From the NCBI GenBank assembly GCA_049860595.1, contig CP187551.1: a stretch of DNA of 64,000 nucleotides; one strand, given 5' to 3'. Below are positions 1-64,000 of this stretch, one piece after another. Made by a program: the position numbers and the translations under genes. The notes under the pieces are model-generated. The model was not told where the DNA came from. It was given only the letters and a program-made list of their open reading frames with translations, and searched no databases. Positions within the stretch are counted from its first letter, which is position 1, and each line of letters starts with the position of its first letter. Source of the stretch: Methanocaldococcus sp. 16A (GTDB lineage: Archaea > AGJL01 > Methanococci > Methanococcales > Methanocaldococcaceae).

Positions 1-1089
1 AAAGATGCCTTATCAAGAAGTGACACAACTAAATACTTAAAAGATGAATTTGGTGAAGCAAGAATAGTAGTAGTTGGATGTGGTGGAGCAGGAAATAACA
101 CAATTAACAGACTAATGGAAATTGGTATTCAAGGAGCAGAAACAATAGCTATAAACACAGATAAACAACATTTAGAAATAATACAAGCAGATAAGAAAAT
201 TTTAATTGGGGCTACATTAACAAGAGGTTTAGGTGCTGGGGGTTATCCAGAGATTGGGAGAAAGGCAGCTGAAATGGCTAAAAATATATTGGAAGAGCAG
301 TTAAAAGGAGCTGATTTAGTTTTTGTCACTGCAGGAATGGGAGGAGGAACAGGAACAGGTTCAGCTCCAGTTGTAGCTGAAGTAGCTAAAGAAAACGGAG
401 CTATAGTTGTTGGAGTTGTAACATACCCATTTAAAATTGAGAGAGCTAGAATGAAAAAGGCTGATGAAGGAATTGCAAGAATGTCTGAGGTTTGTGATAC
501 TGTAATTATCATAGATAATAATAAGCTTTTGGATTTAGTTCCAAACTTGCCTATAAATGATGCATTTAAAGTGGCTGATGAAATTATAGCTCAAGCAGTT
601 AAAGGGATAACCGAAACCATAGCCGTTCCAAGCTTAATAAATATTGACTTTGCAGATGTTAAGGCAGTTATGAGCGGTGGAGGAGTAGCAATGATTGGAG
701 TTGGTGAAGTAGATAATAGTGATAGAGGAGATAGGGTTCAAAATATAGTTAGAGAAACTTTAAACTGTCCATTATTGGATGTTGATTATAAAGGTGCTAA
801 AGGGGCTTTAATTCATATAACTGGAGGTCCTGATTTGACATTAAAGGAAGCTAATGACATTGGAGAAGGGATAACAAACCAACTCGACCCAGAGGCAAAC
901 GTTATATGGGGAGCAAGGATAGACCCCGATATGGAAGGATGTATTAGAGTTATGGCAATAATTACTGGAGTTAAGTCACCAAATATTGTAGGAAAAGATT
1001 CAAAACCAAGAAGAATAATACCAAAAGTTTCAAAAGAGCAAAATCAGAGAAGAGAACAAAGAAAATGTAACATTGACTTTATAGTATAA
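1..1089 (+). CDS. ftsZ: Cell division GTPase FtsZ (FtsZ2-type), 5'-truncated by window edge
   Basis: Frame is open from base 1 (KDALSRSD...[17 protein letters not shown]); tubulin signature GGGTGTG; NIDFADV. Confidence 0.97.
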
Positions 1090-1144
1090 ATTTTAAAATT
1101 TTTAAAAATTTCTAATTTTAATTTTAATTATTTAGGGGTTGTTT

Positions 1145-1663
1145 ATGAAAGCCTGTGAAAGATTGTTATTAAAAATTGAATCACCAGAAAAATTTATTGA
1201 AGAATTTAAAAGAATTTTACTTGAGTTGGGATTAACTTTAAAAGAATTTTCTGAAATTTCCGGAATTCCATATAGCACACTATATAAAGTTGTTCAAGGG
1301 AAAGATTTTAGGGTTTCAACACTTATAAAAATTTTAAAGACAATAAGGTCTTTTGAAAAAGATGAGGATATTGACACTATAGCAATTATAGCTGCAAGAC
1401 CTGCTTTAAATAAAATTACAACAAGAAAAATAGAAATTAATGGAAAAAGTTATTTAATAAAGGAATATCCTGCAGGTTCTTTGGAAGAGTGTATTGTTGC
1501 CGCGGTTAGAGCTGAAAGAGAAGGAGTTAAGGGCATTGTTTGCGCTCCTATTGTTAGTGCAACTATTGAAAAAATTGTTAATGTTCCTGTAGCTGTTATT
1601 ATTCCAGAAAAAGATGCGTTTATGAAAGCATTAGAGATAATTGCAAAGAAAATAAATGAATAA
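1145..1663 (+). CDS. XRE-type HTH transcriptional regulator
   Basis: LTLKEFSEISGIPYSTLYKV helix-turn-helix; ATG at 1145 preferred over TTG 1139. Confidence 0.8.
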   Translation: MKACERLLLKIESPEKFIEEFKRILLELGLTLKEFSEISGIPYSTLYKVVQGKDFRVSTLIKILKTIRSFEKDEDIDTIAIIAARPALNKITTRKIEINGKSYLIKEYPAGSLEECIVAAVRAEREGVKGIVCAPIVSATIEKIVNVPVAVIIPEKDAFMKALEIIAKKINE

Positions 1664-1673
1664 AATTAGTTTT

Positions 1674-2549
1674 TTATTTTTTAACATGCTGAATTATTTT
1701 CTCTAAAAGCTTATCAGCAATATTAACTTTAGATACTTTAGATAGTCCAATCCAAGAGGGTGTTGAATTAACCTCCAAAATTTTTAAACCATCTTCTGAC
1801 TCAATTAAATCAACCCCTGCATAAAATAAACCAATAGCATTTTTTGCTTTTAGAGCTAATTTTTCAATTTCATCAGTAATTTCACATTCCTCTACCCTTC
1901 CTCCCTGAGAAACATTGTTTTTCCAATTTTCGCCTCCAATTCTATACATTGCTGCAACAACTTCATCATCAATTACGAAAGCTCTAATATCTTTATGTTC
2001 ATTATCTAATGGTTTTATAAACTCTTGAATGTAGAATGTTTTATATCTCTCTTTAAATTCATTTAGAGTATTTAATTTAGTAGAAATTGGAGATTCTTTT
2101 TTAATCCTAATAATTCCCTCCCCTCCACATCCAAATATTGGTTTTAAAACCGCTTCACCAAATGAATCTATCCAAACTATAGCTTCATTTATACTCTCTG
2201 TAACAACAGTTTTTGGCTGTGGGAGGTTGTTTAATTCAAGAAATATTGAAGTTAAAAACTTATTTGAAGCTATATCTATAGCCTCTGGAGGATTTATAAC
2301 AGTAACATATTGATTTAAATATTTTAAAACATCAAATCTAAAAAAACTATCCCAACCAAGATTTCTAACAAAACAGCAATCTAATTCATTTAAGAATGAT
2401 TTGTAATATTTTAATTTAAAATCTAAATTAAATCCTGTTATAATTTTTGTAGGATTTATAATTTTGTAATCAACTCCAAACTTTTTGCAAGATTTTATTA
2501 AATCATTAATAACCTCATCTCTATCTATGGTAATTATGCCAAGCTTCAT
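1674..2549 (-). CDS. mptN: RimK-family ATP-grasp ligase, tetrahydromethanopterin:alpha-L-glutamate ligase
   Basis: ATP-grasp motifs VLKPIFG, IQEFI, DIRAFV, GVDLI, EVNSTP; position matches recalled MJ0620. Confidence 0.85.
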   Translation of the reverse strand: MKLGIITIDRDEVINDLIKSCKKFGVDYKIINPTKIITGFNLDFKLKYYKSFLNELDCCFVRNLGWDSFFRFDVLKYLNQYVTVINPPEAIDIASNKFLTSIFLELNNLPQPKTVVTESINEAIVWIDSFGEAVLKPIFGCGGEGIIRIKKESPISTKLNTLNEFKERYKTFYIQEFIKPLDNEHKDIRAFVIDDEVVAAMYRIGGENWKNNVSQGGRVEECEITDEIEKLALKAKNAIGLFYAGVDLIESEDGLKILEVNSTPSWIGLSKVSKVNIADKLLEKIIQHVKK

Positions 2550-2677
2550 AATATCACAATTTTAAATTTTTATAAATATTAGCAATTATTAAGTATTAGT
2601 TATTAGAACCTTTCTATTAAACAAACTATTTGTCATAGGGTTATGAAAGAATAATATTAAATTATTATGGTGATGAG

Positions 2678-4183
2678 ATGGAGAAAAAAACATTATCACT
2701 TTGCCCCATATGTTTAAAAAGAATTCCTGCAACAATTTTAGAGGAAGATGGAAAAATTGTTATCAAAAAAACTTGCCCAGAACATGGGGAGTTTAAAGAT
2801 ATATATTGGGGGGATGCGGGGTTATACAAAAAATTTGATGACTATGGATTTATTGGAAAAGTTGAAGTAACAAATACAAATGTAAAAAACGGCTGTCCAT
2901 TTGATTGTGGTCTTTGCCCAATTCATAAATCTACAACTATATTGGCTAATATAGATGTAACAAATAGGTGTAATTTAAACTGCCCTATATGTTTTGCCAA
3001 TGCCAATAAATCAGGAAAGGTTTATGAGCCATCTTTTGAGGATATAAAGAGGATGATGGAAAATTTAAGGAGTGAGGTTCCACCAACACCTGCTATTCAG
3101 TTCGCAGGAGGAGAACCAACTGTAAGACCTGATTTACCTGAATTAATAAGACTGGCAAAAGATATGGGATTCTTGCACGTGCAGTTAGCAACAAATGGTA
3201 TAAAATTAAAGAACATAAATTATCTTAAAAAGTTAAAAGAGGCAGGATTATCAACAATCTATTTACAGTTTGATGGAATCTCTGAAAAACCCTACATAAT
3301 TGCAAGAGGAAAAAATCTCCTTCCTATAAAACAGAAAGTTATTGAGAACTGTAGAGAAATACAATTTAATAGTGTTGTTTTGGTTCCTACATTAGTTAGA
3401 GGAGTTAATGATAACGAAATTGGAGGAATTATAAGATATGCTGCTGAGAATGTAGATGTTGTTAGGGGAGTTAATTTCCAACCAGTTTCATTTGCTGGAA
3501 GAGTTGATGAAAGAACAAGATTAGAAGGAAGAATAACAATCCCTGACTTTATAAAATTAGTGGAAGAGCAAACAGATGGGGAGATTTGTGAAGATGACTT
3601 TTACCCTGTTCCATCAGTAGCTCCAATCTCTGTGTTGGTTGAAAAATTAACCAATGATAGAAAGCCAATATTAAGTTCTCATCAGCATTGTGGAGCATCA
3701 ACTTATGTTTTTGTTGATGAAGATGGAAAATTAATTCCATTACCAAGATTTATAGACATTGAAGGGTTCTTTGAAATGGTTAAAGAAAAGATAGATGAAA
3801 TTGGAAAATCAAAAATAAAGGATGTTAAAGTTTTAGGAGAAATTGCCTTAAAATTGCCATCTCTAATTGATTTAGATAAGGCTCCAAAATCAGTGAATAT
3901 AAAAACAATAATTGATTTAATTATTGGAGTTTTAAAGAGTGATTATAACGCCTTAGCTGAACTACACTACCACATGTTGATGATTAGCTGTATGCACTTT
4001 ATGGATGCATACAACTTTGATGTTAGGAGAGTAGAGAGATGTTGCATCCATTACGCAACCCCTGATAACAGAATAATTCCATTTTGTACATATAACACAA
4101 TATATAGACCGGAAGTTGAAAAAAAATTTTCAATACCGTTAGAAGAATGGAGAAAAATGCATAAAATGGGAGAAGATGATTGA
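2678..4183 (+). CDS. tes: Radical SAM tetraether/macrocyclic archaeol synthase (MJ0619 family; formerly annotated as a pterin methyltransferase)
   Basis: N-terminal CPIC...CPEH, CPFDCGLC, CNLNCPIC SAM motif, C-terminal RCCIH...IIPFCTYN. Confidence 0.85.
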   Translation: MEKKTLSLCPICLKRIPATILEEDGKIVIKKTCPEHGEFKDIYWGDAGLYKKFDDYGFIGKVEVTNTNVKNGCPFDCGLCPIHKSTTILANIDVTNRCNLNCPICFANANKSGKVYEPSFEDIKRMMENLRSEVPPTPAIQFAGGEPTVRPDLPELIRLAKDMGFLHVQLATNGIKLKNINYLKKLKEAGLSTIYLQFDGISEKPYIIARGKNLLPIKQKVIENCREIQFNSVVLVPTLVRGVNDNEIGGIIRYAAENVDVVRGVNFQPVSFAGRVDERTRLEGRITIPDFIKLVEEQTDGEICEDDFYPVPSVAPISVLVEKLTNDRKPILSSHQHCGASTYVFVDEDGKLIPLPRFIDIEGFFEMVKEKIDEIGKSKIKDVKVLGEIALKLPSLIDLDKAPKSVNIKTIIDLIIGVLKSDYNALAELHYHMLMISCMHFMDAYNFDVRRVERCCIHYATPDNRIIPFCTYNTIYRPEVEKKFSIPLEEWRKMHKMGEDD

Positions 4184-4472
4184 AAAAATAGTTAAAGAAG
4201 GTAAAGATGGAGTTTTAATTGATATCGATGTCCAAGCTGGAGCTAAAAAGAATGAGATTATAGGAATAAATGAGTGGAGAAAGAGATTAGCTATAAAAAT
4301 AAAAGCTCCTGCAACAGAAGGTAAGGCTAACAAGGAGATAATTAAATTTTTTAAGGATATTTTCAAAAAAGATGTTGAAATAGTTACTGGGAAGTTAAAT
4401 CCACAAAAAACTATATTAATAAAAGGAATAAAAAAAGATGACGTTGTTGAAATATTAAAAAAACATTTATAA
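4176..4472 (+). CDS. UPF0235/DUF167 (YggU-like) protein
   Basis: IKAPATEGKANKEII motif. Confidence 0.9.
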   Translation: MIEKIVKEGKDGVLIDIDVQAGAKKNEIIGINEWRKRLAIKIKAPATEGKANKEIIKFFKDIFKKDVEIVTGKLNPQKTILIKGIKKDDVVEILKKHL

Positions 4473-4473
4473 G

Positions 4474-5058
4474 CTATTTTAACAGCTCTTTTAGTTTTTC
4501 ATAAACCTTCTTTTCAACATTTTCATAGATGCTATTTCCATGGCTGTCCATTGCTACAATTAATGGACCAAAATTATTAACTTCCAATTCCCATACAGCT
4601 TCTGGCATTCCTAACTCTTCTAAGAAATATACATTATTAACTTTTTTTACTGAATTAGCTAATAAAGCTGCACAACCTCCAGGAGCTGCCAAATATACTG
4701 TTCCAAAATCTTCAAAAGTTTTTAATAACTCTTTTTTCATCCCTCCCTTTCCAACAATTGCAGAGATATTTGTCAATTTTATAAATTCCTCTTCAACGTC
4801 ATTCATTCTTGCAGATGTCGTTGGACCTATAGAAACACAAACCCACTCTTCATTTACTTTTTTCATTATAGGACCGGCATGGTAAATGATAGCTTCATTT
4901 AAATCAAAAGGTAGATTTTCATTGTTTTTTATCATCTCTATTATTTTTAGATGGGCTTCATCTCTTGCAGTATATATCTTACCGTTTAAATAAACTATAT
5001 CTCCAACTTTTAACTTTCTAACATCCTTTTTTGTTAGTCCATTAAATACATACTCCAA
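4474..5058 (-). CDS. Fumarate hydratase/tartrate dehydratase class I, beta subunit
   Basis: TARDEAH, YHAGP, GPTTSARM, GKGGM, LGMPEA motifs. Confidence 0.92.
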   Translation of the reverse strand: MEYVFNGLTKKDVRKLKVGDIVYLNGKIYTARDEAHLKIIEMIKNNENLPFDLNEAIIYHAGPIMKKVNEEWVCVSIGPTTSARMNDVEEEFIKLTNISAIVGKGGMKKELLKTFEDFGTVYLAAPGGCAALLANSVKKVNNVYFLEELGMPEAVWELEVNNFGPLIVAMDSHGNSIYENVEKKVYEKLKELLK

Positions 5059-5171
5059 ATTTCCACCTCTCTACATGACATATTTTTATAATTTTGACCA
5101 TAATTTATTTATAATTAATTTATTGAAAAACTAAACTAAACATTTAGACAAACTCTTTTTTGGTGGTAGCA

Positions 5172-5645
5172 ATGATATGTATAATAATGGGTAGTGAGAG
5201 TGATTTAAAAATAGCTGAAAAGGCTGTTAATGTTTTAAAAGAGTTTGGTGTAGAGTTTGAGGTTAGAGTAGCTTCAGCTCATAGAACTCCAGAGTTGGTT
5301 GAAGAGATTGTTAAAAATTCAAAAGCAGATGTTTTTATAGCAATAGCTGGATTAGCCGCTCATTTACCAGGAGTTATAGCAAGTTTAACAACAAAGCCAG
5401 TTATTGCTGTCCCTGTTGATGCAAAGTTAGATGGTTTGGATGCTTTATTAAGTATAGTTCAAATGCCTCCTGGAATTCCTGTTGCAGGTGTAGGAATTGA
5501 TAGAGGAGAAAACGCAGCTATATTGGCTTTAGAGATTTTAGCTTTAAAAGATGAAAATATTGCAAAAAAATTAGCCGAATATAGAGAAAAGATGAAGAAA
5601 AAAGTTTATGCATCAGATGAAAAGGTTAGAGAAATGTTTAAATAA
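5172..5645 (+). CDS. purE: N5-CAIR mutase / AIR carboxylase PurE
   Basis: [29 protein letters not shown]. Confidence 0.96.
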
Positions 5646-5714
5646 CTATAACCATTAAATTTTTATGTTATAATGTTGCTAATAATAAATTGACAATGAT
5701 AGAGAGGGATTTAC

Positions 5715-6365
5715 ATGCAGAGAGTGAATCCAACAAGAATGGAATTATTAAAATTAAAAAATAAAATTAAATTGGCTGAAAAAGGACATAAATTGCTTAA
5801 GCAGAAAAGAGATGCTTTAATTATGGAATTCTTCCAAATCATAGAGCAAGCTTCAGATTTGAGAGAAAAAGTTGAGACAAAGTTAGCTGAAGCTTATAAA
5901 GATTTAATAATGGCTCAAACAGTTATGGGGACTTTAGCAGTTAAAGAAGCTTCCTTAGCAGCAAAGAATGATAAATTAGAAGTTGATATGGATACAAAGA
6001 ATATTATGGGTGTCACTGTTCCTACTTTTGAGATATACAACGTTAGAAGAAAAGTTGGGGAGAGAGGTTATTCACCTTACAGCGTTAGCTCAAAATTAGA
6101 CGAAGCAGCTAAAAAATTTGAAGAAGCTTTAGAATTAATAACTGAATTAGCTGAAATAGAGACATCAATTAAACTCTTAGCTGAAGAGATTATTACAACA
6201 AAGAGAAGAGTTAACGCTTTAGAGTACGTTATAATTCCAAGATTAAAAGCTCTCAAGAAATACATTTCTATGAGATTGGATGAGATGGAAAGAGAGAACT
6301 TCTTCAGATTGAAGTTAATTAAATCGAGAATTGAAAAAAGAGAAGCAGAAGGAGAGGCAGTATAA
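5715..6365 (+). CDS. atpD: A/V-type ATP synthase subunit D
   Basis: [30 protein letters not shown]. Confidence 0.96.
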
Positions 6366-6410
6366 TATTATAAGAAAATAATATTTGATGCAACTTTTCT
6401 TAAAAGTTGC

Positions 6411-6485
6411 AGAAAGAACTTATTCAGATTGAAGTTAATTAAATCAAGAATCGAGAAAAGAGAGGCTGAAAGAGAGACAGTATAA
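6411..6485 (+). repeat. Diverged direct copy of the last 75 bp of atpD (6291-6365), preceded by a 10-bp inverted repeat (6389-6411)
   Basis: 66/75 identical, ungapped, offset 120 bp; reads [24 protein letters not shown]. Confidence 0.9.
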
Positions 6486-6572
6486 ATGAATTAAAAGCTA
6501 AATAATTAATATGATATTTTTAATAATAATTTTTTATAATTAATAATAATTTTCTTATTTTTGGTGGTGTTT

Positions 6573-6959
6573 ATGGTATTTAGAATACTTGGAAGGATGA
6601 CTGAAATAGAGAAGGAAATTAGAGAAGAAGAATTAAAATATGATTTAATAATTAAAAATGAAGCAAAAATTGAGCCAATAGTTGCCGATGAAGACAAAGA
6701 ATTCAAACAAGGAGATATAAAGCCAATAAGAATTAAAAAGATTAAAATACCACCAATGTCAGTCCTTTTAATCTGTCCATATGGAAGGCATAGAGTAGGG
6801 CAAGTTATAGCTGTTGGGGAAGAAGTTCCAATGCCTATAGAAGCTGAAAGAGAAGTAGATATGGCTGCTTTTGCATGTGGATTTGATGGAAAGGTAAAGA
6901 AAGGAGATTTAATCGGAATGTTACTTATAGTTGCAGCTGAAAAGAGAGAATGTGAATAA
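6573..6959 (+). CDS. DUF22-like archaeal conserved protein
   Basis: PYGRHRVGQV...GKVKKGDLIG resembles DUF22; RBS GGTGGTG upstream. Confidence 0.65.
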   Translation: MVFRILGRMTEIEKEIREEELKYDLIIKNEAKIEPIVADEDKEFKQGDIKPIRIKKIKIPPMSVLLICPYGRHRVGQVIAVGEEVPMPIEAEREVDMAAFACGFDGKVKKGDLIGMLLIVAAEKRECE

Positions 6960-7074
6960 TTTTTAAAACAAATCTTTTTTAGTATAGAATTTTTGCATGG
7001 ATAAATTTTTAAATGCATCTAATTTATTTTTATTTTATTTAATTTTGTAATTTTTTTATAATGTTTATTTTGGG

Positions 7075-8115
7075 ATGCGTATGGAGATGATTGATATACT
7101 GTTAAAAAAGCTCAATAAAAATGCCGTTGTTACAGAGATTGCCAAAGACAGAGACCCTTTTAAAGTTTTAATCTCAACAATAATAAGTGCAAGAACTAAG
7201 GATGAAGTTACTGAAGAGGTATCTAAGAAATTGTTTAAAGAAGTTAGGGATGTTGATGATTTGCTAAATATTGATGAGGAAAAATTAGCTAATTTAATAT
7301 ATCCTGCTGGATTTTATAAAACCAAGGCAAAAAATTTAAAGAAATTGGCTAAGATTTTAAAAGAAAATTATAATGGTAGAGTTCCAGATTCTTTGGAAGA
7401 GTTATTAAAGCTCCCAGGGGTCGGAAGGAAGACAGCTAATTTGGTTATAACCTTAGCTTTCAACAAAGATGGAATTTGCGTAGATACTCATGTCCATAGA
7501 ATATGTAATAGATGGGAAATAGTTGATACTGAAACTCCTGAAGAGACAGAATTTGAATTAAGAAAAAATCTTCCTAAAAAATATTGGAAGGTAATAAATA
7601 ACTTATTAGTGGTTTTTGGAAGAGAGATTTGTTCTCCAAAACCAAAATGTAATAAATGCTTTGAAGAAATAAAAGATAAATGCCCTTACTATGAAAAAAT
7701 TAAACATTTTAAAAGTGTTATAAAAAAATTCAATTTTAGAAAGGTATCAAAAAATAATATTCCTAATGAAAAGGGAACTTATATCCTAAAAATTAGATTG
7801 AAAGATGGTAAAAAAATAAAATTTGGAAATAAAGAAAAATTTTTTAAGAAAGGATATTATTTCTATGTAGGCTCTGCCTTTGGAAATTCAATAAATTTAA
7901 AAAATAGGATAGAGAGACATTTAAAAGATGATAAAAAGATGCACTGGCATATTGATTATTTATTAAAATTTGGTAAAATTGAAGAAATATTTGTTACTAA
8001 TGATAGAGTTGAATGTGAAGTTGCTAACGAGTTTATAAAAAAATTTGATTTTGTTGAAAAATTTGGATGCTCTGACTGTAAGTGTAAAAGTCATTTGTTT
8101 TATTTAAAGCCATAA
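7075..8115 (+). CDS. nth: Endonuclease III (HhH-GPD, 4Fe-4S) fused to a C-terminal GIY-YIG/DUF123 domain
   Basis: [17 protein letters not shown]-x5-C-x2-C-x7-C; C-terminal GTY...YVGSA...[19 protein letters not shown]. Confidence 0.9.
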
Positions 8116-8117
8116 AT

Positions 8118-9455
8118 TTATTTAAATCTTTCTTTTCCACCAATATTTTTAATTATATTTAAAAACTCTTTTTCAATATCTTTTAATTCCTCTTTATTGT
8201 ATCCATAAATTCTAAATGTAACACTTTTGTATCCTTTTTCAATCTTATCTCCTTCATAAACATCAATTATTTCAATGTCAAAAACATTTTTTAATAAGTT
8301 TAAAATAACTTCCTCATTAACATCTTTTTTAAATAAAATTGAAATATCAATATATTTTCTCTCTAAATACTTCTTTTTTAGCTCCTTCAACTCATCTCCA
8401 GAAAATACCTCAACCTTTAAAATATTAAACCTTTGCTCTTTACCATTTTTATCTAATATTAGATAATCATCTTCAATATTCTTTAAAATCCCAAAATGAA
8501 TAACATCTGAGTTTATATTTTTTACAGCAATCTCTTTTCCTATTAATTTATTTAATTTCTCAATCTCAGAAGATAATGCAAACACTGCTTTATCTGAATA
8601 ATAAGCCCCTCTTTTTGCTTCGCTACCAAAATGCTTAGCAGCTTCTTTCATTATCTTAACAAATCTCTCTCTATCTTTATTTTTAACTATCTCGCTAATT
8701 TCTTTACACTGATTTATAAATGTTTCATGAATTTCCTTTATTCTTGGATTGAACATTTGGATATCAGCGTAGAGATAAGGATTTTGCCCTATAATTCTTC
8801 CAATAATAGAAATCATCAACTCGTATATTGGAGAAGCAAACTTTCTTGATTCTTTTATATCAACATTAAGTTCTTTTAGTGTAGCTCCTAATGAAATAAA
8901 TGTAAAATGTGTTAATCCCTGCACAATACCCATAATTCTATCATGTTTTTGTGGAGAAATGACTATAACTTTAGCTCCTTCTTCTTTTAAAAAATTATAA
9001 ACTTTCTTAAACCATTCACTCTTTTTATGCTTTTCAGATGGCGTTAGAATAACAACCTGCCTTAACAAAGATGGCGTTGATGGACCAAACATTGGATGTG
9101 TAGGTATAACAGTTACTCCCTCTTTAACATTTTCTTCCATAGCTCTTGCAGGAATTTCTTTAATTGATGTTATGTCCATCAATAAACAGCCCTCTCTAAC
9201 ATGAGGAGCTATCTCTTTAATAACTCTCTCTGTAACATTTATTGGAACTGCCACAATAACTATATCTCCTCTTTTAGTAGCCTCAATATTGTTGTTAGTA
9301 AATTCAACCCCAAGCTCTTTCTCAACATTTTTACCCTTCTCTACATCTCTTCCAGTAACTATCACGTTAAATCCTTTATTTTTTAAATATCTCGCAAACC
9401 ATTTTCCCAAACCATCAGTACCTCCAATAATTGAGATTGTTAAATTTTTTTTCAT
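8118..9455 (-). CDS. tyrA: Prephenate/arogenate dehydrogenase
   Basis: IIGGTDGLG, HPMFGP, HDRIMGIVQGLTH. Confidence 0.93.
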   Translation of the reverse strand: MKKNLTISIIGGTDGLGKWFARYLKNKGFNVIVTGRDVEKGKNVEKELGVEFTNNNIEATKRGDIVIVAVPINVTERVIKEIAPHVREGCLLMDITSIKEIPARAMEENVKEGVTVIPTHPMFGPSTPSLLRQVVILTPSEKHKKSEWFKKVYNFLKEEGAKVIVISPQKHDRIMGIVQGLTHFTFISLGATLKELNVDIKESRKFASPIYELMISIIGRIIGQNPYLYADIQMFNPRIKEIHETFINQCKEISEIVKNKDRERFVKIMKEAAKHFGSEAKRGAYYSDKAVFALSSEIEKLNKLIGKEIAVKNINSDVIHFGILKNIEDDYLILDKNGKEQRFNILKVEVFSGDELKELKKKYLERKYIDISILFKKDVNEEVILNLLKNVFDIEIIDVYEGDKIEKGYKSVTFRIYGYNKEELKDIEKEFLNIIKNIGGKERFK

Positions 9456-9494
9456 AAATCTCCCTCAACAAGATTTTATTAATTAGTTATCCAC

Positions 9495-10010
9495 CTAAAT
9501 AAGATTTAATAAAATGTAATTAACTAAAATTCCTAATATAGTTCCAGCGATAACTTGGGAAAATGTATGTTTCTTTAAATAAATCCTTGCATAGCCAGTA
9601 ATAATTATTAATATGAGATATAAGGAAGATAACCAAATGTTATTTGTAAAAGCATATATAAGATAAGCCATAGCTGATAATCCATAATTATGCATACTTA
9701 TCTTCCAAAACTTTGTTATAATTAAAATTATTAACACATTAACAAGAAAGATTGTTATAAATTCACTCTTCCAAAATAAATTTAACAATACTAAATACCA
9801 TAAAGTAAAAAATAATGGTATAATTCTATTTTCTTTATTTGGTATATCCCAAGATTCATTTTTTATTTTTGCCCAACAAATCCAAAAAACACATGGAATA
9901 AAAAATGCTATGTATAAAAACAAATCAAATTTTGAAATAAGTAAAAATCCAATAAATAAAAATAATAGATACATTAAAGAGAATATTTGAAGAATCTTTT
10001 TTATGCTCAC
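9495..10010 (-). CDS. Membrane protein, PAP2-like
   Basis: Multiple hydrophobic helices; KISMH and ARIYLKKH motifs. Confidence 0.6.
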
Positions 10011-10014
10011 AATT

Positions 10015-10590
10015 TCACCAAAACATCATAAATATCATATATCCAATTAGAGGTAGTCCTACAATTGCCCAAATTATAGGATTCCATCTTAAAACTTTTT
10101 CTCCATCAAATGGGGGAATTGGAAGCATATTAAAGCCTGCTAAAAATAGATTTATGTGAAATCCAAACTTTCCTATTAAATATAGTAATGGTATATGATT
10201 AAAAATCAAAGCCAATATTAAAAATATAAATGCCAATGCAACATTTGTTAAAGGTCCAGCTAAGGCTATTTTTCCATTTTCTTCATAAGTTAAGTAGTCT
10301 TTATAAATATATACAGCCCCAGGAGCTATAAAGGTAAATCCTAAAAAAATCTTTAATATTATAGCCAATATAAGCCCTTCATACCACGCTCTAAATTCAC
10401 TCCATGCTCCATACTTCCTAGCCACTGTTCTATGCATCAATTCATGAAATATAAAGCCACTACCAACGGCTATTAAACTAACAATAAAAATTAATATTGA
10501 AAAGTTTGGATAAGCGAAAATAAAAGCAATAGCTAACACTGATACTATTAAATCAATTATCTCTCTTTCTGAAAATTTAAACATACTCAT
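10015..10590 (-). CDS. Site-2 (M50) membrane zinc metalloprotease
   Basis: [18 protein letters not shown]. Confidence 0.92.
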
Positions 10591-10667
10591 TTTTTCACCT
10601 ATTTGGTAATAAAATTTTTACTGTTTTTAATTGTCTATATTTAATCTAATATTTATTTATGTAAAAA

Positions 10668-11240
10668 TCAGTAATATTTTACTTCCATCCTATCATATAA
10701 TAATTTTCCAAATATTAGTCCAGTTATAAGTCCAGCTAAGTGTGTTATGTGTGCAATTCCTGTTTTTAGAGAATATGGAAGTAATATTAAATCAATAAGT
10801 GCAAATATAGCTACAGCTACTCTTATACTCACTGGAATTGGTAATGGAAAGACGACAACTTTTAAATGTGGTGATAGAATAGCTAAAGCTCCCATTATTC
10901 CAAATATCGCTCCAGAAGCCCCAACTGAAGGATTGTAATCTCCAGTTAGATAAGCATAGATGATATAAGCTAAATTTCCAACGATTCCTGATAATAAAAA
11001 GATTAAAAGATATTTTTTTGAGCCAACCATATTTTCTAAGTATGTTCCAAATATAAATAATACGAACATATTCACCAATAGATGAGTTATATCTGCATGC
11101 ATAAACATGCTTGTAATTATCTGCCAAGGCATATTGGTAAAAAGATTTGGCCATAATGCAAAATAGTAATATAGTTGTGGCATAAAAACACTAATGATGA
11201 ACACAACTATACAAATCCCTACTATTAAAATGTTAATCAT
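10668..11240 (-). CDS. Rhomboid intramembrane serine protease
   Basis: HADITHLLVN, GASG, HLAG; ATG at 11240. Confidence 0.92.
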   Translation of the reverse strand: MINILIVGICIVVFIISVFMPQLYYYFALWPNLFTNMPWQIITSMFMHADITHLLVNMFVLFIFGTYLENMVGSKKYLLIFLLSGIVGNLAYIIYAYLTGDYNPSVGASGAIFGIMGALAILSPHLKVVVFPLPIPVSIRVAVAIFALIDLILLPYSLKTGIAHITHLAGLITGLIFGKLLYDRMEVKYY

Positions 11241-11319
11241 TTTTACCCCTCCCCCAACGTTCAAAGTTTATGATTTTTATTTTGTTAATTATACATTTTA
11301 ATTATAAAAAGGTGATGAC

Positions 11320-12624
11320 ATGGAACTTAATATAACTGGCTTTATTCCCAAACACATGGAAAATAGAGGAAAATTAACTTTAAAAGAAAATTTAAAAATT
11401 ATTGAAAACATCTTAGAGCAAAGAAAAGTTCCTGAAAATGGAATTGATGAAGAGCATATAAAATTTTTACTAAGAATTTTATCCTTTATGGATACGGATA
11501 AAGACCCAAGTGTTATACAAATTGGTGAGAGAGAGGCGAGAGTTTATACCAAACTACAAAGAGAAGGAGTTTTTGACTTCTGTCATGGAGTTGGAAGGAG
11601 TGGAAATTTAATAGATCCTCAACCAAAAGCACCTGGAGCAAGTGTGATGTATAAATTAACCAATAAATTGTTAGAAAGTTTTTTAAAAACTTTAGGATTG
11701 AAAGTTAAAGCAATAGCAACACCTGTAGCTACAGGAATGAGTATTGCTCTATGCTTATCAGCAGCAAGGAAAAAATACAATTCAAATGTTGTTATCTATC
11801 CCTATGCAGCTCATAAAAGCCCTATAAAAGCAACTTCTTTTATAGGAATGAGGATGAGATTGGTTGAGACAGTTTTGGATGGGGATATTGTTAAAGTTGA
11901 AGTTTCAGATATTGAAGATGCCATAAGAAAAGAAATTAATAATAAAAATAACCCAGTAGTTTTAAGCACTTTAACTTTTTTCCCACCAAGAAAGAGTGAT
12001 GATATTGAAGAAATTGCAAAAATATGCCAAGAATATAATATCCCACATATAATAAATGGAGCTTATGCCATTCAAAACTTCTATTATATCGAAAAGTTGA
12101 AAAAAGCTTTAAAATATAGAATTGATGCTGTAGTTAGCTCATCTGATAAAAATCTATTTACTCCAATTGGTGGAGGAATAATTTATACAAAGGATGAGAG
12201 TTTTTTAAAAGAAATTTCCTTAACTTATCCAGGAAGAGCCTCAGCAAATCCAATTGTAAATATTTTAATTTCTCTCTTAGCAATAGGAATTAAAAACTAT
12301 ATAGATTTAATGAAAGAACAAAAAGAATGTAAAAAGCTATTGGATGAATTATTAGAAGATTTAGCTAATAAAAAAGGAGAGAAGGTTTTGAATGTAGAAA
12401 ATCCTATTTCATCATGCATAACAACAAAAAAAGACCCATTAGATGTTGCTGGTAAGCTTTACAATTTAAGAGTTACTGGACCGAGAGGTGTGAGAAAGAA
12501 TGACAAATTTGGGACCTGTTATTTAAAAGAGTATCCTTATGATTATATAGTTGTAAATTCAGCTATTGGAGTTAAAAAAGAGGACATCTACAAAGTTATT
12601 GAGAAATTAGATGAAGTTTTATAA
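11320..12624 (+). CDS. spcS: O-phosphoseryl-tRNA(Sec) selenium transferase (SepSecS)
   Basis: GEREAR, HGVGRSG, QPKAPG, SSDKN, YPGRA. Confidence 0.95.
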   Translation: MELNITGFIPKHMENRGKLTLKENLKIIENILEQRKVPENGIDEEHIKFLLRILSFMDTDKDPSVIQIGEREARVYTKLQREGVFDFCHGVGRSGNLIDPQPKAPGASVMYKLTNKLLESFLKTLGLKVKAIATPVATGMSIALCLSAARKKYNSNVVIYPYAAHKSPIKATSFIGMRMRLVETVLDGDIVKVEVSDIEDAIRKEINNKNNPVVLSTLTFFPPRKSDDIEEIAKICQEYNIPHIINGAYAIQNFYYIEKLKKALKYRIDAVVSSSDKNLFTPIGGGIIYTKDESFLKEISLTYPGRASANPIVNILISLLAIGIKNYIDLMKEQKECKKLLDELLEDLANKKGEKVLNVENPISSCITTKKDPLDVAGKLYNLRVTGPRGVRKNDKFGTCYLKEYPYDYIVVNSAIGVKKEDIYKVIEKLDEVL

Positions 12625-12778
12625 ACTGTAGGAGGTCGTGCTGTATCGTGGTCATCTTCATTGAGCAAAAGCTCTCTCCCACGACTCGCCCTGACCTCCT
12701 TTACTGTTCCCCCAACTTCGAACCCGCTATCATCGCAACCTCTATGGATATGCTCCATGTGGGTCGGTTCGTTGGGGA
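12624..12778 (-). ncRNA. Two-hairpin box H/ACA pseudouridylation guide RNA
   Basis: GC-rich island. Minus strand: CCCCAAC/GUUGGGG stem + ACA (12705-12707), then GGAGGUC/GACCUCC stem + ACA (12627-12629); GA/UGA K-turn elements; TATA-like TTTTATATA about 25 bp upstream. Confidence 0.85.
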
Positions 12779-12840
12779 TAAATATATATCTTTAAGCAGT
12801 TATATAAAATTTAGCTAAACAAGATTATGAAGGTGAGAGA

Positions 12841-13764
12841 GTGAGATACGTAGTAGGGCACAAAAATCCAGATACTGACAGTATAGCATCAGCTATTGTT
12901 TTAGCTTACTTCTTAGATTGTTATCCTGCAAGATTGGGAGATATAAATCCAGAAACAGAGTTTGTTTTAAGAAAATTTGGAGTTATGGAGCCAGAGTTAA
13001 TAACATCAGCTAAGGGCAAAGAAATAATTTTAGTTGACCACTCAGAAAAGAGCCAAAGCTTTGATGATTTAGAAGAAGGGAAGTTAATAGCTGTTATAGA
13101 CCACCACAAAGTTGGTTTAACAACAGCTGAGCCAATTTTATACTATGCTAAGCCAGTTGGTTCAACAGCAACAGTTATAGCAGAACTCTACTTCAAAGAT
13201 GCCATTGAGTTAATTGGTGGGAAAAAGAAAAAATTAGGAGCAGATTTAGCTGGTTTATTATTGAGTGCAATAATATCAGATACAGTTTTGTTTAAATCAC
13301 CAACGACAACAGAATTAGATAAAGAGATGGCTAAGAAGTTAGCTGAGATTGCTGGAATAAGCAATATAGAAGAGTTTGGTATGGAAATTTTAAAGGCTAA
13401 GTCAGTTGTTGGTAAATTGAAACCAGAAGAAATTATTAATATGGACTTCAAAAACTTTGATTTCAATGGAAAGAAGGTTGGAATTGGGCAGGTAGAGGTT
13501 ATAGATGTCAGTGAGGTTGAGAGTAAAAAAGAAGATATATATAAATTATTAGAGGAGAAGTTGAAAAATGAGGGCTATGATTTGATTGTCTTTTTGATAA
13601 CTGATATTATGAAAGAAGGTAGTGAGGCATTGGTTGTTGGTAATAAGGAGATGTTTGAGAAAGCATTTAATGTTAAAGTTGAAGGAAACAGTGTATTCTT
13701 AGAAGGAGTAATGTCAAGAAAGAAACAGGTTGTTCCTCCATTAGAAAAGGCATACAACGAGTAA
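12841..13764 (+). CDS. ppaC: Mn-dependent family II inorganic pyrophosphatase
   Basis: GHKNPDTD, DHH, SRKKQ. Confidence 0.96.
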   Translation: MRYVVGHKNPDTDSIASAIVLAYFLDCYPARLGDINPETEFVLRKFGVMEPELITSAKGKEIILVDHSEKSQSFDDLEEGKLIAVIDHHKVGLTTAEPILYYAKPVGSTATVIAELYFKDAIELIGGKKKKLGADLAGLLLSAIISDTVLFKSPTTTELDKEMAKKLAEIAGISNIEEFGMEILKAKSVVGKLKPEEIINMDFKNFDFNGKKVGIGQVEVIDVSEVESKKEDIYKLLEEKLKNEGYDLIVFLITDIMKEGSEALVVGNKEMFEKAFNVKVEGNSVFLEGVMSRKKQVVPPLEKAYNE

Positions 13765-13821
13765 AATTATATTATAAATTTTAATTTTATTTTAATTTTT
13801 TGTTTTAATTAGTAAAAAGGG

Positions 13822-14067
13822 ATGTATATGCATTACTCTATAATAAAACCAATATGCAAAAAAGAAGTTATTGAGATAGATAAAGGTTCATTAAAGACAA
13901 AAAGAAAGTTTGCATTTTTGCTTGAAGTTGGAGATAAAATATTAAAAAATAAAGAATTTTGGGCTAATGAAGATGTTGAGATTGTAGTAGATTACTCTTT
14001 TACAAATTCTAAAAGACCTAAGGAGAAGATAGAGATTTATACAATAGAAAATATAGAGAGGGAATAA
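13822..14067 (+). CDS. Conserved hypothetical protein
   Basis: ORF in tight operon spacing (1 bp) with the next gene. Confidence 0.7.
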   Translation: MYMHYSIIKPICKKEVIEIDKGSLKTKRKFAFLLEVGDKILKNKEFWANEDVEIVVDYSFTNSKRPKEKIEIYTIENIERE

Positions 14068-14068
14068 T

Positions 14069-14344
14069 ATGGATTTAGAAGGAAAATGTTGTTTAATTCA
14101 TGCTATTGGTGGAATTATTTTTGGTTATTTTGCTAATTATGTATATACATCAGGTTTAGGAATGTTTAGCGGAATTACCACTTTAATATTTTTATTTATT
14201 GGAGCTGTAATTTTTGGACACATTTCTGCTAAAGTATTTGGAGAAGAGAGTTTAACTCAAAAACAGTGGCTTGGCTGTGGAGTATTACCATTTTTTTTAG
14301 TAGGTATTGTAGTCTGGATATTGAAGTTTAACGGGCTAATTTAA
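14069..14344 (+). CDS. Small three-TM membrane protein (possibly EMC6-like)
   Basis: Three hydrophobic segments; QWLGCG motif. Confidence 0.6.
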   Translation: MDLEGKCCLIHAIGGIIFGYFANYVYTSGLGMFSGITTLIFLFIGAVIFGHISAKVFGEESLTQKQWLGCGVLPFFLVGIVVWILKFNGLI

Positions 14345-14345
14345 A

Positions 14346-14440
14346 ATAGGACTTTCGCAGGGATGAATATTTTTATTGAAGAAGGACACCTTTAAGGTGT
14401 CTTAATTCCAAAATTAATATATAAATTGCGAAAGTCCTAT
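14346..14440. repeat. Palindromic MITE-like repeat (MJRE-type), followed by a truncated second copy from 14444
   Basis: Terminal IR ATAGGACTTTCGCA/TGCGAAAGTCCTAT; central hairpin GACACCTT-T-AAGGTGTC. Confidence 0.88.
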
Positions 14441-14519
14441 TTAATAGGACTTTTAAAGAAGAAATATTTTTATTGGGAATAAGATTTCTATTAAAAGTAA
14501 AAATTATATGGTGGAAATT

Positions 14520-15800
14520 ATGGTTTTAAAAATGGATAAGTCAAAAGAATTATTTGAAGAGGCAAAAAAATACTTAGTTGGAGGAGTTAATAGTCCAGTT
14601 AGATACTTTAAGCCATATCCATTTTTTGTTGAGAGAGCTAAAGATTGTTATTTATTTGACGTTGATGGAAACTGCTACATAGATTACTGTTTAGCGTATG
14701 GTCCTATGGTTTTAGGTCATGCAAATGAAAAGATTATTGAAGCTGTTAAAGAGCAACTTGAATTAGGTAGTGCTTATGGATGTCCTACAGAGAAAGAGAT
14801 TATTTTAGCTAAGGAAGTTATTAAGAGGGTTCCATGCGCGGAGATGGTGAGATTTGTCAATTCTGGAACAGAGGCAACAATGTCAGCAATAAGATTGGCA
14901 AGAGGAGTTACTGGAAGAAAAAAGATTATAAAATTTGATGGAGCTTATCATGGAGCTCATGATTATGTTTTAGTTAAGAGTGGTAGTGGAGCTTTAACTC
15001 ATGGACATCCAAACTCTCCAGGAATTCCAGAAGAAACAACAAAAAATACTATTTTAATTCCATTTAATGATGAAGATGCAGTAAAAAAAGCAATAAATGA
15101 AAATAAAGATGAGATTGCCTGTATTATAGTTGAGCCAGTAATGGGGAATGTTGGATGTATCTTACCAAAAGAAGGTTATTTAGAATTTTTGAGAGAAATA
15201 ACTGAGGAAAATGACATTTTATTAATATTTGATGAAGTTATAACTGGGTTTAGATTAGCAAAAGGAGGAGCTCAGGAATATTTTGGAGTAGTTCCTGATA
15301 TAGCTACTTTGGGTAAAATATTGGGTGGAGGGTTTCCAATTGGTGCTATTGTTGGGAAAAAAGAGATTATGGAGCAGTTCTCTCCATTAGGTCCAATATA
15401 TCAAGCAGGAACATTCAACGGAAATCCAATATCAATAACTGCTGGAATTGCTACACTTGAGCAATTGGATGATAAATTTTATAGAGAAACATCAAGAACG
15501 GCTAAGATATTGGCAGACACTTTAAGAGAGTTAGCTGATAAATACAATATTAAGGCAAAGGTTTATAACATTGCTTCAATGTTCCAAATATACTTCAATG
15601 AAAATGAGGTTTTAAATTATGAAATAGCTAAGCAGAGTGATGTTGAGAGATTTATGAAATACTTCTGGGGATTATTGGAGAGAGGCGTTTTTGTTCCTCC
15701 TTCACAATTTGAATGTTGCTTTACATCAATAAAACATAATGATGAAGTTGTAGATAAGACAATAAAGGCTATGGAAGATGTTTTTAAGGGATTAGAGTAA
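14520..15800 (+). CDS. hemL: Glutamate-1-semialdehyde 2,1-aminomutase
   Basis: [40 protein letters not shown]. Confidence 0.97.
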
Positions 15801-15901
15801 ATCACGACATTCAAAATATTCAAGACATCTAAATTTGAGTACTGACAGTGTGATTTAACGATATCGAACATAAAACCAAAAAATAGAAATAGATGAAACT
15901 T

Positions 15902-16006
15902 AAATTAAAGTTTATTACGAATAAAAAGAATTGAAGTGGGCATTTAATGGGTAAAGCTATGAGAGAAATCCCTGAGGAGGATTATAAGTTGATTGTAGGT
16001 GAATAA
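15902..16006 (+). pseudogene. 3' remnant of an EVE-domain (UPF0310) gene with Trp-to-stop change
   Basis: Reads [33 protein letters not shown], resembling the archaeal EVE C-terminus; TGA at 15932-15934; no 5' part. Confidence 0.7.
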
Positions 16007-16012
16007 GAAATA

Positions 16013-18859
16013 TTAATTACCCTCATCAGTATAATAATTAGATTTTATGAAGTTTTGAATGAATTGTTTTAAATCTTTTAGTTTTTCATTTACTAAGTCT
16101 TCTGAAGCATTTATAGCGATTATATAAGCAATTTCTGTCTTATTATCTATATTTTTTGGTATATCTACTTCTTTACTAAATTCTTTATTTAGAAAATCAG
16201 TCCAATCATAATCAGGACATGCATAAATATAATATTCGTCTCGCAATTTTTCAGCAATTTTATCATAAACAGGTTTTATACATTTCTCCACAATTTCATC
16301 TCTATTTTTAATTGTGTTTGGTAGTTTAAGACTTTCTTTAATTTTATTAATGTATTCATCATTTAACCAATCTGGTGAATAGAGTTCCTTAAGATTTTTA
16401 AGTATTATTGGCATACTTATTTTGTTCTTATCTTTACTACTATTTTCGTTCGTATAAAAATTAAATGCCGTGTCTCCATCACAAACAATACAATATGGAA
16501 TGTTTAAAGAATCCATTAGTTTCATATATTTTTTAAATCCATTCTTGCCGCCGACATTTATAATTTCTATGTTATATTTTTCGAGTGGATTGTTGTATTT
16601 TTCATCTTCAAATTTAAATTTTCTTATTAATATTGGAAGAGTTATCAACTCTGAAATTCCTTCTACCAATATTACACCATTTGCAAAAAGTGAGGGAATT
16701 AATCTATCATTTTCTTCAAACATTTTTTTCATCATGTTTATATTTGTGCTTGTGGTGATGTATGAAATATCATCATTTTTTTTAATTTTAGGAATTTTTG
16801 AATATATTTCTTCTAAAATCTCATTAAGATTAATTTTGTAGATTCCATTACAAAAATTATCAATATATTCCTGACATTTTTTTATTAAGTCATCATATTT
16901 TCCATCTTTATTAGATACCTTCTTTAAATAACCTATCTTACCATTTAATTCATTGAATTTTATAAACTGTTTTTCTAAAAATTCAAGTTCATTTAAATCT
17001 AATTCGTCTAAATTAATGTTTATTTTTCTACCTAAACGACTTTCAAAGTTTGATAAATCCTTTTCTAATTTTTGCTTAATATCCTCTTTAATAAATTCAA
17101 AGAATACTCTATATATATTTACTAACTTTGTAGCTCCATTTTCTTTATCTTTATAAAATCTAAAAGTATGTTTTAATAATTCAGAATCTACAAAATAGGG
17201 TGAGTGGGTTATTATTATAATTTGGTTACCCCCATTTTCATTTAAATTTAACTTTTTAAAATCTTCCAATAATCTTTTCTGATAAATTGGATGTAAATGT
17301 AGTGCTGGCTCATCTAATAAAATAACTTTATTTTTATTTCCAACGACTACAGCCAAAATATTTAAAACTTCAAAAATACCTGAACCTACTCTATCAATAG
17401 GTAGTTGCTTAGAATCTTTTGATTGAATATCATATGTAATAAAAATTTCTGGATAGCCATTATGATTAACTACATCGAAATCTATGTTTTCAGTAGCAAA
17501 AATTTCTTGAAAATATTTTCTAATATCTTTATATTTGTTTCTAATATCTAATTCATGGGAATTTTTTAAATAAAACAAATATTTTGCCAAATCTTTTCCA
17601 TTCCCATAATAGGCATTAAATCCATACCCATAAGTAGGTATTTTTCGTATAGCCTCTGTTACTTTACTTAACTTATCTACAGATACCTTAATATCTGATG
17701 TTGGAGGAATCCACAACTTTAATCCTTTTATTAATGATTTAACATCTTCAGAAAGGTCTTTAGGATATCCCCTAACTTCTTCAAATTTTATAATTGCTTT
17801 ATCAAAGAGTTTTAGTATAAAATAATGAAATAATAACGAATTAGGAAATTTAAATTCTATATTTAGATATTCAAAGATTCTTTTTATTTTCTCATATATC
17901 TCACTGTCTAACGGATTTTCATTTACATAATTTGTAATTTTCTCATAATTTATGTAACTATTCTGTCCTAAGTAAAATAAGCCCAATGCTAATAATAATG
18001 CATATAGTAATCTAAAATGCTTTATTGTTTGATATTTTTCTTCTAAAAATCTGTATCCATTATCACTATCAATAAATTCACGCAAATAATCACATAAAAT
18101 ATCTTTATTTTGACCATTATTGAAATCGGAAATAAACAATATATTGTTGGTTTTATCCACAATATAATACAAATTATAACTCATTACTACGTTTAAAAAC
18201 TTATTTAAACTCTTAAAATATTTTCCATCATTATTTTCAAATTCTTTATACTTCTGAGGATTAGGTTTCTTAGATAATATCTCATTAAATGTTTTTTTAT
18301 TAACTAAAAATTCATACCATTTCATATCATCCTCAATATCAGATAGTGATAGTCCCCACTTAGATAACTCATTTTTTAATTCTTTAGATATTTCAATTAA
18401 CTTATTAATAGAAACTTTGTAATATGGATGTATTATACCTGTAGGATTTCCGTGATATTCCCAAATTATCTGCCCTTTTGAGAATACATCTATTAATTCA
18501 TCAAAAACATTAAAATTTAATTTATTGCAGATTTCTAAGAATGTTTCTATGGAATTAGAACCTGTAGATTTAAAAAATCCTTCAAAATAATCTTTTAGTA
18601 AATTTTTCTCCAAATCATCAAATTCAATATCTACAACAATTTTAGCAAATCTATTACTATCATTATGTAAATAATTTGGGACATCTTCGGCTTTTATTCT
18701 ATTATTTATCACATCCTTTAAAAACTCAAGAACTCTAAATAGATTTGATTTTCCAGCATTATTTGGACCTACTATAACAGCAATATTGCCCTCATTAAAT
18801 TCAATCTTAAATTCATCATAAGAAAATAAGTTATTAACTTCAATAGCCTTAATCTTCAT
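16013..18859 (-). CDS. OLD-family ATP-dependent nuclease (ABC ATPase + TOPRIM)
   Basis: Walker A GPNNAGKS, signature VGSG, Walker B ILLDEPALHLHP, H-loop ITHSP, TOPRIM ILVEGISE and CDGD. Confidence 0.88.
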   Translation of the reverse strand: MKIKAIEVNNLFSYDEFKIEFNEGNIAVIVGPNNAGKSNLFRVLEFLKDVINNRIKAEDVPNYLHNDSNRFAKIVVDIEFDDLEKNLLKDYFEGFFKSTGSNSIETFLEICNKLNFNVFDELIDVFSKGQIIWEYHGNPTGIIHPYYKVSINKLIEISKELKNELSKWGLSLSDIEDDMKWYEFLVNKKTFNEILSKKPNPQKYKEFENNDGKYFKSLNKFLNVVMSYNLYYIVDKTNNILFISDFNNGQNKDILCDYLREFIDSDNGYRFLEEKYQTIKHFRLLYALLLALGLFYLGQNSYINYEKITNYVNENPLDSEIYEKIKRIFEYLNIEFKFPNSLLFHYFILKLFDKAIIKFEEVRGYPKDLSEDVKSLIKGLKLWIPPTSDIKVSVDKLSKVTEAIRKIPTYGYGFNAYYGNGKDLAKYLFYLKNSHELDIRNKYKDIRKYFQEIFATENIDFDVVNHNGYPEIFITYDIQSKDSKQLPIDRVGSGIFEVLNILAVVVGNKNKVILLDEPALHLHPIYQKRLLEDFKKLNLNENGGNQIIIITHSPYFVDSELLKHTFRFYKDKENGATKLVNIYRVFFEFIKEDIKQKLEKDLSNFESRLGRKININLDELDLNELEFLEKQFIKFNELNGKIGYLKKVSNKDGKYDDLIKKCQEYIDNFCNGIYKINLNEILEEIYSKIPKIKKNDDISYITTSTNINMMKKMFEENDRLIPSLFANGVILVEGISELITLPILIRKFKFEDEKYNNPLEKYNIEIINVGGKNGFKKYMKLMDSLNIPYCIVCDGDTAFNFYTNENSSKDKNKISMPIILKNLKELYSPDWLNDEYINKIKESLKLPNTIKNRDEIVEKCIKPVYDKIAEKLRDEYYIYACPDYDWTDFLNKEFSKEVDIPKNIDNKTEIAYIIAINASEDLVNEKLKDLKQFIQNFIKSNYYTDEGN

Positions 18860-19047
18860 AAAAATTCACCATATTTTTTAGGTTATTGCATTTTCCTTAA
18901 TATTACAATTTTGAACTGTTGATTAATTATATTGCTTTTTAAAAATATTTAAAAATAATCCTACACATAACTAAAAAATAAAACAATTATATATTATCTA
19001 AACTACCACATTTTCATAATAAGTTATTAACTCTTTAATAAGATGAA

Positions 19048-19842
19048 GTGATTCAAATGTTATTAGAAAAGAGCAAAATAGAAATTATAGAGCAATTTAT
19101 TCATATCTTAGAAATCTTAGACATGTATGCAAAAGAAGGAAGTGATGAGAAGGCAATTATAAGATTGATGTTAGATTACCTTGAAAAAGGACATGTTTTA
19201 GATGAAGATATTATTCCAATAGCAAGTAAAATTTCGGAAATAGCTAAAAAAGTTGGTAGTTTTGACATGAAAAGAGAGATAAACCTTTTACTATTTGGAG
19301 AGAAAGTAAGATTAACAAAATCCCAAAAAAACAAAATAAAAAAGATTATTGAAATTTTAGAGTATTTAAAAGGTTATATAGAGAAAAAGCCATACAAATC
19401 TTATGAAGACAGGCATATTTTAAATCTAATTGGTTTAAAAATTTTAAGGCTGGATGAAGGAATTGTTTTAGATTATAATTCAGAAGTTAGGAGCTTAACC
19501 AATATGGCTTTAAGAGTGGGAAGTTATGAATTAAAAAATGAAATTGAGTTATTATTAACTGGAAGAAGAAGGAGGAAATTAACAGAAGAATTTATACAAA
19601 AGAGAATATCAATTATAGAGATTTTAGAAATGGTTAAAGACTTTATAGACAAAAAAGAATTTAAATCATCTTTTGACTATGAAGCACTCTTCTTAATAAA
19701 TTTGAAGATTCATAGAATTGAAGAAGGAATTTTAAAAAATTTTGATGAAGAAGTAGAATCAATTTTAAGCATAGCAAGAAAAGTAGGAAATCACAAATTG
19801 AGGGAGAAAATTGTTTTATTAAAAGAGAGTATAAAGAACTAA
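19048..19842 (+). CDS. Hypothetical protein with three internal ~85-aa helical repeats
   Basis: Repeating I(H/E)ILE...(K/E)G...A(K/L/R)(K/R)VG...IxLL unit. Confidence 0.75.
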   Translation: MIQMLLEKSKIEIIEQFIHILEILDMYAKEGSDEKAIIRLMLDYLEKGHVLDEDIIPIASKISEIAKKVGSFDMKREINLLLFGEKVRLTKSQKNKIKKIIEILEYLKGYIEKKPYKSYEDRHILNLIGLKILRLDEGIVLDYNSEVRSLTNMALRVGSYELKNEIELLLTGRRRRKLTEEFIQKRISIIEILEMVKDFIDKKEFKSSFDYEALFLINLKIHRIEEGILKNFDEEVESILSIARKVGNHKLREKIVLLKESIKN

Positions 19843-19888
19843 AATAGAATTTTTACATTTTATTTATTCCTATAAAAGTCCTATTAAA

Positions 19889-21715
<1,827 letters not shown>

Positions 21716-21726
<11 letters not shown>

Positions 21727-22141
21727 TTTCTCTCTCCTTTTCAATATATTTCTCAATAACTTTTGGAGAGACTCTTGTTTGAATACCTAATCTCTCTAAG
21801 ATTATATTGTTTAAAATAGCTTTAAGTATTTCTTTTCCTTCTTTGGATTCAGTTATTTCATTTAATTTTCTTGTAGTTGCAGGGGATTTTAGCTTTTTTA
21901 AAACTTCTGCTATCTCTTCTTCTGTAATTCTACCCTTTTTCTTCTGATATATTTCATCAGCTATTTTATACAACTTATTCATATCAAATGGTAAATATTC
22001 AGGGATTTTATTTAAAACTGTCTCATCTATAGATGCCAATAATCTTGCTATCTCAATATCTTCAATATTTTCATCTATTTTCAATTTTTTTACTACAAAC
22101 CATTTTTTATGTTTTGCTATAAACTCAATTTTATCCTCCAT
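21716..22141 (-). CDS. Conserved hypothetical protein (DUF2666-like)
   Basis: WFVVKKLKIDE...IARLLASI; RBS GGTGAG. Confidence 0.6.
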
Positions 22142-22233
22142 AATCTCACCAAAATAGAATTTACTTTAAGTATGGAAAAAGAATAATCTAACAAAATAAA
22201 AAAATAAAAATTATAAAAAATATATTTTTTATC

Positions 22234-22461
22234 TTATGCAGTGACTAATCTCTTCAAAATAGGGTCGGTTACATCTTCTGGGCTTATCTCTTCTATATTT
22301 AATATTTTTATTTTTGACCTCTTAACTTTGTATCTTCCACCAAATTCAGAGTATAAAATCTCTAAAGCATGCTCTGGCTTTAAAGCTTTGTATTCTTTTC
22401 TGAAGAGCATTGGTTCTCCTTTTCTTAATATTTTTCCTGTTATTCTGAATATCTTAGCCAA
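22234..22461 (-). CDS. rplX: 50S ribosomal protein LX/eL20 (L18a)
   Basis: FRKEYKALKPEHALEILYSEFGGRYKVKR; TTG start at 22461 after GGAGGTGG. Confidence 0.88.
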   Translation of the reverse strand: MAKIFRITGKILRKGEPMLFRKEYKALKPEHALEILYSEFGGRYKVKRSKIKILNIEEISPEDVTDPILKRLVTA

Positions 22462-22510
22462 ATTACCACCTCCTTTTATCAATCTTTATCATTAAAAGAG
22501 TTTAGGTAGT

Positions 22511-22765
22511 TTATTCTTTACAAATCTTATAAATGTTTTGTGCTACACCTATCCATCTTAAGTAAGAGTAGATAGATGCCTTTAATATAGAAATATCTTC
22601 AGCTTTAACATTTATCTTTATTACATTTTTATTTATTTCCATTGTAGCAGAGGATTTTATTTGAGATGTTAAATGTTCTAAAAATATAGATTTATAAATA
22701 GTTTCTGCCTCTTCCTCACTATTGAATTCTAATATCAGTTCAAAAGAATTCATAAAAATCCCCAT
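22511..22765 (-). CDS. pcc1: KEOPS complex subunit Pcc1
   Basis: AEDISILKASIYSYLRW; canonical position beside Brix/rpoP. Confidence 0.85.
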   Translation of the reverse strand: MGIFMNSFELILEFNSEEEAETIYKSIFLEHLTSQIKSSATMEINKNVIKINVKAEDISILKASIYSYLRWIGVAQNIYKICKE

Positions 22766-22770
22766 AACAT

Positions 22771-23280
22771 TTAGAAAAGGCTGTCAAATAGTTTAATAGA
22801 CTTTACTCTAATTAAAGGACCTATTTTAACTCTTCCCTTATAGAATTGGATAGCAAATAGATATTTTGGGTCTCTCTCCAATCTTAATGTTATATTGCTA
22901 TCTTCATCAATATTTAAATATTGGAACAAAAATTCATCATAAATTTCATAATGTTTTTGGAACTCTTCATTATCTTTAAGCTCTTTGCTAATCTTTATTT
23001 TTATTCCATCATCATTGTATATTTTCTCTCCACAAACTTCTCTCTGTAACTTAACAGAAATAAAGCTTGACAACCTTCTCTCATTTTCAACATCATAAAC
23101 TACTAAAGTTCCAGGGTTAGCTTTAAATTCTCCAATTAAAAGAACATGCTTGTCCATTTCAAAAATCTCTTTTAATGAAAGCTTCCCTCTTTGGACATAA
23201 GGTAAATTTAAGGTTCTCTCTAAATCTCTGACAAAACTTCTTGTTCTTTGAGAAGGTTTTCTTGAGGTTGTGAGTATCAT
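22771..23280 (-). CDS. Brix-domain ribosome biogenesis protein
   Basis: [24 protein letters not shown] motif. Confidence 0.9.
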
Positions 23281-23281
23281 T

Positions 23282-23422
23282 TTACCTCGCCTTTACATGT
23301 TTAACTACTTTTGGTCTAAGTTTAACCAATATTTTATAACTGCAGTGAGGACATCTTGCTCTATTTCCTAATTCTTCAAATTTTATAATTTTTTTACAGT
23401 TTAAACACTTGTATTCAACCAT
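23282..23422 (-). CDS. rpoP: RNA polymerase subunit P (Rpo12), 46 aa, not in ORF track
   Basis: [46 protein letters not shown]; zinc ribbon between rpl37ae and Brix. Confidence 0.95.
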
Positions 23423-23486
23423 AATTTATCCCCAAATAATTTTGGTCTCTTAAAAGAAAAAAATTAGATATATATGGTTTGATAAA

Positions 23487-23765
23487 TTATTCTTCTTTTC
23501 TCTCAACAATTCTTCTAATTGCTTTCATAACTGCTTTGCCAGCCCCAGTCTCTGGTGTGTAAGCCCCTCCAGCTATCTTAGCTCCACACTTTCCACAAAC
23601 CCATATTGATGTTGAAGCTCTCTTTAATTTTGGAAATCCACAAACAGGACATTTGTATTTTTTCTTTGCTTTAATTTCAACATCTCTAACTCTAACTCTT
23701 ATTTTTAAACCATATCTTGGACCAAATCTTCCTGTAGGTCCTACTTTCTTTGTGTGGCTGAACAT
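23487..23765 (-). CDS. rpl37ae: 50S ribosomal protein L37Ae (eL43)
   Basis: [12 protein letters not shown]...CGKC, AGGAY. Confidence 0.96.
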
Positions 23766-23795
23766 ACACTCTCACCTCATCTTTAATTTCTATAA

Positions 23796-24518
23796 CTATT
23801 CACTATATTTCTTAACAACTTTTGTTTGGACATTTCCTTTGGTTATTTTGTTTAGATGAGCATAGAACTCTGCTTCAATACCACTTGGTATTTCAATTAA
23901 TACAATTAAAGAACCATCTGGTTGCCATTCTTCCTGTTTAACAGCTCCAAATTGATATAAAGCATTATATGCCTTAGAAGCAAATTCTGCAGGAATTTTA
24001 ACAGCAATATCTCTCTTTTCAAATCTAATGGGTAGAACCTTTTTAAGCTTTTTAACAATTTCAGGAACTTGTTCTTCAGCACTTTTGTAAATGTCAATAT
24101 TAATTCTTAACTCTTCAATTGCCTTTTCAATTCTATGTGGTGGATGTGGTGTATCTGTTTGTGGGTTTATGGTGTTTCTACTAATTATGGTTATAATTTG
24201 TCTTTTCTTTTGTTCTCTAATTTCTTCTCTCTGCTTAGCAGTTAATTGAACTTGACCTTTTAATATAATTTTTTTAGCAATTTCTTTAACATCAGTAGTT
24301 CCAAAAACCTTTGATAAAAGCTCTTCAGGGGCTTTTTCCCCTTTATTTGCGTCTCTAAACACTACCTCAACAGCTAAAAGCTCATCCATATCTACATTTT
24401 GACCTTCTTTAAGTTTAGCTGCTAAATATGGGTCAACTAAAATTTCAAATTTTTCGCCATGTGAATTATATCTTGCAATTACTGCCTCTTCTAAGGACAC
24501 CATAATATCACTCCCCAC
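23796..24518 (-). CDS. Ribosome maturation protein SBDS/Sdo1
   Basis: [30 protein letters not shown]. Confidence 0.95.
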
Positions 24519-24566
24519 ATTATATAAATGTTTCGGATAAGATTTTTAGATACCATAGAAAAATAT

Positions 24567-24660
24567 ATAGGACTTTCGCAGGAATGAATTTTTTATTGAA
24601 ATATAGACACTTAAAGGTGTCAAAGTTCCAATTTTAATATATAAACTGCAAAAGTCCTAT
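24567..24660. repeat. Palindromic MITE-like repeat (MJRE-type)
   Basis: ATAGGACTTTCGCAG...CTGCAAAAGTCCTAT; central GACAC...GTGTC hairpin; colinear with the 14346 copy. Confidence 0.88.
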
Positions 24661-24773
24661 ATAAACTATTTAATAAAACTAAAATATATTTCTCATTATG
24701 ATTCAAAAATAAAGTAAGGTTTTATATTAATAATTTAAAATAGCAGGATTTAAAAATTTTACTATGTTTTATT

Positions 24774-25541
24774 TTATTGATTCTCCTTGTTTTCTTCTTC
24801 TTTCTTATTTTCTTCATTTAATTTCTTTTTAACTTTTTCTATGAGTTTTTTTATTTCTTCTACAGAAATTTTCTTAAATTGTGAATCTTTAACTGTTATT
24901 ACACAAACATCAACATTTTCTGCTTTTATATCTTCATTTGCTTTTGCTAATGCAGTTATGGCTAACTCTAAACCTTCGTCTAATGTTATATCATCTTTAT
25001 ACTCTTTTTCTAACAGCTCCATAACTACAGGTCTTCCACTACCAATTGCAGTCGCTTTATATTCAATTAAAGCCCCACTTGGGTCTGTTTCAAATAATCT
25101 TGCTTCATTTTTATCAATTCCAGCAATTAATAATGAAACTCCAAATGGTCTAACTCCTCCATGTTGTGTATATGCTTGTTTAATATCGCAAATTTTTTTT
25201 GCTAACATTTCAATTGATATCTCTTCCCCATAAGTTAATCTGTAAATCTGAGCTTCCAATCTCGCCCTATCAATTAAGACTCTTGCATCAGCGACTAATC
25301 CAGAGGTAGCAGCAGCGACGTGGTCGTCAATTTGGAATATCTTCTCTATTGACCTAATTTTTACGAGTTTGCTTGTTATTCTTCTATCAACCGCTAATAC
25401 AACACCATCTTTACAGGCAATACCTATCGCTGTAGTTCCTCTCCTTACAGCCTCTCTTGCATATTCTACTTGATATAATCTACCCTCTGGGCTAAATACT
25501 GTAATTGCTCTATCATAAGCACTTGGTGGCACCATTTGCAT
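24774..25541 (-). CDS. psmA: Proteasome subunit alpha
   Basis: [31 protein letters not shown]. Confidence 0.97.
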
Positions 25542-25779
25542 GCTTTCCCTCCTAGTATAATATTAATTAAGTAATCTAAAATAAACATCAACTTTGGATG
25601 TTTTTTAGTTATTCATCTCATTATAATAAATTATTATTTTTATTCTTTTTTATTTTTATGTGTAATCTCATTTTGTTATTGGTTGTGTTAAGTATTGACA
25701 TAACCATAAATTATATATATGATGAGGTATATATGAGATTACGTTATAAAATAAATTAGAGAGTGTGTGGTGATACAGA

Positions 25780-26067
25780 ATGAAGAAGGTAGTTATATCA
25801 GATGAAGCTAAAGAGTTCATCTTAGATAAGTTAAAGAAAGCTAACCAAGATACAGTAGTTATACACTTTGAAGGGTTTGGGTGAGCTGGACCTAAATTTG
25901 GAATTTCAATAGCTCAACCAAACGAAAATGATAAACTAATCTATGACAACGAATTTAAAATCTACATCGACCCTATTGCCGACCAATGGCTTGATGAAGT
26001 TAATATCTCATTAAGAAGGTCAATATTTGGAAAGTCTCTTAAGATAAAAGGTAGTAGTGAGTGCTAA
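25780..26067 (+). CDS. HesB-like selenoprotein (95 aa, UGA=Sec at codon 35), not in ORF track
   Basis: MKKVVISDEAKEF...FEGFG-U-AGPKFGI...KGSSEC*; in-frame TGA 25882-25884; RBS GGTGA; SECIS directly downstream; spcS in window. Confidence 0.92.
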
Positions 26068-26096
26068 CCGGGAACCCAATTTTGGGACCGGTTAGC
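26063..26096 (+). promoter_or_regulatory. Archaeal SECIS element
   Basis: GCTAACCGG-GAA-CCC-AATTTT-GGG-A-CCGGTTAGC: 9-bp stem, GAA/A internal loop, three C-G pairs. Confidence 0.92.
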
Positions 26097-26533
26097 TTTT
26101 ATTATTGGATGAATTTATAATTTATACTATTTTTTTAGAGTTGATTAAATTTATAATTTTACAGTATCTACGAATATGTATTAGATATGCATTATACATA
26201 ACTACATTTAAATAATCAAATTTATCTAATAACTTACTCACTTCGACGATGAAGAATTTTAGAGACATACTTTCTTTTTTATTTCGTATTTTAATCCATA
26301 AGTTATGAATAACTCATCTAAGCATAAAAAGGAACAACCTAACTTTTGGAGAGGTTAATTTTGTTTTTATTAATGCATCTTGAAAATATTGCTAATAATC
26401 TATTTACATAGTAGTAGGCGATTTCAAAACTCCCTATGATGCGTATTTTGAAAATATTTAGTTATAATAATGGAATACTATTATGAGTAAGAATGGAGAA
26501 ATAATACAACATAATTACTAATTAGGTGGTAAA

Positions 26534-27541
26534 ATGGAGGTTTTATGCATAGATATTGGAAAAGGGACACAAGATATCCTATATATAGACACCAATAAGA
26601 ATATTGAGAACTCCATAAAGTTAATTCTTCCATCTCCAACAGTAATTTTGGCAGAAAAAATAAAGAAAATGACTGAGGACTTAAGGATAGATGGAGTTGT
26701 AATGGGGGGAGGTCCAGTAAATAAAGCAATATATGAACACATAAAAAAAGGGTTTAAGGTTGAGATATCAGAAAGTGCAGCAAGAACAATAAGGGATGAT
26801 TTAGAGGAGGTAAAAAAGAGGGGAATAATAGTTAAAGAAAGTATAGAGAACCCAAACATCATTTTTAGAGATTTAGATTTTGACATGCTAAAAAATATAT
26901 TTGCATCAATAGGAAAGGAGTTTAATCCTGACTTTGTATGTGTGGCATGCCAAGATCACGGTTTTGTTAAGGGGCAGAGTGATAGAATCACAAGGTTCAA
27001 ATACTTTGAAAATAAGTTAAAAGAGACAAACGACCCATATAAATTTTACTTTGAAGAAAAGACAAATTATTTTTCAAGGTTTGATGCAATCTTAGAAACA
27101 TTAAAAGAAAACAAATACAAAGGATTTGTAATGGATAGTAAGATCGCCTCTATATGCGGAATTTTAAACTATGCAAAGGAAAATGGCATTAATGAGTTTA
27201 TTGGTTTGGACATAGGTAATGGTCATACCTTAGGAGTTTCTATAAAAGATGGGGAAATTGTTGGATTATTTGAGCATCATACGAGACTTCTAACTCCTAA
27301 AAAATTAAAAAACATTGTCGATAAATTGGCAGATGGGTCATTAACAAACGAAGAAATATTTAATGATAATGGTCATGGAGCTGTGGTTTTAGACAGTGTA
27401 AATCCAGAAGAAATTTTAATTGCTGGACCAAATAGAGAAATGTTTAAGGATTATGGAAAATACGCATATCCTGGTGGAGATGTGATGATTACTGGGTGTG
27501 TTGGGTTATATGACGTGTTAAAATCTATAAAGGGATGCTGA
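26534..27541 (+). CDS. DUF1786-like protein (ASKHA/actin-like fold)
   Basis: IDIGKGTQD, QDHG, SDRITRF, DIGNGHT, FEHHT, GDVMITGC. Confidence 0.75.
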   Translation: MEVLCIDIGKGTQDILYIDTNKNIENSIKLILPSPTVILAEKIKKMTEDLRIDGVVMGGGPVNKAIYEHIKKGFKVEISESAARTIRDDLEEVKKRGIIVKESIENPNIIFRDLDFDMLKNIFASIGKEFNPDFVCVACQDHGFVKGQSDRITRFKYFENKLKETNDPYKFYFEEKTNYFSRFDAILETLKENKYKGFVMDSKIASICGILNYAKENGINEFIGLDIGNGHTLGVSIKDGEIVGLFEHHTRLLTPKKLKNIVDKLADGSLTNEEIFNDNGHGAVVLDSVNPEEILIAGPNREMFKDYGKYAYPGGDVMITGCVGLYDVLKSIKGC

Positions 27542-27760
27542 GCTAACCATCTCTTTCCTTTTGATGAAACTATTATAAGGTGGAGTCTTCCCGATGTAGT
27601 CAAATATAGAAGATGAAGATTATAGAAATATAAAATAGCGACCGTTATAGTTGAGTTATAGACTAAGTTTATCTAAATCTTACAAAGATAAAAATGTTTT
27701 ATTGTAATTATTATCTTCCCATTTTCTTTATCGTATTTTATGCATCACATTCAATTATAT

Positions 27761-29860
27761 TTATTTGATTATTCTTGCATCACCAATGCATCCTCCTTCT
27801 TTATCATTAAAGACAAATACTGGATTTAAATCCATTTCTTTAATATTTTTGTGGATATCCATAAATACTCCAATCTTTATTAGAGTATCTACAATAAAAT
27901 TAATATCTTTCTTAGCTCTTCCCCTAACACCCTCTAAAACTTTATATGATTTTAATTCTTTTAACATATTGAGTGCAAAGTCTCTTGTTATTGGAGAAAT
28001 TCCAAAGCTAACATCTTTTAAAACTTCAACGAACACTCCTCCTAATCCAACCATCACAACAGAGCCAAAAATATCATCCTTCTTAGCTCCTATTATAATT
28101 TCCATCTTGTCCTTTTCAATAAATTCTTCAACTAAAACTCCTTCTATAATTAAATCATCTATTCCATTTCTTTTTGCATATTCCTTAGCATTTCCAATTA
28201 ATTTTTTAAAAGCATCTTTAGGATTTTTTGGATTTATTATAACTCCTCCTGCCTCTGTCTTATGTATTATTTGTGGAGATACTATTTTCATCACACATTT
28301 ACCTAATTTTTTGCAATATTCTAAAGCTTCATCTTCATTTTTAGCTAAATAGCCTTTAGGAACTGGAAGACCATAGATGCTTAATAATTTTTTTGCTTTA
28401 TACTCGTTTGGATTTTGTAGTAATTCTTTAATAATATCTTTATTTTCTTCAGTAATTTTTAAGAACTCTTCTTTAACATGTTCTAAGTATTCATCATAAT
28501 CTTCTTTAACTTTCATCAAACTGTATTTGTATAAATGGGAGAGAGCTTTAATACCATTTTCTGGAGTTATATAGGCAGGAATTCCGTTCTTTCTTAAATA
28601 ACTCTTAGCCCCTTTAACTGAAACTCCTCCAATAAATGAAGCAATTAACGGTTTATTTTTAAATTCTTTATGGGAATTTTTAACATCTACAATAGATTTT
28701 GCTACTTCCAAAGGTTTTGTCATCTCTTGTGGAGTTAATATTACCAAAAGCCCTCTAACATTGCTATCTTCAGCTAAAACTTCTATAGCCTTTTTATATC
28801 TTTCAGGAGTTGCATCTCCTATAATATCCAATGGATTTGAGATGTTGGCAGTTGGTGGTAGAATATTTTTAAGTTTTTCTATTGTTGATTCATTAAAGTT
28901 AGCCAACTTCATGTTATAATCAACACAGCTATCAGCTGCTAAAACACCAAATCCTCCAGCGTTTGTTATAATTCCAATTTCATTTGAGCTTATGGTTGGC
29001 TGAGTTGAAAAGAGATGAATTAAATCAACTAACTCTTCAAATGTATAAGCTCTAATAATTCCAGCTTCTTTAAATGCAGCCTCATAAATAACATCTTCTC
29101 CAGCTAAAGAGCCAGTGTGGGATTTGGCAGCCTTTTTCCCAACTTCAGTTCTTCCAGATTTTAAAGCAATTATTGGCTTCTTTTTAGATAGCTTTTTAGC
29201 AACTTTTAAGAATCTCTTATCCTTTAATCCTTCTATGTATAAAACAACTATATTTGTGTCTTTATCATCTAAAAAATATTCTAATAAATCACTTTCTTGA
29301 ATATCAGCTTTATTTCCAATGCTAATAACCTTAGAAAAGCCAATATTTAAAAGAGGAGCTATATCTAATATGGCGTTTAAAACAGCCCCACTTTGTGAGA
29401 TTATTGAGACTTTTCCTTTTGGTGGGAATATCTTTGCAAATGTAGCGTTTAGGTTTATGTGAGTGTTCATAATCCCAAGACAATTAGGCCCTATAATTCT
29501 TATGCCATATCTTTTTGCTATTTCTTTAACTTTCCTCTCTAATTCATAATTTCCTACTTCTGAAAAGCCAGCTGTAATAATTACAGCCCCTTTAACTCCT
29601 TTTTTTCCACACTCCTCCAACACCTTAGGGACAACAACATTTGGAACTACTATAATTGCTAAATCTACATCATCTTTAATATCTAAAACTGATTTATAGC
29701 ATTTTATGCCAAATATCTCATCATATTTTGGATTTACAGGATAAATTTTTCCATTAAAGTCTTTTAAATTTTTTAAAATTGCATATCCAACTTTTCCTTC
29801 AGTTTTTGAAGCTCCTATAACAGCTATTGATTTTGGATAGAAAATATATTTTAAGCTCAT
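27761..29860 (-). CDS. Acetate--CoA ligase (ADP-forming), fused alpha/beta
   Basis: CoA-binding VIGAS, GPNCLG, SQSGA, SHTGSLAG phospho-His, TNAGG, ATP-grasp HKTEAGGV, DLNP. Confidence 0.93.
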   Translation of the reverse strand: MSLKYIFYPKSIAVIGASKTEGKVGYAILKNLKDFNGKIYPVNPKYDEIFGIKCYKSVLDIKDDVDLAIIVVPNVVVPKVLEECGKKGVKGAVIITAGFSEVGNYELERKVKEIAKRYGIRIIGPNCLGIMNTHINLNATFAKIFPPKGKVSIISQSGAVLNAILDIAPLLNIGFSKVISIGNKADIQESDLLEYFLDDKDTNIVVLYIEGLKDKRFLKVAKKLSKKKPIIALKSGRTEVGKKAAKSHTGSLAGEDVIYEAAFKEAGIIRAYTFEELVDLIHLFSTQPTISSNEIGIITNAGGFGVLAADSCVDYNMKLANFNESTIEKLKNILPPTANISNPLDIIGDATPERYKKAIEVLAEDSNVRGLLVILTPQEMTKPLEVAKSIVDVKNSHKEFKNKPLIASFIGGVSVKGAKSYLRKNGIPAYITPENGIKALSHLYKYSLMKVKEDYDEYLEHVKEEFLKITEENKDIIKELLQNPNEYKAKKLLSIYGLPVPKGYLAKNEDEALEYCKKLGKCVMKIVSPQIIHKTEAGGVIINPKNPKDAFKKLIGNAKEYAKRNGIDDLIIEGVLVEEFIEKDKMEIIIGAKKDDIFGSVVMVGLGGVFVEVLKDVSFGISPITRDFALNMLKELKSYKVLEGVRGRAKKDINFIVDTLIKIGVFMDIHKNIKEMDLNPVFVFNDKEGGCIGDARIIK

Positions 29861-29981
29861 AATCCCTCCCCCACATATTTTTTAGAGAAAATTTTTTATA
29901 CTGATTTTTAATATCTAATTAGAGAGTATCTCTTTTAACATTTATATACTCACCTCCCATAACGATTATGGAGGTGAGCTT

Positions 29982-30125
29982 ATGAGATTAAAAGCTATAA
30001 AAATAACAAGTAGAGATGGAGAAACATTCTTCAGATGTCCAAGATGTGGAAAAATTTTCAGATACTCAAAAGATTACACAAGACATGTAAATAAAGCTCA
30101 TGGCTATCTCTTTAAAAAAGAATAA
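29982..30125 (+). CDS. Small C2H2 zinc-finger protein (47 aa), not in ORF track
   Basis: [47 protein letters not shown]; RBS GGAGGTGA. Confidence 0.88.
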
Positions 30126-30134
30126 AGAATAAAG

Positions 30135-30443
30135 TTATTCTTTATAAATAAGATTTCCTTCTTCAGTTTCCACTATTTTTGGATGTAACTTTAAAAAAGA
30201 TTTTATTGCTGGTGGGATGTTCCATTCAACACCATGAACAAGCTTATCCCAATTTTCAACAAACCTCTTTTTCCCTAAAACTTCATCCAATTTTCCTCTA
30301 AGTTTTTCAATAACAATTTTGTCCTTGGTAAAGCTTTTTATTCTATAAGCCCCTCTTTTAGTTTTTGAATAAAAAATTTTGTCTTCATCATAGTAATTTT
30401 TTGCTATTTCCAACAACTCTCTCCAGACCTCTTTAGGTCTCAT
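30135..30443 (-). CDS. Hypothetical protein
   Basis: ORF with RBS AGGTGAT and host-like composition. Confidence 0.75.
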   Translation of the reverse strand: MRPKEVWRELLEIAKNYYDEDKIFYSKTKRGAYRIKSFTKDKIVIEKLRGKLDEVLGKKRFVENWDKLVHGVEWNIPPAIKSFLKLHPKIVETEEGNLIYKE

Positions 30444-30488
30444 ATTATCACCTTATATATAAATAAATTTTTAATTTAAGGTGGTTAT

Positions 30489-31793
30489 ATGAATTTTTTG
30501 ATTCAGCAAAGAAAGAAAGATAGTGAAAAAAATTTGAAAGAAAAATTAAAAAGATATAGAAAAAAATTGAGAGACAGTAGAATTAAAGAAAAGTTAAAAG
30601 AAATGCCATTAAACATGAATAAATACTTAACTGACATTTATACTGGAGGAATTATTAAAAAATATCCAGAGGATTTTGTTGTTGAGGAAATTACACCAGA
30701 AGGTATTATTTTAGAAGTTGGAAAAAGTATAGAGTTTAAAGATGTTGAAAATTGGAAAGGAAATTATATTCATTTCACTTTAGAGAAGAGAAATTGGACG
30801 ACCTTAGATGCTATTAGAGAAATAGCTAATAGAGTAGGAAAGCAAAGAAAACATTTTGGATTTGCTGGAAATAAAGATAAATATGCAATAACTACTCAAA
30901 GAGTAGGATGTTTCAATGTAAAATTAGAAGATTTAATGAATGTTAAGATTAAGGGCATTATATTGAGAGACTTCCAAAAAACAAATAGAAAAATAAGGTT
31001 AGGGGATTTGTGGGGGAATAGATTCACTATAAGAGTTAGAAATCCAAAACTTAAAGGAAAAGAGTTAGAGGAGATTTTAAATAAGTTATGTAAGTTGAAA
31101 TATTTCCTAAATTACTATGGTGTTCAAAGATTTGGGACTACAAGACCAATAACTCATATTGTAGGTAGGTTTATTATAGAGAGGGATTGGGAAGCTGCCT
31201 TTCATGCATATTGTGGAACTCCTCTCCCTTATGATGATGAAAAATCAAAATTAGCAAGAGAGTTGGTTGATGAAGAAAACTTTAAAGAAGCATATAAAAA
31301 ATTTCCAAAGGCATTCTTTTATGAAAGAAGGATGATTAAAGCTTATATAGAAACTGGGAGCTATCAGAAGGCGTTTATGATTCTTCCACCATATTTAAGA
31401 TGTATGTTTATAAATGCCTATCAATCATATTTATTCAATGAGATAATTAATAGAAGGTTTGAGTATGGTTTTGAACCAATGGAAGGGGATATTTTGATTG
31501 ATAATATTCCAACTGGGGCATTATTTGGTTATAAAACAAAATTTGCTTCTGGGATACAGGGAGAGATTGAGAGAGAAATTTATGAAAGAGAGGGATTAAA
31601 ACCAGAAGATTTTAAGATTGGTAAGTTTGGTTCATTTATTGGAGATAGAAGAAAACTTATTGAAAAAATATACAATATGAAATATTGGATTGAGACAGAT
31701 AGTTATGTTTTACAGTTCTGTTTAAAAAAAGGAAATTATGCAACTTCAGTTTTAAGAGAGTTTATAGAAGATAAAAATAAAAAAGATGAATAA
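30489..31793 (+). CDS. truD: tRNA pseudouridine(13) synthase TruD/Pus7
   Basis: PEDFVVEE, AGNKDKYAITTQ, GNRF, NYYGVQRFG, GNYAT. Confidence 0.95.
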   Translation: MNFLIQQRKKDSEKNLKEKLKRYRKKLRDSRIKEKLKEMPLNMNKYLTDIYTGGIIKKYPEDFVVEEITPEGIILEVGKSIEFKDVENWKGNYIHFTLEKRNWTTLDAIREIANRVGKQRKHFGFAGNKDKYAITTQRVGCFNVKLEDLMNVKIKGIILRDFQKTNRKIRLGDLWGNRFTIRVRNPKLKGKELEEILNKLCKLKYFLNYYGVQRFGTTRPITHIVGRFIIERDWEAAFHAYCGTPLPYDDEKSKLARELVDEENFKEAYKKFPKAFFYERRMIKAYIETGSYQKAFMILPPYLRCMFINAYQSYLFNEIINRRFEYGFEPMEGDILIDNIPTGALFGYKTKFASGIQGEIEREIYEREGLKPEDFKIGKFGSFIGDRRKLIEKIYNMKYWIETDSYVLQFCLKKGNYATSVLREFIEDKNKKDE

Positions 31794-31796
31794 CTT

Positions 31797-32291
31797 TTAT
31801 TTTTTAATTTTAATGAAATCACCTAAGGTAAAGCCATTGTCATCTCCACTACCATAATATGTACTCTCTTCCCCAACATTCTCAGTTAAAGTAATTTTTA
31901 ACTCTTTCTCTAATAATTTAATTTCTTTTTCATTTGGCTCTAATTCATACCTTTCAAATTTTTGTAATGTAGAGGCTTTCATCTTAAGTTTTTTTGCAAG
32001 GTCTTCAATTGTTAAACCTCTTTTCTCTCTAGCTTCTCTAATAACATCACCATAATCTTCTCTCAACATTGGTAAGGTATCAAAGATATCTCTTTTTCTT
32101 TTTTTAACAGGTTTATTAGTAGATGATATTGAACTTCTTCCAATTATTGTAGTTTTTTTACCAAATCTTGAATATGTTTTTGGACTTTTTCCAAATTTAG
32201 CACATTCTTTACAAACTTGCATTTCAGAACCTTCAATCATTACCTTGTAAAGCTTATCTGTAAGCTTTCCGCACAATTCACACATTTTCAT
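31797..32291 (-). CDS. Archaeal MBF1 (Zn ribbon + HTH)
   Basis: CELCG...[23 protein letters not shown]. Confidence 0.92.
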
Positions 32292-32389
32292 AATACTATC
32301 CCTCAAAAATGTAATAACATTTATATATTATGGAGTTCATTTATAATTTTATTAAATAATTTTAGTTATATATTGGTTGTGGTGAAATT

Positions 32390-32560
32390 ATGGAAAGAGA
32401 AAAGTTAATAAAAAAACTTCTTCACACATTGCACCATACAGAAGAGCATTTTGAAGCAATAATAAACCAATTAAAAGAACTCGGCTTAGAAACTAAGGAG
32501 TATGAAGAGCTATACAATAAATTAAAAGAGTTAAATGAAAATATTAAGAAAAATCTATAA
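32390..32560 (+). CDS. Small His-containing helical protein (56 aa), not in ORF track
   Basis: MEREKLIKKLLHTLHHTEEHFEAII...NL*; RBS GGTGA. Confidence 0.75.
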   Translation: MEREKLIKKLLHTLHHTEEHFEAIINQLKELGLETKEYEELYNKLKELNENIKKNL

Positions 32561-32570
32561 AATAAATTAA

Positions 32571-33665
32571 TTATCCAAGAATTATTCCTGCAATATAACC
32601 ACAAATTGTTGAAAATATTACAACTAAAGCTAAATAAGTTGCTGCCTTGGTTTTTCCTAATATCTTTGAGATTGTTAAAACTGTAGGAATACTTAAGCTT
32701 GGTCCTGCTAATAATAAAGCCATTGCCGGACCAACACCCATACCAAGTTCCATTAGAGCTTTTATAATTGGAACTTCTGTTAATGTGGCAAAATACATTA
32801 AAGCCCCAATGAATGAAGCTATGAAATTAGCTTGTAAAGAGTTTCCTCCAACGTAATTGGCTATGTAGCTTGGTGGGATAATAGCTTTAATAACTCCTGC
32901 TATAGCAACCCCAATAATTAGCAGTGGGAATACTATTTTTAATAAAACAAATGTTTCTCTAAGCCAACTTTCAATTTCATCTTTTTTAAACCACATTTTT
33001 GTTGTTATAGCTAAGATAATCCCAAGTATTATAAATAGTAAATGTTTTAGTAAAAATCCATCATATAATGGCATTGATAATGTTGGAAACAGCTTAGGTG
33101 AAGCAGTTATCACAAGTAGCATAATAAATTGCAGTGCAAAGAATATTATTGTTTGATATAAAGGTCTATTTGATATTTTATCTGCTTTTATGTTTAATTT
33201 TCTTCTCTTTTCTTCTTTTCTAAATATCATCTCCATTGATAAACCTATAAATATTGAAACAATTATAGCAAACACTGCTCTTAAAAATCCAATATCCCAT
33301 CCAAGTAATGCCGCTGAATAAAATATTGCCAAAACATTAATTGCTGGACCAGAGAATAAAAATGTTGTTGCCGGTCCTATTCCTGCTCCTCTTTTGTATA
33401 TACTGGCAAACAATGGAAGAATTGTGCAAGAACAAACAGCTAATAGAGTTCCACTGATAGCAGCAACACTATAAGATATATACTTTGGTGTGTTTGAACC
33501 AAAATACTTTATAATAAAGTTTTTGTTAATCATTGATGCAATACCTCCAGCCATGAAAAAGGCTGTTAATAATGCTAAAACTCTATTTATGCTTAAATAA
33601 TCAATAATTGTGTTTATCATAACGTTAATAATGTGAATTATAAAACTTGTGGCATCCATTTTCAT
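32571..33665 (-). CDS. ArsP/DUF318-family permease
   Basis: AVCSCTILP, FLFSGPAIN, MYFATLTEVP, LLAGPSLS. Confidence 0.88.
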   Translation of the reverse strand: MKMDATSFIIHIINVMINTIIDYLSINRVLALLTAFFMAGGIASMINKNFIIKYFGSNTPKYISYSVAAISGTLLAVCSCTILPLFASIYKRGAGIGPATTFLFSGPAINVLAIFYSAALLGWDIGFLRAVFAIIVSIFIGLSMEMIFRKEEKRRKLNIKADKISNRPLYQTIIFFALQFIMLLVITASPKLFPTLSMPLYDGFLLKHLLFIILGIILAITTKMWFKKDEIESWLRETFVLLKIVFPLLIIGVAIAGVIKAIIPPSYIANYVGGNSLQANFIASFIGALMYFATLTEVPIIKALMELGMGVGPAMALLLAGPSLSIPTVLTISKILGKTKAATYLALVVIFSTICGYIAGIILG

Positions 33666-33835
33666 CCCCTCTTGATTCTTCTCCTTCCTTTTAGTGAATT
33701 TATATCATAGGTCATTTTTTCTCCACAATCTGGACAGTTTGGAAGTTCCACCTCTGATGCCATGCATGGGCAGACATCTACTTTGTATCTCATTCTTTTT
33801 CCACACTTTGGACAGATTAAGTTCCAGACAATCAT
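33662..33835 (-). CDS. Small Cys-rich zinc-ribbon protein (57 aa), not in ORF track
   Basis: MIVWNLICPKCGKRMRYKVDVCPCMASEVELPNCPDCGEKM...RG*; RBS GGTGAG; stop overlaps permease start (ATGA). Confidence 0.85.
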   Translation of the reverse strand: MIVWNLICPKCGKRMRYKVDVCPCMASEVELPNCPDCGEKMTYDINSLKGRRRIKRG

Positions 33836-33922
33836 CTTCTCACCATAAATCTACATATTTAACTTAATTAATTAAAATATCTATAAAAATAAGAATTTAA
33901 ATGAGTAATCTTCTAATCATTC

Positions 33923-34171
33923 TTATTTACCCTCCAAATAACTTTTTAACTCTTCTTTAATTTCTTCAACAGATGGAATTTTACCTTCAAAAACAACTAC
34001 ATCATCAAACGCAACTCCTGGAGCTACAAAAATCCACTCTGCTATTTCATTTATATCAGTAACTTTAACAATCTCTGCATCTATGCCAAGTTCTTCAACT
34101 GCCTTTTTAACATTTTCATAGGTTTGATTGCATTTTGGACAACCGGTTCCAAACACTCTTATCACTACCAT
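33923..34171 (-). CDS. MTH895-family small thioredoxin-like redox disulfide protein
   Basis: GTGCPKC, GKIPS. Confidence 0.9.
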   Translation of the reverse strand: MVVIRVFGTGCPKCNQTYENVKKAVEELGIDAEIVKVTDINEIAEWIFVAPGVAFDDVVVFEGKIPSVEEIKEELKSYLEGK

Positions 34172-34252
34172 ATTGTTCCACCGAAATTTAATAGGAAATA
34201 ACTAATATTTATAGATAATTTTTGATTTGGTTTATATATTTTAATTTTACAA

Positions 34253-34726
34253 CTAACCCCTCTTCACTATCAAAACTGGTTTGTCTGATTTTTTAATAAC
34301 ATTTTCAGTAACTGAACCAAGCAAGATGTCTTTTAAGTTGGTTTTTCCATGAGAGCCCATTATAATCACATCAACATTTTCTTCTTCTGCAATTTCAACA
34401 ATTTTTTCATGTGGATTTCCTACAATAACAATGTCTTTAACTTTAAATCCAATGTCTTCAAGTTCTTTTTTAATTTTTTCCATTTTGTCTTTTGCTTCTT
34501 CACTAAGTTTCTTTTTTAATTCATTTTCTAACTCTTCTATTGATTTGTTCAATCCAGCAACACCCAATATCAAGGAGAATATATCTTTCTTTTTAATATC
34601 GTTCTCATCTATAATATGCAGTAAAATAACCTCCTCCCCCCCAAGGTTTTTAAATGCTTTGACATGCTTTAATACCATCTCAGCCACTTCAGAAAAGTCT
34701 GTTGGATATAGAATTTTTTTATACAT
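34253..34726 (-). CDS. Universal stress protein (MJ0577-like)
   Basis: KKILYPTDFS, MGSHG...LLGSVTENV. Confidence 0.95.
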   Translation of the reverse strand: MYKKILYPTDFSEVAEMVLKHVKAFKNLGGEEVILLHIIDENDIKKKDIFSLILGVAGLNKSIEELENELKKKLSEEAKDKMEKIKKELEDIGFKVKDIVIVGNPHEKIVEIAEEENVDVIIMGSHGKTNLKDILLGSVTENVIKKSDKPVLIVKRG

Positions 34727-34806
34727 CTGCTTTCACCCAAATTTGATTGAATCATATTTAAAATTATTATTCCATCTATATTATAATTTTTACTATATTT
34801 ATTTTA

Positions 34807-35501
34807 GAGACTGTCAAGATAAAGATTAAATAAATATGTGTAAATAAAGGAAGATATGAAACTTACGATAGAAATGTTAAAGGAAGGGATTAAGAAGATA
34901 GTTAAAAGGAATAAGAAGTCGATAGAGATTAAAATTTTAGCTGGAATTTTGTATTATTTAGGATTATCGTTAAGAAAGGTTAGTTTGTTTCTTTCTCAAT
35001 TTGAAAGTATAAGTCATGAATCGGTTAGAACATATTATCACAAGATTAAGGAGATTTTAAACGAGCCTGAAAGAAAGACAAGAAACCTAATAGCAATCGA
35101 TGAAACTAAACTAAAGATTGGAAATGAAACTATTTATGTATGGTCTGCTATCGATGTGGGTTCTAAAGAATGTTTAGGTATCTATGTCTCTAAAACAAGA
35201 TGCTACCTCGATACAATCTTATTCGTAAAAAATATATTAAAATTTTGCTCGAATAAACCAAAGATTTTAGTCGATGGTGGCAAATGGTATCCGTGGGCAC
35301 TGCAAAGATTAGGACTAAAATTCGAAAGAGTTCGATTCGGTTTAAGAAATTGTGTCGAAAGTTTCTTTTCCCTACTCAAACGAAGAACTAAATCTTTCTA
35401 TAATCGATTCCCAAGTAATACTAAATTCTCAACCGTCATTAGCTGGCTCGTATCTTTCTCCTCTTTCTATAACTTCTTTCTCTCCTTATCTTGACATCGT
35501 C
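34807..35501 (+). mobile_element. IS6-family insertion sequence (~695 bp)
   Basis: Imperfect TIRs GAGACTGTCAAGATAA / TTATCTTGACATCGTC; flanking direct repeat TTTATTTTA at 34798-34806 and 35502-35510. Confidence 0.9.
34856..35494 (+). CDS. IS6-family DDE transposase
   Basis: [30 protein letters not shown]. Confidence 0.92.
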
Positions 35502-35565
35502 TTTATTTTAATACAAAAGAGAAAAATTAATCAAAAAATTGAAATTTTAATATTAAACAAAATTG

Positions 35566-35940
35566 TTAAATTAGATTATGATTTTTTAAGGTTTCTTTAG
35601 CTTTTAATAAAATTTTATGATTTTTAATGATATTTTGCATATAATCTCTTCCTGGAAACTCTAAAGCATCAACTGGACAGAGTGTTTTGCAAGTTGTGCA
35701 TGCAACAACACAATTGTAAGGTCTTGCTACAACAGGTTTTTTCTTTTCTTTATCCCAATCAAATACAATTCTATTTGCACATGTTATAAAGCACACTCCA
35801 CAACCTATACATTTATCATAATTTATTTTTGGATACCATTCTATTTCTTTTCTGTCTATTCCCCACCATGGTTTTTTGCTCCAATCCTTTATTGTTCTAC
35901 CCAATGCATCTTTTCCTATTACTGGAAGTTCTTCACTCAT
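35566..35940 (-). CDS. 2x[4Fe-4S] ferredoxin-family protein
   Basis: CIGCGVCFITC and CVVACTTCKTLCP. Confidence 0.9.
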   Translation of the reverse strand: MSEELPVIGKDALGRTIKDWSKKPWWGIDRKEIEWYPKINYDKCIGCGVCFITCANRIVFDWDKEKKKPVVARPYNCVVACTTCKTLCPVDALEFPGRDYMQNIIKNHKILLKAKETLKNHNLI

Positions 35941-35986
35941 AAAATCACCATATTAAATTTTTATGGTATGGTTTATTGTAATACCT

Positions 35987-36045
35987 ATATTTATAGTTTT
36001 CGATTAATTAATGTATTTTGATATTTTTTAAGAATATTTAAATAT
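35987..36045 (-). promoter_or_regulatory. Extended promoter module, copy A (BRE-TATA plus conserved upstream block)
   Basis: 51/59 identical to 38850-38908; minus strand ends CGAAAA-C-TATAAATAT, 46 bp above the ferredoxin start. Confidence 0.7.
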
Positions 36046-36735
36046 TTAAATAAAAATTATACCTTTCAATATAGCCTCTTTATGTATTTTTAAAGCCTTC
36101 TGCTTTTTACAATCCCCTCTAAAAATTTTTATCTTTCCAGCAACACATGGATATCTTTGAATTAACATGGCTGATTTTTTGCTGAACTCTTCAATATCAC
36201 CAACTTCCATTCCTTTCATCAACTTAGCCATGAATAGGGTTGAGCCACAGATTGATGTTCTTAAAACCTCCACATTTTCAACTTTGTTGTCTTTAACATA
36301 AACTTTAACCTTTGGACTTCCAAATTCATCTAAAAATTCTTTTAATTTTGGATATTTATTTATCAAATTCCCAACTTCTTTTTCATTTAATAAACACATT
36401 TCCTCCGGGCATATAGCATCAAACTTACTCAATTCTTTCTTCTCTCCCTCTCCTTTCCATGTAGCAACGATTATGGCTATATTTTTATTCAATTTCCTTG
36501 CCTCATAGCAGAGATAGTATGTGTTATCTGGATGTTGAGTGTAGAGTAATAAAATATCAGCTTCTTTAATTTTATTTAACAATGTCTCTGGAAACTCTAT
36601 ATCATCAACTATTAAATCATTTGGCTTATCAATCTTAAAAATATCAATAAACTCATTTTTCTTTCCAAATGAATTAACAGTTCCTTTAATCCTATAACCA
36701 TAAGCTCCGTCAGTTACTACCAATATCTTTGCCAT
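36046..36735 (-). CDS. DUF166-like protein
   Basis: [31 protein letters not shown]. Confidence 0.7.
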
Positions 36736-36736
36736 A

Positions 36737-38143
36737 TTATCCCCTTATAATTTTTTTAGTTAAAATGCATCCAGGGTCTTCTCTTAAATAATCCCTATAA
36801 TAAGAATAAGCTCTTGCTCTACAACCCCCACAGACATATTTGTATTGACATTTTCCACATATCTTTAATTTATCTCTATCTCTTAAATCATTTAATATCT
36901 TATTTTCTTTCCAAAAGTTTAAAAAATCATTTTCATCGTTAAATTCTCTCATATTCCCTAATTTCAATGGGAAAAATACACATGGTTGAATATCTCCATT
37001 AGCCCTTAAACTTAAATAGAATCTTCCACATCCACATCCTCCAATAAAATTGGCTAAACTTTTTAAACGTTCATTCTCATCCAAATCAACATTAGCAAAG
37101 TGTGTTGCAAGGTAGTATTTATTATGCTCTAATGCAGTTCTCGAATAATATGGAGCTGTTGATAAAAAGGCAGTTTTACATTTTTTTCCAGTTTCATTGT
37201 TTAATTTTTCCCATAACATATTTAATAACTCTTCCCTTTCTTCAGGAGATAAATCGATTTCAAAATCTCCAGCACCAACTGGAATATAGTTGTACAGCAT
37301 GAAATAATCAACCCCAAGTTCTTCAGCAAAATCCATAACTTTTGGGACATCTTTATAGTTTAATTTTGTTGCGGTTGTCGCAATTGCACAGCATATATTT
37401 TCTTCAACAACATTTCGTATTCCCTCAACAGTTCTGTCATAAATTCCCTCTATACCCCTAAATTTTTCATGAGTTTCCTTTGTTCCATCTAAACTTATTT
37501 GTATAAAATCCACACCATGGTCTTTTAGTTTTTTTACATTTTCCTTTGTTAGTAAGGTTCCATTCGTTGCTATGGAAACTTGCATATCGTAATCTTTTGC
37601 TTTATCTATTAATTCAAATAATTCTTTTCTCATCAATGGTTCTCCTCCAGAAAATGCTAAAGCTACAACTCCTGCGTTTCCCAATATATCAACAACTTTT
37701 TTTGCCTCTTCTGTGTTTAATTCATCTTCTAATGGTTTTCCCGCATTTGCATAGCAATGCTTACATCTTAAGTTACACCTATATGTAACATCCCACACAA
37801 CTAAAAATGGAGCTCCAGAGACAAAAGGTCTTCTTACACCAAAATAACCTAAGCCCCTAACAACACTTATTAATCCTTTTTTAAAGTAAGGGTCTTTTAA
37901 ATATTCTTTAAAAATTTCTTTATATTTTCCTCCTGCAAATGTTTTTAATCCATTATCTAAAACACTTTTTAATGTTTTGTATTTTAATGAGTTAATATCC
38001 TCCCCTTTAATATAAGCATCAATATAATTTTCAATAATAAGTTTTCCATTTTTATCTTTTTTAAAAAGACCTAAAAGATGTCTTTTTATTATTGGATTTA
38101 AAATCAATTTTGAAAACACTAAAGCCATATCTTCTGTTTTCAT
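36737..38143 (-). CDS. Radical SAM/SPASM protein (NirJ/AhbD-like superfamily)
   Basis: [26 protein letters not shown]...G.IQPC, CGKC...CGGCRARA...DPGC. Confidence 0.85.
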
Positions 38144-38230
38144 AATATCAACCATATATTATTAATAATTATCGCTAAAAAACCTTATCTTTAAATATGA
38201 ATAAAAGAAAATTAAAAGATAAAAATATAG

Positions 38231-38800
38231 TTATTCAAAGATAACGTTTTTTTCAATCTCACAATTTAAAGAATTGCTAATTAAGCATTTTTTAGAACCT
38301 TCTAAAATTAATTTCTCTAAGTCTTCTTTATCCATATCTTTATTAACTTTTACATGAATATTTATGATTATTTTCTTTATTTTTCCTTCTTCAAATGATT
38401 TCTCAACATTTCCATCTACCTTTATTTCAGCATCTATGTTGTTATCTTTTAATGTATTACCAACAGCTATACAGATACATCCACACAGCCCTGCTAAGAA
38501 TAAATCCATTGGAGATATTTTTTCTTTTGTAGCTCCTTTTCCTCCTCTTGAATGAATTTTTAGTCCCTTAATATTTAACATTACTTCAAACATATCACAA
38601 AACTCAGCGGAAATTTCCTTTTTCTCATCTTTACTAACAAATATATCAACTATCTTTGCTATAAACTCTTTTCTTTCATTTTCAGGAATTTTATCTAAAA
38701 ACTTTTCTAAAGCCAATGGCATCATCTTAGGCATCATCTTTGGAGCCATTTCTTTGGCCATGTCTGAGTTCATCATTTCCATTATCATCTCTGGATTCAT
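38231..38800 (-). CDS. OsmC-family protein with Met-rich N-terminal extension
   Basis: SPMDLFLAGLCGC...KKCLISNSL; N-terminus MNPEMIMEMM...KMMPKMMP. Confidence 0.85.
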   Translation of the reverse strand: MNPEMIMEMMNSDMAKEMAPKMMPKMMPLALEKFLDKIPENERKEFIAKIVDIFVSKDEKKEISAEFCDMFEVMLNIKGLKIHSRGGKGATKEKISPMDLFLAGLCGCICIAVGNTLKDNNIDAEIKVDGNVEKSFEEGKIKKIIINIHVKVNKDMDKEDLEKLILEGSKKCLISNSLNCEIEKNVIFE

Positions 38801-38849
38801 ACTCTCACCATACTTTATTTTCCCCTCATGAGTAAAAGTATATCAAGCC

Positions 38850-38908
38850 ATATTTATATCTTTCGATTAATTGATGTATTTTAATATTTTTAAAGTATAT
38901 TCATATAT
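38850..38908 (-). promoter_or_regulatory. Extended promoter module, copy B
   Basis: 51/59 identical to 35987-36045; 49 bp above the OsmC start. Confidence 0.7.
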
Positions 38909-38989
38909 ATTGATTAACTAACTTTAGAATAATTTTAAAATTGTAGAATTAAAAATGGAAACTTTGATAGTTTTGTGCAAAGTGAGAGG

Positions 38990-39856
38990 ATGAAATATCT
39001 CATCTTAAAAATAACAAACAGATGTAATTTAAATTGCATCTATTGTTATGCATCTAATAAAAACAACAAAGACATGGATTTTGAAACTGCAAAAAATGCA
39101 GTTGATTATATTTTGAAAATAGATGATAAGTTAAAAATCCAATTTACTGGTGGAGAGCCACTTTTGAATTTTGATTTGATTGAAAGAATAATAAGTTATT
39201 GCACTGAAACTTATTCCAATAAATATATTTCTTATGCAATACAAACAAATGGAACTCTGCTAAGTGAAAAAATTATTAAAAAAATTAAGGATTTGGAGAT
39301 AAAAATTGGTATTAGCATAGATGGTTTAGAGGTAAATGATATATTAAGACCATACAAAAACAAAAAACCTTCAACAATAGACACATTAAAAGGTATTTAT
39401 CTTTTAAAAGAACACAATATTCCTTTCGGTGTAACAATAGTTGTAACAAACAAAAATCTACCATATATCAAAGAATTTATTGAATATTTAATGGCTTTGG
39501 GAATTAAAAGTGTAAGTTTTGATTTATTAAAGCCAAAGAAAAAGGAACATTTAAAATTAATGCCAAATGAAGATGAATATAATAGAACTTTAGATGAATT
39601 GAAAGATTATCCAATATATATTAAGAACATACGAAGGGACGAAAAACTAAAGGAAGGTAAAAAATACTGTTTTTTGAATAGTGGGGACTTGCTCTTTGTC
39701 AATGAGTTTGGAGATATTTATCCCTGCCCAACACTGGAAGGGTCTTTTTATATGGGTAATATAAATAAAATTGATAAAGAAAACCTAAAATTATTTAAAG
39801 TTGATTGTAATTATTGTTTTGCAAGGAAGTTTTTGATGGATAATATTAAGGGATAA
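38990..39856 (+). CDS. Radical SAM protein (AslB/anSME-like, truncated SPASM)
   Basis: CNLNCIYC, FTGGEPL, QTNGTL, ISIDG, C...GDIYPC. Confidence 0.85.
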   Translation: MKYLILKITNRCNLNCIYCYASNKNNKDMDFETAKNAVDYILKIDDKLKIQFTGGEPLLNFDLIERIISYCTETYSNKYISYAIQTNGTLLSEKIIKKIKDLEIKIGISIDGLEVNDILRPYKNKKPSTIDTLKGIYLLKEHNIPFGVTIVVTNKNLPYIKEFIEYLMALGIKSVSFDLLKPKKKEHLKLMPNEDEYNRTLDELKDYPIYIKNIRRDEKLKEGKKYCFLNSGDLLFVNEFGDIYPCPTLEGSFYMGNINKIDKENLKLFKVDCNYCFARKFLMDNIKG

Positions 39857-39857
39857 G

Positions 39858-40610
39858 ATGATAGGCATCTCAACAAGCGTATTTGCAAACTCAAATACAA
39901 AGTTGGAAGATACTTTATCAATTTTAGAGAATAAAACAAGATATGCTGAACTTATTTGTGATGGTTACTTGAATGTTATGGAAAACACTGAAGTTCCGCT
40001 TTCTTTTGATTTGAAATATACATTACACTGCCCACTTTCAGATATGAATTTGTCATCCTTTAGGGAAAAGGTTAGAAAAACAAGCGTAGAGGTTGTTGAG
40101 GATATTTTAAAGGTTGCTGATGAAGTTAATGCCTCTTTAGTAGTCCTCCATCCAGGTTATTGCATCTTTGAGGAAGATTATCCAAAGGCATTAAATGCCT
40201 TAAAAAAGTCCATAGTTGAGTTAAACGAACTTCAAAATGAATATTCCATAAAAATAACAATAGAAAATATGCCATCCTATAGTATGTTTATGTTTAGGGA
40301 GCCAATTGATGAAATTATTGAAATTTTGGGAGATGTTGGAATAACATTTGATATTGGACATTCCTTTTTAAATAAAAACATTGATGCTTTTTTAAATGAT
40401 AAAGTCGTTGATAAAATTGCTCATATTCATATCCATGACAACAATGGAGAGTTTGATGAGCATCTATGCATAGGGAAAGGAAAGATTGATTTTGAAAATT
40501 ATAAGAAAATATTAAGGAAAATAAATAGCATAAAAATGATTGAGATGCAAAATAAAAGTATTGATGATTTAGATTTATGCATTAAAAGAGCTAAAAAGCT
40601 ATTTGGGTGA
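39858..40610 (+). CDS. Xylose isomerase-like/AP endonuclease 2 TIM-barrel metalloenzyme
   Basis: LHCP, VLHPG, IENM, FDIGH, HIHDNNG..DEH. Confidence 0.85.
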   Translation: MIGISTSVFANSNTKLEDTLSILENKTRYAELICDGYLNVMENTEVPLSFDLKYTLHCPLSDMNLSSFREKVRKTSVEVVEDILKVADEVNASLVVLHPGYCIFEEDYPKALNALKKSIVELNELQNEYSIKITIENMPSYSMFMFREPIDEIIEILGDVGITFDIGHSFLNKNIDAFLNDKVVDKIAHIHIHDNNGEFDEHLCIGKGKIDFENYKKILRKINSIKMIEMQNKSIDDLDLCIKRAKKLFG

Positions 40611-41388
40611 TGTTGTGAAAGAGTTGGTTTATAATATAGATGATTGGAAAGCATATAAAATTCCTCATAATATTGAAATAGAGGATGAGATTGAAAAAAC
40701 AAAGACATTAATAATTGAGTTTGATAAAAGAAGGAGAGTTTTATCTACAAGAGAAGGATTTAAGGTAGTTAAATATGTAGGAAACCATTCAATTCCAGAA
40801 ATATTTTGGGATAAGGTCCATAACTATAAAGATTATGAAAATCAGGTTTTGAATAAAATTGGTGTTAAAAAGGAGGATATTGCTTTGTTATCTACTGGAG
40901 CAGATATGGACAATTTGGCAATTGCTAAGGAGAAGTTTGATGAATTTTATGTTATAGCATTTACAACCGCTGGAGCAAAATACAACGCTATAAGATTGGG
41001 AGATGAAGAAGCAGACTATATAGAGAAGGATTTTAAAACCTACAAAATTGAAAATGGAAAATTAATCTCTAAGGAGGAGATTGGGACTGTTAATATTATT
41101 TTAATAACAAATGCAAACCTAACAGATGGAGCAATGGCGAGAGCTATAATAACTATTACAGAGGCAAAAACAAATGCCTTCCAAGAGTTGGATATAAGAA
41201 GCACTAAATATCCTGAACTTCAAGCAACTGGGACTGGAACTGATAATGTTATTGTTGTTGGTGGTTTTGGAAGGGGAGTTGATTATACAGGAGGACATAC
41301 TAAGATTGGAGAAATGATGGCAAAGGTTGTAAAAAGAAGTGTAAAAGAGGCATTAATTAAACAGGATAAATTAGATGTAAAATATTAA
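40603..41388 (+). CDS. cbiZ: Adenosylcobinamide amidohydrolase
   Basis: TTAG, GTVNI, TEAK, ATGTGTD motifs of the CbiZ family. Confidence 0.85.
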   Translation: MGDVVKELVYNIDDWKAYKIPHNIEIEDEIEKTKTLIIEFDKRRRVLSTREGFKVVKYVGNHSIPEIFWDKVHNYKDYENQVLNKIGVKKEDIALLSTGADMDNLAIAKEKFDEFYVIAFTTAGAKYNAIRLGDEEADYIEKDFKTYKIENGKLISKEEIGTVNIILITNANLTDGAMARAIITITEAKTNAFQELDIRSTKYPELQATGTGTDNVIVVGGFGRGVDYTGGHTKIGEMMAKVVKRSVKEALIKQDKLDVKY

Positions 41389-44300
41389 AGTTTTTCCTCA
41401 ATCATTCCCTCAATTTCTAAGTATTTCTTTCTTAACTTTTCTTTTGTTTCTTCATCTGCTTTCCACATTCCTCTTTCAATAGCCTCTAACAACACCTCAG
41501 TTATATTTAATAAGGCGTAAGGATTATTTTCTTTAAAGAATTTTTCCATATCTTTATCAAAAACATACTTCTCAGCAATTTTTTGATACATCCAATCATC
41601 TATTATGTTTGAGGTTGCATCCCATTGGAACATATGCTCAATATACTTTGAGAAATCACTTGCCCCTTTATATCCATGCTTCTTCATTCCTTCAATCCAC
41701 TTTGGATTCATTATTTTTGTTCTAAATATTTGCTTTCCTTCTTCTTTTAAATGTTTTGTTTTTATTTTATATGGATTTGATGTATCTCCAATATAGCTCT
41801 TTGGTTGCTTGCCAGAATAATAAGTTACTGCTGCAATCATTCCACCATGATAGCTGTTGAAGTCATCTCCCTCAAAAATATCCCATTCTTGGCTATCTTC
41901 ATTTTTAACAGTTACTTCAATCTTTGAGAGCCTATTAATAAATTCCTCCTTTGCATCAACACCATAAATACCTTTTCCATAAGCATAACCTCCCCACTCA
42001 ACATAAACCTTTGCCAAATCTTCCAAAGATTTCCAGTTCTTCTCAGTCAATAAATCAGCAACTCCAGCTCCATAACATCCTGGCTTGCATCCAAATATTC
42101 TATATAACGATGTTTCTCTTGCTGTTTTCTCATCCATACCCTTCTTTAATTTTTCTTCAACCTCCTGTTTATAGTGTTTTTTTACATAATTCATTTCATC
42201 TGGCTCATCCAAATTTGCAACAGTTCTTATTGCCTCATCGATTAAATCAACAACCTGTGGGAAAGTATCTCTAAACAAGCCACTAATCCTTAAAGTTACA
42301 TCAATTCTCGGCCTTCCTAATTCTTCCAATGGAATAACCTCAAAGCCAACAATTCTTCCCATCTTATTCCAAACTGGCTTAACTCCTAATAAGTATAGTA
42401 TTTCTCCAATATCATCTCCCTTAGTTCTCATTGTAGGAGAGCCCCAAACTACAATTCCTAAATACTCAGGATATTTACCCTCTTCCTCCAAATACTTATT
42501 TAATAAATCCTCAGCCAATCTCTTTCCCATCTCATAGGCAGATTTCGTTGGAATCTCCTGAGGATTGCAAGAATAGAAGTTTCTTCCTGTAGGAAGACAG
42601 TTTATATCCTTTGTTGGAGCCCCTGCTAATCTTGGAGGGATATATTTTCCTTCTAAAGCATTTACTGCATTTTCAATCTCTTCATTTACTCTCATTAAAT
42701 TTTTATATATTTTTGAAACGGTTTTTAAAATCACCATTAATTCAGAATTAATTTTTATGGTTTTTAACTCATTAATTTTGTTCTCATCAAAGTTGTATTC
42801 CATATACTCCTCCAATAAATTTAATCCAATTTCATTTATCTTATCAATAATTTTATGATTTTTTCCTTTCTCCTCATTTAGTTTATCCCAATCATATCCC
42901 AAAATCTCTGCCAATTTTTCTAAATAATTGAACTGGTATCTAATAATCATAAAGAGCATATTAACTAATTTATCCCCTTCTAATGGAACTCCCATTATAT
43001 GCAATCCTTCATTTATTTGCCTATTTTTTAACTCCTCTAAGTAATCGTGAATTTTATTTAAAAGATTTTCAAAATTCTCCTCATTAATATTCTCATTTGT
43101 AACTTTTCCATCCATTAAATCTTCATCCAACTTCAATTCTTTAATTTTATTTATAATATTTTTCTTTAAAAAGTTCTTCTTTTCTTTATTATCTGCTTCA
43201 TAATATTCATCTATTTCTCTTTCTAACTCAGCTAACTCCCCATACAAATCAGATGTTGTCATTGGAGGAATTAAGTGGCTTATTATTGTTGCATAACTCC
43301 TCCTCTTTGCCTGTGTTCCTTCTCCTGGATTATTTACAATAAATGGATATACATTAGGAAGTCCCATACAAATATCAGGATAACAATCTCTTGATAAACC
43401 TGCTCCCTTTCCAGGAAGCCATTCTAAACTTCCATGTTTCCCTATATGCATTACTGCATCTGCTTTAAAAACATCCTTAATCCATTTGTAAAAGGCAATA
43501 TAATAGTGTGTTGGTGGCATATCTGGAGAATGATAAATTGCAGAAGGATTCTCTCCAAAGCCCCTTGGTGGTTGAACAGAAATGAAGATATTTCCATTTA
43601 TTATTCCTGGGATTATTAATTCTCCATTAAAATTCATAACTTCTCCAGGAATTGCTCCCCAATTTTTGATTAATTCATTTTTTACTTTCTCAGATAATGA
43701 GTTGAACCATTTTTTATAATCTTCTTTCTTAACTTTTCCTACAGCCTTTTTTATAACATCTTCTGTCAAAAATCTCTTATCATTTGTTGCATAGTTTAGC
43801 ATTTTTTTGATTAATTCAGTTCCATTTTCATAGAGTTCATCAACAACAAAACCCCTCTTTTTTAATTCTTTTAATATATTTAAAACACTTTCTGGGCTAT
43901 CTAATCCAAAAGCACTTGCAATTTTATCATTTCTTGGTGGATAGTTGTGGAAAATTATTGCTATCCTTTTTTCATCGTTTGGCTTTAACTTTAAATTTGC
44001 ATATCTTATAGCTAAATTAACAATCTTCTCAGCTCTATCTTTTATTGATTTGTATTTTATAATTGGAACTCCAACATCTCCATCTTTAATCTTTTTCTTT
44101 CCTCCTATTGGGAAATGTATTATTGTCCCATCGAATTCAGGCATAGCCATTCCAATAACTAAGTCGATTGGATTTATTCCAGATATTGACTTCTCCCAAT
44201 CTTCAATAAATCCTGTACTTACAATTCCCTGCAAAATTGGCACATTTAATTTTTTTAAAAATTCTGGTTCATCCATTAAGATATCTGCCTTTACTCCCAT

Positions 44301-45074
44301 AGATAGTGTAAACATGGTTGTGTTTATTAAAACATGGATGAATGGCTTTCCATCTTTATAGAAGAATTTTTTAAACACACCTAATGTTCCAATAGCCCCT
44401 AATTCATTTTTTAAATGAGATGTAAAGACGGCAACAGGTATTGCTCCCTTATCTTCAATAATTTCAATTAAATCGTTGAGATAATCGATATTGTTTGCAA
44501 TAAACCAATTTCTATAAAATAGAACACCAATTATCGGTTTGCCATTTATATCTTTTCCAATTTCTTTTAAATAATTTAAATAATCCTCTAAAGTTTCAAA
44601 GTATTTGTTTTTGTAATAAATTCCCTGCCATGGCATTGGCTTTGGTTCTTCATAGGGGATGTTTTTATCTCCAAATGTATTTGCTAAATATAATAATAGA
44701 TTTTTGTAATTTTCAACTCCTTCATAGCCCAAATATTTGATAACCTTTAACTTAACTTCCTCGCTCACTGTCGTTGCTTCATCCAAGTCAGGATGAACCT
44801 CATTTAGCGTAGGAAGAGGTAGGAAGGGAATGTTATGTTTATCAACAAATGCTTTTAATTCATCAAAATATCTAAACGCACTTTTACCACCCATGAGTTT
44901 TGTAAATACAATGTTAGCATCTTTAATAAATTCTAAGAACTCTTTAAACTCTTCCTCGCTACATTTATAGTCTAATATTTTAAATTCAATTCCATATTTT
45001 TTTACGTCCTTGTATGCCTCTTCAAAAACTAAATCATCACTATCAACAGTTGAAACAAACCCTATCTTTATCAT
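41385..45074 (-). CDS. cobN: Cobaltochelatase subunit CobN (class I chelatase large subunit)
   Basis: MPEFDG, QPPRG, HIGKHGSLEWLPGK, NNPGEG.QAKRR, LPTGRNFY, LGRPRIDV, NPKWIEGM. Confidence 0.93.
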   Translation of the reverse strand: MIKIGFVSTVDSDDLVFEEAYKDVKKYGIEFKILDYKCSEEEFKEFLEFIKDANIVFTKLMGGKSAFRYFDELKAFVDKHNIPFLPLPTLNEVHPDLDEATTVSEEVKLKVIKYLGYEGVENYKNLLLYLANTFGDKNIPYEEPKPMPWQGIYYKNKYFETLEDYLNYLKEIGKDINGKPIIGVLFYRNWFIANNIDYLNDLIEIIEDKGAIPVAVFTSHLKNELGAIGTLGVFKKFFYKDGKPFIHVLINTTMFTLSMGVKADILMDEPEFLKKLNVPILQGIVSTGFIEDWEKSISGINPIDLVIGMAMPEFDGTIIHFPIGGKKKIKDGDVGVPIIKYKSIKDRAEKIVNLAIRYANLKLKPNDEKRIAIIFHNYPPRNDKIASAFGLDSPESVLNILKELKKRGFVVDELYENGTELIKKMLNYATNDKRFLTEDVIKKAVGKVKKEDYKKWFNSLSEKVKNELIKNWGAIPGEVMNFNGELIIPGIINGNIFISVQPPRGFGENPSAIYHSPDMPPTHYYIAFYKWIKDVFKADAVMHIGKHGSLEWLPGKGAGLSRDCYPDICMGLPNVYPFIVNNPGEGTQAKRRSYATIISHLIPPMTTSDLYGELAELEREIDEYYEADNKEKKNFLKKNIINKIKELKLDEDLMDGKVTNENINEENFENLLNKIHDYLEELKNRQINEGLHIMGVPLEGDKLVNMLFMIIRYQFNYLEKLAEILGYDWDKLNEEKGKNHKIIDKINEIGLNLLEEYMEYNFDENKINELKTIKINSELMVILKTVSKIYKNLMRVNEEIENAVNALEGKYIPPRLAGAPTKDINCLPTGRNFYSCNPQEIPTKSAYEMGKRLAEDLLNKYLEEEGKYPEYLGIVVWGSPTMRTKGDDIGEILYLLGVKPVWNKMGRIVGFEVIPLEELGRPRIDVTLRISGLFRDTFPQVVDLIDEAIRTVANLDEPDEMNYVKKHYKQEVEEKLKKGMDEKTARETSLYRIFGCKPGCYGAGVADLLTEKNWKSLEDLAKVYVEWGGYAYGKGIYGVDAKEEFINRLSKIEVTVKNEDSQEWDIFEGDDFNSYHGGMIAAVTYYSGKQPKSYIGDTSNPYKIKTKHLKEEGKQIFRTKIMNPKWIEGMKKHGYKGASDFSKYIEHMFQWDATSNIIDDWMYQKIAEKYVFDKDMEKFFKENNPYALLNITEVLLEAIERGMWKADEETKEKLRKKYLEIEGMIEEKL

Positions 45075-45190
45075 AATTTTCACCATTCAGATTAAGTTAA
45101 ATAATTATTAAGTAATTTTGATAAATTATATATTAACGTATGTTAAAAATTTTTTGGAATATAGTAAAATAATTTTAAATAGGTGAAAAT

Positions 45191-45622
45191 ATGGAAAAGA
45201 AGAAAGAACTTTTAAAGAAAATCAGAGAGTTTATGATTTTAAATTTAGAGATTAAAAAACTATCAAAAGAGTTAGGAATTAATGAAATACATGACACTTA
45301 TGAAGATGTTACAAAACTTGTTAGAGAACCAAATAAAAGATTATATAAAATGCTTTATGATGCGGCAATGGAAATAGAATACGAAGAGTTTGGCGGGAAG
45401 AAAAGGAAAGAAATTCCATGGTTTCCAAAGATTGACTATGAAAAATGCAAAAATTGTAAGAAATGTGTTGAATTTTGCCCTAAAGGTGTCTATGATATAG
45501 AAAATGGTAGAGTTATTGTTAAATACCCATACAATTGCATAATTAACTGCAACGCTTGCTCATATATGTGCTGTGAGAACAACGCCATAATTTTTCCAGA
45601 GAATAAAATAGAAAAATTATAA
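45191..45622 (+). CDS. Ferredoxin-domain protein with N-terminal helical extension
   Basis: CKNCKKCVEFCP and CIINCNACSYMC. Confidence 0.85.
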   Translation: MEKKKELLKKIREFMILNLEIKKLSKELGINEIHDTYEDVTKLVREPNKRLYKMLYDAAMEIEYEEFGGKKRKEIPWFPKIDYEKCKNCKKCVEFCPKGVYDIENGRVIVKYPYNCIINCNACSYMCCENNAIIFPENKIEKL

Positions 45623-45632
45623 GTGATAGATT

Positions 45633-46319
45633 ATGAAAATTGGTTATTTGAGTATTAGTGATAAAATAACAGTTATGTGTTACGGATGTAATTTTAAATG
45701 CAAAAATTGTTTTGTTAAGATGGACAGTTATAAAGAAATTTCTCCAACCAAACTATGCAAAATAATTGATAATCTATGCAGTAAAAAGAAAATAAATACT
45801 ATCCTAATCGCTGGTGGAGAGCCTACACTTCAGAAAGATTTGCCCGAATTTACAAGATTGTTAAAGAGTAAAAATAGAAAAGTGATTCTAACCACAAACG
45901 GATATTATTTAAAAAATATTGTTGATGATTTATTTGTTGATGAAATACATGTTGATTTAAAAGCTTTTAATGAAGAAAAACACAAATATTTAACTGGAAA
46001 ATCAAATAAAAATGTCCTAAAATGTATAGAATATTTAGCAAAGAAAAAACTTAATTTTGAGGTAGATACTGTTCTAATTCCAAATATTGTGGATATTGAT
46101 GAGATTGAGAAGATTGCAAAATTTTTAAGCAAATGGGATGTTAGATATAGGATTATTGGATATACTCCATTTAACAATAATCTAAATGCACGAAAACCTA
46201 CAAAGGAAGAGCTTTTAAAGGCAAAAGAAATTGCAAAAAAATATTTAAGTAATGTAACTACCTCATTAGATTTTAGACGGCATAAAAAAGTTAAAGAGAT
46301 TATAAAATTTGATAAATAA
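45633..46319 (+). CDS. Radical SAM protein (PflA/activase-like)
   Basis: CYGCNFKCKNC, GGEPTLQ, TNG, VDLKAF. Confidence 0.85.
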   Translation: MKIGYLSISDKITVMCYGCNFKCKNCFVKMDSYKEISPTKLCKIIDNLCSKKKINTILIAGGEPTLQKDLPEFTRLLKSKNRKVILTTNGYYLKNIVDDLFVDEIHVDLKAFNEEKHKYLTGKSNKNVLKCIEYLAKKKLNFEVDTVLIPNIVDIDEIEKIAKFLSKWDVRYRIIGYTPFNNNLNARKPTKEELLKAKEIAKKYLSNVTTSLDFRRHKKVKEIIKFDK

Positions 46320-46324
46320 AGTTT

Positions 46325-47470
46325 TTAATTTTTAGATAAATTTTGATAATGTTTTAATAGTTGAGCCTCTAAATCTTTAATGCTTCCATTGAATTTTATA
46401 ACTTTTTTGGCATTCTCTAAAAGTTTTAAGTTTAATTTATTCATTTCTCCTACCGGAAAGTTTGTATCTATTACAACATCACACATTTTTAAGTATTTTA
46501 ATGCCTTATTGTAATTATCTTCAGAAATTGGTTGATATGCTTTTTCTTCAATAATCTCAACTTCCATTGCTTTAGCTATTATATAATCAATATCATTCTT
46601 ATGTAAGACCCCACAATAAACCTTATATCCATTTTTAACCAAATATCTCAAAACATTAGCTCCACTCCCCCCTCCACAAACTACAAAAACTTTTTTATCA
46701 CTTGTATTTTCATTTTTTAATTCAAAATAACCAATTTCTTTGGAAAAATTTGCATTTTTTATATCATATAAATTATTGACGGTTTCTTTGTCCATAACAT
46801 CCTCAGGATGTCCATAGGCAATTATCTTACCATCTTTGATTAGTGCTATTTTGTCGGCAATCCTTAAGGCGAGTTCTATATCATGAATAGTTACAATTAT
46901 AGCGAGATTTTTTTCTGTTGCCAATTTTCTCAACAACAAAGTAAGTTCTATCTTGTGCCTTGCATCTAAGAAGGATGTAGGTTCATCTAAAATTAAAACC
47001 TTTGGCTCTTGTGCTAACGCCCTTGCTATCATTATCTTCTGTCTTTCCCCATCACTCATTTCAAGGAAGTTTTTTTCTAATAAGTGAAGAGCATTAACAG
47101 CTTTCGCAGAATTTATAATAATTTCCTTATCCTTCTCTGATAATCTTCCAAATAAATCTGTATAGGGATGCCTTCCTATTGCAATTATATCAAATCCTGT
47201 TAAATTTCCTGGATTTACTCTTTCTGTTAAAACTACAGCCATTTTTTTAGCAAGTTGAGAAGGTTTTAGTTTATGTATTATATTTGAATCTAAATAAACT
47301 ACTCCTTTTATAGGCTCTAGATATGTTGCTATACACTTCAATAGTGTTGATTTTCCAACACCATTAGGACCTATTATTGCCAAAATTTCTCCTTCTTTAA
47401 CTTCTAAATTTACATTATCAACGACAATTCTCTTATGATAACCAATGGCAAGATTTTCCGTTTTTAACAT
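46325..47470 (-). CDS. ABC ATPase of FecE/BtuD type with C-terminal extension
   Basis: GPNGVGKS, MSDGERQK, ILDEPT, TIHD; extra ~130-aa domain starting VVCGGGSG. Confidence 0.92.
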   Translation of the reverse strand: MLKTENLAIGYHKRIVVDNVNLEVKEGEILAIIGPNGVGKSTLLKCIATYLEPIKGVVYLDSNIIHKLKPSQLAKKMAVVLTERVNPGNLTGFDIIAIGRHPYTDLFGRLSEKDKEIIINSAKAVNALHLLEKNFLEMSDGERQKIMIARALAQEPKVLILDEPTSFLDARHKIELTLLLRKLATEKNLAIIVTIHDIELALRIADKIALIKDGKIIAYGHPEDVMDKETVNNLYDIKNANFSKEIGYFELKNENTSDKKVFVVCGGGSGANVLRYLVKNGYKVYCGVLHKNDIDYIIAKAMEVEIIEEKAYQPISEDNYNKALKYLKMCDVVIDTNFPVGEMNKLNLKLLENAKKVIKFNGSIKDLEAQLLKHYQNLSKN

Positions 47471-47554
47471 TTAATCACCTTATAAGATAAGATTATAATT
47501 AAAATCTCAAAAAGGAGAAATTAAAAAATATAAAAGTAGAAACATTGAATTATG

Positions 47555-49564
47555 TCATTTTTTTATTAGGAATAATAATTCTTTTTTATAAATTAACAGC
47601 AACCCTATCAAAAATCCAATTAAAGTAGTCCATATATTTGGTTCGTCTTCTATTTCAACTTTTTTTGTAATTGTGTAATTTTTTACGATTTTATTAACTT
47701 TTATAACAACTTTTGATTGGTTAATTGTTAAATTGTAGTAATAATCATTAAATATCGTCTTTTTTGGCTTTATAATCTCAACATCTTCTTTAAAATTCCA
47801 TATATATTTAATTAACCTCTCATAGGGCATGTAATATTCAACATACCCATTTATTTGAGTGCTTTTTGAGACATTTATTGGGATTGAAAATACTTTTGTT
47901 TCATTTGGCAGTAATTCAAATGAAATATGTGTTTTGTTTGGTTTGTAGTTATTATAATCTGAAAAGTAAATATATCCATGAATTTTTTCAGAGAAAGGAT
48001 TTTTTACTGTAATATTGCAAAATATTGTTATATTAGTTTCATTAGAATATATTGTTTTATTGCTAAGTGTGATATTTATTGGATTTAACTTTTTTATCTC
48101 AATTAGGCATTTATCATATGAAGTAGCTCCAAAGGTATCATTAACCTTTAATTTAACAACGTAATTTCCTTCTTTTTTATATCTATGAGTTGGATTTGAA
48201 GAAGTTGACGTTGAGTTATCGCCAAAATCCCAGTAGTAGTGGAGTTCATCATTTTCCTTATCATAGCATAAAGAATAGAAATGAACATCGTAATCATCAA
48301 CTATTTCAAATGCAAAATATGCTTTTGGAGGTGTGTTGTTTCCCCTTGGAATTATATGAATGATTTTTGTATCTTTCAATGGAACATCAACAATCCCATT
48401 TTCATCAAACAAATAAAGCTGTGAGATTTTTATTTCGGTAGTTACATTTTCATTTTTTATTGGCTCTATCCAGAAAGATAAAATACTGAAGTTTCCACGT
48501 ACACTTCCATTTATTTTAATATAAAAATCTATTGTACCATTCTCATCTGTCCAATTTTTATCTATGGTGGATAAACTTGTTGATATGTCACTAATTTTCA
48601 ATAGTGTTGAATTGTAGGATATTTTTCCTTTAATTTCTGATATATTTGCATCTATGTTTTTTGCCTCAATGTAAATGAATCCTTTATCTCCATAAGAGAT
48701 ATTTTTTTCAGTAGTTGAAAAACCAACATACTTTTCTACAGTTGTTTCTTCACCGATTGTGAAGTTTGCTGGTTTTACAATTGTGTCATTTCCATTTATC
48801 TTTACAGATGCGTTAATTAGGTAAGTCCCTTCTTTGCTTGTGAAGAATGTCAATTTCATCAAATCAAAATTTTCTTCTGAAGTATTTAACTCAACAAAGA
48901 AATTTAAACTATCGTTATTGTAATTTAAATCTACATTTGAAATGTTATTTTCTAAATAATAGAAGTTTAAACCTACAATACTTAAATTTGGGTAGTATAT
49001 TGTTCCAGTTATGTTATATGTATTTTCTTTTGCGTTTTTTATTGAAATGAGAACATCAAAATTCTCATTTAACTTTGGATTTATGGGAGTTATCTCAACA
49101 ACCGTTGAATTTAAACCAATAATATTTACTTCAACAGAGTTGTAAGTTGCATCTATGGCATTTCCATCTATATCAGACAGTTTAGGCTTTTGGGTTATTG
49201 TATATGTTCCATTGTCCAATGCTTTAAACCTCAAAGTAGCTACTGTAAAGTTTCCGGAAGGTTCATTGCCTGACCACATCAGTGATATTGATATTTTTCC
49301 ATCATCTACAGAAATACTCTTTAAGAATGCACTATTGGCTATATCACTTAAAATGATATCATCAGTGGTTATGTTTAATGCACTTGGGAAATATATGGTA
49401 TCTTCAAACCCACTCAATTTTTCTGATACATTTACGCTCAATGTTAAATCAAAGTAGTCATATTCATTCACAACAATATTATCTGGCGTTAATCTAACTT
49501 CATTTCCAAAACTTACATGAAAGAACAATAAAAATGAAATCAATATTAAAAATTTCGACTTCAT
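47555..49564 (-). CDS. Membrane-anchored scaffold: signal peptide, ~3 cohesin-like modules, PKD domain, C-terminal TM
   Basis: Cohesin-like strands (SGFEDTIYFP...ATLRFKA...LSDIDG; IKGKISYNSTLL); PKD YYWDFGD...HRYKKEGNY; terminal hydrophobic helix followed by Lys. Confidence 0.72.
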   Translation of the reverse strand: MKSKFLILISFLLFFHVSFGNEVRLTPDNIVVNEYDYFDLTLSVNVSEKLSGFEDTIYFPSALNITTDDIILSDIANSAFLKSISVDDGKISISLMWSGNEPSGNFTVATLRFKALDNGTYTITQKPKLSDIDGNAIDATYNSVEVNIIGLNSTVVEITPINPKLNENFDVLISIKNAKENTYNITGTIYYPNLSIVGLNFYYLENNISNVDLNYNNDSLNFFVELNTSEENFDLMKLTFFTSKEGTYLINASVKINGNDTIVKPANFTIGEETTVEKYVGFSTTEKNISYGDKGFIYIEAKNIDANISEIKGKISYNSTLLKISDISTSLSTIDKNWTDENGTIDFYIKINGSVRGNFSILSFWIEPIKNENVTTEIKISQLYLFDENGIVDVPLKDTKIIHIIPRGNNTPPKAYFAFEIVDDYDVHFYSLCYDKENDELHYYWDFGDNSTSTSSNPTHRYKKEGNYVVKLKVNDTFGATSYDKCLIEIKKLNPINITLSNKTIYSNETNITIFCNITVKNPFSEKIHGYIYFSDYNNYKPNKTHISFELLPNETKVFSIPINVSKSTQINGYVEYYMPYERLIKYIWNFKEDVEIIKPKKTIFNDYYYNLTINQSKVVIKVNKIVKNYTITKKVEIEDEPNIWTTLIGFLIGLLLIYKKELLFLIKK

Positions 49565-49579
49565 TGTTATCCCCTAACA

Positions 49580-50404
49580 TCATTTAAATCTTGATAGAAT
49601 AAAGCCAAAAAGAATCCCTGCCAACACTCCAGAGAGCAAATTAAATCCTAAAAATTTAAAACTACTCTTTTTTTCCACAACTACATTAACTACCGGATGG
49701 TATTCCGTTATGTTAATTTCTTTAACAATAACTTCTGGTTCCTTTACTTTAGGGGTTATGTAAATCCTATTTACTATTGTTGATGAAGATGTTTCAACAT
49801 CTTCTACATCTTCTTTTAGTTTCATTGTTGTTGTGTTTGTTACATTTCCAATGCCTTTTATTATCACCTTTGCCCCAAAGAACTTTATGTTTGGATATTC
49901 TTTGAATGTATTTGTAGATTTGTCAAAATAACTTTCACCACTACCATACCTGTACCCCAATGCTGAACTAACAGATCCTGACAAATTTAATTGGGTTTCT
50001 CCTTCTTTAATAGGAATAAACATTATTTCTCCGATACAAAAATCTTCTTCAATGGGATTATTAAATGAAATTGATAAATTAAATGCTCCATCTTTAAATT
50101 CATAAAACTTTAACTTCTCATTTTTACATATCTCACTCCAATTAAAACCATAAGGTTTTAAATATTCAGGAGGGTAGTTTATATAAATATCCACTCCTCT
50201 ACACCCACCGTCTTCACTATTATCATGATAAAGATCTCCAATTTTTGGAAGATTTTCTATCGTTATGTTAAATTTAATAATCTCTCCATTTGAAATAACT
50301 TCCTCGGGGATTAATTTAACATAGACATCTTCTGCATAACAAATATCTAAAAAAATAGAAATAATGGAAATAAGAGTTAAAATAACTAAAAAATGTTTAT
50401 TCAT
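49580..50404 (-). CDS. Single cohesin-like membrane-anchored protein
   Basis: Signal peptide; FNITIEN...GVDIYINYPPEYL...IGEIMFIPIKEG; Thr/Ser linker; C-terminal TM. Confidence 0.62.
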   Translation of the reverse strand: MNKHFLVILTLISIISIFLDICYAEDVYVKLIPEEVISNGEIIKFNITIENLPKIGDLYHDNSEDGGCRGVDIYINYPPEYLKPYGFNWSEICKNEKLKFYEFKDGAFNLSISFNNPIEEDFCIGEIMFIPIKEGETQLNLSGSVSSALGYRYGSGESYFDKSTNTFKEYPNIKFFGAKVIIKGIGNVTNTTTMKLKEDVEDVETSSSTIVNRIYITPKVKEPEVIVKEINITEYHPVVNVVVEKKSSFKFLGFNLLSGVLAGILFGFILSRFK

Positions 50405-50949
50405 TACCCATCACCTTTTTTTATAATGTAAGCTATCAATCCAATTAAAAGAACTGCAAATATGACCATTATTGGATTAAATGAAAATGATTCATTTTTT
50501 TCTACTTTTTGAGTGGAATTAGATATTATCTTTAGATTTACTGTTTTTTGAGGGATTTTAATGGCATTTCCTTCACTGTCTGATGCCTTTGCCTTTATTG
50601 TTATCGTTGCATTTCCACATTCCAAAGCCTTTATTTTGAATTCACCAACTTTAAAATCCTCATTTTTTGGATTTGTCAAAAAAACATACTGTATTGCAGC
50701 ACTTCTATTTTTGTTTATTGTTAAGTTGTAATCTGCTCCAACATCATAGCTAATTACATTATCTACTACAAGGTTATTAGAGAGGTAAATATTGCATTCT
50801 AAACCTCCACAATTTGAAACATTATTTGCGTAAACTTCTACAACAAATAAATCTCCTTTTTTAACTTCAGAAGGAGCTTTTACTGAAACATCTATTGCCA
50901 TACATGTTGGAAGTATAAGAAAAATCAACAATGCAGCAAACTTTTTCAT
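50404..50949 (-). CDS. Single cohesin-like membrane-anchored protein
   Basis: Signal peptide; VKKGDLFVVEV...GGLECNI...GEFKIKALECG...ASDSEG; C-terminal TM followed by KK. Confidence 0.7.
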   Translation of the reverse strand: MKKFAALLIFLILPTCMAIDVSVKAPSEVKKGDLFVVEVYANNVSNCGGLECNIYLSNNLVVDNVISYDVGADYNLTINKNRSAAIQYVFLTNPKNEDFKVGEFKIKALECGNATITIKAKASDSEGNAIKIPQKTVNLKIISNSTQKVEKNESFSFNPIMVIFAVLLIGLIAYIIKKGDG

Positions 50950-50990
50950 GCTCTCACCAAAGTAAAGATTACTTTATTAATAGTAAAAAT

Positions 50991-51030
50991 TACCGTAAAA
51001 TATATATACCTACCGTAAAATATATATACC
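50991..51030. repeat. Perfect 20-bp tandem duplication containing a TATA-like element in a divergent promoter
   Basis: TACCGTAAAATATATATACC twice. Confidence 0.92.
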
Positions 51031-51129
51031 TATTGTTAATATCATAATCTTTGTTTTTGTTAAAGATTTTTTTAATAAAATTAACTATTTATTTATAATA
51101 ACAATCTAATATAAATATTAAATGGTGGT

Positions 51130-52485
51130 ATGATGCCGAAAAATATTAATATCATTGGGTATATATTACTTACCGTTTTCTTACTATTAGTGCCAGTATA
51201 TGCAGAAGGTGATTACAACTATAGATTGGGTGATGTCAACAAAGATGGTTCCATTGATATTGCAGATGTGGTTTATCTTTTCAAACACAGAGACCTTGAT
51301 ATAGAAGATGGTGATTTAAACGCAGATGGCAGCATAGACATTGCTGATGTTGTTTATCTCTTTGTTAATTATCAAAAAATGAGAGAACCTATTCATTATG
51401 CCAAAAATATAAAAATTACATATTATGATGAAAATGGAAATGAAGTAAATCCTTACAATGGAGAATCTTATGCATACAAAATAGTTGAAGACGCCACTGG
51501 GCAGAGATTACTATTAAAAAATGAAAGTCAGCCAATACCTTCATGGGCTGAAGGAAAATACGACAAGGTAATTAATGTCCCATTAAAAAGAGTTGTTGTG
51601 ATGAGTTCCACCCACATAGCTTTAATGGAACCACTAAATGACGATGGCTCAGTGATTGGCTCAGTGAAGGGAATAATGTGGGGAGGAACATACAAGTGGT
51701 ACTTTGATGATATTAAAGAAGGGCTTAATAATGGTTCAATAATTGACGTTGGTTCTTCATACAGTCCAAATTATGACTTAATTATTAACATCTCCCCACA
51801 GGTTGTGTTTGTCTATCCAGGATACAGCGGAGATGCGATAATTGCAAAATGTAAGGAATTGAACATAACTTACGTTGCTGATGCAGAATACTTAGAAGAT
51901 TCTTACCTTGCAAGATGTGAATGGGTAAAGATGTTTGCAGCGTTTTACAATAAAGAAGATGTGGCAAGCAAATACTTCACAAGAATAGAAAAGAGGGCAT
52001 TGAATGTGAAAAGATTAACAAGAAATACAAATAGACCATTAGTGGCTTGGGGTAAGAACTATCCAAAATATGGTGGAACATACGTTCCAAAAGCACAGTC
52101 CTATGTTGCTAAGGCAATCATAGATGATTGCCATGGAGATTATATATTTAAAGACATTCCAGGGACTGGCAGTGCATGCATAGATTACGAGACATTTGCA
52201 GAGAGGGCAAAAGATGCAGACATCTGGGTAGTTCCATCAAGCACAACATGGTTATCAACCTTTAAAGATGACCATCCAGGATATGAAAACTTTAAAGCTG
52301 TGCAGAATGGAAGATTGTTCTGTATAAGTGATGATTACTGGCAACTTGGATTAATGAATACTGATGAGGTATTGATGGATTTAGCAACAATATTACATCC
52401 AGATGTATTCAAAGGAAGAACTACTCACTACTTCCTAAAATATAATCCTAATACTAATACAGCCGAGCCATATACCGCAGAATAA
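51130..52485 (+). CDS. Dockerin-fused ABC substrate-binding protein (BtuF/FepB class III), #1
   Basis: Signal peptide ending VYA; duplicated Ca-loop GDVNKDGSIDIADVVYL / GDLNADGSIDIADVVYL; SBP motifs PLKRVVVMS, ARCEWVK, DLATILHP. Confidence 0.9.
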   Translation: MMPKNINIIGYILLTVFLLLVPVYAEGDYNYRLGDVNKDGSIDIADVVYLFKHRDLDIEDGDLNADGSIDIADVVYLFVNYQKMREPIHYAKNIKITYYDENGNEVNPYNGESYAYKIVEDATGQRLLLKNESQPIPSWAEGKYDKVINVPLKRVVVMSSTHIALMEPLNDDGSVIGSVKGIMWGGTYKWYFDDIKEGLNNGSIIDVGSSYSPNYDLIINISPQVVFVYPGYSGDAIIAKCKELNITYVADAEYLEDSYLARCEWVKMFAAFYNKEDVASKYFTRIEKRALNVKRLTRNTNRPLVAWGKNYPKYGGTYVPKAQSYVAKAIIDDCHGDYIFKDIPGTGSACIDYETFAERAKDADIWVVPSSTTWLSTFKDDHPGYENFKAVQNGRLFCISDDYWQLGLMNTDEVLMDLATILHPDVFKGRTTHYFLKYNPNTNTAEPYTAE

Positions 52486-52536
52486 ATAAAAATTACTTTT
52501 CTTCTTTTAAAAATAAATTTTTGAAGGTGACTGTTG

Positions 52537-55500
52537 ATGAAATGGAAGGTGCTTATACTGTCAATTTTAATGGCATCACTAATAGGAGTTTATGGTGAAA
52601 ACGTAACAGTAGAGTTGGTTCCATCAGATGTTATGGGATATGTTGGGGATACTATTAACTTAGATTTAGTTGTAAAAAATGTAGGTGCTGAGGGATGTGA
52701 GGGCTTTGATACATATATTTATTTTAATTCAAGTATTTTGAATATATCTGAAAACAATATTACCTTAAAAGATGTAAGTGGGAGTATATCTAAAGAGGAT
52801 ATATCAATATCCAATGGAAAAATTTGGATTTCGTTATGGTTTAGTAAAAGTTTTACAGGGAATTTTACAATTGCCACACTATCATTTAAGGCAATAAATG
52901 AAGGTCAAGGAACAATATCATTGTATGGAACTGTTTTATCTGATTCAAATGGATTCCACATTGAGCCATTAATTTTAAAAAACTCAAATGTAAAAGTATT
53001 ATATAAACCAATTGCTGACTTGTTAGTTCCTGAAATTATAAATGCTGAATTTGGAGATAATGTAACTGTTCCAATAACTGTAGCTCCAAAGGTAAATGAA
53101 ACTGTGAATGTAATAAAAGGATATTTATCGTACGATAAAAATATGTTAAAACCAGTAAATGTATCTTCAAATGTTGGAAATGTTTTCTTCAATAGTTCAA
53201 GTGATTACTTTGAAATATCAAATATAAATCAATCAACAAACTTCACAATTAACATCACCTACAATGTAATAAATGTTGGAAATACCACAGTAAAATTGGA
53301 TAATGTCTATATGGAAGATATCAATGGAAGTTATGTAAAGGATATTTCATCAAATGCAACCACAATAGTAATCCCAGGACCTGATTTAGTAGCAGAGATA
53401 ATACCAGTATCACTCAAAGCATATACAAACAATACAATACCTATATTGGTAAAGAATATTGGGGAGAGGAATGTAACAGGTAACTTCTCAGTTAAGTTAT
53501 TGGTAGATACAAATGAGATAGGAACCTATACAATTAATGGATTGAATGTTGGAGAAACTAAGGAGGTAAACTTCACATTCATGCCTACAGAAGAGAAGAA
53601 TTACACACTTTGTGTTTTAGTTGATTGCAACAATGACGTAAAGGAAATTGATGAGAACAACAACAAATACGTTGATGAATTGTATGCTACAGAGGAGCCA
53701 ATAAGTGTAAATCTTATATCATCAACGAACTTAACAAAAACTGAAGAAACCTTTGAAGTTAGCATCACATTAAATAATATAACATCCGATAGACCAGCAA
53801 AGGCAATAGAAGGAGTTTTAACTTATGATAGTGGAGTATTAGATTGTATAAACTTTACATTCCTAATCAATGCATCTGAAGAAAATGGGACCTTACTGGA
53901 GAACATAACCTATGAAAAAGGCAAGGTAATATTCAAATTAATGGATGGTATTATTAACTCCTCAACAGTTGTAGCTATTGCTAAATTTAAGGCAATAGAT
54001 GTTGGAAACTCAGATATTGGTCTATCAAATTTAGTAGTATCTGACATACATGGATATAAATTTAACAAAGTATTAACAAACAATGTAAATGTTGTTGTAC
54101 AAGGTCCAAACATCAAAATAACCGACATCAATATATCAAACCCATTAATATACAGAATTCCAACTACAATAAACATTACAATAACAAACAATGGACATCA
54201 AGAAGCAAAACCATTTGATATTGTATTATACGCTGATGCCAATGAGATTGGAAAAGTAACAGTTGATGGGCTGAATATTAGTCAAAGTAAGACTATAGTA
54301 TTTAATTGGACTCCAGATGATATAAAAACATTTACAATAGTAGCAGTTGTTGATCCATCCAACGCAGTTAAAGAGGAGAATGAAAGTGATAATAAGCTTG
54401 TTAAGAAAATAAATGTTATAGAAATTCCAGTTTGGGTAAATGTATATAACACAACACCTGTAATTAATGGAACCTTTAATGCTACAATAGAGGTTAATGG
54501 AATAAATGAAAGGTTATGTAGTGGATATGATGGAAAGTTGATATTCAAAAACTTAAAAATTGAAAACATAGAACTTATTGGAATAAACAACTACACAATA
54601 AATAACAGTGAGTTAATATTCAGCGGATACAACTTCACAAAGTTAGGAACATTTAAAATAGCAAATATAACATTTAGAATAATTGATGAGAACAAGAGTT
54701 ACTCAGCAATATTGAAGTGCGTAGTGTTATCGGACAAGGATGGATACAAGTTTGAGAAGGTATTTATCAACAACACAATATTGGATGAGAGCTTACAAAA
54801 GGTCTTTGAAGGATTGTGTATTGAATCAGATGTGCTTGATAAAGTGGATATTGATAATGTGAAATTAGAATCTGTTGGAGATATTAACATAACAGTATTG
54901 CCTGTTAAAATTGGAGATATTGTAGATGAATTAACAATACCAAAAGTTAGTGAAAATATAACAATAAATATTACAGATGATGTTATTATAAAAATAAATT
55001 CAATATTGAACGATGCAAAAACATTAGAAGAAATTACCAAATCAGTAGATGATGAAGTAGAGTTAAATAAAACGTTGGATATGATATTAGAAAATATAGA
55101 ACCACTACTATGCGAAGGATTTAACATAACAAACAAAACTAAAGAAGAACCAAAGGAAATTGGTAATAAATTAATATCAACAATAAAATTCAAGGCAGAG
55201 AACTCATCCAACAAAGGATTTGTAATCGTTAGAATTCCAGTTGGTGAATTAAAAGTTGAGAATATTGTTGTAAATAACGGAACAGCGAATATTACCTTAA
55301 AAGAAAACGATGCTAACAGTAATGTAGGTTGGTATAAATATGTAGGTAATGGAGTTATTGAAGTTATCTTAATAAAAGACCCAGAAGTAAGTATTACTCT
55401 TACTAAAACATTACCTGTAATTCAAACAACTACAACAGCTTATTACTACAGTGGTGGAGGAAGCCATCATACAGCAATAGAACTCTACTCAGATGTTGCA

Positions 55501-55917
55501 CAAGATATTAAATCAACAAAAATAAAAGAATTTGTCCATAAAGCAAAATTAATCATAGGTTCAAAAATTGACATGAACTTATCAGCAAAATGCCTTAAAA
55601 ACGAATCAGAGTTAATAAATAATGCACTAGAGATAAAAGAGGATTGCATTTTAATTGGAGGACCCGTAGCGAACCCACTAACTAAGAAATATATGTGGAC
55701 ATTCCCAGTAAAAGTAACTAACGACTATCCAGGAAAACACAAAGGAGTTATAGAAAAACAAATAATAAATGGACACACAGTAATACTATTAGCAGGTTCA
55801 GATAGATGGGGTACAAAGGCAGCTGTAGAATACTTCAAGCAGTTAGATGATATTCCAGATGAACCAATATTTGTAGAGTGGAAAGATGGAAAAGCTATTA
55901 AAATAGAAAAACCTTAA
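52537..55917 (+). CDS. Scaffoldin-like surface protein: ~4 cohesin-like modules, 2 CARDB, C-terminal S-layer domain
   Basis: Cohesin-like GFDTYIYFNSSIL...ATLSFKA, KGYLSYDKNML, EGVLTYDSGVL...AKFKAI, GYDGKL...ANITFRI; CARDB GPDL...VDCNNDVKEIDENNN and VDPSNAVKEENESDN; S-layer-type IGGPVAN and AGSDRWGT. Confidence 0.8.
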   Translation: MKWKVLILSILMASLIGVYGENVTVELVPSDVMGYVGDTINLDLVVKNVGAEGCEGFDTYIYFNSSILNISENNITLKDVSGSISKEDISISNGKIWISLWFSKSFTGNFTIATLSFKAINEGQGTISLYGTVLSDSNGFHIEPLILKNSNVKVLYKPIADLLVPEIINAEFGDNVTVPITVAPKVNETVNVIKGYLSYDKNMLKPVNVSSNVGNVFFNSSSDYFEISNINQSTNFTINITYNVINVGNTTVKLDNVYMEDINGSYVKDISSNATTIVIPGPDLVAEIIPVSLKAYTNNTIPILVKNIGERNVTGNFSVKLLVDTNEIGTYTINGLNVGETKEVNFTFMPTEEKNYTLCVLVDCNNDVKEIDENNNKYVDELYATEEPISVNLISSTNLTKTEETFEVSITLNNITSDRPAKAIEGVLTYDSGVLDCINFTFLINASEENGTLLENITYEKGKVIFKLMDGIINSSTVVAIAKFKAIDVGNSDIGLSNLVVSDIHGYKFNKVLTNNVNVVVQGPNIKITDINISNPLIYRIPTTINITITNNGHQEAKPFDIVLYADANEIGKVTVDGLNISQSKTIVFNWTPDDIKTFTIVAVVDPSNAVKEENESDNKLVKKINVIEIPVWVNVYNTTPVINGTFNATIEVNGINERLCSGYDGKLIFKNLKIENIELIGINNYTINNSELIFSGYNFTKLGTFKIANITFRIIDENKSYSAILKCVVLSDKDGYKFEKVFINNTILDESLQKVFEGLCIESDVLDKVDIDNVKLESVGDINITVLPVKIGDIVDELTIPKVSENITINITDDVIIKINSILNDAKTLEEITKSVDDEVELNKTLDMILENIEPLLCEGFNITNKTKEEPKEIGNKLISTIKFKAENSSNKGFVIVRIPVGELKVENIVVNNGTANITLKENDANSNVGWYKYVGNGVIEVILIKDPEVSITLTKTLPVIQTTTTAYYYSGGGSHHTAIELYSDVAQDIKSTKIKEFVHKAKLIIGSKIDMNLSAKCLKNESELINNALEIKEDCILIGGPVANPLTKKYMWTFPVKVTNDYPGKHKGVIEKQIINGHTVILLAGSDRWGTKAAVEYFKQLDDIPDEPIFVEWKDGKAIKIEKP

Positions 55918-56159
55918 TCATTCTTCTTTTTTAATTAATCTTTTTTAAAAGTTTCATGGAAAAGTAATAAAAATTGAAAAACCTTAAAAATCTCTCAATT
56001 TAATTCTTTATTTTATTATTTTAGTAATAATATTTTTAAAAATTCTCTTACTTTTAACAACATTTAATTAAAAACATCATAAATTATATATATAAAATAT
56101 GTTAAATTATTATCACGTAACATTATTTGAAAAAATATAATACTAAGGAGTGGATTACC

Positions 56160-57479
56160 ATGTTTAAAAAAATAGTATTAATAATGGCTATTTTATTGAC
56201 ACCATTAGCATTTGGAGAAAACGTAGGAGATGTAAATGGAGATGGTTCAATAGATATTGCTGATGTTGTATATCTCTTTAAGCATAGAGATGTCCCATTA
56301 GAAGTTGGAGATTTAAACTGTGACAATTCCGTTGACATTGCAGATGTTGTATATCTATTCGTCAACTACCAAAAATGGAGAGAACCTGTAGTGTTTGCTA
56401 AAAACTTTGAAATAGAATACTACGATGTAAATGGAAATCCAGTAAGTTATGATGACAATTGGGCTTATAAAATTGTAACAACAAAATACGGGGACAATAT
56501 TTATAATAAGTACTGCATTGTTAGAGAAGGAGAGAATCCTCCAAGTAATCTGCCTTCAGATGTTAAAGTTATATATGCCCCAGTGAAAAAAGTTGCTACA
56601 GATAGTTCTTTCCAAGTAGCTATGCTTGAGGCTTTAAATGATGATAATGTAAGAAAATCCTTAAGAGGAGTATCTAAATACACATATACCAAAATAAAAG
56701 ATTATGGAGTTTTCCCGAACTTAAAACCTTATGTCGATAGTGGAAATATAATTCCAATAGGAAAATGGGGCGCACTTGATAAAGAGGCATTATTAAATAT
56801 AAGTCCAGACATTGTTTTCTTAACTTGGACACATGGTTATTTAACTACAGATATTGATACTGTAAAGGATTTAGGACTCAATTATCTCGTAACTGTAGAA
56901 TCAAATGAACCAGACTTTAGAGCAAAGGCAGAATGGGCAAAGGTATATGCTGCATTTTATAACTTAGATGCCAAAGGAAATGATTTCTTCCAGAAAGTTT
57001 GGAAAAAGAGAAATGAACTTATAAGAAAAACAAGAAATGCTGACTATAGACCAAAAGTAGCTATGCTCTATTGGTCACTATATTCAGGACCTTGGGTCTA
57101 CTGTGCCCAAAACTACTATGCAAAATGGGTTTTAGATGTTAAAGGAGATTACTGCTTCCTTGATATTCCAGGAACATCTTATGTAAATCTTGATAAAGAA
57201 ACAACCTTAGAGCACCTCCAAGACTGTGATGTATTCATATACATGAATTGGAACTCATTAAATGAGCCAATGGATACACTTGAAGAATTAAAAGAAAGAA
57301 GACCTGACTTAGCACCTATATTAGATCATGCAAAGAGAGTATATGTAACAAAACCAAATTATTCCTATGATGGAAATGTAAATATGGACTTGTTGATGGA
57401 AGACTTTGCAAGAATGATACATCCAGAATGCTTTGATGGTGGAGATAGCGAATTACATTACTTCAAAAAACTGAAATAA
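56160..57479 (+). CDS. Dockerin-fused ABC substrate-binding protein (class III), #2
   Basis: ATG 56160 after GGAG; signal peptide ending AFG; GDVNGDGSIDIADVVYL / GDLNCDNSVDIADVVYL; PVKKV, AKAEWAK, DFARMIHP. Confidence 0.9.
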   Translation: MFKKIVLIMAILLTPLAFGENVGDVNGDGSIDIADVVYLFKHRDVPLEVGDLNCDNSVDIADVVYLFVNYQKWREPVVFAKNFEIEYYDVNGNPVSYDDNWAYKIVTTKYGDNIYNKYCIVREGENPPSNLPSDVKVIYAPVKKVATDSSFQVAMLEALNDDNVRKSLRGVSKYTYTKIKDYGVFPNLKPYVDSGNIIPIGKWGALDKEALLNISPDIVFLTWTHGYLTTDIDTVKDLGLNYLVTVESNEPDFRAKAEWAKVYAAFYNLDAKGNDFFQKVWKKRNELIRKTRNADYRPKVAMLYWSLYSGPWVYCAQNYYAKWVLDVKGDYCFLDIPGTSYVNLDKETTLEHLQDCDVFIYMNWNSLNEPMDTLEELKERRPDLAPILDHAKRVYVTKPNYSYDGNVNMDLLMEDFARMIHPECFDGGDSELHYFKKLK

Positions 57480-57714
57480 TCATACTATTTTTTAATTTTT
57501 ATTCTATTTTTATCTTCTAAATATTTAAATTTAAAGTTTATTAAAATATTTTTATATATTATCAAGATAACTATAAGTGATTTGATATGATTTTCAATAA
57601 CACTTTATATTCAATAAAAAACTCATTTCTATGAATGGTCTATACTATTGAACTTATTGAAGTCAAAGGCTTCAAAATATCCTTAATATCTATTTAAAGT
57701 GCATTCAACCTGTT

Positions 57715-57772
57715 ATATATGACTTTAAGCATCTATATGCCTTATAAAATTTTATTTCTGCGAAAGCTCTAT
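57715..57772 (-). repeat. Degenerate half of an MJRE-type repeat
   Basis: Minus strand ATAGAGCTTTCGCAGAAATAAAATTTTAT...ATATAGATGCTTAAAG resembles the left half of the 24567 copy. Confidence 0.55.
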
Positions 57773-57789
57773 TTAAACTCTCATAGAAG

Positions 57790-58842
57790 GTGGTTATTTT
57801 GAAAATTAGGATTAAAGCTCTAACAGTATTTTTACTTTTAATGATATTTTCTTTGTCAATATTGAGTATAACTACTGGAACCATAAAAATAGAGCCAAAA
57901 AAATTTTATAACTATTTAATGGAAGGCACTACGGGTAATCCAATATGGGATAATGTTATTGAAAAGTGCAGACTTCCAAGAACTGTTGGAGCAATATTTG
58001 CAGGAATGGGTTTAGCAGTAGCAGGCTTGTTGATGCAAAGTTTGTTTAGGAACCCTTTAGCTGACCCTTATCTAATAGGGGTCTCGAGTGGGGCATCTTT
58101 AGGAGTAGCTCTTTATGTTTTTACATCATTACTATTTGAATTAGGAATTCCTCATTCAATATGGGGTTTTATATTAGCAGCCTATTTAGGCTCTCTGTTC
58201 TCTATGTTAGTAGTTATATCGTTAGCAAGGAAAGTTAGGCAAATTACTACACTTTTAATTGTTGGGCTCATGATTGGCTATATTTCCTCAGGTTTAATAA
58301 CTATTGTTATAACCTTTGGAGATTTCTTAGGTGTGGAGAATAGCAATTTGGCAAGTTTTATGATGTGGGGATATGGTTCTTTAAGTTCTTTGACTATGAA
58401 TAGAGCCATAATAATGGCTATACTGGTGGTTATTTGTAGCTTTATAACCTATTTTTTATCTAAGTATCTTGACGCCTATTTGCTTGGAGAAAACTACGCA
58501 AAGAGTGTTGGAGTTAATATAAAAAATTTGAGGATTGCCATAATTTTAATATCTTGTATGATTACTGCAAGTATTGTAGCATTTGCTGGACCAATAGGAT
58601 TTGTAGGAATGGTTTGTCCAATTGTTGCAAGGTTGGTATGTGGAACATCAAAACATTTCTATGTAATTCCTAATGCTATGTTAATAGGTGCAATTTTTTT
58701 AATAATAGCTGATATTCTTGTAAGACCTGGAGTAATAATTCCAACAACAAGCACAGAACTACCTTTAATGTGTCCTTTATCAATTATAGGGGCTCCAATA
58801 GCCATAATGATATATATCAAAAGAAAAAAGATGGGGATATAA
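57790..58842 (+). CDS. FecCD/BtuC-family ABC permease 1
   Basis: [39 protein letters not shown]. Confidence 0.93.
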
Positions 58843-59858
58843 TGAGAAAAATATCCGTGATTTTGCTAATGGTTTTGTTAATATTTTCTCTATTTGTTTT
58901 TGGGATATTTAAAGGAGGTAATGCAAAATCAATAACTATGGGTGATGTAAAAAATTTTTTAATTTATGGGACTACAGGAGATGAGTTTAAAGACAATATT
59001 ATATGGAATGTTAGAATTCCTCCGTTAGTCACTGCTTTAATTGTTGGAGCAGTTCTATCAGTTTCAGGATTAAAACTTCAGACACTTTTTAGAAATATTT
59101 TAGCGTCTCCATATACAACTGGAATATCCACTGGAGTTATATTAGGTGTGGCTATAACAGTATTCTTAGGTTTTTCATTCTCAAATATTATAAGAATTCC
59201 TGATTATATTGTAGGAGGTTGGATAGGTGCAGCTATAGCTTTAATAATATTATTGGCTCTTGCTTCAAAAATTAAGGATGTTACTGGAGTTTTAATTTGT
59301 AGTATATTGTTTGGATACTTCTACTATGGAATTGAGAGTTATTTAATAAGTTTTGCTGACAATGTCCAGATTCAAGAATTTTGGATGTTTTTACAGGGAA
59401 GTTTTTCAGGGACTAGATGGAATGATTTAAAATTAATGGCTATCTGCTCATTAATCTTTTTGATATTCTCATATATGCTTTCAAAGCATTTAAATGCCTT
59501 ACTCTTTGGAGAAAAATATGCAAAAAGCTTTGGTTTAAATATAAAATATGTTAGGATATTAATTTTATTACTCTCGGGATTTATTGTTGGGGCAGTAATT
59601 CCTTATGTAGGTTTAATTCCATTTGTTGGTTTGGCAGCGCCATATATTGCAAGAATTTTAATGAAAACTTCAGACCACAGATGGACAATTCCAGCAGCTA
59701 TGTTAATTGGGATGTTCATTTCACTACTGTGTTATTTGGTGTCAATAAAGATATTTGCCCCGAGAGTAGTTCCTGTAAAATCAATTTTAGATTTATTAGG
59801 TGGGGCGTTAGTAGTGTATATAATATACAAATCTGAAAAAAGATATAGAATAGATTGA
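58842..59858 (+). CDS. FecCD/BtuC-family ABC permease 2
   Basis: QTLFRNILASP, LFGEKYAKSFG, GLIPFVG; ATG overlaps upstream TAA. Confidence 0.92.
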   Translation: MRKISVILLMVLLIFSLFVFGIFKGGNAKSITMGDVKNFLIYGTTGDEFKDNIIWNVRIPPLVTALIVGAVLSVSGLKLQTLFRNILASPYTTGISTGVILGVAITVFLGFSFSNIIRIPDYIVGGWIGAAIALIILLALASKIKDVTGVLICSILFGYFYYGIESYLISFADNVQIQEFWMFLQGSFSGTRWNDLKLMAICSLIFLIFSYMLSKHLNALLFGEKYAKSFGLNIKYVRILILLLSGFIVGAVIPYVGLIPFVGLAAPYIARILMKTSDHRWTIPAAMLIGMFISLLCYLVSIKIFAPRVVPVKSILDLLGGALVVYIIYKSEKRYRID

Positions 59859-59875
59859 AATAAAGATTAATTTAC

Positions 59876-60136
59876 TTATTTTTCATCATTAATATTTTGT
59901 TTTTTACACATTAGGTATTTTTCAACAGCTAAACCTCTAAAAAAACACTCTCTCGCTTCATCATATCTTCCCAAAATTCTCAGAGCTAAAGCTTTATTAA
60001 AATATGCATCCCTATAAAATGGATTTAATTGTATTGCTTTATCAAAATACTCCAACGCTTTTTCTATATCTCCTTTATTTCCAAGTTCCACACCTTTTTT
60101 ATAATAATACTCTGCCTTTTTAATATTTTCATCCAT
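59876..60136 (-). CDS. Small TPR protein
   Basis: Two TPR units (YYKKG...AIQLNP; AYFNKA...LGRYDEA); ATG 60136 after AGGTG. Confidence 0.85.
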   Translation of the reverse strand: MDENIKKAEYYYKKGVELGNKGDIEKALEYFDKAIQLNPFYRDAYFNKALALRILGRYDEARECFFRGLAVEKYLMCKKQNINDEK

Positions 60137-60153
60137 ACTAAACACCTTAAAAA

Positions 60154-60269
60154 TTATAGCTTTGTGCAAAAGTTTTTTAATTAAAATAAGGAATTAAAGA
60201 ATGTCTTCCATAAGGAAGACATTCAAATTGTCCTTTTTAAAGTTTATTTTATTTTGCACAAAGCTATAA
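60154..60269. repeat. Palindromic MITE-like repeat, second sequence type
   Basis: Perfect 18-bp IR TTATAGCTTTGTGCAAAA/TTTTGCACAAAGCTATAA; central 11-bp hairpin GAATGTCTTCC-ATAA-GGAAGACATTC. Confidence 0.88.
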
Positions 60270-60282
60270 AAATAAAAAATAA

Positions 60283-61701
<1,419 letters not shown>

Positions 61702-61834
61702 TTACACCAAAAATGTTTTAGATTTTAATTAGATTTTAATGGGATTAATTATGAAATATAATTTTTTGGAAATGTGTTAAAATAAAATTATGTCTAATTA
61801 TTTAAGTTTAACAAATTATTTCAAAAAATTATAG

Positions 61835-61926
61835 TAGGACTTTCGCAGGTATAAATATTGGAAGGTTTATTTAATGCTTTTGGCATCATTTTTTTACTAC
61901 TAAATATATAAAGTGCGAAAGTCCTA
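61835..61926. repeat. Palindromic MITE-like repeat (MJRE-type), diverged interior
   Basis: TAGGACTTTCGCA...TGCGAAAGTCCTA. Confidence 0.85.
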
Positions 61927-62379
61927 TTATAATCACACAAAAAATTTTAAAACAAATATTTAAAATTTTTCTTTAAATTTTAAATTCTAACAATACACTC
62001 ATTTTTTTGTTATTTATCTTTTAGTTTATATTAAAATAGGATGTTTTTAGCAAAAAAGAATCTAAATATAGAAAAATCAATAATTAAATTTTCAATACCA
62101 TATGTCTGATTTTAATTATATTTTTTTAATCATTTAATTTTTAATCATTTAATATTCTTTAAAACTTAAATACGTATATTACCTAATTAATATCACAGAT
62201 TTTTTCGCCAACATCATCAATAGATAATTTTCCCACAATTAATGAAAAAATCGCTCATACCTTTGAGTGATTCAGTTAAGGGAACCTGAATTTAGTATAT
62301 CTACCGTTAGAAAGGTTTATCTTTGGGATGTATCCAAGACAGCATAAATTACTGACATACTAACACTAATTTTATTTGC

Positions 62380-63057
62380 TTATTTGCAACATTTTATAAT
62401 CCAATTATAATATAAATCAACAGCCAAATTCGTTGATTTAATAAAAGTATCTAATTTTCCTTGAGTCATTTTGCCTTCTTCAAAAATAATTTCTAGATCA
62501 TTAGTAATTCTGCATTTCTTATTTCTATCAGCAATTCCATTATTATGAACAATAATATTTCTCAAATCTATTAAGCAATCCCACTTCTCTTTTTCATCTT
62601 GAGTAATTAGTTTTTTATTATATGTCTCTTTAATAATTCCACTAAGATATATTAATTTTCCCGAAGCGATTCTATTATTATACCATCCATTTAAAGGATG
62701 ATTTTCATTTTTAATTGCTTCTTTTGCACAAAATTCAATTGATGACATTGTAGGAATAAACAAAATACTCCTTGTAGCCATGAAAACTCTTTCACCATTT
62801 TCTCTTCTAACTCTTTCTAACTCATCTGGAGTTTCTGGAACTTTTAATCCGAATATTTGTGGATTACACCAGATGTTGTAATAAAAGTTTAACAATTCTT
62901 GAGTTTGGGTAGCATGGTTATATATCATTCCAAAACATCCTGCTCTAATATCATCTTCAGCATCAAATTTTTCATTAAGTTCATCTTGATATCTTGCACA
63001 TTTATTTCTGAGATCTTCTAACAAATCTAATAATTCTTTCATCATCTCATCTCCCAA
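62380..63057 (-). CDS. Hypothetical protein with HEPN-like Rx4H motif
   Basis: IEFCAKE upstream helix and LRNIIVHNNG; true start may be ATG 63045. Confidence 0.65.
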   Translation of the reverse strand: MGDEMMKELLDLLEDLRNKCARYQDELNEKFDAEDDIRAGCFGMIYNHATQTQELLNFYYNIWCNPQIFGLKVPETPDELERVRRENGERVFMATRSILFIPTMSSIEFCAKEAIKNENHPLNGWYNNRIASGKLIYLSGIIKETYNKKLITQDEKEKWDCLIDLRNIIVHNNGIADRNKKCRITNDLEIIFEEGKMTQGKLDTFIKSTNLAVDLYYNWIIKCCK

Positions 63058-63417
63058 TTTGATAATTTTTTATTTTTTAGTTAGATATTATTAGTATTTA
63101 TCATTTAAAGTAAAACCAATATATTTCAGCTAACTTCCTATAAAAAATAATAAACAAAAATCCCATAAAAATCTTATTAATTTAATACATCCTAATAAAT
63201 AAAATATTCAAAATAATCTTCCATTAGAAATTATCTAAAAATCCATAAAATCAAAAAATAAAGATTTTAAAGTAGTTAATCTTAAATCTAAAACTTTTTA
63301 TCGTGATAAATATAATCCCACTGACAAACTTAAACTAAAATATAGAATGGTTATATTAAAATACCTTACATGTAATTTTAATATAAAATTATTACAAAAA
63401 ATAGTGCTGGTGATAAG

Positions 63418-64000
63418 ATGCCTACAATAAATGTAAAAAAAGCTGATTTGGAGAGATTAGTAAATATGCCCTTAGAAGATGAGTTTATTGAGGAAAAATT
63501 TCCAATGATGGGTGTTGAGGTCGAAGGAATCTTTGAAGAAGATGGAGAAAAAATTATTCAATTCTCAATAAACCCAAATAGACCAGATTATTTAAGTGCT
63601 GAAGGTTTGGCAAGAGGTTTTAGGGGAATTATTGGAATAGAAACAGGATTAAAAAAATATGATATTGAGAGTTCAGATGTAAAGCTATATGTTGAAAATG
63701 TTGAAACAAGGCCCTATATAGCAATGGCTTTAGTTAAAGGGGTTATTATTGATGATTATGTTTTAGAGAGTATAATTAACCTTCAAGAGAAATTACACTG
63801 GGTTATGGGAAGAGATAGGAAAAAAGTGGCAATAGGAATTCACGATGCGGATAAAGTTAAGCCTCCATTCTACTATAAAGAAATTGGTGGAGAAGAGATT
63901 AAATTTGTCCCATTGAACTCTGAAGAAGAGATGACTCCAAGAGAGATTTTAGAAAAACATGAAAAAGGAATAAAATATGCCCATTTGATTAAAGATGACA
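63418..64000 (+). CDS. pheT: Phenylalanine--tRNA ligase beta subunit, 3'-truncated by window edge
   Basis: MPTINV..., NPNRPDYLSAEGLAR, LQEKLH...GRDRKKVAIGIHD; RBS GGTGA. Confidence 0.95.
   Translation, partial: MPTINVKKADLERLVNMPLEDEFIEEKFPMMGVEVEGIFEEDGEKIIQFSINPNRPDYLSAEGLARGFRGIIGIETGLKKYDIESSDVKLYVENVETRPYIAMALVKGVIIDDYVLESIINLQEKLHWVMGRDRKKVAIGIHDADKVKPPFYYKEIGGEEIKFVPLNSEEEMTPREILEKHEKGIKYAHLIKDD

Follow-up and report, generated by a model that had tools for sequence, protein, structure and literature searches.

Introduction

To our knowledge, no job has so far been assigned to cohesin-dockerin pairs outside cellulosomes. A 2017 paper on such pairs states that their function 'is not known'. 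Among archaea, the closest described case comes from ANME archaea, for which dockerin-bearing ABC binding proteins are mentioned in passing, from genome annotation only (Chadwick et al. 2022, PLoS Biol, PMC9012536). As far as the parts of that paper available to us go, the ANME case resembles the one described here, as it combines an archaeal ABC binding protein that carries a dockerin with genomes that hold multi-cohesin proteins and S-layer-linked partners. However, the carriers named there belong to the NikA/OppA and TroA types and stand beside numerous further proteins with dockerins, whereas here Peripla_BP_2 receptors are the sole dockerin carriers of the genome; moreover, all cohesins lie here at the transporter locus, and an exchange of lipobox and dockerin among orthologues bears on function. 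Beyond this ANME remark, our literature searches on dockerins in Methanocaldococcus, Methanococcus and archaeal ABC binding proteins found nothing on the present system. Archaeoglobus fulgidus has a cohesin and a dockerin outside any cellulosome, archaeal and unconnected to cellulose as in the present case, and the cohesin structure 2xdh from that organism is 15% identical to c181, one of the cohesin proteins described below.

Bacterial cellulosomes share with this locus a two-repeat symmetric Ca-loop dockerin, scaffoldins with three or four cohesins, and the tie of one scaffoldin to the surface layer. Nevertheless, the cargo of cellulosomes consists of glycoside hydrolases, while here it consists of two transport receptors. 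In addition, the dockerin is N-terminal here and has a short repeat spacing (27 residues), and anchoring relies on TM helices and on S_layer_C, an archaeal domain, rather than on SLH or sortase. The only two dockerins of the genome sit on transport receptors and not on carbohydrate-active enzymes, and a Pfam scan of the four cohesin proteins, the scaffoldin included, returned no carbohydrate-binding module, which sets the system apart from cellulosomes. With respect to the retention of archaeal binding proteins, the review by Szabo and Pohlschroder (2012, PMC3387779), in the parts available to us, names four modes, i.e., a lipobox lipid, a C-terminal TM helix, an archaeosortase-processed C-terminus, and the prepilin-type 'bindosome'. 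These serve the same task as that proposed here, namely keeping a receptor at the surface without an outer membrane, but, as reviewed there, they use no separate anchored adaptor protein, and dockerin-cohesin pairing is not among them. Here, we describe a locus in a 64,000-nucleotide window of the genome of Methanocaldococcus sp. 16A (contig CP187551.1), in which a cohesin-dockerin tether likely stands in for a lipid anchor, with both receptors using common sockets.

Results

From its sequence, the locus encodes a FecCD-type (type II) ABC importer with a single ATPase, two permeases and a pair of paralogous receptors. The plus strand carries, in this order, SBP1 (51130..52485, 451 aa), a scaffoldin-like protein, SBP2 (56127..57479, 450 aa when read from TTG 56127), permease 1 (57790..58842; PF01032, 241.3 bits; BtuC/FhuB/FecCD-like) and permease 2, also FecCD-type (58770..59858; PF01032, 224.1 bits). 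The true start of permease 2 is probably the internal ATG at ~58842, because its orthologues begin right after permease 1. The minus strand holds the run c181-c274-c669-ATPase, with overlaps or gaps of no more than 84 nt, in which three membrane-anchored cohesin genes lie directly upstream of the ABC ATPase gene (46325..47470, minus strand; 381 aa; PF00005, 104.9 bits), itself directly downstream of c669. The closest paralogue of this ATPase is that of the genome's other FecCD system, and its orthologue adjoins the SBP genes in dockerin-type and lipobox-type loci alike. A further 11 genomes, drawn from two families, have dockerin-type loci with the same gene arrangement or a rearranged form of it. 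Between the divergent cohesin and SBP1 operons, a 20-nt BRE/TATA-like element occurs as a perfect tandem duplication (50991..51030, plus strand), and four related loci have a single copy, with one mismatch, at the corresponding position. A scan for bacterial-type promoters and terminators returned counts at shuffle level; its models are bacterial and not relevant to an archaeal host.

Both receptors agree with class III (cluster A) substrate-binding proteins, with matches to PF01497 (Peripla_BP_2) of 79.4 bits for SBP1 and 45.1 bits for SBP2 (cut-off, 27.5 bits), a two-lobe fold, and adjoining FecCD permeases and ABC ATPase. SBP1 is composed of a predicted signal peptide (aa 1-25, VYA|E), a dockerin (aa 34-81) and a class III substrate-binding domain (~aa 88-451), and its AF2 model has a pLDDT of 92.7. 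SBP2 has the same layout (signal peptide ending in AFG|E, dockerin, substrate-binding domain), and ATG 56160, downstream of an AGGAG-type ribosome site, is a likelier start than TTG 56127; the signal peptide predicted from that ATG reads MFKK...AFG. The two binding domains are 40% identical in a global alignment (whole proteins, 38%), and appear diverged, yet clearly paralogous. A hydropathy scan revealed a single hydrophobic segment in each receptor, located at the N-terminus, the rest of the protein being clear and the C-termini hydrophilic and devoid of an anchor. Judged by eye, both N-termini resemble ordinary Sec signal peptides, with small residues at -3/-1, and the predicted cleavage sites are compatible with the -3/-1 rule. 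Inspection of the sequences found no lipobox Cys inside or directly after either signal peptide. The hydrophobic segment of SBP1 spans residues ~8-25, with a core of ~18 residues that would be long enough for an uncleaved anchor.

Regarding the ligand, Foldseek matched SBP1 to binding proteins for iron/siderophore, haem, B12 and Ni-His (E 2e-13 to 1e-10, 11-17% identity), and the modelled structure suggests, at class level only, a ligand within the metal-chelate, corrinoid or haem class. No NCBIfam equivalog was obtained for the receptors (FhuD, E 0.009, is far under its cut-off), and both permeases were below every NCBIfam equivalog cut-off. In a sequence search of solved structures, SBP1 had no match and SBP2 had two weak ones, both to dockerins (5lxv_B and 2jnk_A). 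Between the paralogue groups, fixed differences were seen at only 2 of the 317 columns without gaps, as the SBP2 group itself falls into two deep branches.

The dockerins of SBP1 (51229..51372) and SBP2 (56226..56369), both on the plus strand, measure 48 residues each and consist of two tandem repeats, in which a 12-residue, EF-hand-like Ca loop of the pattern D-x-N-x-D-G-x-x-x-x-x-D is followed by a helix. The motif DIADVVYLF is present in all four repeats, the inter-repeat spacer has 8 residues, and repeat starts lie 27 residues apart (28 in four of 24 aligned dockerins). The two modules share 40 of 48 residues (83%), both helices being identical and all differences falling within the spacer or the Ca loops. 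The identity of the helices takes in repeat positions 10/11 and 17/18, where type I dockerins make their contacts. In the AF2 model of SBP1, helices of the dockerin region were placed at aa 44-52 and 71-85 (pLDDT >90). The Dockerin_1 model PF00404 (gathering cut-off, 22.9 bits) matched SBP2 with 27.2 bits and SBP1 with 22.5 bits, 0.4 under the cut-off; the Pfam scan also gave a weak EF-hand_1 match for SBP1, and precomputed PF00404 annotation was found on six of 71 homologues. Moreover, a six-frame scan of the 1.62 Mb genome for the Ca-loop pattern returned four loops in total, all of them in these two dockerins, and a dockerin profile run against the whole genome matched SBP1 and SBP2 only (E ~1e-28; next match, E 0.47), a restriction that is far beyond chance. 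A preliminary description of the window had reported signal-peptidase-I-like sites without a lipobox Cys, hydrophilic C-termini without a membrane anchor, strongly diverged binding domains, and DIADVVYLF with a very short linker in the four repeats, all of which agrees with the present results; it had also called the dockerins near-identical, a term that here stands for 83% identity.

The genome contains nine cohesin modules on four proteins, every one at this locus, with five modules on three TM-helix proteins and four on the scaffoldin. Protein c181 (50404..50949, minus strand) has a signal peptide, one cohesin (aa 29-135) and a C-terminal TM helix (aa 153-181), the last two separated by a short spacer of ~17 aa. 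The same layout is seen in c274 (49580..50404, minus strand; cohesin, aa 37-157; TM helix, aa 248-274), where the spacer measures ~90 aa, while c669 (47555..49564, minus strand) has a signal peptide, three cohesins (aa 32-142, 164-273 and 289-397), a PKD domain (aa 426-482) and a C-terminal TM helix (aa 647-667). The scaffoldin-like protein (52534..55917, plus strand; 1127 aa) is composed of a signal peptide, four cohesins identified with an iterated cohesin profile (aa 36-149, 171-274, 401-517 and 643-746), two CARDB domains (122.6 bits) and a C-terminal S_layer_C domain (aa 969-1100; 32.2 bits), which recurs in this genome on an S-layer-like protein of 568 aa; the hydropathy scan found no TM helix in the scaffoldin. 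Membrane or S-layer anchors are therefore carried by the socket side, the receptors having neither.

The Pfam Cohesin model PF00963 (cut-off, 24.1 bits) matched two stretches of the scaffoldin with 39.4 bits and had no match in c181, c274 or c669. Nevertheless, a c181-family profile linked these three proteins to the first cohesin module of the scaffoldin (E 2e-18, 2e-12 and 1e-9), and the c274 cohesin was recovered with E 7.7e-32 by the iterated cohesin profile and 1.4e-9 by the c181-family profile. The AF2 model of c181 is all-beta (pLDDT 86.3) and its best Foldseek match is the A. fulgidus cohesin 2xdh (E 1.2e-9); among the matches listed, nearly all others are cohesins, including the dual binding mode entries 2vn5 and 2vn6. 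As modelled, c181 has the nine-stranded beta-sandwich (jelly-roll) of the cohesin fold. A complex prediction for a single pair, run without controls, combined the c181 cohesin (aa 19-146; alignment of 13 rows) and the dockerin (alignment of 24 rows) and scored 0.06 against a mark of 0.32, a value that counts on neither side of the binding question.

We then focused on orthologues of the receptors. In all eight orthologues read, from five sister genomes (G001, G006, G009, G010 and G014), a lipobox-like Cys (ending AGC, SGC or PGC) followed by a low-complexity spacer is found where the dockerin sits; these proteins have the features of archaeal lipobox lipoproteins that SBP1 and SBP2 lack. Cohesin genes are absent from the SBP loci of the same five genomes, and three queries found none genome-wide. 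In addition, SBP1 and SBP2 contrast with five other ABC binding proteins of their own genome (SBP_bac_5, Peripla_BP_6, SBP_bac_11, NMT1_2 and a third Peripla_BP_2), whose signal peptides end in a lipobox-like Cys. Across 40 Methanococcales genomes, the presence of dockerin and cohesin was concordant in 37 (both in 26, neither in 11), a count that is not phylogenetically independent, as the lipobox state arises once per paralogue on the tree. Two genomes had cohesins only, both being incomplete assemblies in which the SBP hits were cut at contig ends or represented by a C-terminal fragment only. One genome, G027, had a dockerin-bearing receptor and no cohesin with c181 and c274 protein queries, the c181-family profile or Pfam Cohesin. 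In the 27 dockerin-bearing genomes, all 59 dockerin matches lay inside SBP homologues. Genome G016 retains c181 as its sole cohesin, beside the ATPase and SBP1 and with the scaffoldin absent, which suggests that one membrane cohesin may be enough for the system. An internal stop interrupts the c181 homologues of G020, G025 and G030, and those of the other family and of G002 end in a short amphipathic tail, not a clear TM helix.

Comparison of paralogues within 12 genomes gave identities of 59-100% for dockerin pairs, as opposed to 31-45% for binding domains. At the DNA level, the paired dockerins of three genomes are 99% identical, a sign of gene conversion. The pair in the window reaches 72%, and its codons differ at 23 synonymous and 8 non-synonymous sites, a sign of purifying selection; recent duplication as the source of the likeness in the window was rejected on the same DNA identity and synonymous differences. 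Moreover, lineage-specific changes at positions 10/11 (II in G018, VS in G025) are found in both repeats of both paralogues. On this sequence evidence, the two dockerins of one genome evolve in concert.

Discussion

Tethering through cohesins would proceed as follows. The receptors would be exported via their Sec-type signal peptide and then cut by signal peptidase I, and removal of the signal peptide would expose the N-terminal 48-residue dockerin, presumably Ca-dependent, which could plug into any of the nine cohesin modules. As the dockerin helices are identical, both receptors would be expected to compete for the same sockets, and the near-symmetry of the two repeats suggests that binding may occur in either orientation, in line with cellulosomal dockerins; the tethered receptors would then deliver their ligand to the permease. 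The proposal of the preliminary description that the receptors are interchangeable on the same cohesins gains support from the identical helices and the concerted evolution. Its proposal that the dockerin replaces the anchor is, on comparative grounds, strongly supported by the lipobox swap in orthologues from genomes without cohesin genes, the contrast within the genome and the gene linkage, but its implied direction looks reversed. In the SBP tree, lipobox forms are nested within dockerin forms, and it is therefore the lipobox that probably replaced the dockerin within Methanococcales, in one sublineage. In addition, nine sockets for two plug-bearing proteins is a lopsided ratio, and cohesins may have other partners or roles.

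It could be argued that the signal peptides stay uncleaved and anchor the receptors themselves, with dockerin-cohesin contacts merely clustering them, e.g., around the permease. The hydrophobic segment of SBP1 is indeed near TM length, and the dockerin, 8-9 residues past it, would lie at the membrane surface, reachable by the c181 cohesin on its ~17 aa spacer. However, we find this improbable, as both segments end with small residues at -3/-1 and have a helix-breaking Pro just upstream, and four of the nine cohesins sit on the TM-less S-layer-domain protein, beyond the reach of a membrane-pinned dockerin. Moreover, the replacement found in orthologues is a lipobox, itself a cleaved, lipid-anchored form, and an exchange with a lipobox specifically makes most sense if the dockerin form has no other anchor.

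A different role would follow if the scaffold were chiefly an outward capture or adhesion device that displays receptors at or within the S-layer to scavenge, to sense or to make cell contact, transport tethering being secondary. We give this a low probability: ABC binding proteins are the only dockerin carriers in the 27 dockerin-bearing genomes, the membrane-cohesin genes lie directly upstream of the ATPase gene, and G016 retains the system with c181 and without the scaffoldin, even though the CARDB and S-layer domains of the scaffoldin, the PKD domain of c669 and the excess of sockets over plug-bearing proteins would all suit such a device, and adhesion roles have been speculated for ANME archaea (PMC5244752, in the parts available to us). 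The weak EF-hand_1 match of SBP1, its dockerin score just below the cut-off, and the occurrence of the module in G027 without detectable cohesins could also suggest a plain EF-hand-type Ca-binding extension that has no cohesin partner, the cohesin-like proteins being unrelated in role. This is highly improbable, since dockerins and cohesins are co-localised and concordant in 37 of 40 genomes, the lipobox lineage lost both together, evolution is concerted between the two dockerins as well as between their repeats, and c181 is modelled with a cohesin fold.

Returning to the tether, it is conceivable, if rather unlikely, that the nine cohesins form a graded membrane-to-S-layer rack that concentrates the two receptors of one importer, a 'transportosome' replacing a periplasm. 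Ordered by reach, such a rack would run from c181 (~17 residues) through c274 (~90) and c669 (three cohesins and PKD) to the scaffoldin (four cohesins and CARDB). If so, loaded receptors would move from one socket to the next on their way to the permease by means of the symmetric, dual-mode dockerin, and the receptor mix could be retuned with the anchors unchanged.

Tethering would provide cohesin-dockerin pairs with a concrete, testable role, as a further archaeal means of keeping transport receptors at the surface, with every cohesin and dockerin of a small genome serving one ABC importer. Sister species, in which a lipid anchor has taken the place of the dockerin and the sockets have been lost, represent a natural control. 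The source lineage includes hyperthermophiles, and a compact dockerin of 48 residues from such a lineage may be of interest to protein-scaffold builders. Moreover, the same system is found in proteins listed by public sources under the names Methanococcus voltae and M. maripaludis, and genetic tools exist for Methanococcus.

Two receptors with dockerins in a lipobox-using genome

The FecCD-type ABC importer in the window has two receptors with Peripla_BP_2 matches, SBP1 (51130-52485; 79.4 bits) and SBP2 (56127-57479; 45.1 bits), each with an N-terminal dockerin. For SBP2, the ATG at 56160 is the likelier start, because an AGGAG-type site lies 8 nt upstream. Translation of the named sub-stretches gave, in each receptor, a 48-residue module of two calcium-loop-plus-helix repeats, with DIADVVYLF in all four repeats; the two modules share 40 of 48 residues, and identity is 40% between the binding domains and 38% over the whole proteins. 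The sequence observations of the preliminary description (the reading frames, the modules, the fourfold motif and the diverged binding domains) thus held, with small corrections. A hydropathy scan found a single N-terminal hydrophobic segment in each receptor and no further one. These segments end in VYA (SBP1) and AFG (SBP2), each followed by E, and inspection of the N-termini revealed no Cys near either end. The second calcium loop (DLNCDNS; 56310-56321) has a Cys as its fourth residue, which is conserved in SBP2-type dockerins and in several SBP1-type ones (alignment A3).

The source genome (1.62 Mb in three contigs, 99.98% complete; G+C of the window, 30%) has no other dockerin by a six-frame loop pattern, Pfam Dockerin_1 or a profile of 24 dockerins, all of which agree; the profile gave two matches at about 1e-28, the next having an E-value of 0.47. 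A lipobox-like Cys ends the signal peptide in five further ABC binding proteins encoded in this genome (SBP_bac_5, Peripla_BP_6, SBP_bac_11, NMT1_2 and a third Peripla_BP_2). The ordinary anchoring route is therefore in use, and SBP1 and SBP2 are evidently the exception to it. The closest named homologues of the window's proteins in public protein records are from Methanocaldococcus and other Methanococcales.

Cohesin proteins of the locus

Three iterations of a c181-family profile (described below) marked nine cohesin modules in the genome, and this locus contains all of them: the scaffoldin has four, c669 has three, and c274 and c181 have one apiece. The scaffoldin (1127 residues; Cohesin, CARDB and S_layer_C matches) is encoded between SBP1 and SBP2. 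The genes for c181, c274 and c669 (named after their residue counts) lie upstream of SBP1 on the opposite strand; their products have no Pfam cohesin match, and each has a signal peptide and a C-terminal transmembrane helix. The c181-family profile matched the N-terminal module of c669 (2e-18), that of the scaffoldin (2e-12) and that of c274 (1e-9). Moreover, the AF2 model of c181 (pLDDT 86.3) was closest to the Archaeoglobus fulgidus cohesin 2xdh, and nearly all other matches listed were cohesins. The clear C-terminal helix of c181 belongs to the window's clade, as opposed to the short amphipathic tail (...NFLKSILGG) of its homologues from another family and from G002 (L025, L026, L027, L029, L030, L035 and L038; alignment A2).

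One strand reads c181-c274-c669-ATPase, the ATPase (46325-47470, minus strand) directly following c669, and the other reads SBP1-scaffoldin-SBP2 with two FecCD permeases downstream; 180 nt separate the two gene sets. The GTG listed as the start of the second permease (58770) lies within the first, giving an overlap of 73 nt; an internal ATG near 58842 is likelier, as orthologues begin right after the stop of the first. In the divergent intergenic region, a 20-nt BRE/TATA-like element is perfectly duplicated in tandem (50991-51030), with no other exact copy in the genome; the related loci L021-L024 carry it once in the same place, differing at one position.

Dockerin and lipobox across Methanococcales

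Among 61 genomes searched, comprising 40 Methanococcales (the whole phylum-level group) and 21 other archaea, SBP1 homologues were found in 37, all Methanococcales. Twenty loci of 19 genomes were retrieved, and the N-termini of 35 receptor homologues were read, SBP1 and SBP2 of the window among them. A dockerin is present in 27. In the other eight (from G001, G006, G009, G010 and G014), a lipobox-like Cys, within AGC, SGC or PGC, precedes a low-complexity spacer that reaches up to the binding domain. The loci of these five genomes retain receptors, permeases and ATPase, and no cohesin gene was found in them.

Co-occurrence was scored by a genome-wide dockerin search and a cohesin profile, with which c274 and c181 protein queries agree. 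Dockerin and cohesin are both present in 26 of the 40 Methanococcales and both absent in 11; of these, G021, G022 and G031 lack receptor homologues, which the other eight retain. Cohesin occurs without dockerin in two genomes (G037 and G038; 81% and 64% complete), where a contig end truncates the receptor match or only a C-terminal fragment of it is left. Dockerin occurs without cohesin in G027 only, which is also negative with Pfam Cohesin. All 59 dockerin matches fall within receptor homologues, and none occurs in the 21 other archaea, one of which (G044) gave a weak cohesin-profile match confined to signal-peptide positions. Kinship of the genomes means that these counts overstate independence; yet both states occur in three genera, with dockerins in 8 of 16, 10 of 13 and 5 of 7 genomes.

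To judge from sequence, receptors, dockerins and cohesins form a real, coherent system, and the best explanation, in which we have fairly good confidence, is a plug-and-socket tether, the receptor dockerin being held by a cohesin fixed in the membrane or S-layer. Dockerin and lipobox occupy the same position and appear mutually exclusive, whichever the direction of change.

Regarding that direction, a tree built from 29 binding domains alone (22 from dockerin-type and 7 from lipobox-type receptors, omitting the second receptors of L022, L023, L026, L028, L030 and L033), in which the paralogues root each other, gave a single lipobox clade for each paralogue (SH-aLRT 100). Both clades are nested among dockerin forms, although the nesting branches (89-94) are not all strong. 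The simplest history would be that, within Methanococcales, the lipobox replaced the dockerin once per paralogue in one sublineage, with the cohesin genes also lost. The earlier proposal that the dockerin replaces the anchor has strong comparative support as regards the swap at one position, but the direction in this group appears to be the reverse.

A close public homologue, P0065, has both a dockerin and a Cys ending its signal peptide (...PSAC); this protein and the dockerin-bearing receptor of G027 (L039, 5053-6324) may be intermediates in the swap. The window's SBP1 shares 92% identity with SBP1 of G028 (L022, 5819-7189), from another family, and only 61-65% with the lipobox orthologues of its own genus; the whole cassette could have been transferred between families. 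Some genomes (G019, G023 and G024) have three or four dockerin-bearing receptors of the SBP1/SBP2 family, several of the extra copies having internal stops.

A shared partner for both dockerins

Across 12 two-receptor genomes, identity within a genome is 59-100% between the paired dockerins, as against 31-45% between the binding domains. In G002, G024 and G032, dockerin DNA is 99% identical and the following 40 codons only 35-48%, a signature of gene conversion confined to the dockerin module. In the window, dockerin DNA is 72% identical, and the codon differences, 23 synonymous against 8 non-synonymous, carry the apparent mark of purifying selection. Repeat positions 10/11, which are contact positions in type I dockerins, are alike between the two repeats of 21 out of 24 dockerins. 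The two lineage-specific variants, II in G018 and VS in G025, are found in each repeat of either paralogue, and the window's positions 10/11 and 17/18 (IA/FK and IA/FV) are the same in SBP1 and SBP2. This would fit one shared socket type, with selection for internal symmetry, and agrees with the preliminary suggestion that both receptors use the same cohesins. By analogy with cellulosomal dockerins, the window's dockerins may bind in dual mode; entries 2vn5 and 2vn6, among the structural matches of c181, are titled for such binding.

The cohesin sockets look redundant, since G016 keeps only c181, beside the ATPase and SBP1, and in G020, G025 and G030 a stop interrupts the c181 homologue while other cohesins are kept.

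Possible ligands

At 11-17% identity, the structural matches of the SBP1 model (pLDDT 92.7) are binding proteins for iron, siderophores, haem, B12 and Ni-His, and no family model names either receptor. Genes for a CobN-like chelatase of 1233 aa, a ferredoxin-like protein of the 4Fe-4S type and a radical-SAM protein (41385-46319) lie beside that of the ATPase, and several relatives (G016, G018, G028 and G032) also have CobN close to the locus. These neighbours and the recurrence of CobN give a hint, no more, of metal or tetrapyrrole traffic. CobN of G013 (L023) is apparently broken into several ORFs.

Relation to known systems

Anchors described for archaeal binding proteins include the lipobox, a C-terminal transmembrane segment, archaeosortase processing and the prepilin/bindosome route (Szabo and Pohlschroder 2012, PMC3387779). 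Dockerin-bearing ABC substrate-binding proteins are mentioned for ANME archaea (Chadwick et al. 2022, PMC9012536), and Timmers et al. (2017, PMC5244752) described the function of non-cellulosomal cohesin and dockerin modules as not known at that time. Our literature search found no paper on this cohesin-dockerin system in Methanococcales. Public records label these receptors generically as 'ABC transporter substrate-binding protein', with a precomputed Pfam dockerin on 6 of 71 homologues. In a library of 1.84 billion proteins, the best 150 representatives of the receptor family include 79 with a lipobox-like Cys and three with paired dockerin loops (the two with a source name are both named Methanococcus), in addition to one fragment that can likewise be read as a dockerin.

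Six homologous receptors (P0081, P0086, P0091, P0129, P0063 and P0067) have a long N-terminal extension in place of the lipobox, which may be another way to hold a receptor at the surface; in P0063 (source name Clostridium) and P0067, Pfam identifies it as Cu_amine_oxidN1 (PF07833).

Follow-up and report, generated by a model that had tools for sequence, protein, structure and literature searches.

A putative cohesin-dockerin system for the binding proteins of an ABC importer in Methanocaldococcus, with a scaffoldin ending in an S-layer-type anchoring domain

We propose that a gene cluster in the window (the whole 64,000-nucleotide stretch of the thermophilic methanogen Methanocaldococcus sp. 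16A that was analysed, to which all positions refer) encodes a self-contained cohesin-dockerin system whose cargo would be the two binding proteins (SBPs) of one FecBCD-type ABC importer. That this system tethers the receptors of the importer, and that its scaffoldin is held as the S-layer protein is held, is a reading to which we give a probability of about 65%; we infer the binding of dockerin to cohesin, the attachment of the anchor, its location relative to the S-layer and the class of the ligand, which is probably a metal chelate. The SBPs would be secreted with an N-terminal dockerin in place of a lipid or transmembrane (TM) anchor, and this dockerin would plug into the cohesins of four holder proteins. 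Three holders would sit in the membrane through a C-terminal helix and present 1, 1 and 3 cohesins on successively longer stalks, and the fourth, the scaffoldin, would present 4 cohesins spaced by CARDB domains and followed by a stalk, a flexible linker and an anchor. Since this anchor appears to be a contiguous copy of the domain thought to anchor the Methanococcales S-layer protein, the scaffoldin may use that protein's own attachment to the cell envelope, either through a shared receptor or by pairing with the S-layer anchor domains. The outcome would be two kinds of receptor at high local density near one translocator. The features of the locus are as follows.

46325..47470, minus strand: ABC ATPase gene, on the same strand as the three TM-cohesin genes and directly after them
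47555..49564, minus strand: 669-aa protein with three cohesin-like modules, a PKD module, a further beta region and a C-terminal TM helix
49580..50404, minus strand: 274-aa protein with one cohesin-like module, a stalk of ~70 aa and a C-terminal TM helix
50404..50949, minus strand: 181-aa protein with a signal peptide, one cohesin-like module, a short linker and a C-terminal TM helix
50950..51129, no strand assigned: divergent intergenic region, with a perfect 2 x 20-nt tandem repeat at 50991-51030
51130..52485, plus strand: SBP1, with a signal peptide, a dockerin with two Ca-loop repeats and a Peripla_BP_2 domain
52537..55917, plus strand: scaffoldin gene, 1126 aa from the ATG, secreted, without a C-terminal TM helix
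52537..52596, plus strand: signal peptide of the scaffoldin (hydrophobic N-terminus, pLDDT <50)
52600..53001, plus strand: cohesin 1 (Coh1; Pfam Cohesin 25.2 bits; the family profile matches solved cohesins)
53014..53376, plus strand: cohesin 2 (Coh2), divergent (19.2 bits with Pfam Cohesin, short of the cut-off; alignable to Coh1 and Coh3; all-beta in the model)
53386..53691, plus strand: CARDB 1 (Pfam CARDB and model)
53701..54102, plus strand: cohesin 3 (Coh3; Pfam Cohesin 27.9 bits; part of a unit with variable copy number in orthologues)
54112..54420, plus strand: CARDB 2 (Pfam CARDB and model)
54430..54774, plus strand: cohesin 4 (Coh4; no Pfam match; alignable to Coh1 and Coh3; modelled with confidence as a beta-sandwich)
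54784..55410, plus strand: spacer (stalk) module, modelled as beta strands followed by two long helices and a beta-sandwich
55411..55488, plus strand: disordered linker rich in T, Y, G and S (sequence and low pLDDT)
55489..55914, plus strand: C-terminal anchor domain, in which the split anchoring domain of the S-layer protein recurs in one piece
56160..57479, plus strand: SBP2, with a near-identical dockerin and a divergent Peripla_BP_2 domain (from the likely ATG start; the longest ORF begins at 56127)
57790..59858, plus strand: two FecCD-family permease genes downstream of SBP2 (Pfam)

The TM-cohesin genes followed by the ATPase occupy one strand, and SBP1, the scaffoldin, SBP2 and the two FecCD genes the other. 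Each SBP dockerin consists of two repeats of the type GD[VL]NxDxS[IV]DIADVVYLF; against the Dockerin type I profile (PF00404, gathering cut-off 22.9 bits), that of SBP2 scored 27.2 bits, above the cut-off, and that of SBP1 22.5 bits, just under it. The dockerins of the two proteins are near-identical and their SBP domains divergent. The Peripla_BP_2 (PF01497; 79.4 bits in SBP1 and 45.1 bits in SBP2), FecCD (241 and 224 bits) and ABC_tran (104.9 bits) matches all exceed their gathering scores and form one cluster. When SBP1 was compared with PDB sequences no match was found at E<=1e-3, and NCBIfam gave only a 15-bit hint of FhuD, so the ligand class is taken from Pfam Peripla_BP_2 and FecCD alone. 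A role of the 20-nt tandem repeat as the operator of a metal regulator was considered and rejected, since its appearance is closer to that of a BRE/TATA-type promoter element in duplicate; similar copies with 3 mismatches occur elsewhere in the genome.

When all six frames of the 1.62-Mb genome were scanned with custom HMMs, the cohesin model matched just the four proteins of the locus and the dockerin model just the two SBPs (next match E 0.54); genome scans with the Pfam models concurred in restricting cohesins and dockerins to the locus. Across Methanococcales, the same set of genes is found again together with genes for FecCD permeases, in one genus in the order TMcohC-TMcohB-TMcohA-SBP2-FecCD-FecCD. 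A dockerin-bearing SBP was found in 27 of 40 Methanococcales genomes, covering 5 of 5 genera, and the 181-aa cohesin protein was matched in 24 of these 27 genomes versus 2 of the 13 without a dockerin, both of the latter being incomplete. Scaffoldin orthologues are present in Methanococcus maripaludis. Two genomes of the same genus (G004 and G006) contain the dockerin-SBPs and the 181-aa protein and gave no match to the scaffoldin query; since they keep the rest of the system without a detectable scaffoldin, this protein may be dispensable.

The scaffoldin ORF extends from 52534 to 55917 on the plus strand, with a TTG at 52534 and an ATG at 52537. A sequence-only reading of this DNA had described the order Coh-Coh-CARDB-Coh-CARDB-Coh, followed by a spacer, a linker and a C-terminal domain, and this is borne out by Pfam, phmmer and an AlphaFold2 model (mean pLDDT 85.4), the spacer measuring ~210 aa and the last domain being of alpha/beta type. 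Queried module by module, phmmer returned Coh1-Coh2-CARDB-Coh3-CARDB-Coh4-Spacer-Anchor. A Pfam search placed both CARDB and S_layer_C above their cut-offs; CARDB (PF07705) was matched in two stretches with 122.6 bits, and these also match the solved CARDB-type chains 2l0d, 2kl6 and 3idu. The TTTT..YYYSGGGS linker is the sole internal stretch with a pLDDT <50 (model residues 962-981), and the IGGPVAN and AGSDRWGT motifs that had been pointed out both fall in invariant columns of the anchor alignment. The claim that the protein lacks a TM helix also held, as hydropathy finds no C-terminal hydrophobic segment. For the spacer (residues 748-960) we obtained no known Pfam family, only a chance-level match of 16 bits, and no usable match in the ESM Atlas; the same module also precedes anchors in other large ORFs of related genomes. 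When the full-length model was compared with the PDB in Foldseek, only generic multi-Ig chains came back (axonemal, complement and alpha-2-macroglobulin). The scaffoldin has 52 N-X-S/T sequons, or 4.6 per 100 aa versus a genome median of 0.30, a density that makes an extracellular glycoprotein plausible. PF05123, the lattice-forming centre of S-layer proteins (TIGR01564 family), is absent from it in the Pfam scan, and judged by its sequence the scaffoldin is not an S-layer protein, though one orthologue has been annotated so.

The cohesin modules differ in how readily they are recognised. The whole scaffoldin scored 39.4 bits against Pfam Cohesin (PF00963, gathering cut-off 24.1 bits); scored singly, Coh1 and Coh3 pass this cut-off, Coh2 falls below it and Coh4 gives no match. 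All four align pairwise over 100-145 residues (Coh4 with Coh1 at 27% identity over 117 aa), and the AlphaFold2 model shows each of them, with confidence, as an all-beta domain. The profile of the scaffoldin family matches the cohesin chains 5lxv, 2vn5, 1g1k, 3ul4, 4ums and 4dh2 with E-values of 8.4e-6 to 3e-3, all on Coh1. The divergently transcribed 669-, 274- and 181-aa proteins had been said to differ in length and to end in TM helices, and hydropathy indeed finds a C-terminal segment in each; they carry 3, 1 and 1 cohesin-like modules, respectively. The three modules of the 669-aa protein scored 21.2 bits, no match and 20.1 bits against Pfam Cohesin, and the 274- and 181-aa proteins had no Pfam match at all. 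The 181-aa family aligned with Coh1 in hhalign (probability 97.1%, E 5.6e-11, 119 columns), its profile alone having no PDB match, and the 274-aa protein aligned with Coh1 over 126 residues, with an E-value that comes from a tiny database. Since the Pfam cut-off is missed by Coh2, by Coh4 and by the single modules of the 274- and 181-aa proteins, some of these may be structural only. The locus holds nine cohesin modules for two near-identical dockerins, which is an odd ratio.

It could be argued from these scores that only the TM cohesins hold SBPs and that the scaffoldin is an S-layer-associated adhesin or envelope protein, its modules serving as Ig-like spacers or binding partners other than dockerins. 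Two of its four cohesins miss the Pfam cut-off, the name CARDB refers to cell adhesion, the anchor is common to many unrelated surface proteins, and the scaffoldin is missing from two genomes that retain the rest. However, Coh1 and Coh3 do pass the cut-off, and the first cohesin of the 669-aa TM protein shares 42% identity with Coh1 across 120 aa. Among 24 relatives, tandem amplification of the Coh3-CARDB unit gives 1 to 3 copies, as in cargo-binding scaffoldins, and the scaffoldin gene lies directly downstream of a dockerin-SBP gene in each of the ~20 genomes in which both could be placed by coordinates. We therefore regard the adhesin explanation as unlikely.

The C-terminal domain had been called S-layer related, and profile, sequence and fold agree with this. 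The S_layer_C profile (PF05124, gathering cut-off 23.9 bits) matched with 32.2 bits in the whole scaffoldin and 47.8 bits in its last 167 aa alone, covering profile positions from about 83 or 95 to 172 of 177. By sequence, the anchor matched 9FSA, entered in the PDB as the "cell wall anchoring domain" of the Methanococcus voltae S-layer protein, with an E-value of 0.0013. The anchor model (pLDDT 89.5) had 9FSA as its best match in both structure searches (Foldseek E 4.8e-5; VIA Z 10.8), and the VIA superposition (rmsd 2.8 A over 105 aa, chain range 31..577) covered both halves of the split domain; the runners-up, N-terminal domains of GH67/GH115, followed by a small margin at Z 9.2-9.6. In the S-layer protein of the genome itself, PF05124 spans residues 39-567 around PF05123 at 119-476. 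The Pfam name 'outer domain' thus arises because PF05124 flanks the 'central region' in sequence, and we rejected the interpretation of 'outer' as outward-facing. The shared domain is the split N- plus C-terminal 'anchoring' domain of the S-layer protein, not its lattice-forming part, and from sequence and models tethering of the scaffoldin in the manner of the S-layer protein is more likely than its display at the lattice surface. The available text of the depositors' paper (Buhlheller et al. 2024, PMC11410804) describes the domain as a dimeric cell-anchoring region; in that text its partner and facing rest on a predicted lattice and on the depositors' label. A predicted complex of the S-layer protein (residues 29-567, 24-row alignment) with the anchor (20-167 of the 167-aa piece, 28-row alignment), run without controls, scored 0.09 against a mark of 0.32 and speaks neither for nor against such a pairing.

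The same module ends many other secreted proteins, so that it looks, by sequence comparison, like a general surface-display tag. We found homologues of the anchor in 159 representative proteins at E<=1e-3, and in 95 of the 99 proteins with E<=1e-10, whose lengths range from 74 to 2074 aa, the match ends <=12 residues from the C-terminus. The passengers in 51 anchor proteins that were scanned include NosD/beta-helix domains (20), GH12, GH16, peptidases C11, C1 (2) and M61, and cohesin (2). Four proteins of this genome end in the anchor, and in one of them, of 2074 aa, linker plus anchor are 77% identical to those of the scaffoldin. The anchor is retained in 23 of 24 scaffoldin relatives, the lone exception being annotated as partial. 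This distribution bears on the suggestion that the scaffoldin-SBP complex is released and acts as a free hemophore- or siderophore-like capture complex, the C-terminal domain serving for dimerisation only. No TM helix or lipid-anchor signal was found in the scaffoldin, and the accessible part of PMC11410804 attributes dimerisation to the homologous S-layer domain. However, the module also ends the S-layer protein and many exoenzymes, for which a retention tag is the simplest reading, and a diffusing complex would presumably lose its ligand to neighbours in a hydrothermal-vent habitat. We consider such a release very improbable.

The sequence-only reading had also placed two tiers of docking sites, one on the S-layer lattice and one at the membrane near the permease, and had suggested that ligand may be relayed across the S-layer. 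With an S-layer-related C-terminus on one holder and TM-anchored cohesin proteins that differ in length, the anatomy can fairly be read as docking sites at several distances from the membrane; placement on the lattice is the less likely reading, as the shared domain is the anchoring one, and no test made here supports a relay. Passage of ligand or loaded SBP from an outer scaffoldin tier to an inner TM tier seems improbable to us. Graded holders do exist (181, 274 and 669 aa with TM; 1126 aa with the S-layer-type domain), and dockerins that are near-identical and internally symmetrical could in principle occupy any compatible cohesin, but the domain that would carry the outer tier appears to be the anchoring one and not a lattice or outward-facing one, and in some genomes the membrane tier was detected and a scaffoldin was not. 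The typically very tight pairing of cohesin and dockerin in cellulosomes would by analogy disfavour shuttling, and S-layer pores generally let small solutes through, so that a relay is not obviously needed for a metal chelate. An SBP held on the long scaffoldin far from the membrane could dock on the permease only by release or with great flexibility.

Beyond the tethering of receptors by a scaffoldin held as the S-layer protein is, a more tentative proposal, which we find conceivable yet doubtful, is that the anchoring domain is a portable 'envelope address tag' that places the scaffold between membrane and S-layer and, with the graded TM cohesins, builds a three-dimensional array of receptors, held by their dockerins, that concentrates scarce metal chelates around one translocator. 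How archaea without a wall or an outer membrane retain soluble receptors and exoenzymes at their surface is only partly understood, and the available text of a review of archaeal surface biogenesis names TM, lipid and protein-protein anchoring (PMC6098224). The locus offers two testable answers in cultivable, partly genetically tractable organisms, namely a compact cohesin-dockerin system whose sole cargo would be the binding proteins of an importer, and a portable copy of the S-layer anchoring domain, C-terminal in many secreted proteins. Should these be confirmed, the anchor tag and a thermostable cohesin-dockerin pair would provide parts for surface display in methanogens, and the identity of the anchor receptor would reveal how the Methanococcales S-layer is held on the cell. 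The 2009 survey of non-cellulosomal cohesins and dockerins by Peer et al. may already list Methanococcales modules; in the literature that we could search, no description of this system in Methanococcales was found.

Bacterial anchoring scaffoldins such as SdbA, OlpB, Orf2p and OlpA of Clostridium/Acetivibrio thermocellum are similar in that a secreted protein with several cohesins and a linker ends in a module fixing it non-covalently to the envelope, that this module is common with the S-layer protein of the organism, and that the cargo bears a duplicated Ca-binding dockerin. In contrast to them, the scaffoldin described here has an archaeal PF05124/9FSA-type anchor and no SLH among its Pfam matches, its cargo would be two ABC-importer binding proteins and neither glycoside hydrolases nor a primary scaffoldin, CARDB domains alternate with some of the cohesins, the dockerin stands at the N-terminus, and the whole system amounts to 9 cohesins and 2 dockerins in one locus. 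The resemblance is one of function, not membership.

Dockerin-tagged binding proteins are already known from ANME archaea, where the available part of Chadwick et al. (2022, PMC9012536) reports dockerins on periplasmic-type ABC binding proteins (NikA/OppA, TroA) and scaffoldin-like proteins with up to 5 cohesins, and notes a link to S-layer domains. Both systems are archaeal and non-cellulolytic, have dockerin-bearing ABC binding proteins and, as far as that text goes, are known from genes alone. However, the ANME scaffoldin-like proteins in that account themselves carry a dockerin, its S-layer-domain proteins carry dockerins and not cohesins, and the types of S-layer domain differ from the one found here (PMC9012536). 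In the cultivated Methanococcales, the system consists of one conserved pair of operons with parts of FecB/FecCD type.

The anchor shares fold, family and the GGPxAN and AGxDRxxT motifs with the M. voltae S-layer anchoring domain (9FSA), with 28% identity over 105 aligned residues. In the M. voltae protein a lattice-forming centre of ~400 aa divides the domain into two parts (aa 24-75 and 484-576), according to the accessible text of PMC11410804, whereas the scaffoldin copy is uninterrupted and follows a flexible linker at the C-terminus.

CWB2 of the Clostridioides difficile Cwp proteins and SLH of the Bacillus anthracis BSL proteins are bacterial shared anchor modules. As with these, one envelope-attachment module appears to serve the S-layer protein and other secreted proteins, although fold and ligand are unrelated; to our knowledge Methanococcales have no wall polymer, so the receptor of the anchor would be something else. 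If the address tag proposal is true, the tag would be an archaeal counterpart of CWB2 or of SLH, which the available part of PMC12175726 presents as a shared anchoring motif, and the receptor array would be a protein-built substitute for a periplasm.

Binding proteins of ABC importers need tethering in organisms without an outer membrane. In both FecB-type substrate-binding proteins of the window (SBP1 and SBP2, which flank the scaffoldin gene), a dockerin occupies the place of a lipid or transmembrane (TM) anchor. Because these dockerins replace the anchors and the genome's only cohesins adjoin them, on four holder proteins, we read the locus as a receptor-tethering system based on putative cohesin-dockerin binding. 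Classes of anchoring for such surface proteins are listed in a section of PMC6098224. The window has about 30% G+C and belongs to the 1.62 Mb genome of a Methanocaldococcus-like methanogen; the nearest named protein relatives are from Methanocaldococcus and Methanotorris. The genes concerned, in window coordinates, are as follows.

46325-47470, minus strand: ABC ATPase, fourth gene of the minus-strand set
47555-49564, minus strand: 669-aa protein with three cohesin-like modules, then PKD and a TM helix
49580-50404, minus strand: 274-aa protein, one base in common with the 181-aa gene; no Pfam match
50404-50949, minus strand: 181-aa protein (ORF); no Pfam match
52534-55917, plus strand: scaffoldin ORF, with an ATG at 52537
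Plus-strand set of five genes, in order: 451-aa dockerin and Peripla_BP_2 protein, scaffoldin, second dockerin and Peripla_BP_2 protein, two FecCD permeases

Searched whole against Pfam, the 1126-aa scaffoldin matched CARDB twice (122.6 bits), Cohesin (39.4 bits) and S_layer_C, PF05124 (32.2 bits, cut-off 23.9). When the protein was cut into modules that were scanned singly, Coh1 (25.2 bits) and Coh3 (27.9 bits) were above the Cohesin cut-off of 24.1, Coh2 was under it at 19.2 bits, Coh4 had no Pfam match, the spacer matched no Pfam family, and the final 167 residues alone scored 47.8 bits with PF05124. The Coh-Coh-CARDB-Coh-CARDB-Coh order proposed in the sequence-only reading was exact, since a module-by-module phmmer scan returned Coh1-Coh2-CARDB-Coh3-CARDB-Coh4-Spacer-Anchor, and its statement that scaffoldin has no TM helix agrees with hydropathy, which gave an N-terminal hydrophobic segment only. 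An AlphaFold2 model built from 19 aligned relatives (mean pLDDT 85.4) divides the protein, numbered from the ATG, into these parts.

Residues 1-20: signal peptide
Residues 22-155, 160-280, 284-385, 389-522, 526-628 and 632-746: six confident beta domains
Residues 750-958: mixed spacer of beta strands, two long helices (814-852) and a beta-sandwich
Residues 962-981: TTTT..YYYSGGGS linker, pLDDT <50
Residues 985-1126: alpha/beta domain

Scaffoldin carries 52 N-X-S/T sequons, or 4.6 per 100 aa, whereas the long frames of the genome have a median of 0.30 and reach 1.2 at the 95th percentile; such a density fits a glycosylated extracellular protein. The spacer (54784-55410) is itself modular: in several Methanococcales genomes, other ORFs, 1100-2300 aa long, match residues ~105-331 of a Coh4-spacer query.

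The relationship of the C-terminal domain to S-layer proteins, which had been proposed from short motifs, was borne out: besides a PF05124 score above the cut-off, its one match by sequence among solved structures was 9FSA (E = 0.0013), and the same entry ranked first in both structure searches, for which the final 167 residues were modelled on their own (pLDDT 89.5). Foldseek gave E = 4.8e-5, and VIA-align, over 48,161 representatives, gave Z 10.8, with 105 residues aligned at 2.8 A rmsd and 28% identity. The alignment spans 31..577 of the 9FSA chain and so covers both halves of the crystallised construct, deposited as 'Cell wall anchoring domain of the surface layer protein of Methanococcus voltae (aa 24-75; 484-576)'. 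The next-best folds by VIA-align were the N-terminal domains of GH67/GH115 glucuronidases (Z 9.2-9.6), together with those of GH84/GH20 enzymes; the lead of 9FSA is modest, and the predicted assignment owes its firmness to the sequence and profile matches. Two other groups thus resemble the anchor fold (55489-55914): glycosidases of families GH67, GH115, GH84 and GH20, in their N-terminal accessory domains (Z 5-9.6), and, with a weaker likeness, a C. difficile SlpA chain (Z 5.1) and the C-terminal domains of CD27L/CTP1L, endolysins of clostridial phages (Z 5.5-5.8).

In the passages of PMC11410804 that concern it, the 9FSA domain dimerises the anchor on the two-fold axis of the p6 lattice predicted there; its authors term it a 'dimeric anchor' and describe it as new, a point restated in the relevant part of a 2025 review (PMC12175726). 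The true S-layer protein of this genome (567 aa, sharing 54% identity with the S-layer structural protein of M. jannaschii) has a single PF05124 match, at residues 39-567, around the PF05123 'central region' at 119-476. Since PF05124 brackets PF05123 there, we take the Pfam label 'outer domain' to mean the two ends of the sequence. In contrast to this split arrangement, the scaffoldin anchor is one contiguous piece, and Pfam found no PF05123 in the protein. Scaffoldin is not an S-layer protein, although its M. aeolicus orthologue carries that annotation.

The anchor also behaves as a portable tag. With the 167-residue piece as query, 159 of 1.84 billion representative proteins matched at E<=1e-3, of which 99 reached E<=1e-10. 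In 95 of these 99, from proteins of 74 to 2074 aa, the match ended at most 12 residues from the C-terminus, the four exceptions being P0080, P0116, P0124 and P0131. Genuine S-layer proteins (P0173 and P0178) were among the weaker matches and were also found by an S-layer protein search. Among 51 matches scanned with Pfam, all at E<=1e-18 and picked to fit a residue limit, the passengers included NosD/beta-helix domains (20 proteins), cohesin (two), PKD/Big domains, and the enzyme families GH12, GH16, peptidase C11, peptidase C1 (two) and peptidase M61 (N-domain). Four proteins of this genome contain PF05124: besides the S-layer protein and scaffoldin, these are one of 434 aa and a CARDB/PKD protein of 2074 aa (G000:C1:507143-513367; L011 244-6468). 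The last ends in a YYY-GGGG linker and an anchor 77% identical to that of scaffoldin, while the remainders of the two proteins are far less alike, which suggests that the linker-anchor cassette was recently exchanged or gene-converted between them. In bacteria, SLH or CWB2 is an attachment module common to the S-layer protein and other secreted proteins, and the anchor shows the same pattern.

On the docking side, the two SBPs have divergent binding-protein bodies and near-identical dockerins, each with two repeats of the type GD[VL]NxDxS[IV]DIADVVYLF. The 669-, 274- and 181-aa proteins, previously described as ending in TM helices, do show N- and C-terminal hydrophobic segments by hydropathy. 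Two of the three cohesin-like modules of the 669-aa protein had sub-threshold Pfam Cohesin scores (21.2 and 20.1 bits). Full-length pairwise alignments connected all nine cohesin modules, with E-values that are generous as the database was tiny and composition correction was off: identity was 42% over 120 aa between the first module of the 669-aa protein and Coh1, 29% over 119 aa between that module and the 181-aa protein, and 23% over 126 aa between the 274-aa protein and Coh1. Firmer support for cohesin identity comes from hhalign of the 181-aa family profile with scaffoldin-family Coh1 (probability 97.1%, E 5.6e-11), from six solved cellulosomal cohesins matched by the scaffoldin-family profile (E 8e-6 to 3e-3), and from the source record of the Methanotorris orthologue of the 181-aa protein, annotated 'Cellulosome anchoring protein cohesin region'.

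The 181-aa orthologues from two further genera (L012 7164-7736, L014 11538-12098) end in a tail, ..NFLSSxINAxxNFLKSILGG, that looks amphipathic rather than clearly like a hydrophobic helix, so their membrane attachment may differ. The TM-cohesin and SBP/scaffoldin operons diverge from a promoter region in which a 20-nt element is perfectly duplicated in tandem (50991-51030). The element resembles a BRE/TATA-type promoter box and has 3-mismatch copies at seven other genomic sites; the pair may represent a duplicated promoter or an operator.

We searched the genome, translated in all six frames, with two custom HMMs, one from the nine cohesin modules and one from the two dockerins. The sequences used to build an HMM are bound to match it, and the informative result is the absence of further matches. 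The cohesin HMM matched the four locus proteins only and the dockerin HMM the two SBPs only (next match E 0.54), and scans with the Pfam models concurred. The predicted full repertoire of this genome is nine cohesin modules and two dockerins, all around one ABC importer.

Full-length relatives of scaffoldin (34 matches), named merely 'CARDB/APHP domain protein', occur in Methanocaldococcus, Methanotorris, Methanothermococcus, Methanofervidicoccus and Methanococcus. Among the carriers of an orthologous locus is the genetically tractable Methanococcus maripaludis. The C-terminal anchor is kept in 23 of 24 analysed, the exception being annotated as partial; in the 24 sequences the Coh3-CARDB unit is present in one to three copies and Coh2 is optional, and linker and anchor end all six relatives examined over their full length. 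In a census of 40 genomes of the order, this one included, whose kinship makes the counts overstate independence, the dockerin N-terminus was found in 27 (22 of 30 of high quality; 5/5 genera), usually in two copies and always in frames 425-475 aa long, the 181-aa protein in 26 and the Coh4-spacer piece in 25. The 181-aa protein was matched in 24 of the 27 dockerin-bearing genomes; in two of the other three, G022 and G023, a scaffoldin cohesin adjoins the dockerin gene, and G017 had neither that nor a 181-aa match. Only two of the 13 dockerin-less genomes had 181-aa matches, both weak (G029, 81% complete; G030, 64% complete). By coordinates, a divergent 181-aa gene, a dockerin-SBP and scaffoldin are adjacent in about 20 genomes. 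Three loci from other genera bear this out: the first contains SBP2, three TM-cohesin genes, SBP1 and scaffoldin; in the second, scaffoldin-SBP1 and TMcohC-TMcohB-TMcohA-SBP2-FecCD-FecCD occupy opposite strands (TMcohA to TMcohC being the TM-cohesin genes); the third, from a Methanococcus-type genome, has SBP1-scaffoldin.

Two genomes of the same genus, G004 and G006, have dockerin-SBPs and the 181-aa gene, and the scaffoldin query had no match in them. The G004 orthologue of the 181-aa gene (C1:1261544-1262101) has an in-frame TAA, and part of the system may be decaying there. In G039, from another family of the order, the locus (C1:547821-555135) is much closer to that of the window than in most genomes of the same genus (SBP N-terminus 94%, 181-aa protein 86%, scaffoldin piece 75% identity), which hints at lateral movement between genera.

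If the receptor-tethering reading is correct, the three TM-anchored holders would offer one, one and three predicted sockets, on stalks of ~15 residues, ~70 residues, and a PKD domain with a further beta region. Scaffoldin would offer four and be held by its S-layer-type anchor, from which a flexible linker of ~25 residues and a stalk of ~210 residues separate the sockets; the candidate partner of this anchor would be a shared membrane receptor or, through pairing, the anchor domains of the S-layer protein. Against this reading stand the several cohesin modules under the Pfam cut-off, the nine sockets for two near-identical plugs, and the distance to the permease, which an SBP on the long scaffold could cover only if it is released or the scaffold bends. 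The ligand is probably a metal chelate, e.g. a siderophore, haem or corrinoid, judging from the Peripla_BP_2/FecCD families and from nearby genes for a CobN-type chelatase, a ferredoxin and a radical-SAM protein. The 1233-aa CobN/Mg-chelatase-family protein (41385-46319; 1357 bits) directly adjoins the importer genes, accompanied by a small 4Fe-4S ferredoxin and a radical-SAM protein, and no signal peptide was seen by eye at its N-terminus; it may be functionally linked with the imported chelate.

The sequence-only reading had placed scaffoldin as an outer docking tier on the S-layer lattice, with a membrane tier beneath and a possible relay of ligand across the S-layer. For such a relay we found no positive support. 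Since the C-terminal domain corresponds to the S-layer anchoring domain, whose orientation rests on a predicted lattice, its identity suggests that scaffoldin shares the tethering of the S-layer protein and does not sit atop the lattice.

The literature that we searched contained no description of this Methanococcales system or of an S-layer anchoring domain used as a scaffoldin tag. Genome annotation of ANME archaea, as presented in sections of PMC9012536, includes dockerin-tagged binding proteins, multi-cohesin proteins and proteins with S-layer domains and dockerins, and the same sections state that earlier surveys had found no multi-cohesin scaffoldins in archaea. What appears to be new here is a putative archaeal anchoring scaffoldin bearing the archaeal S-layer protein's own anchoring domain, in a system predicted to serve a single FecBCD-type importer in cultivable organisms.
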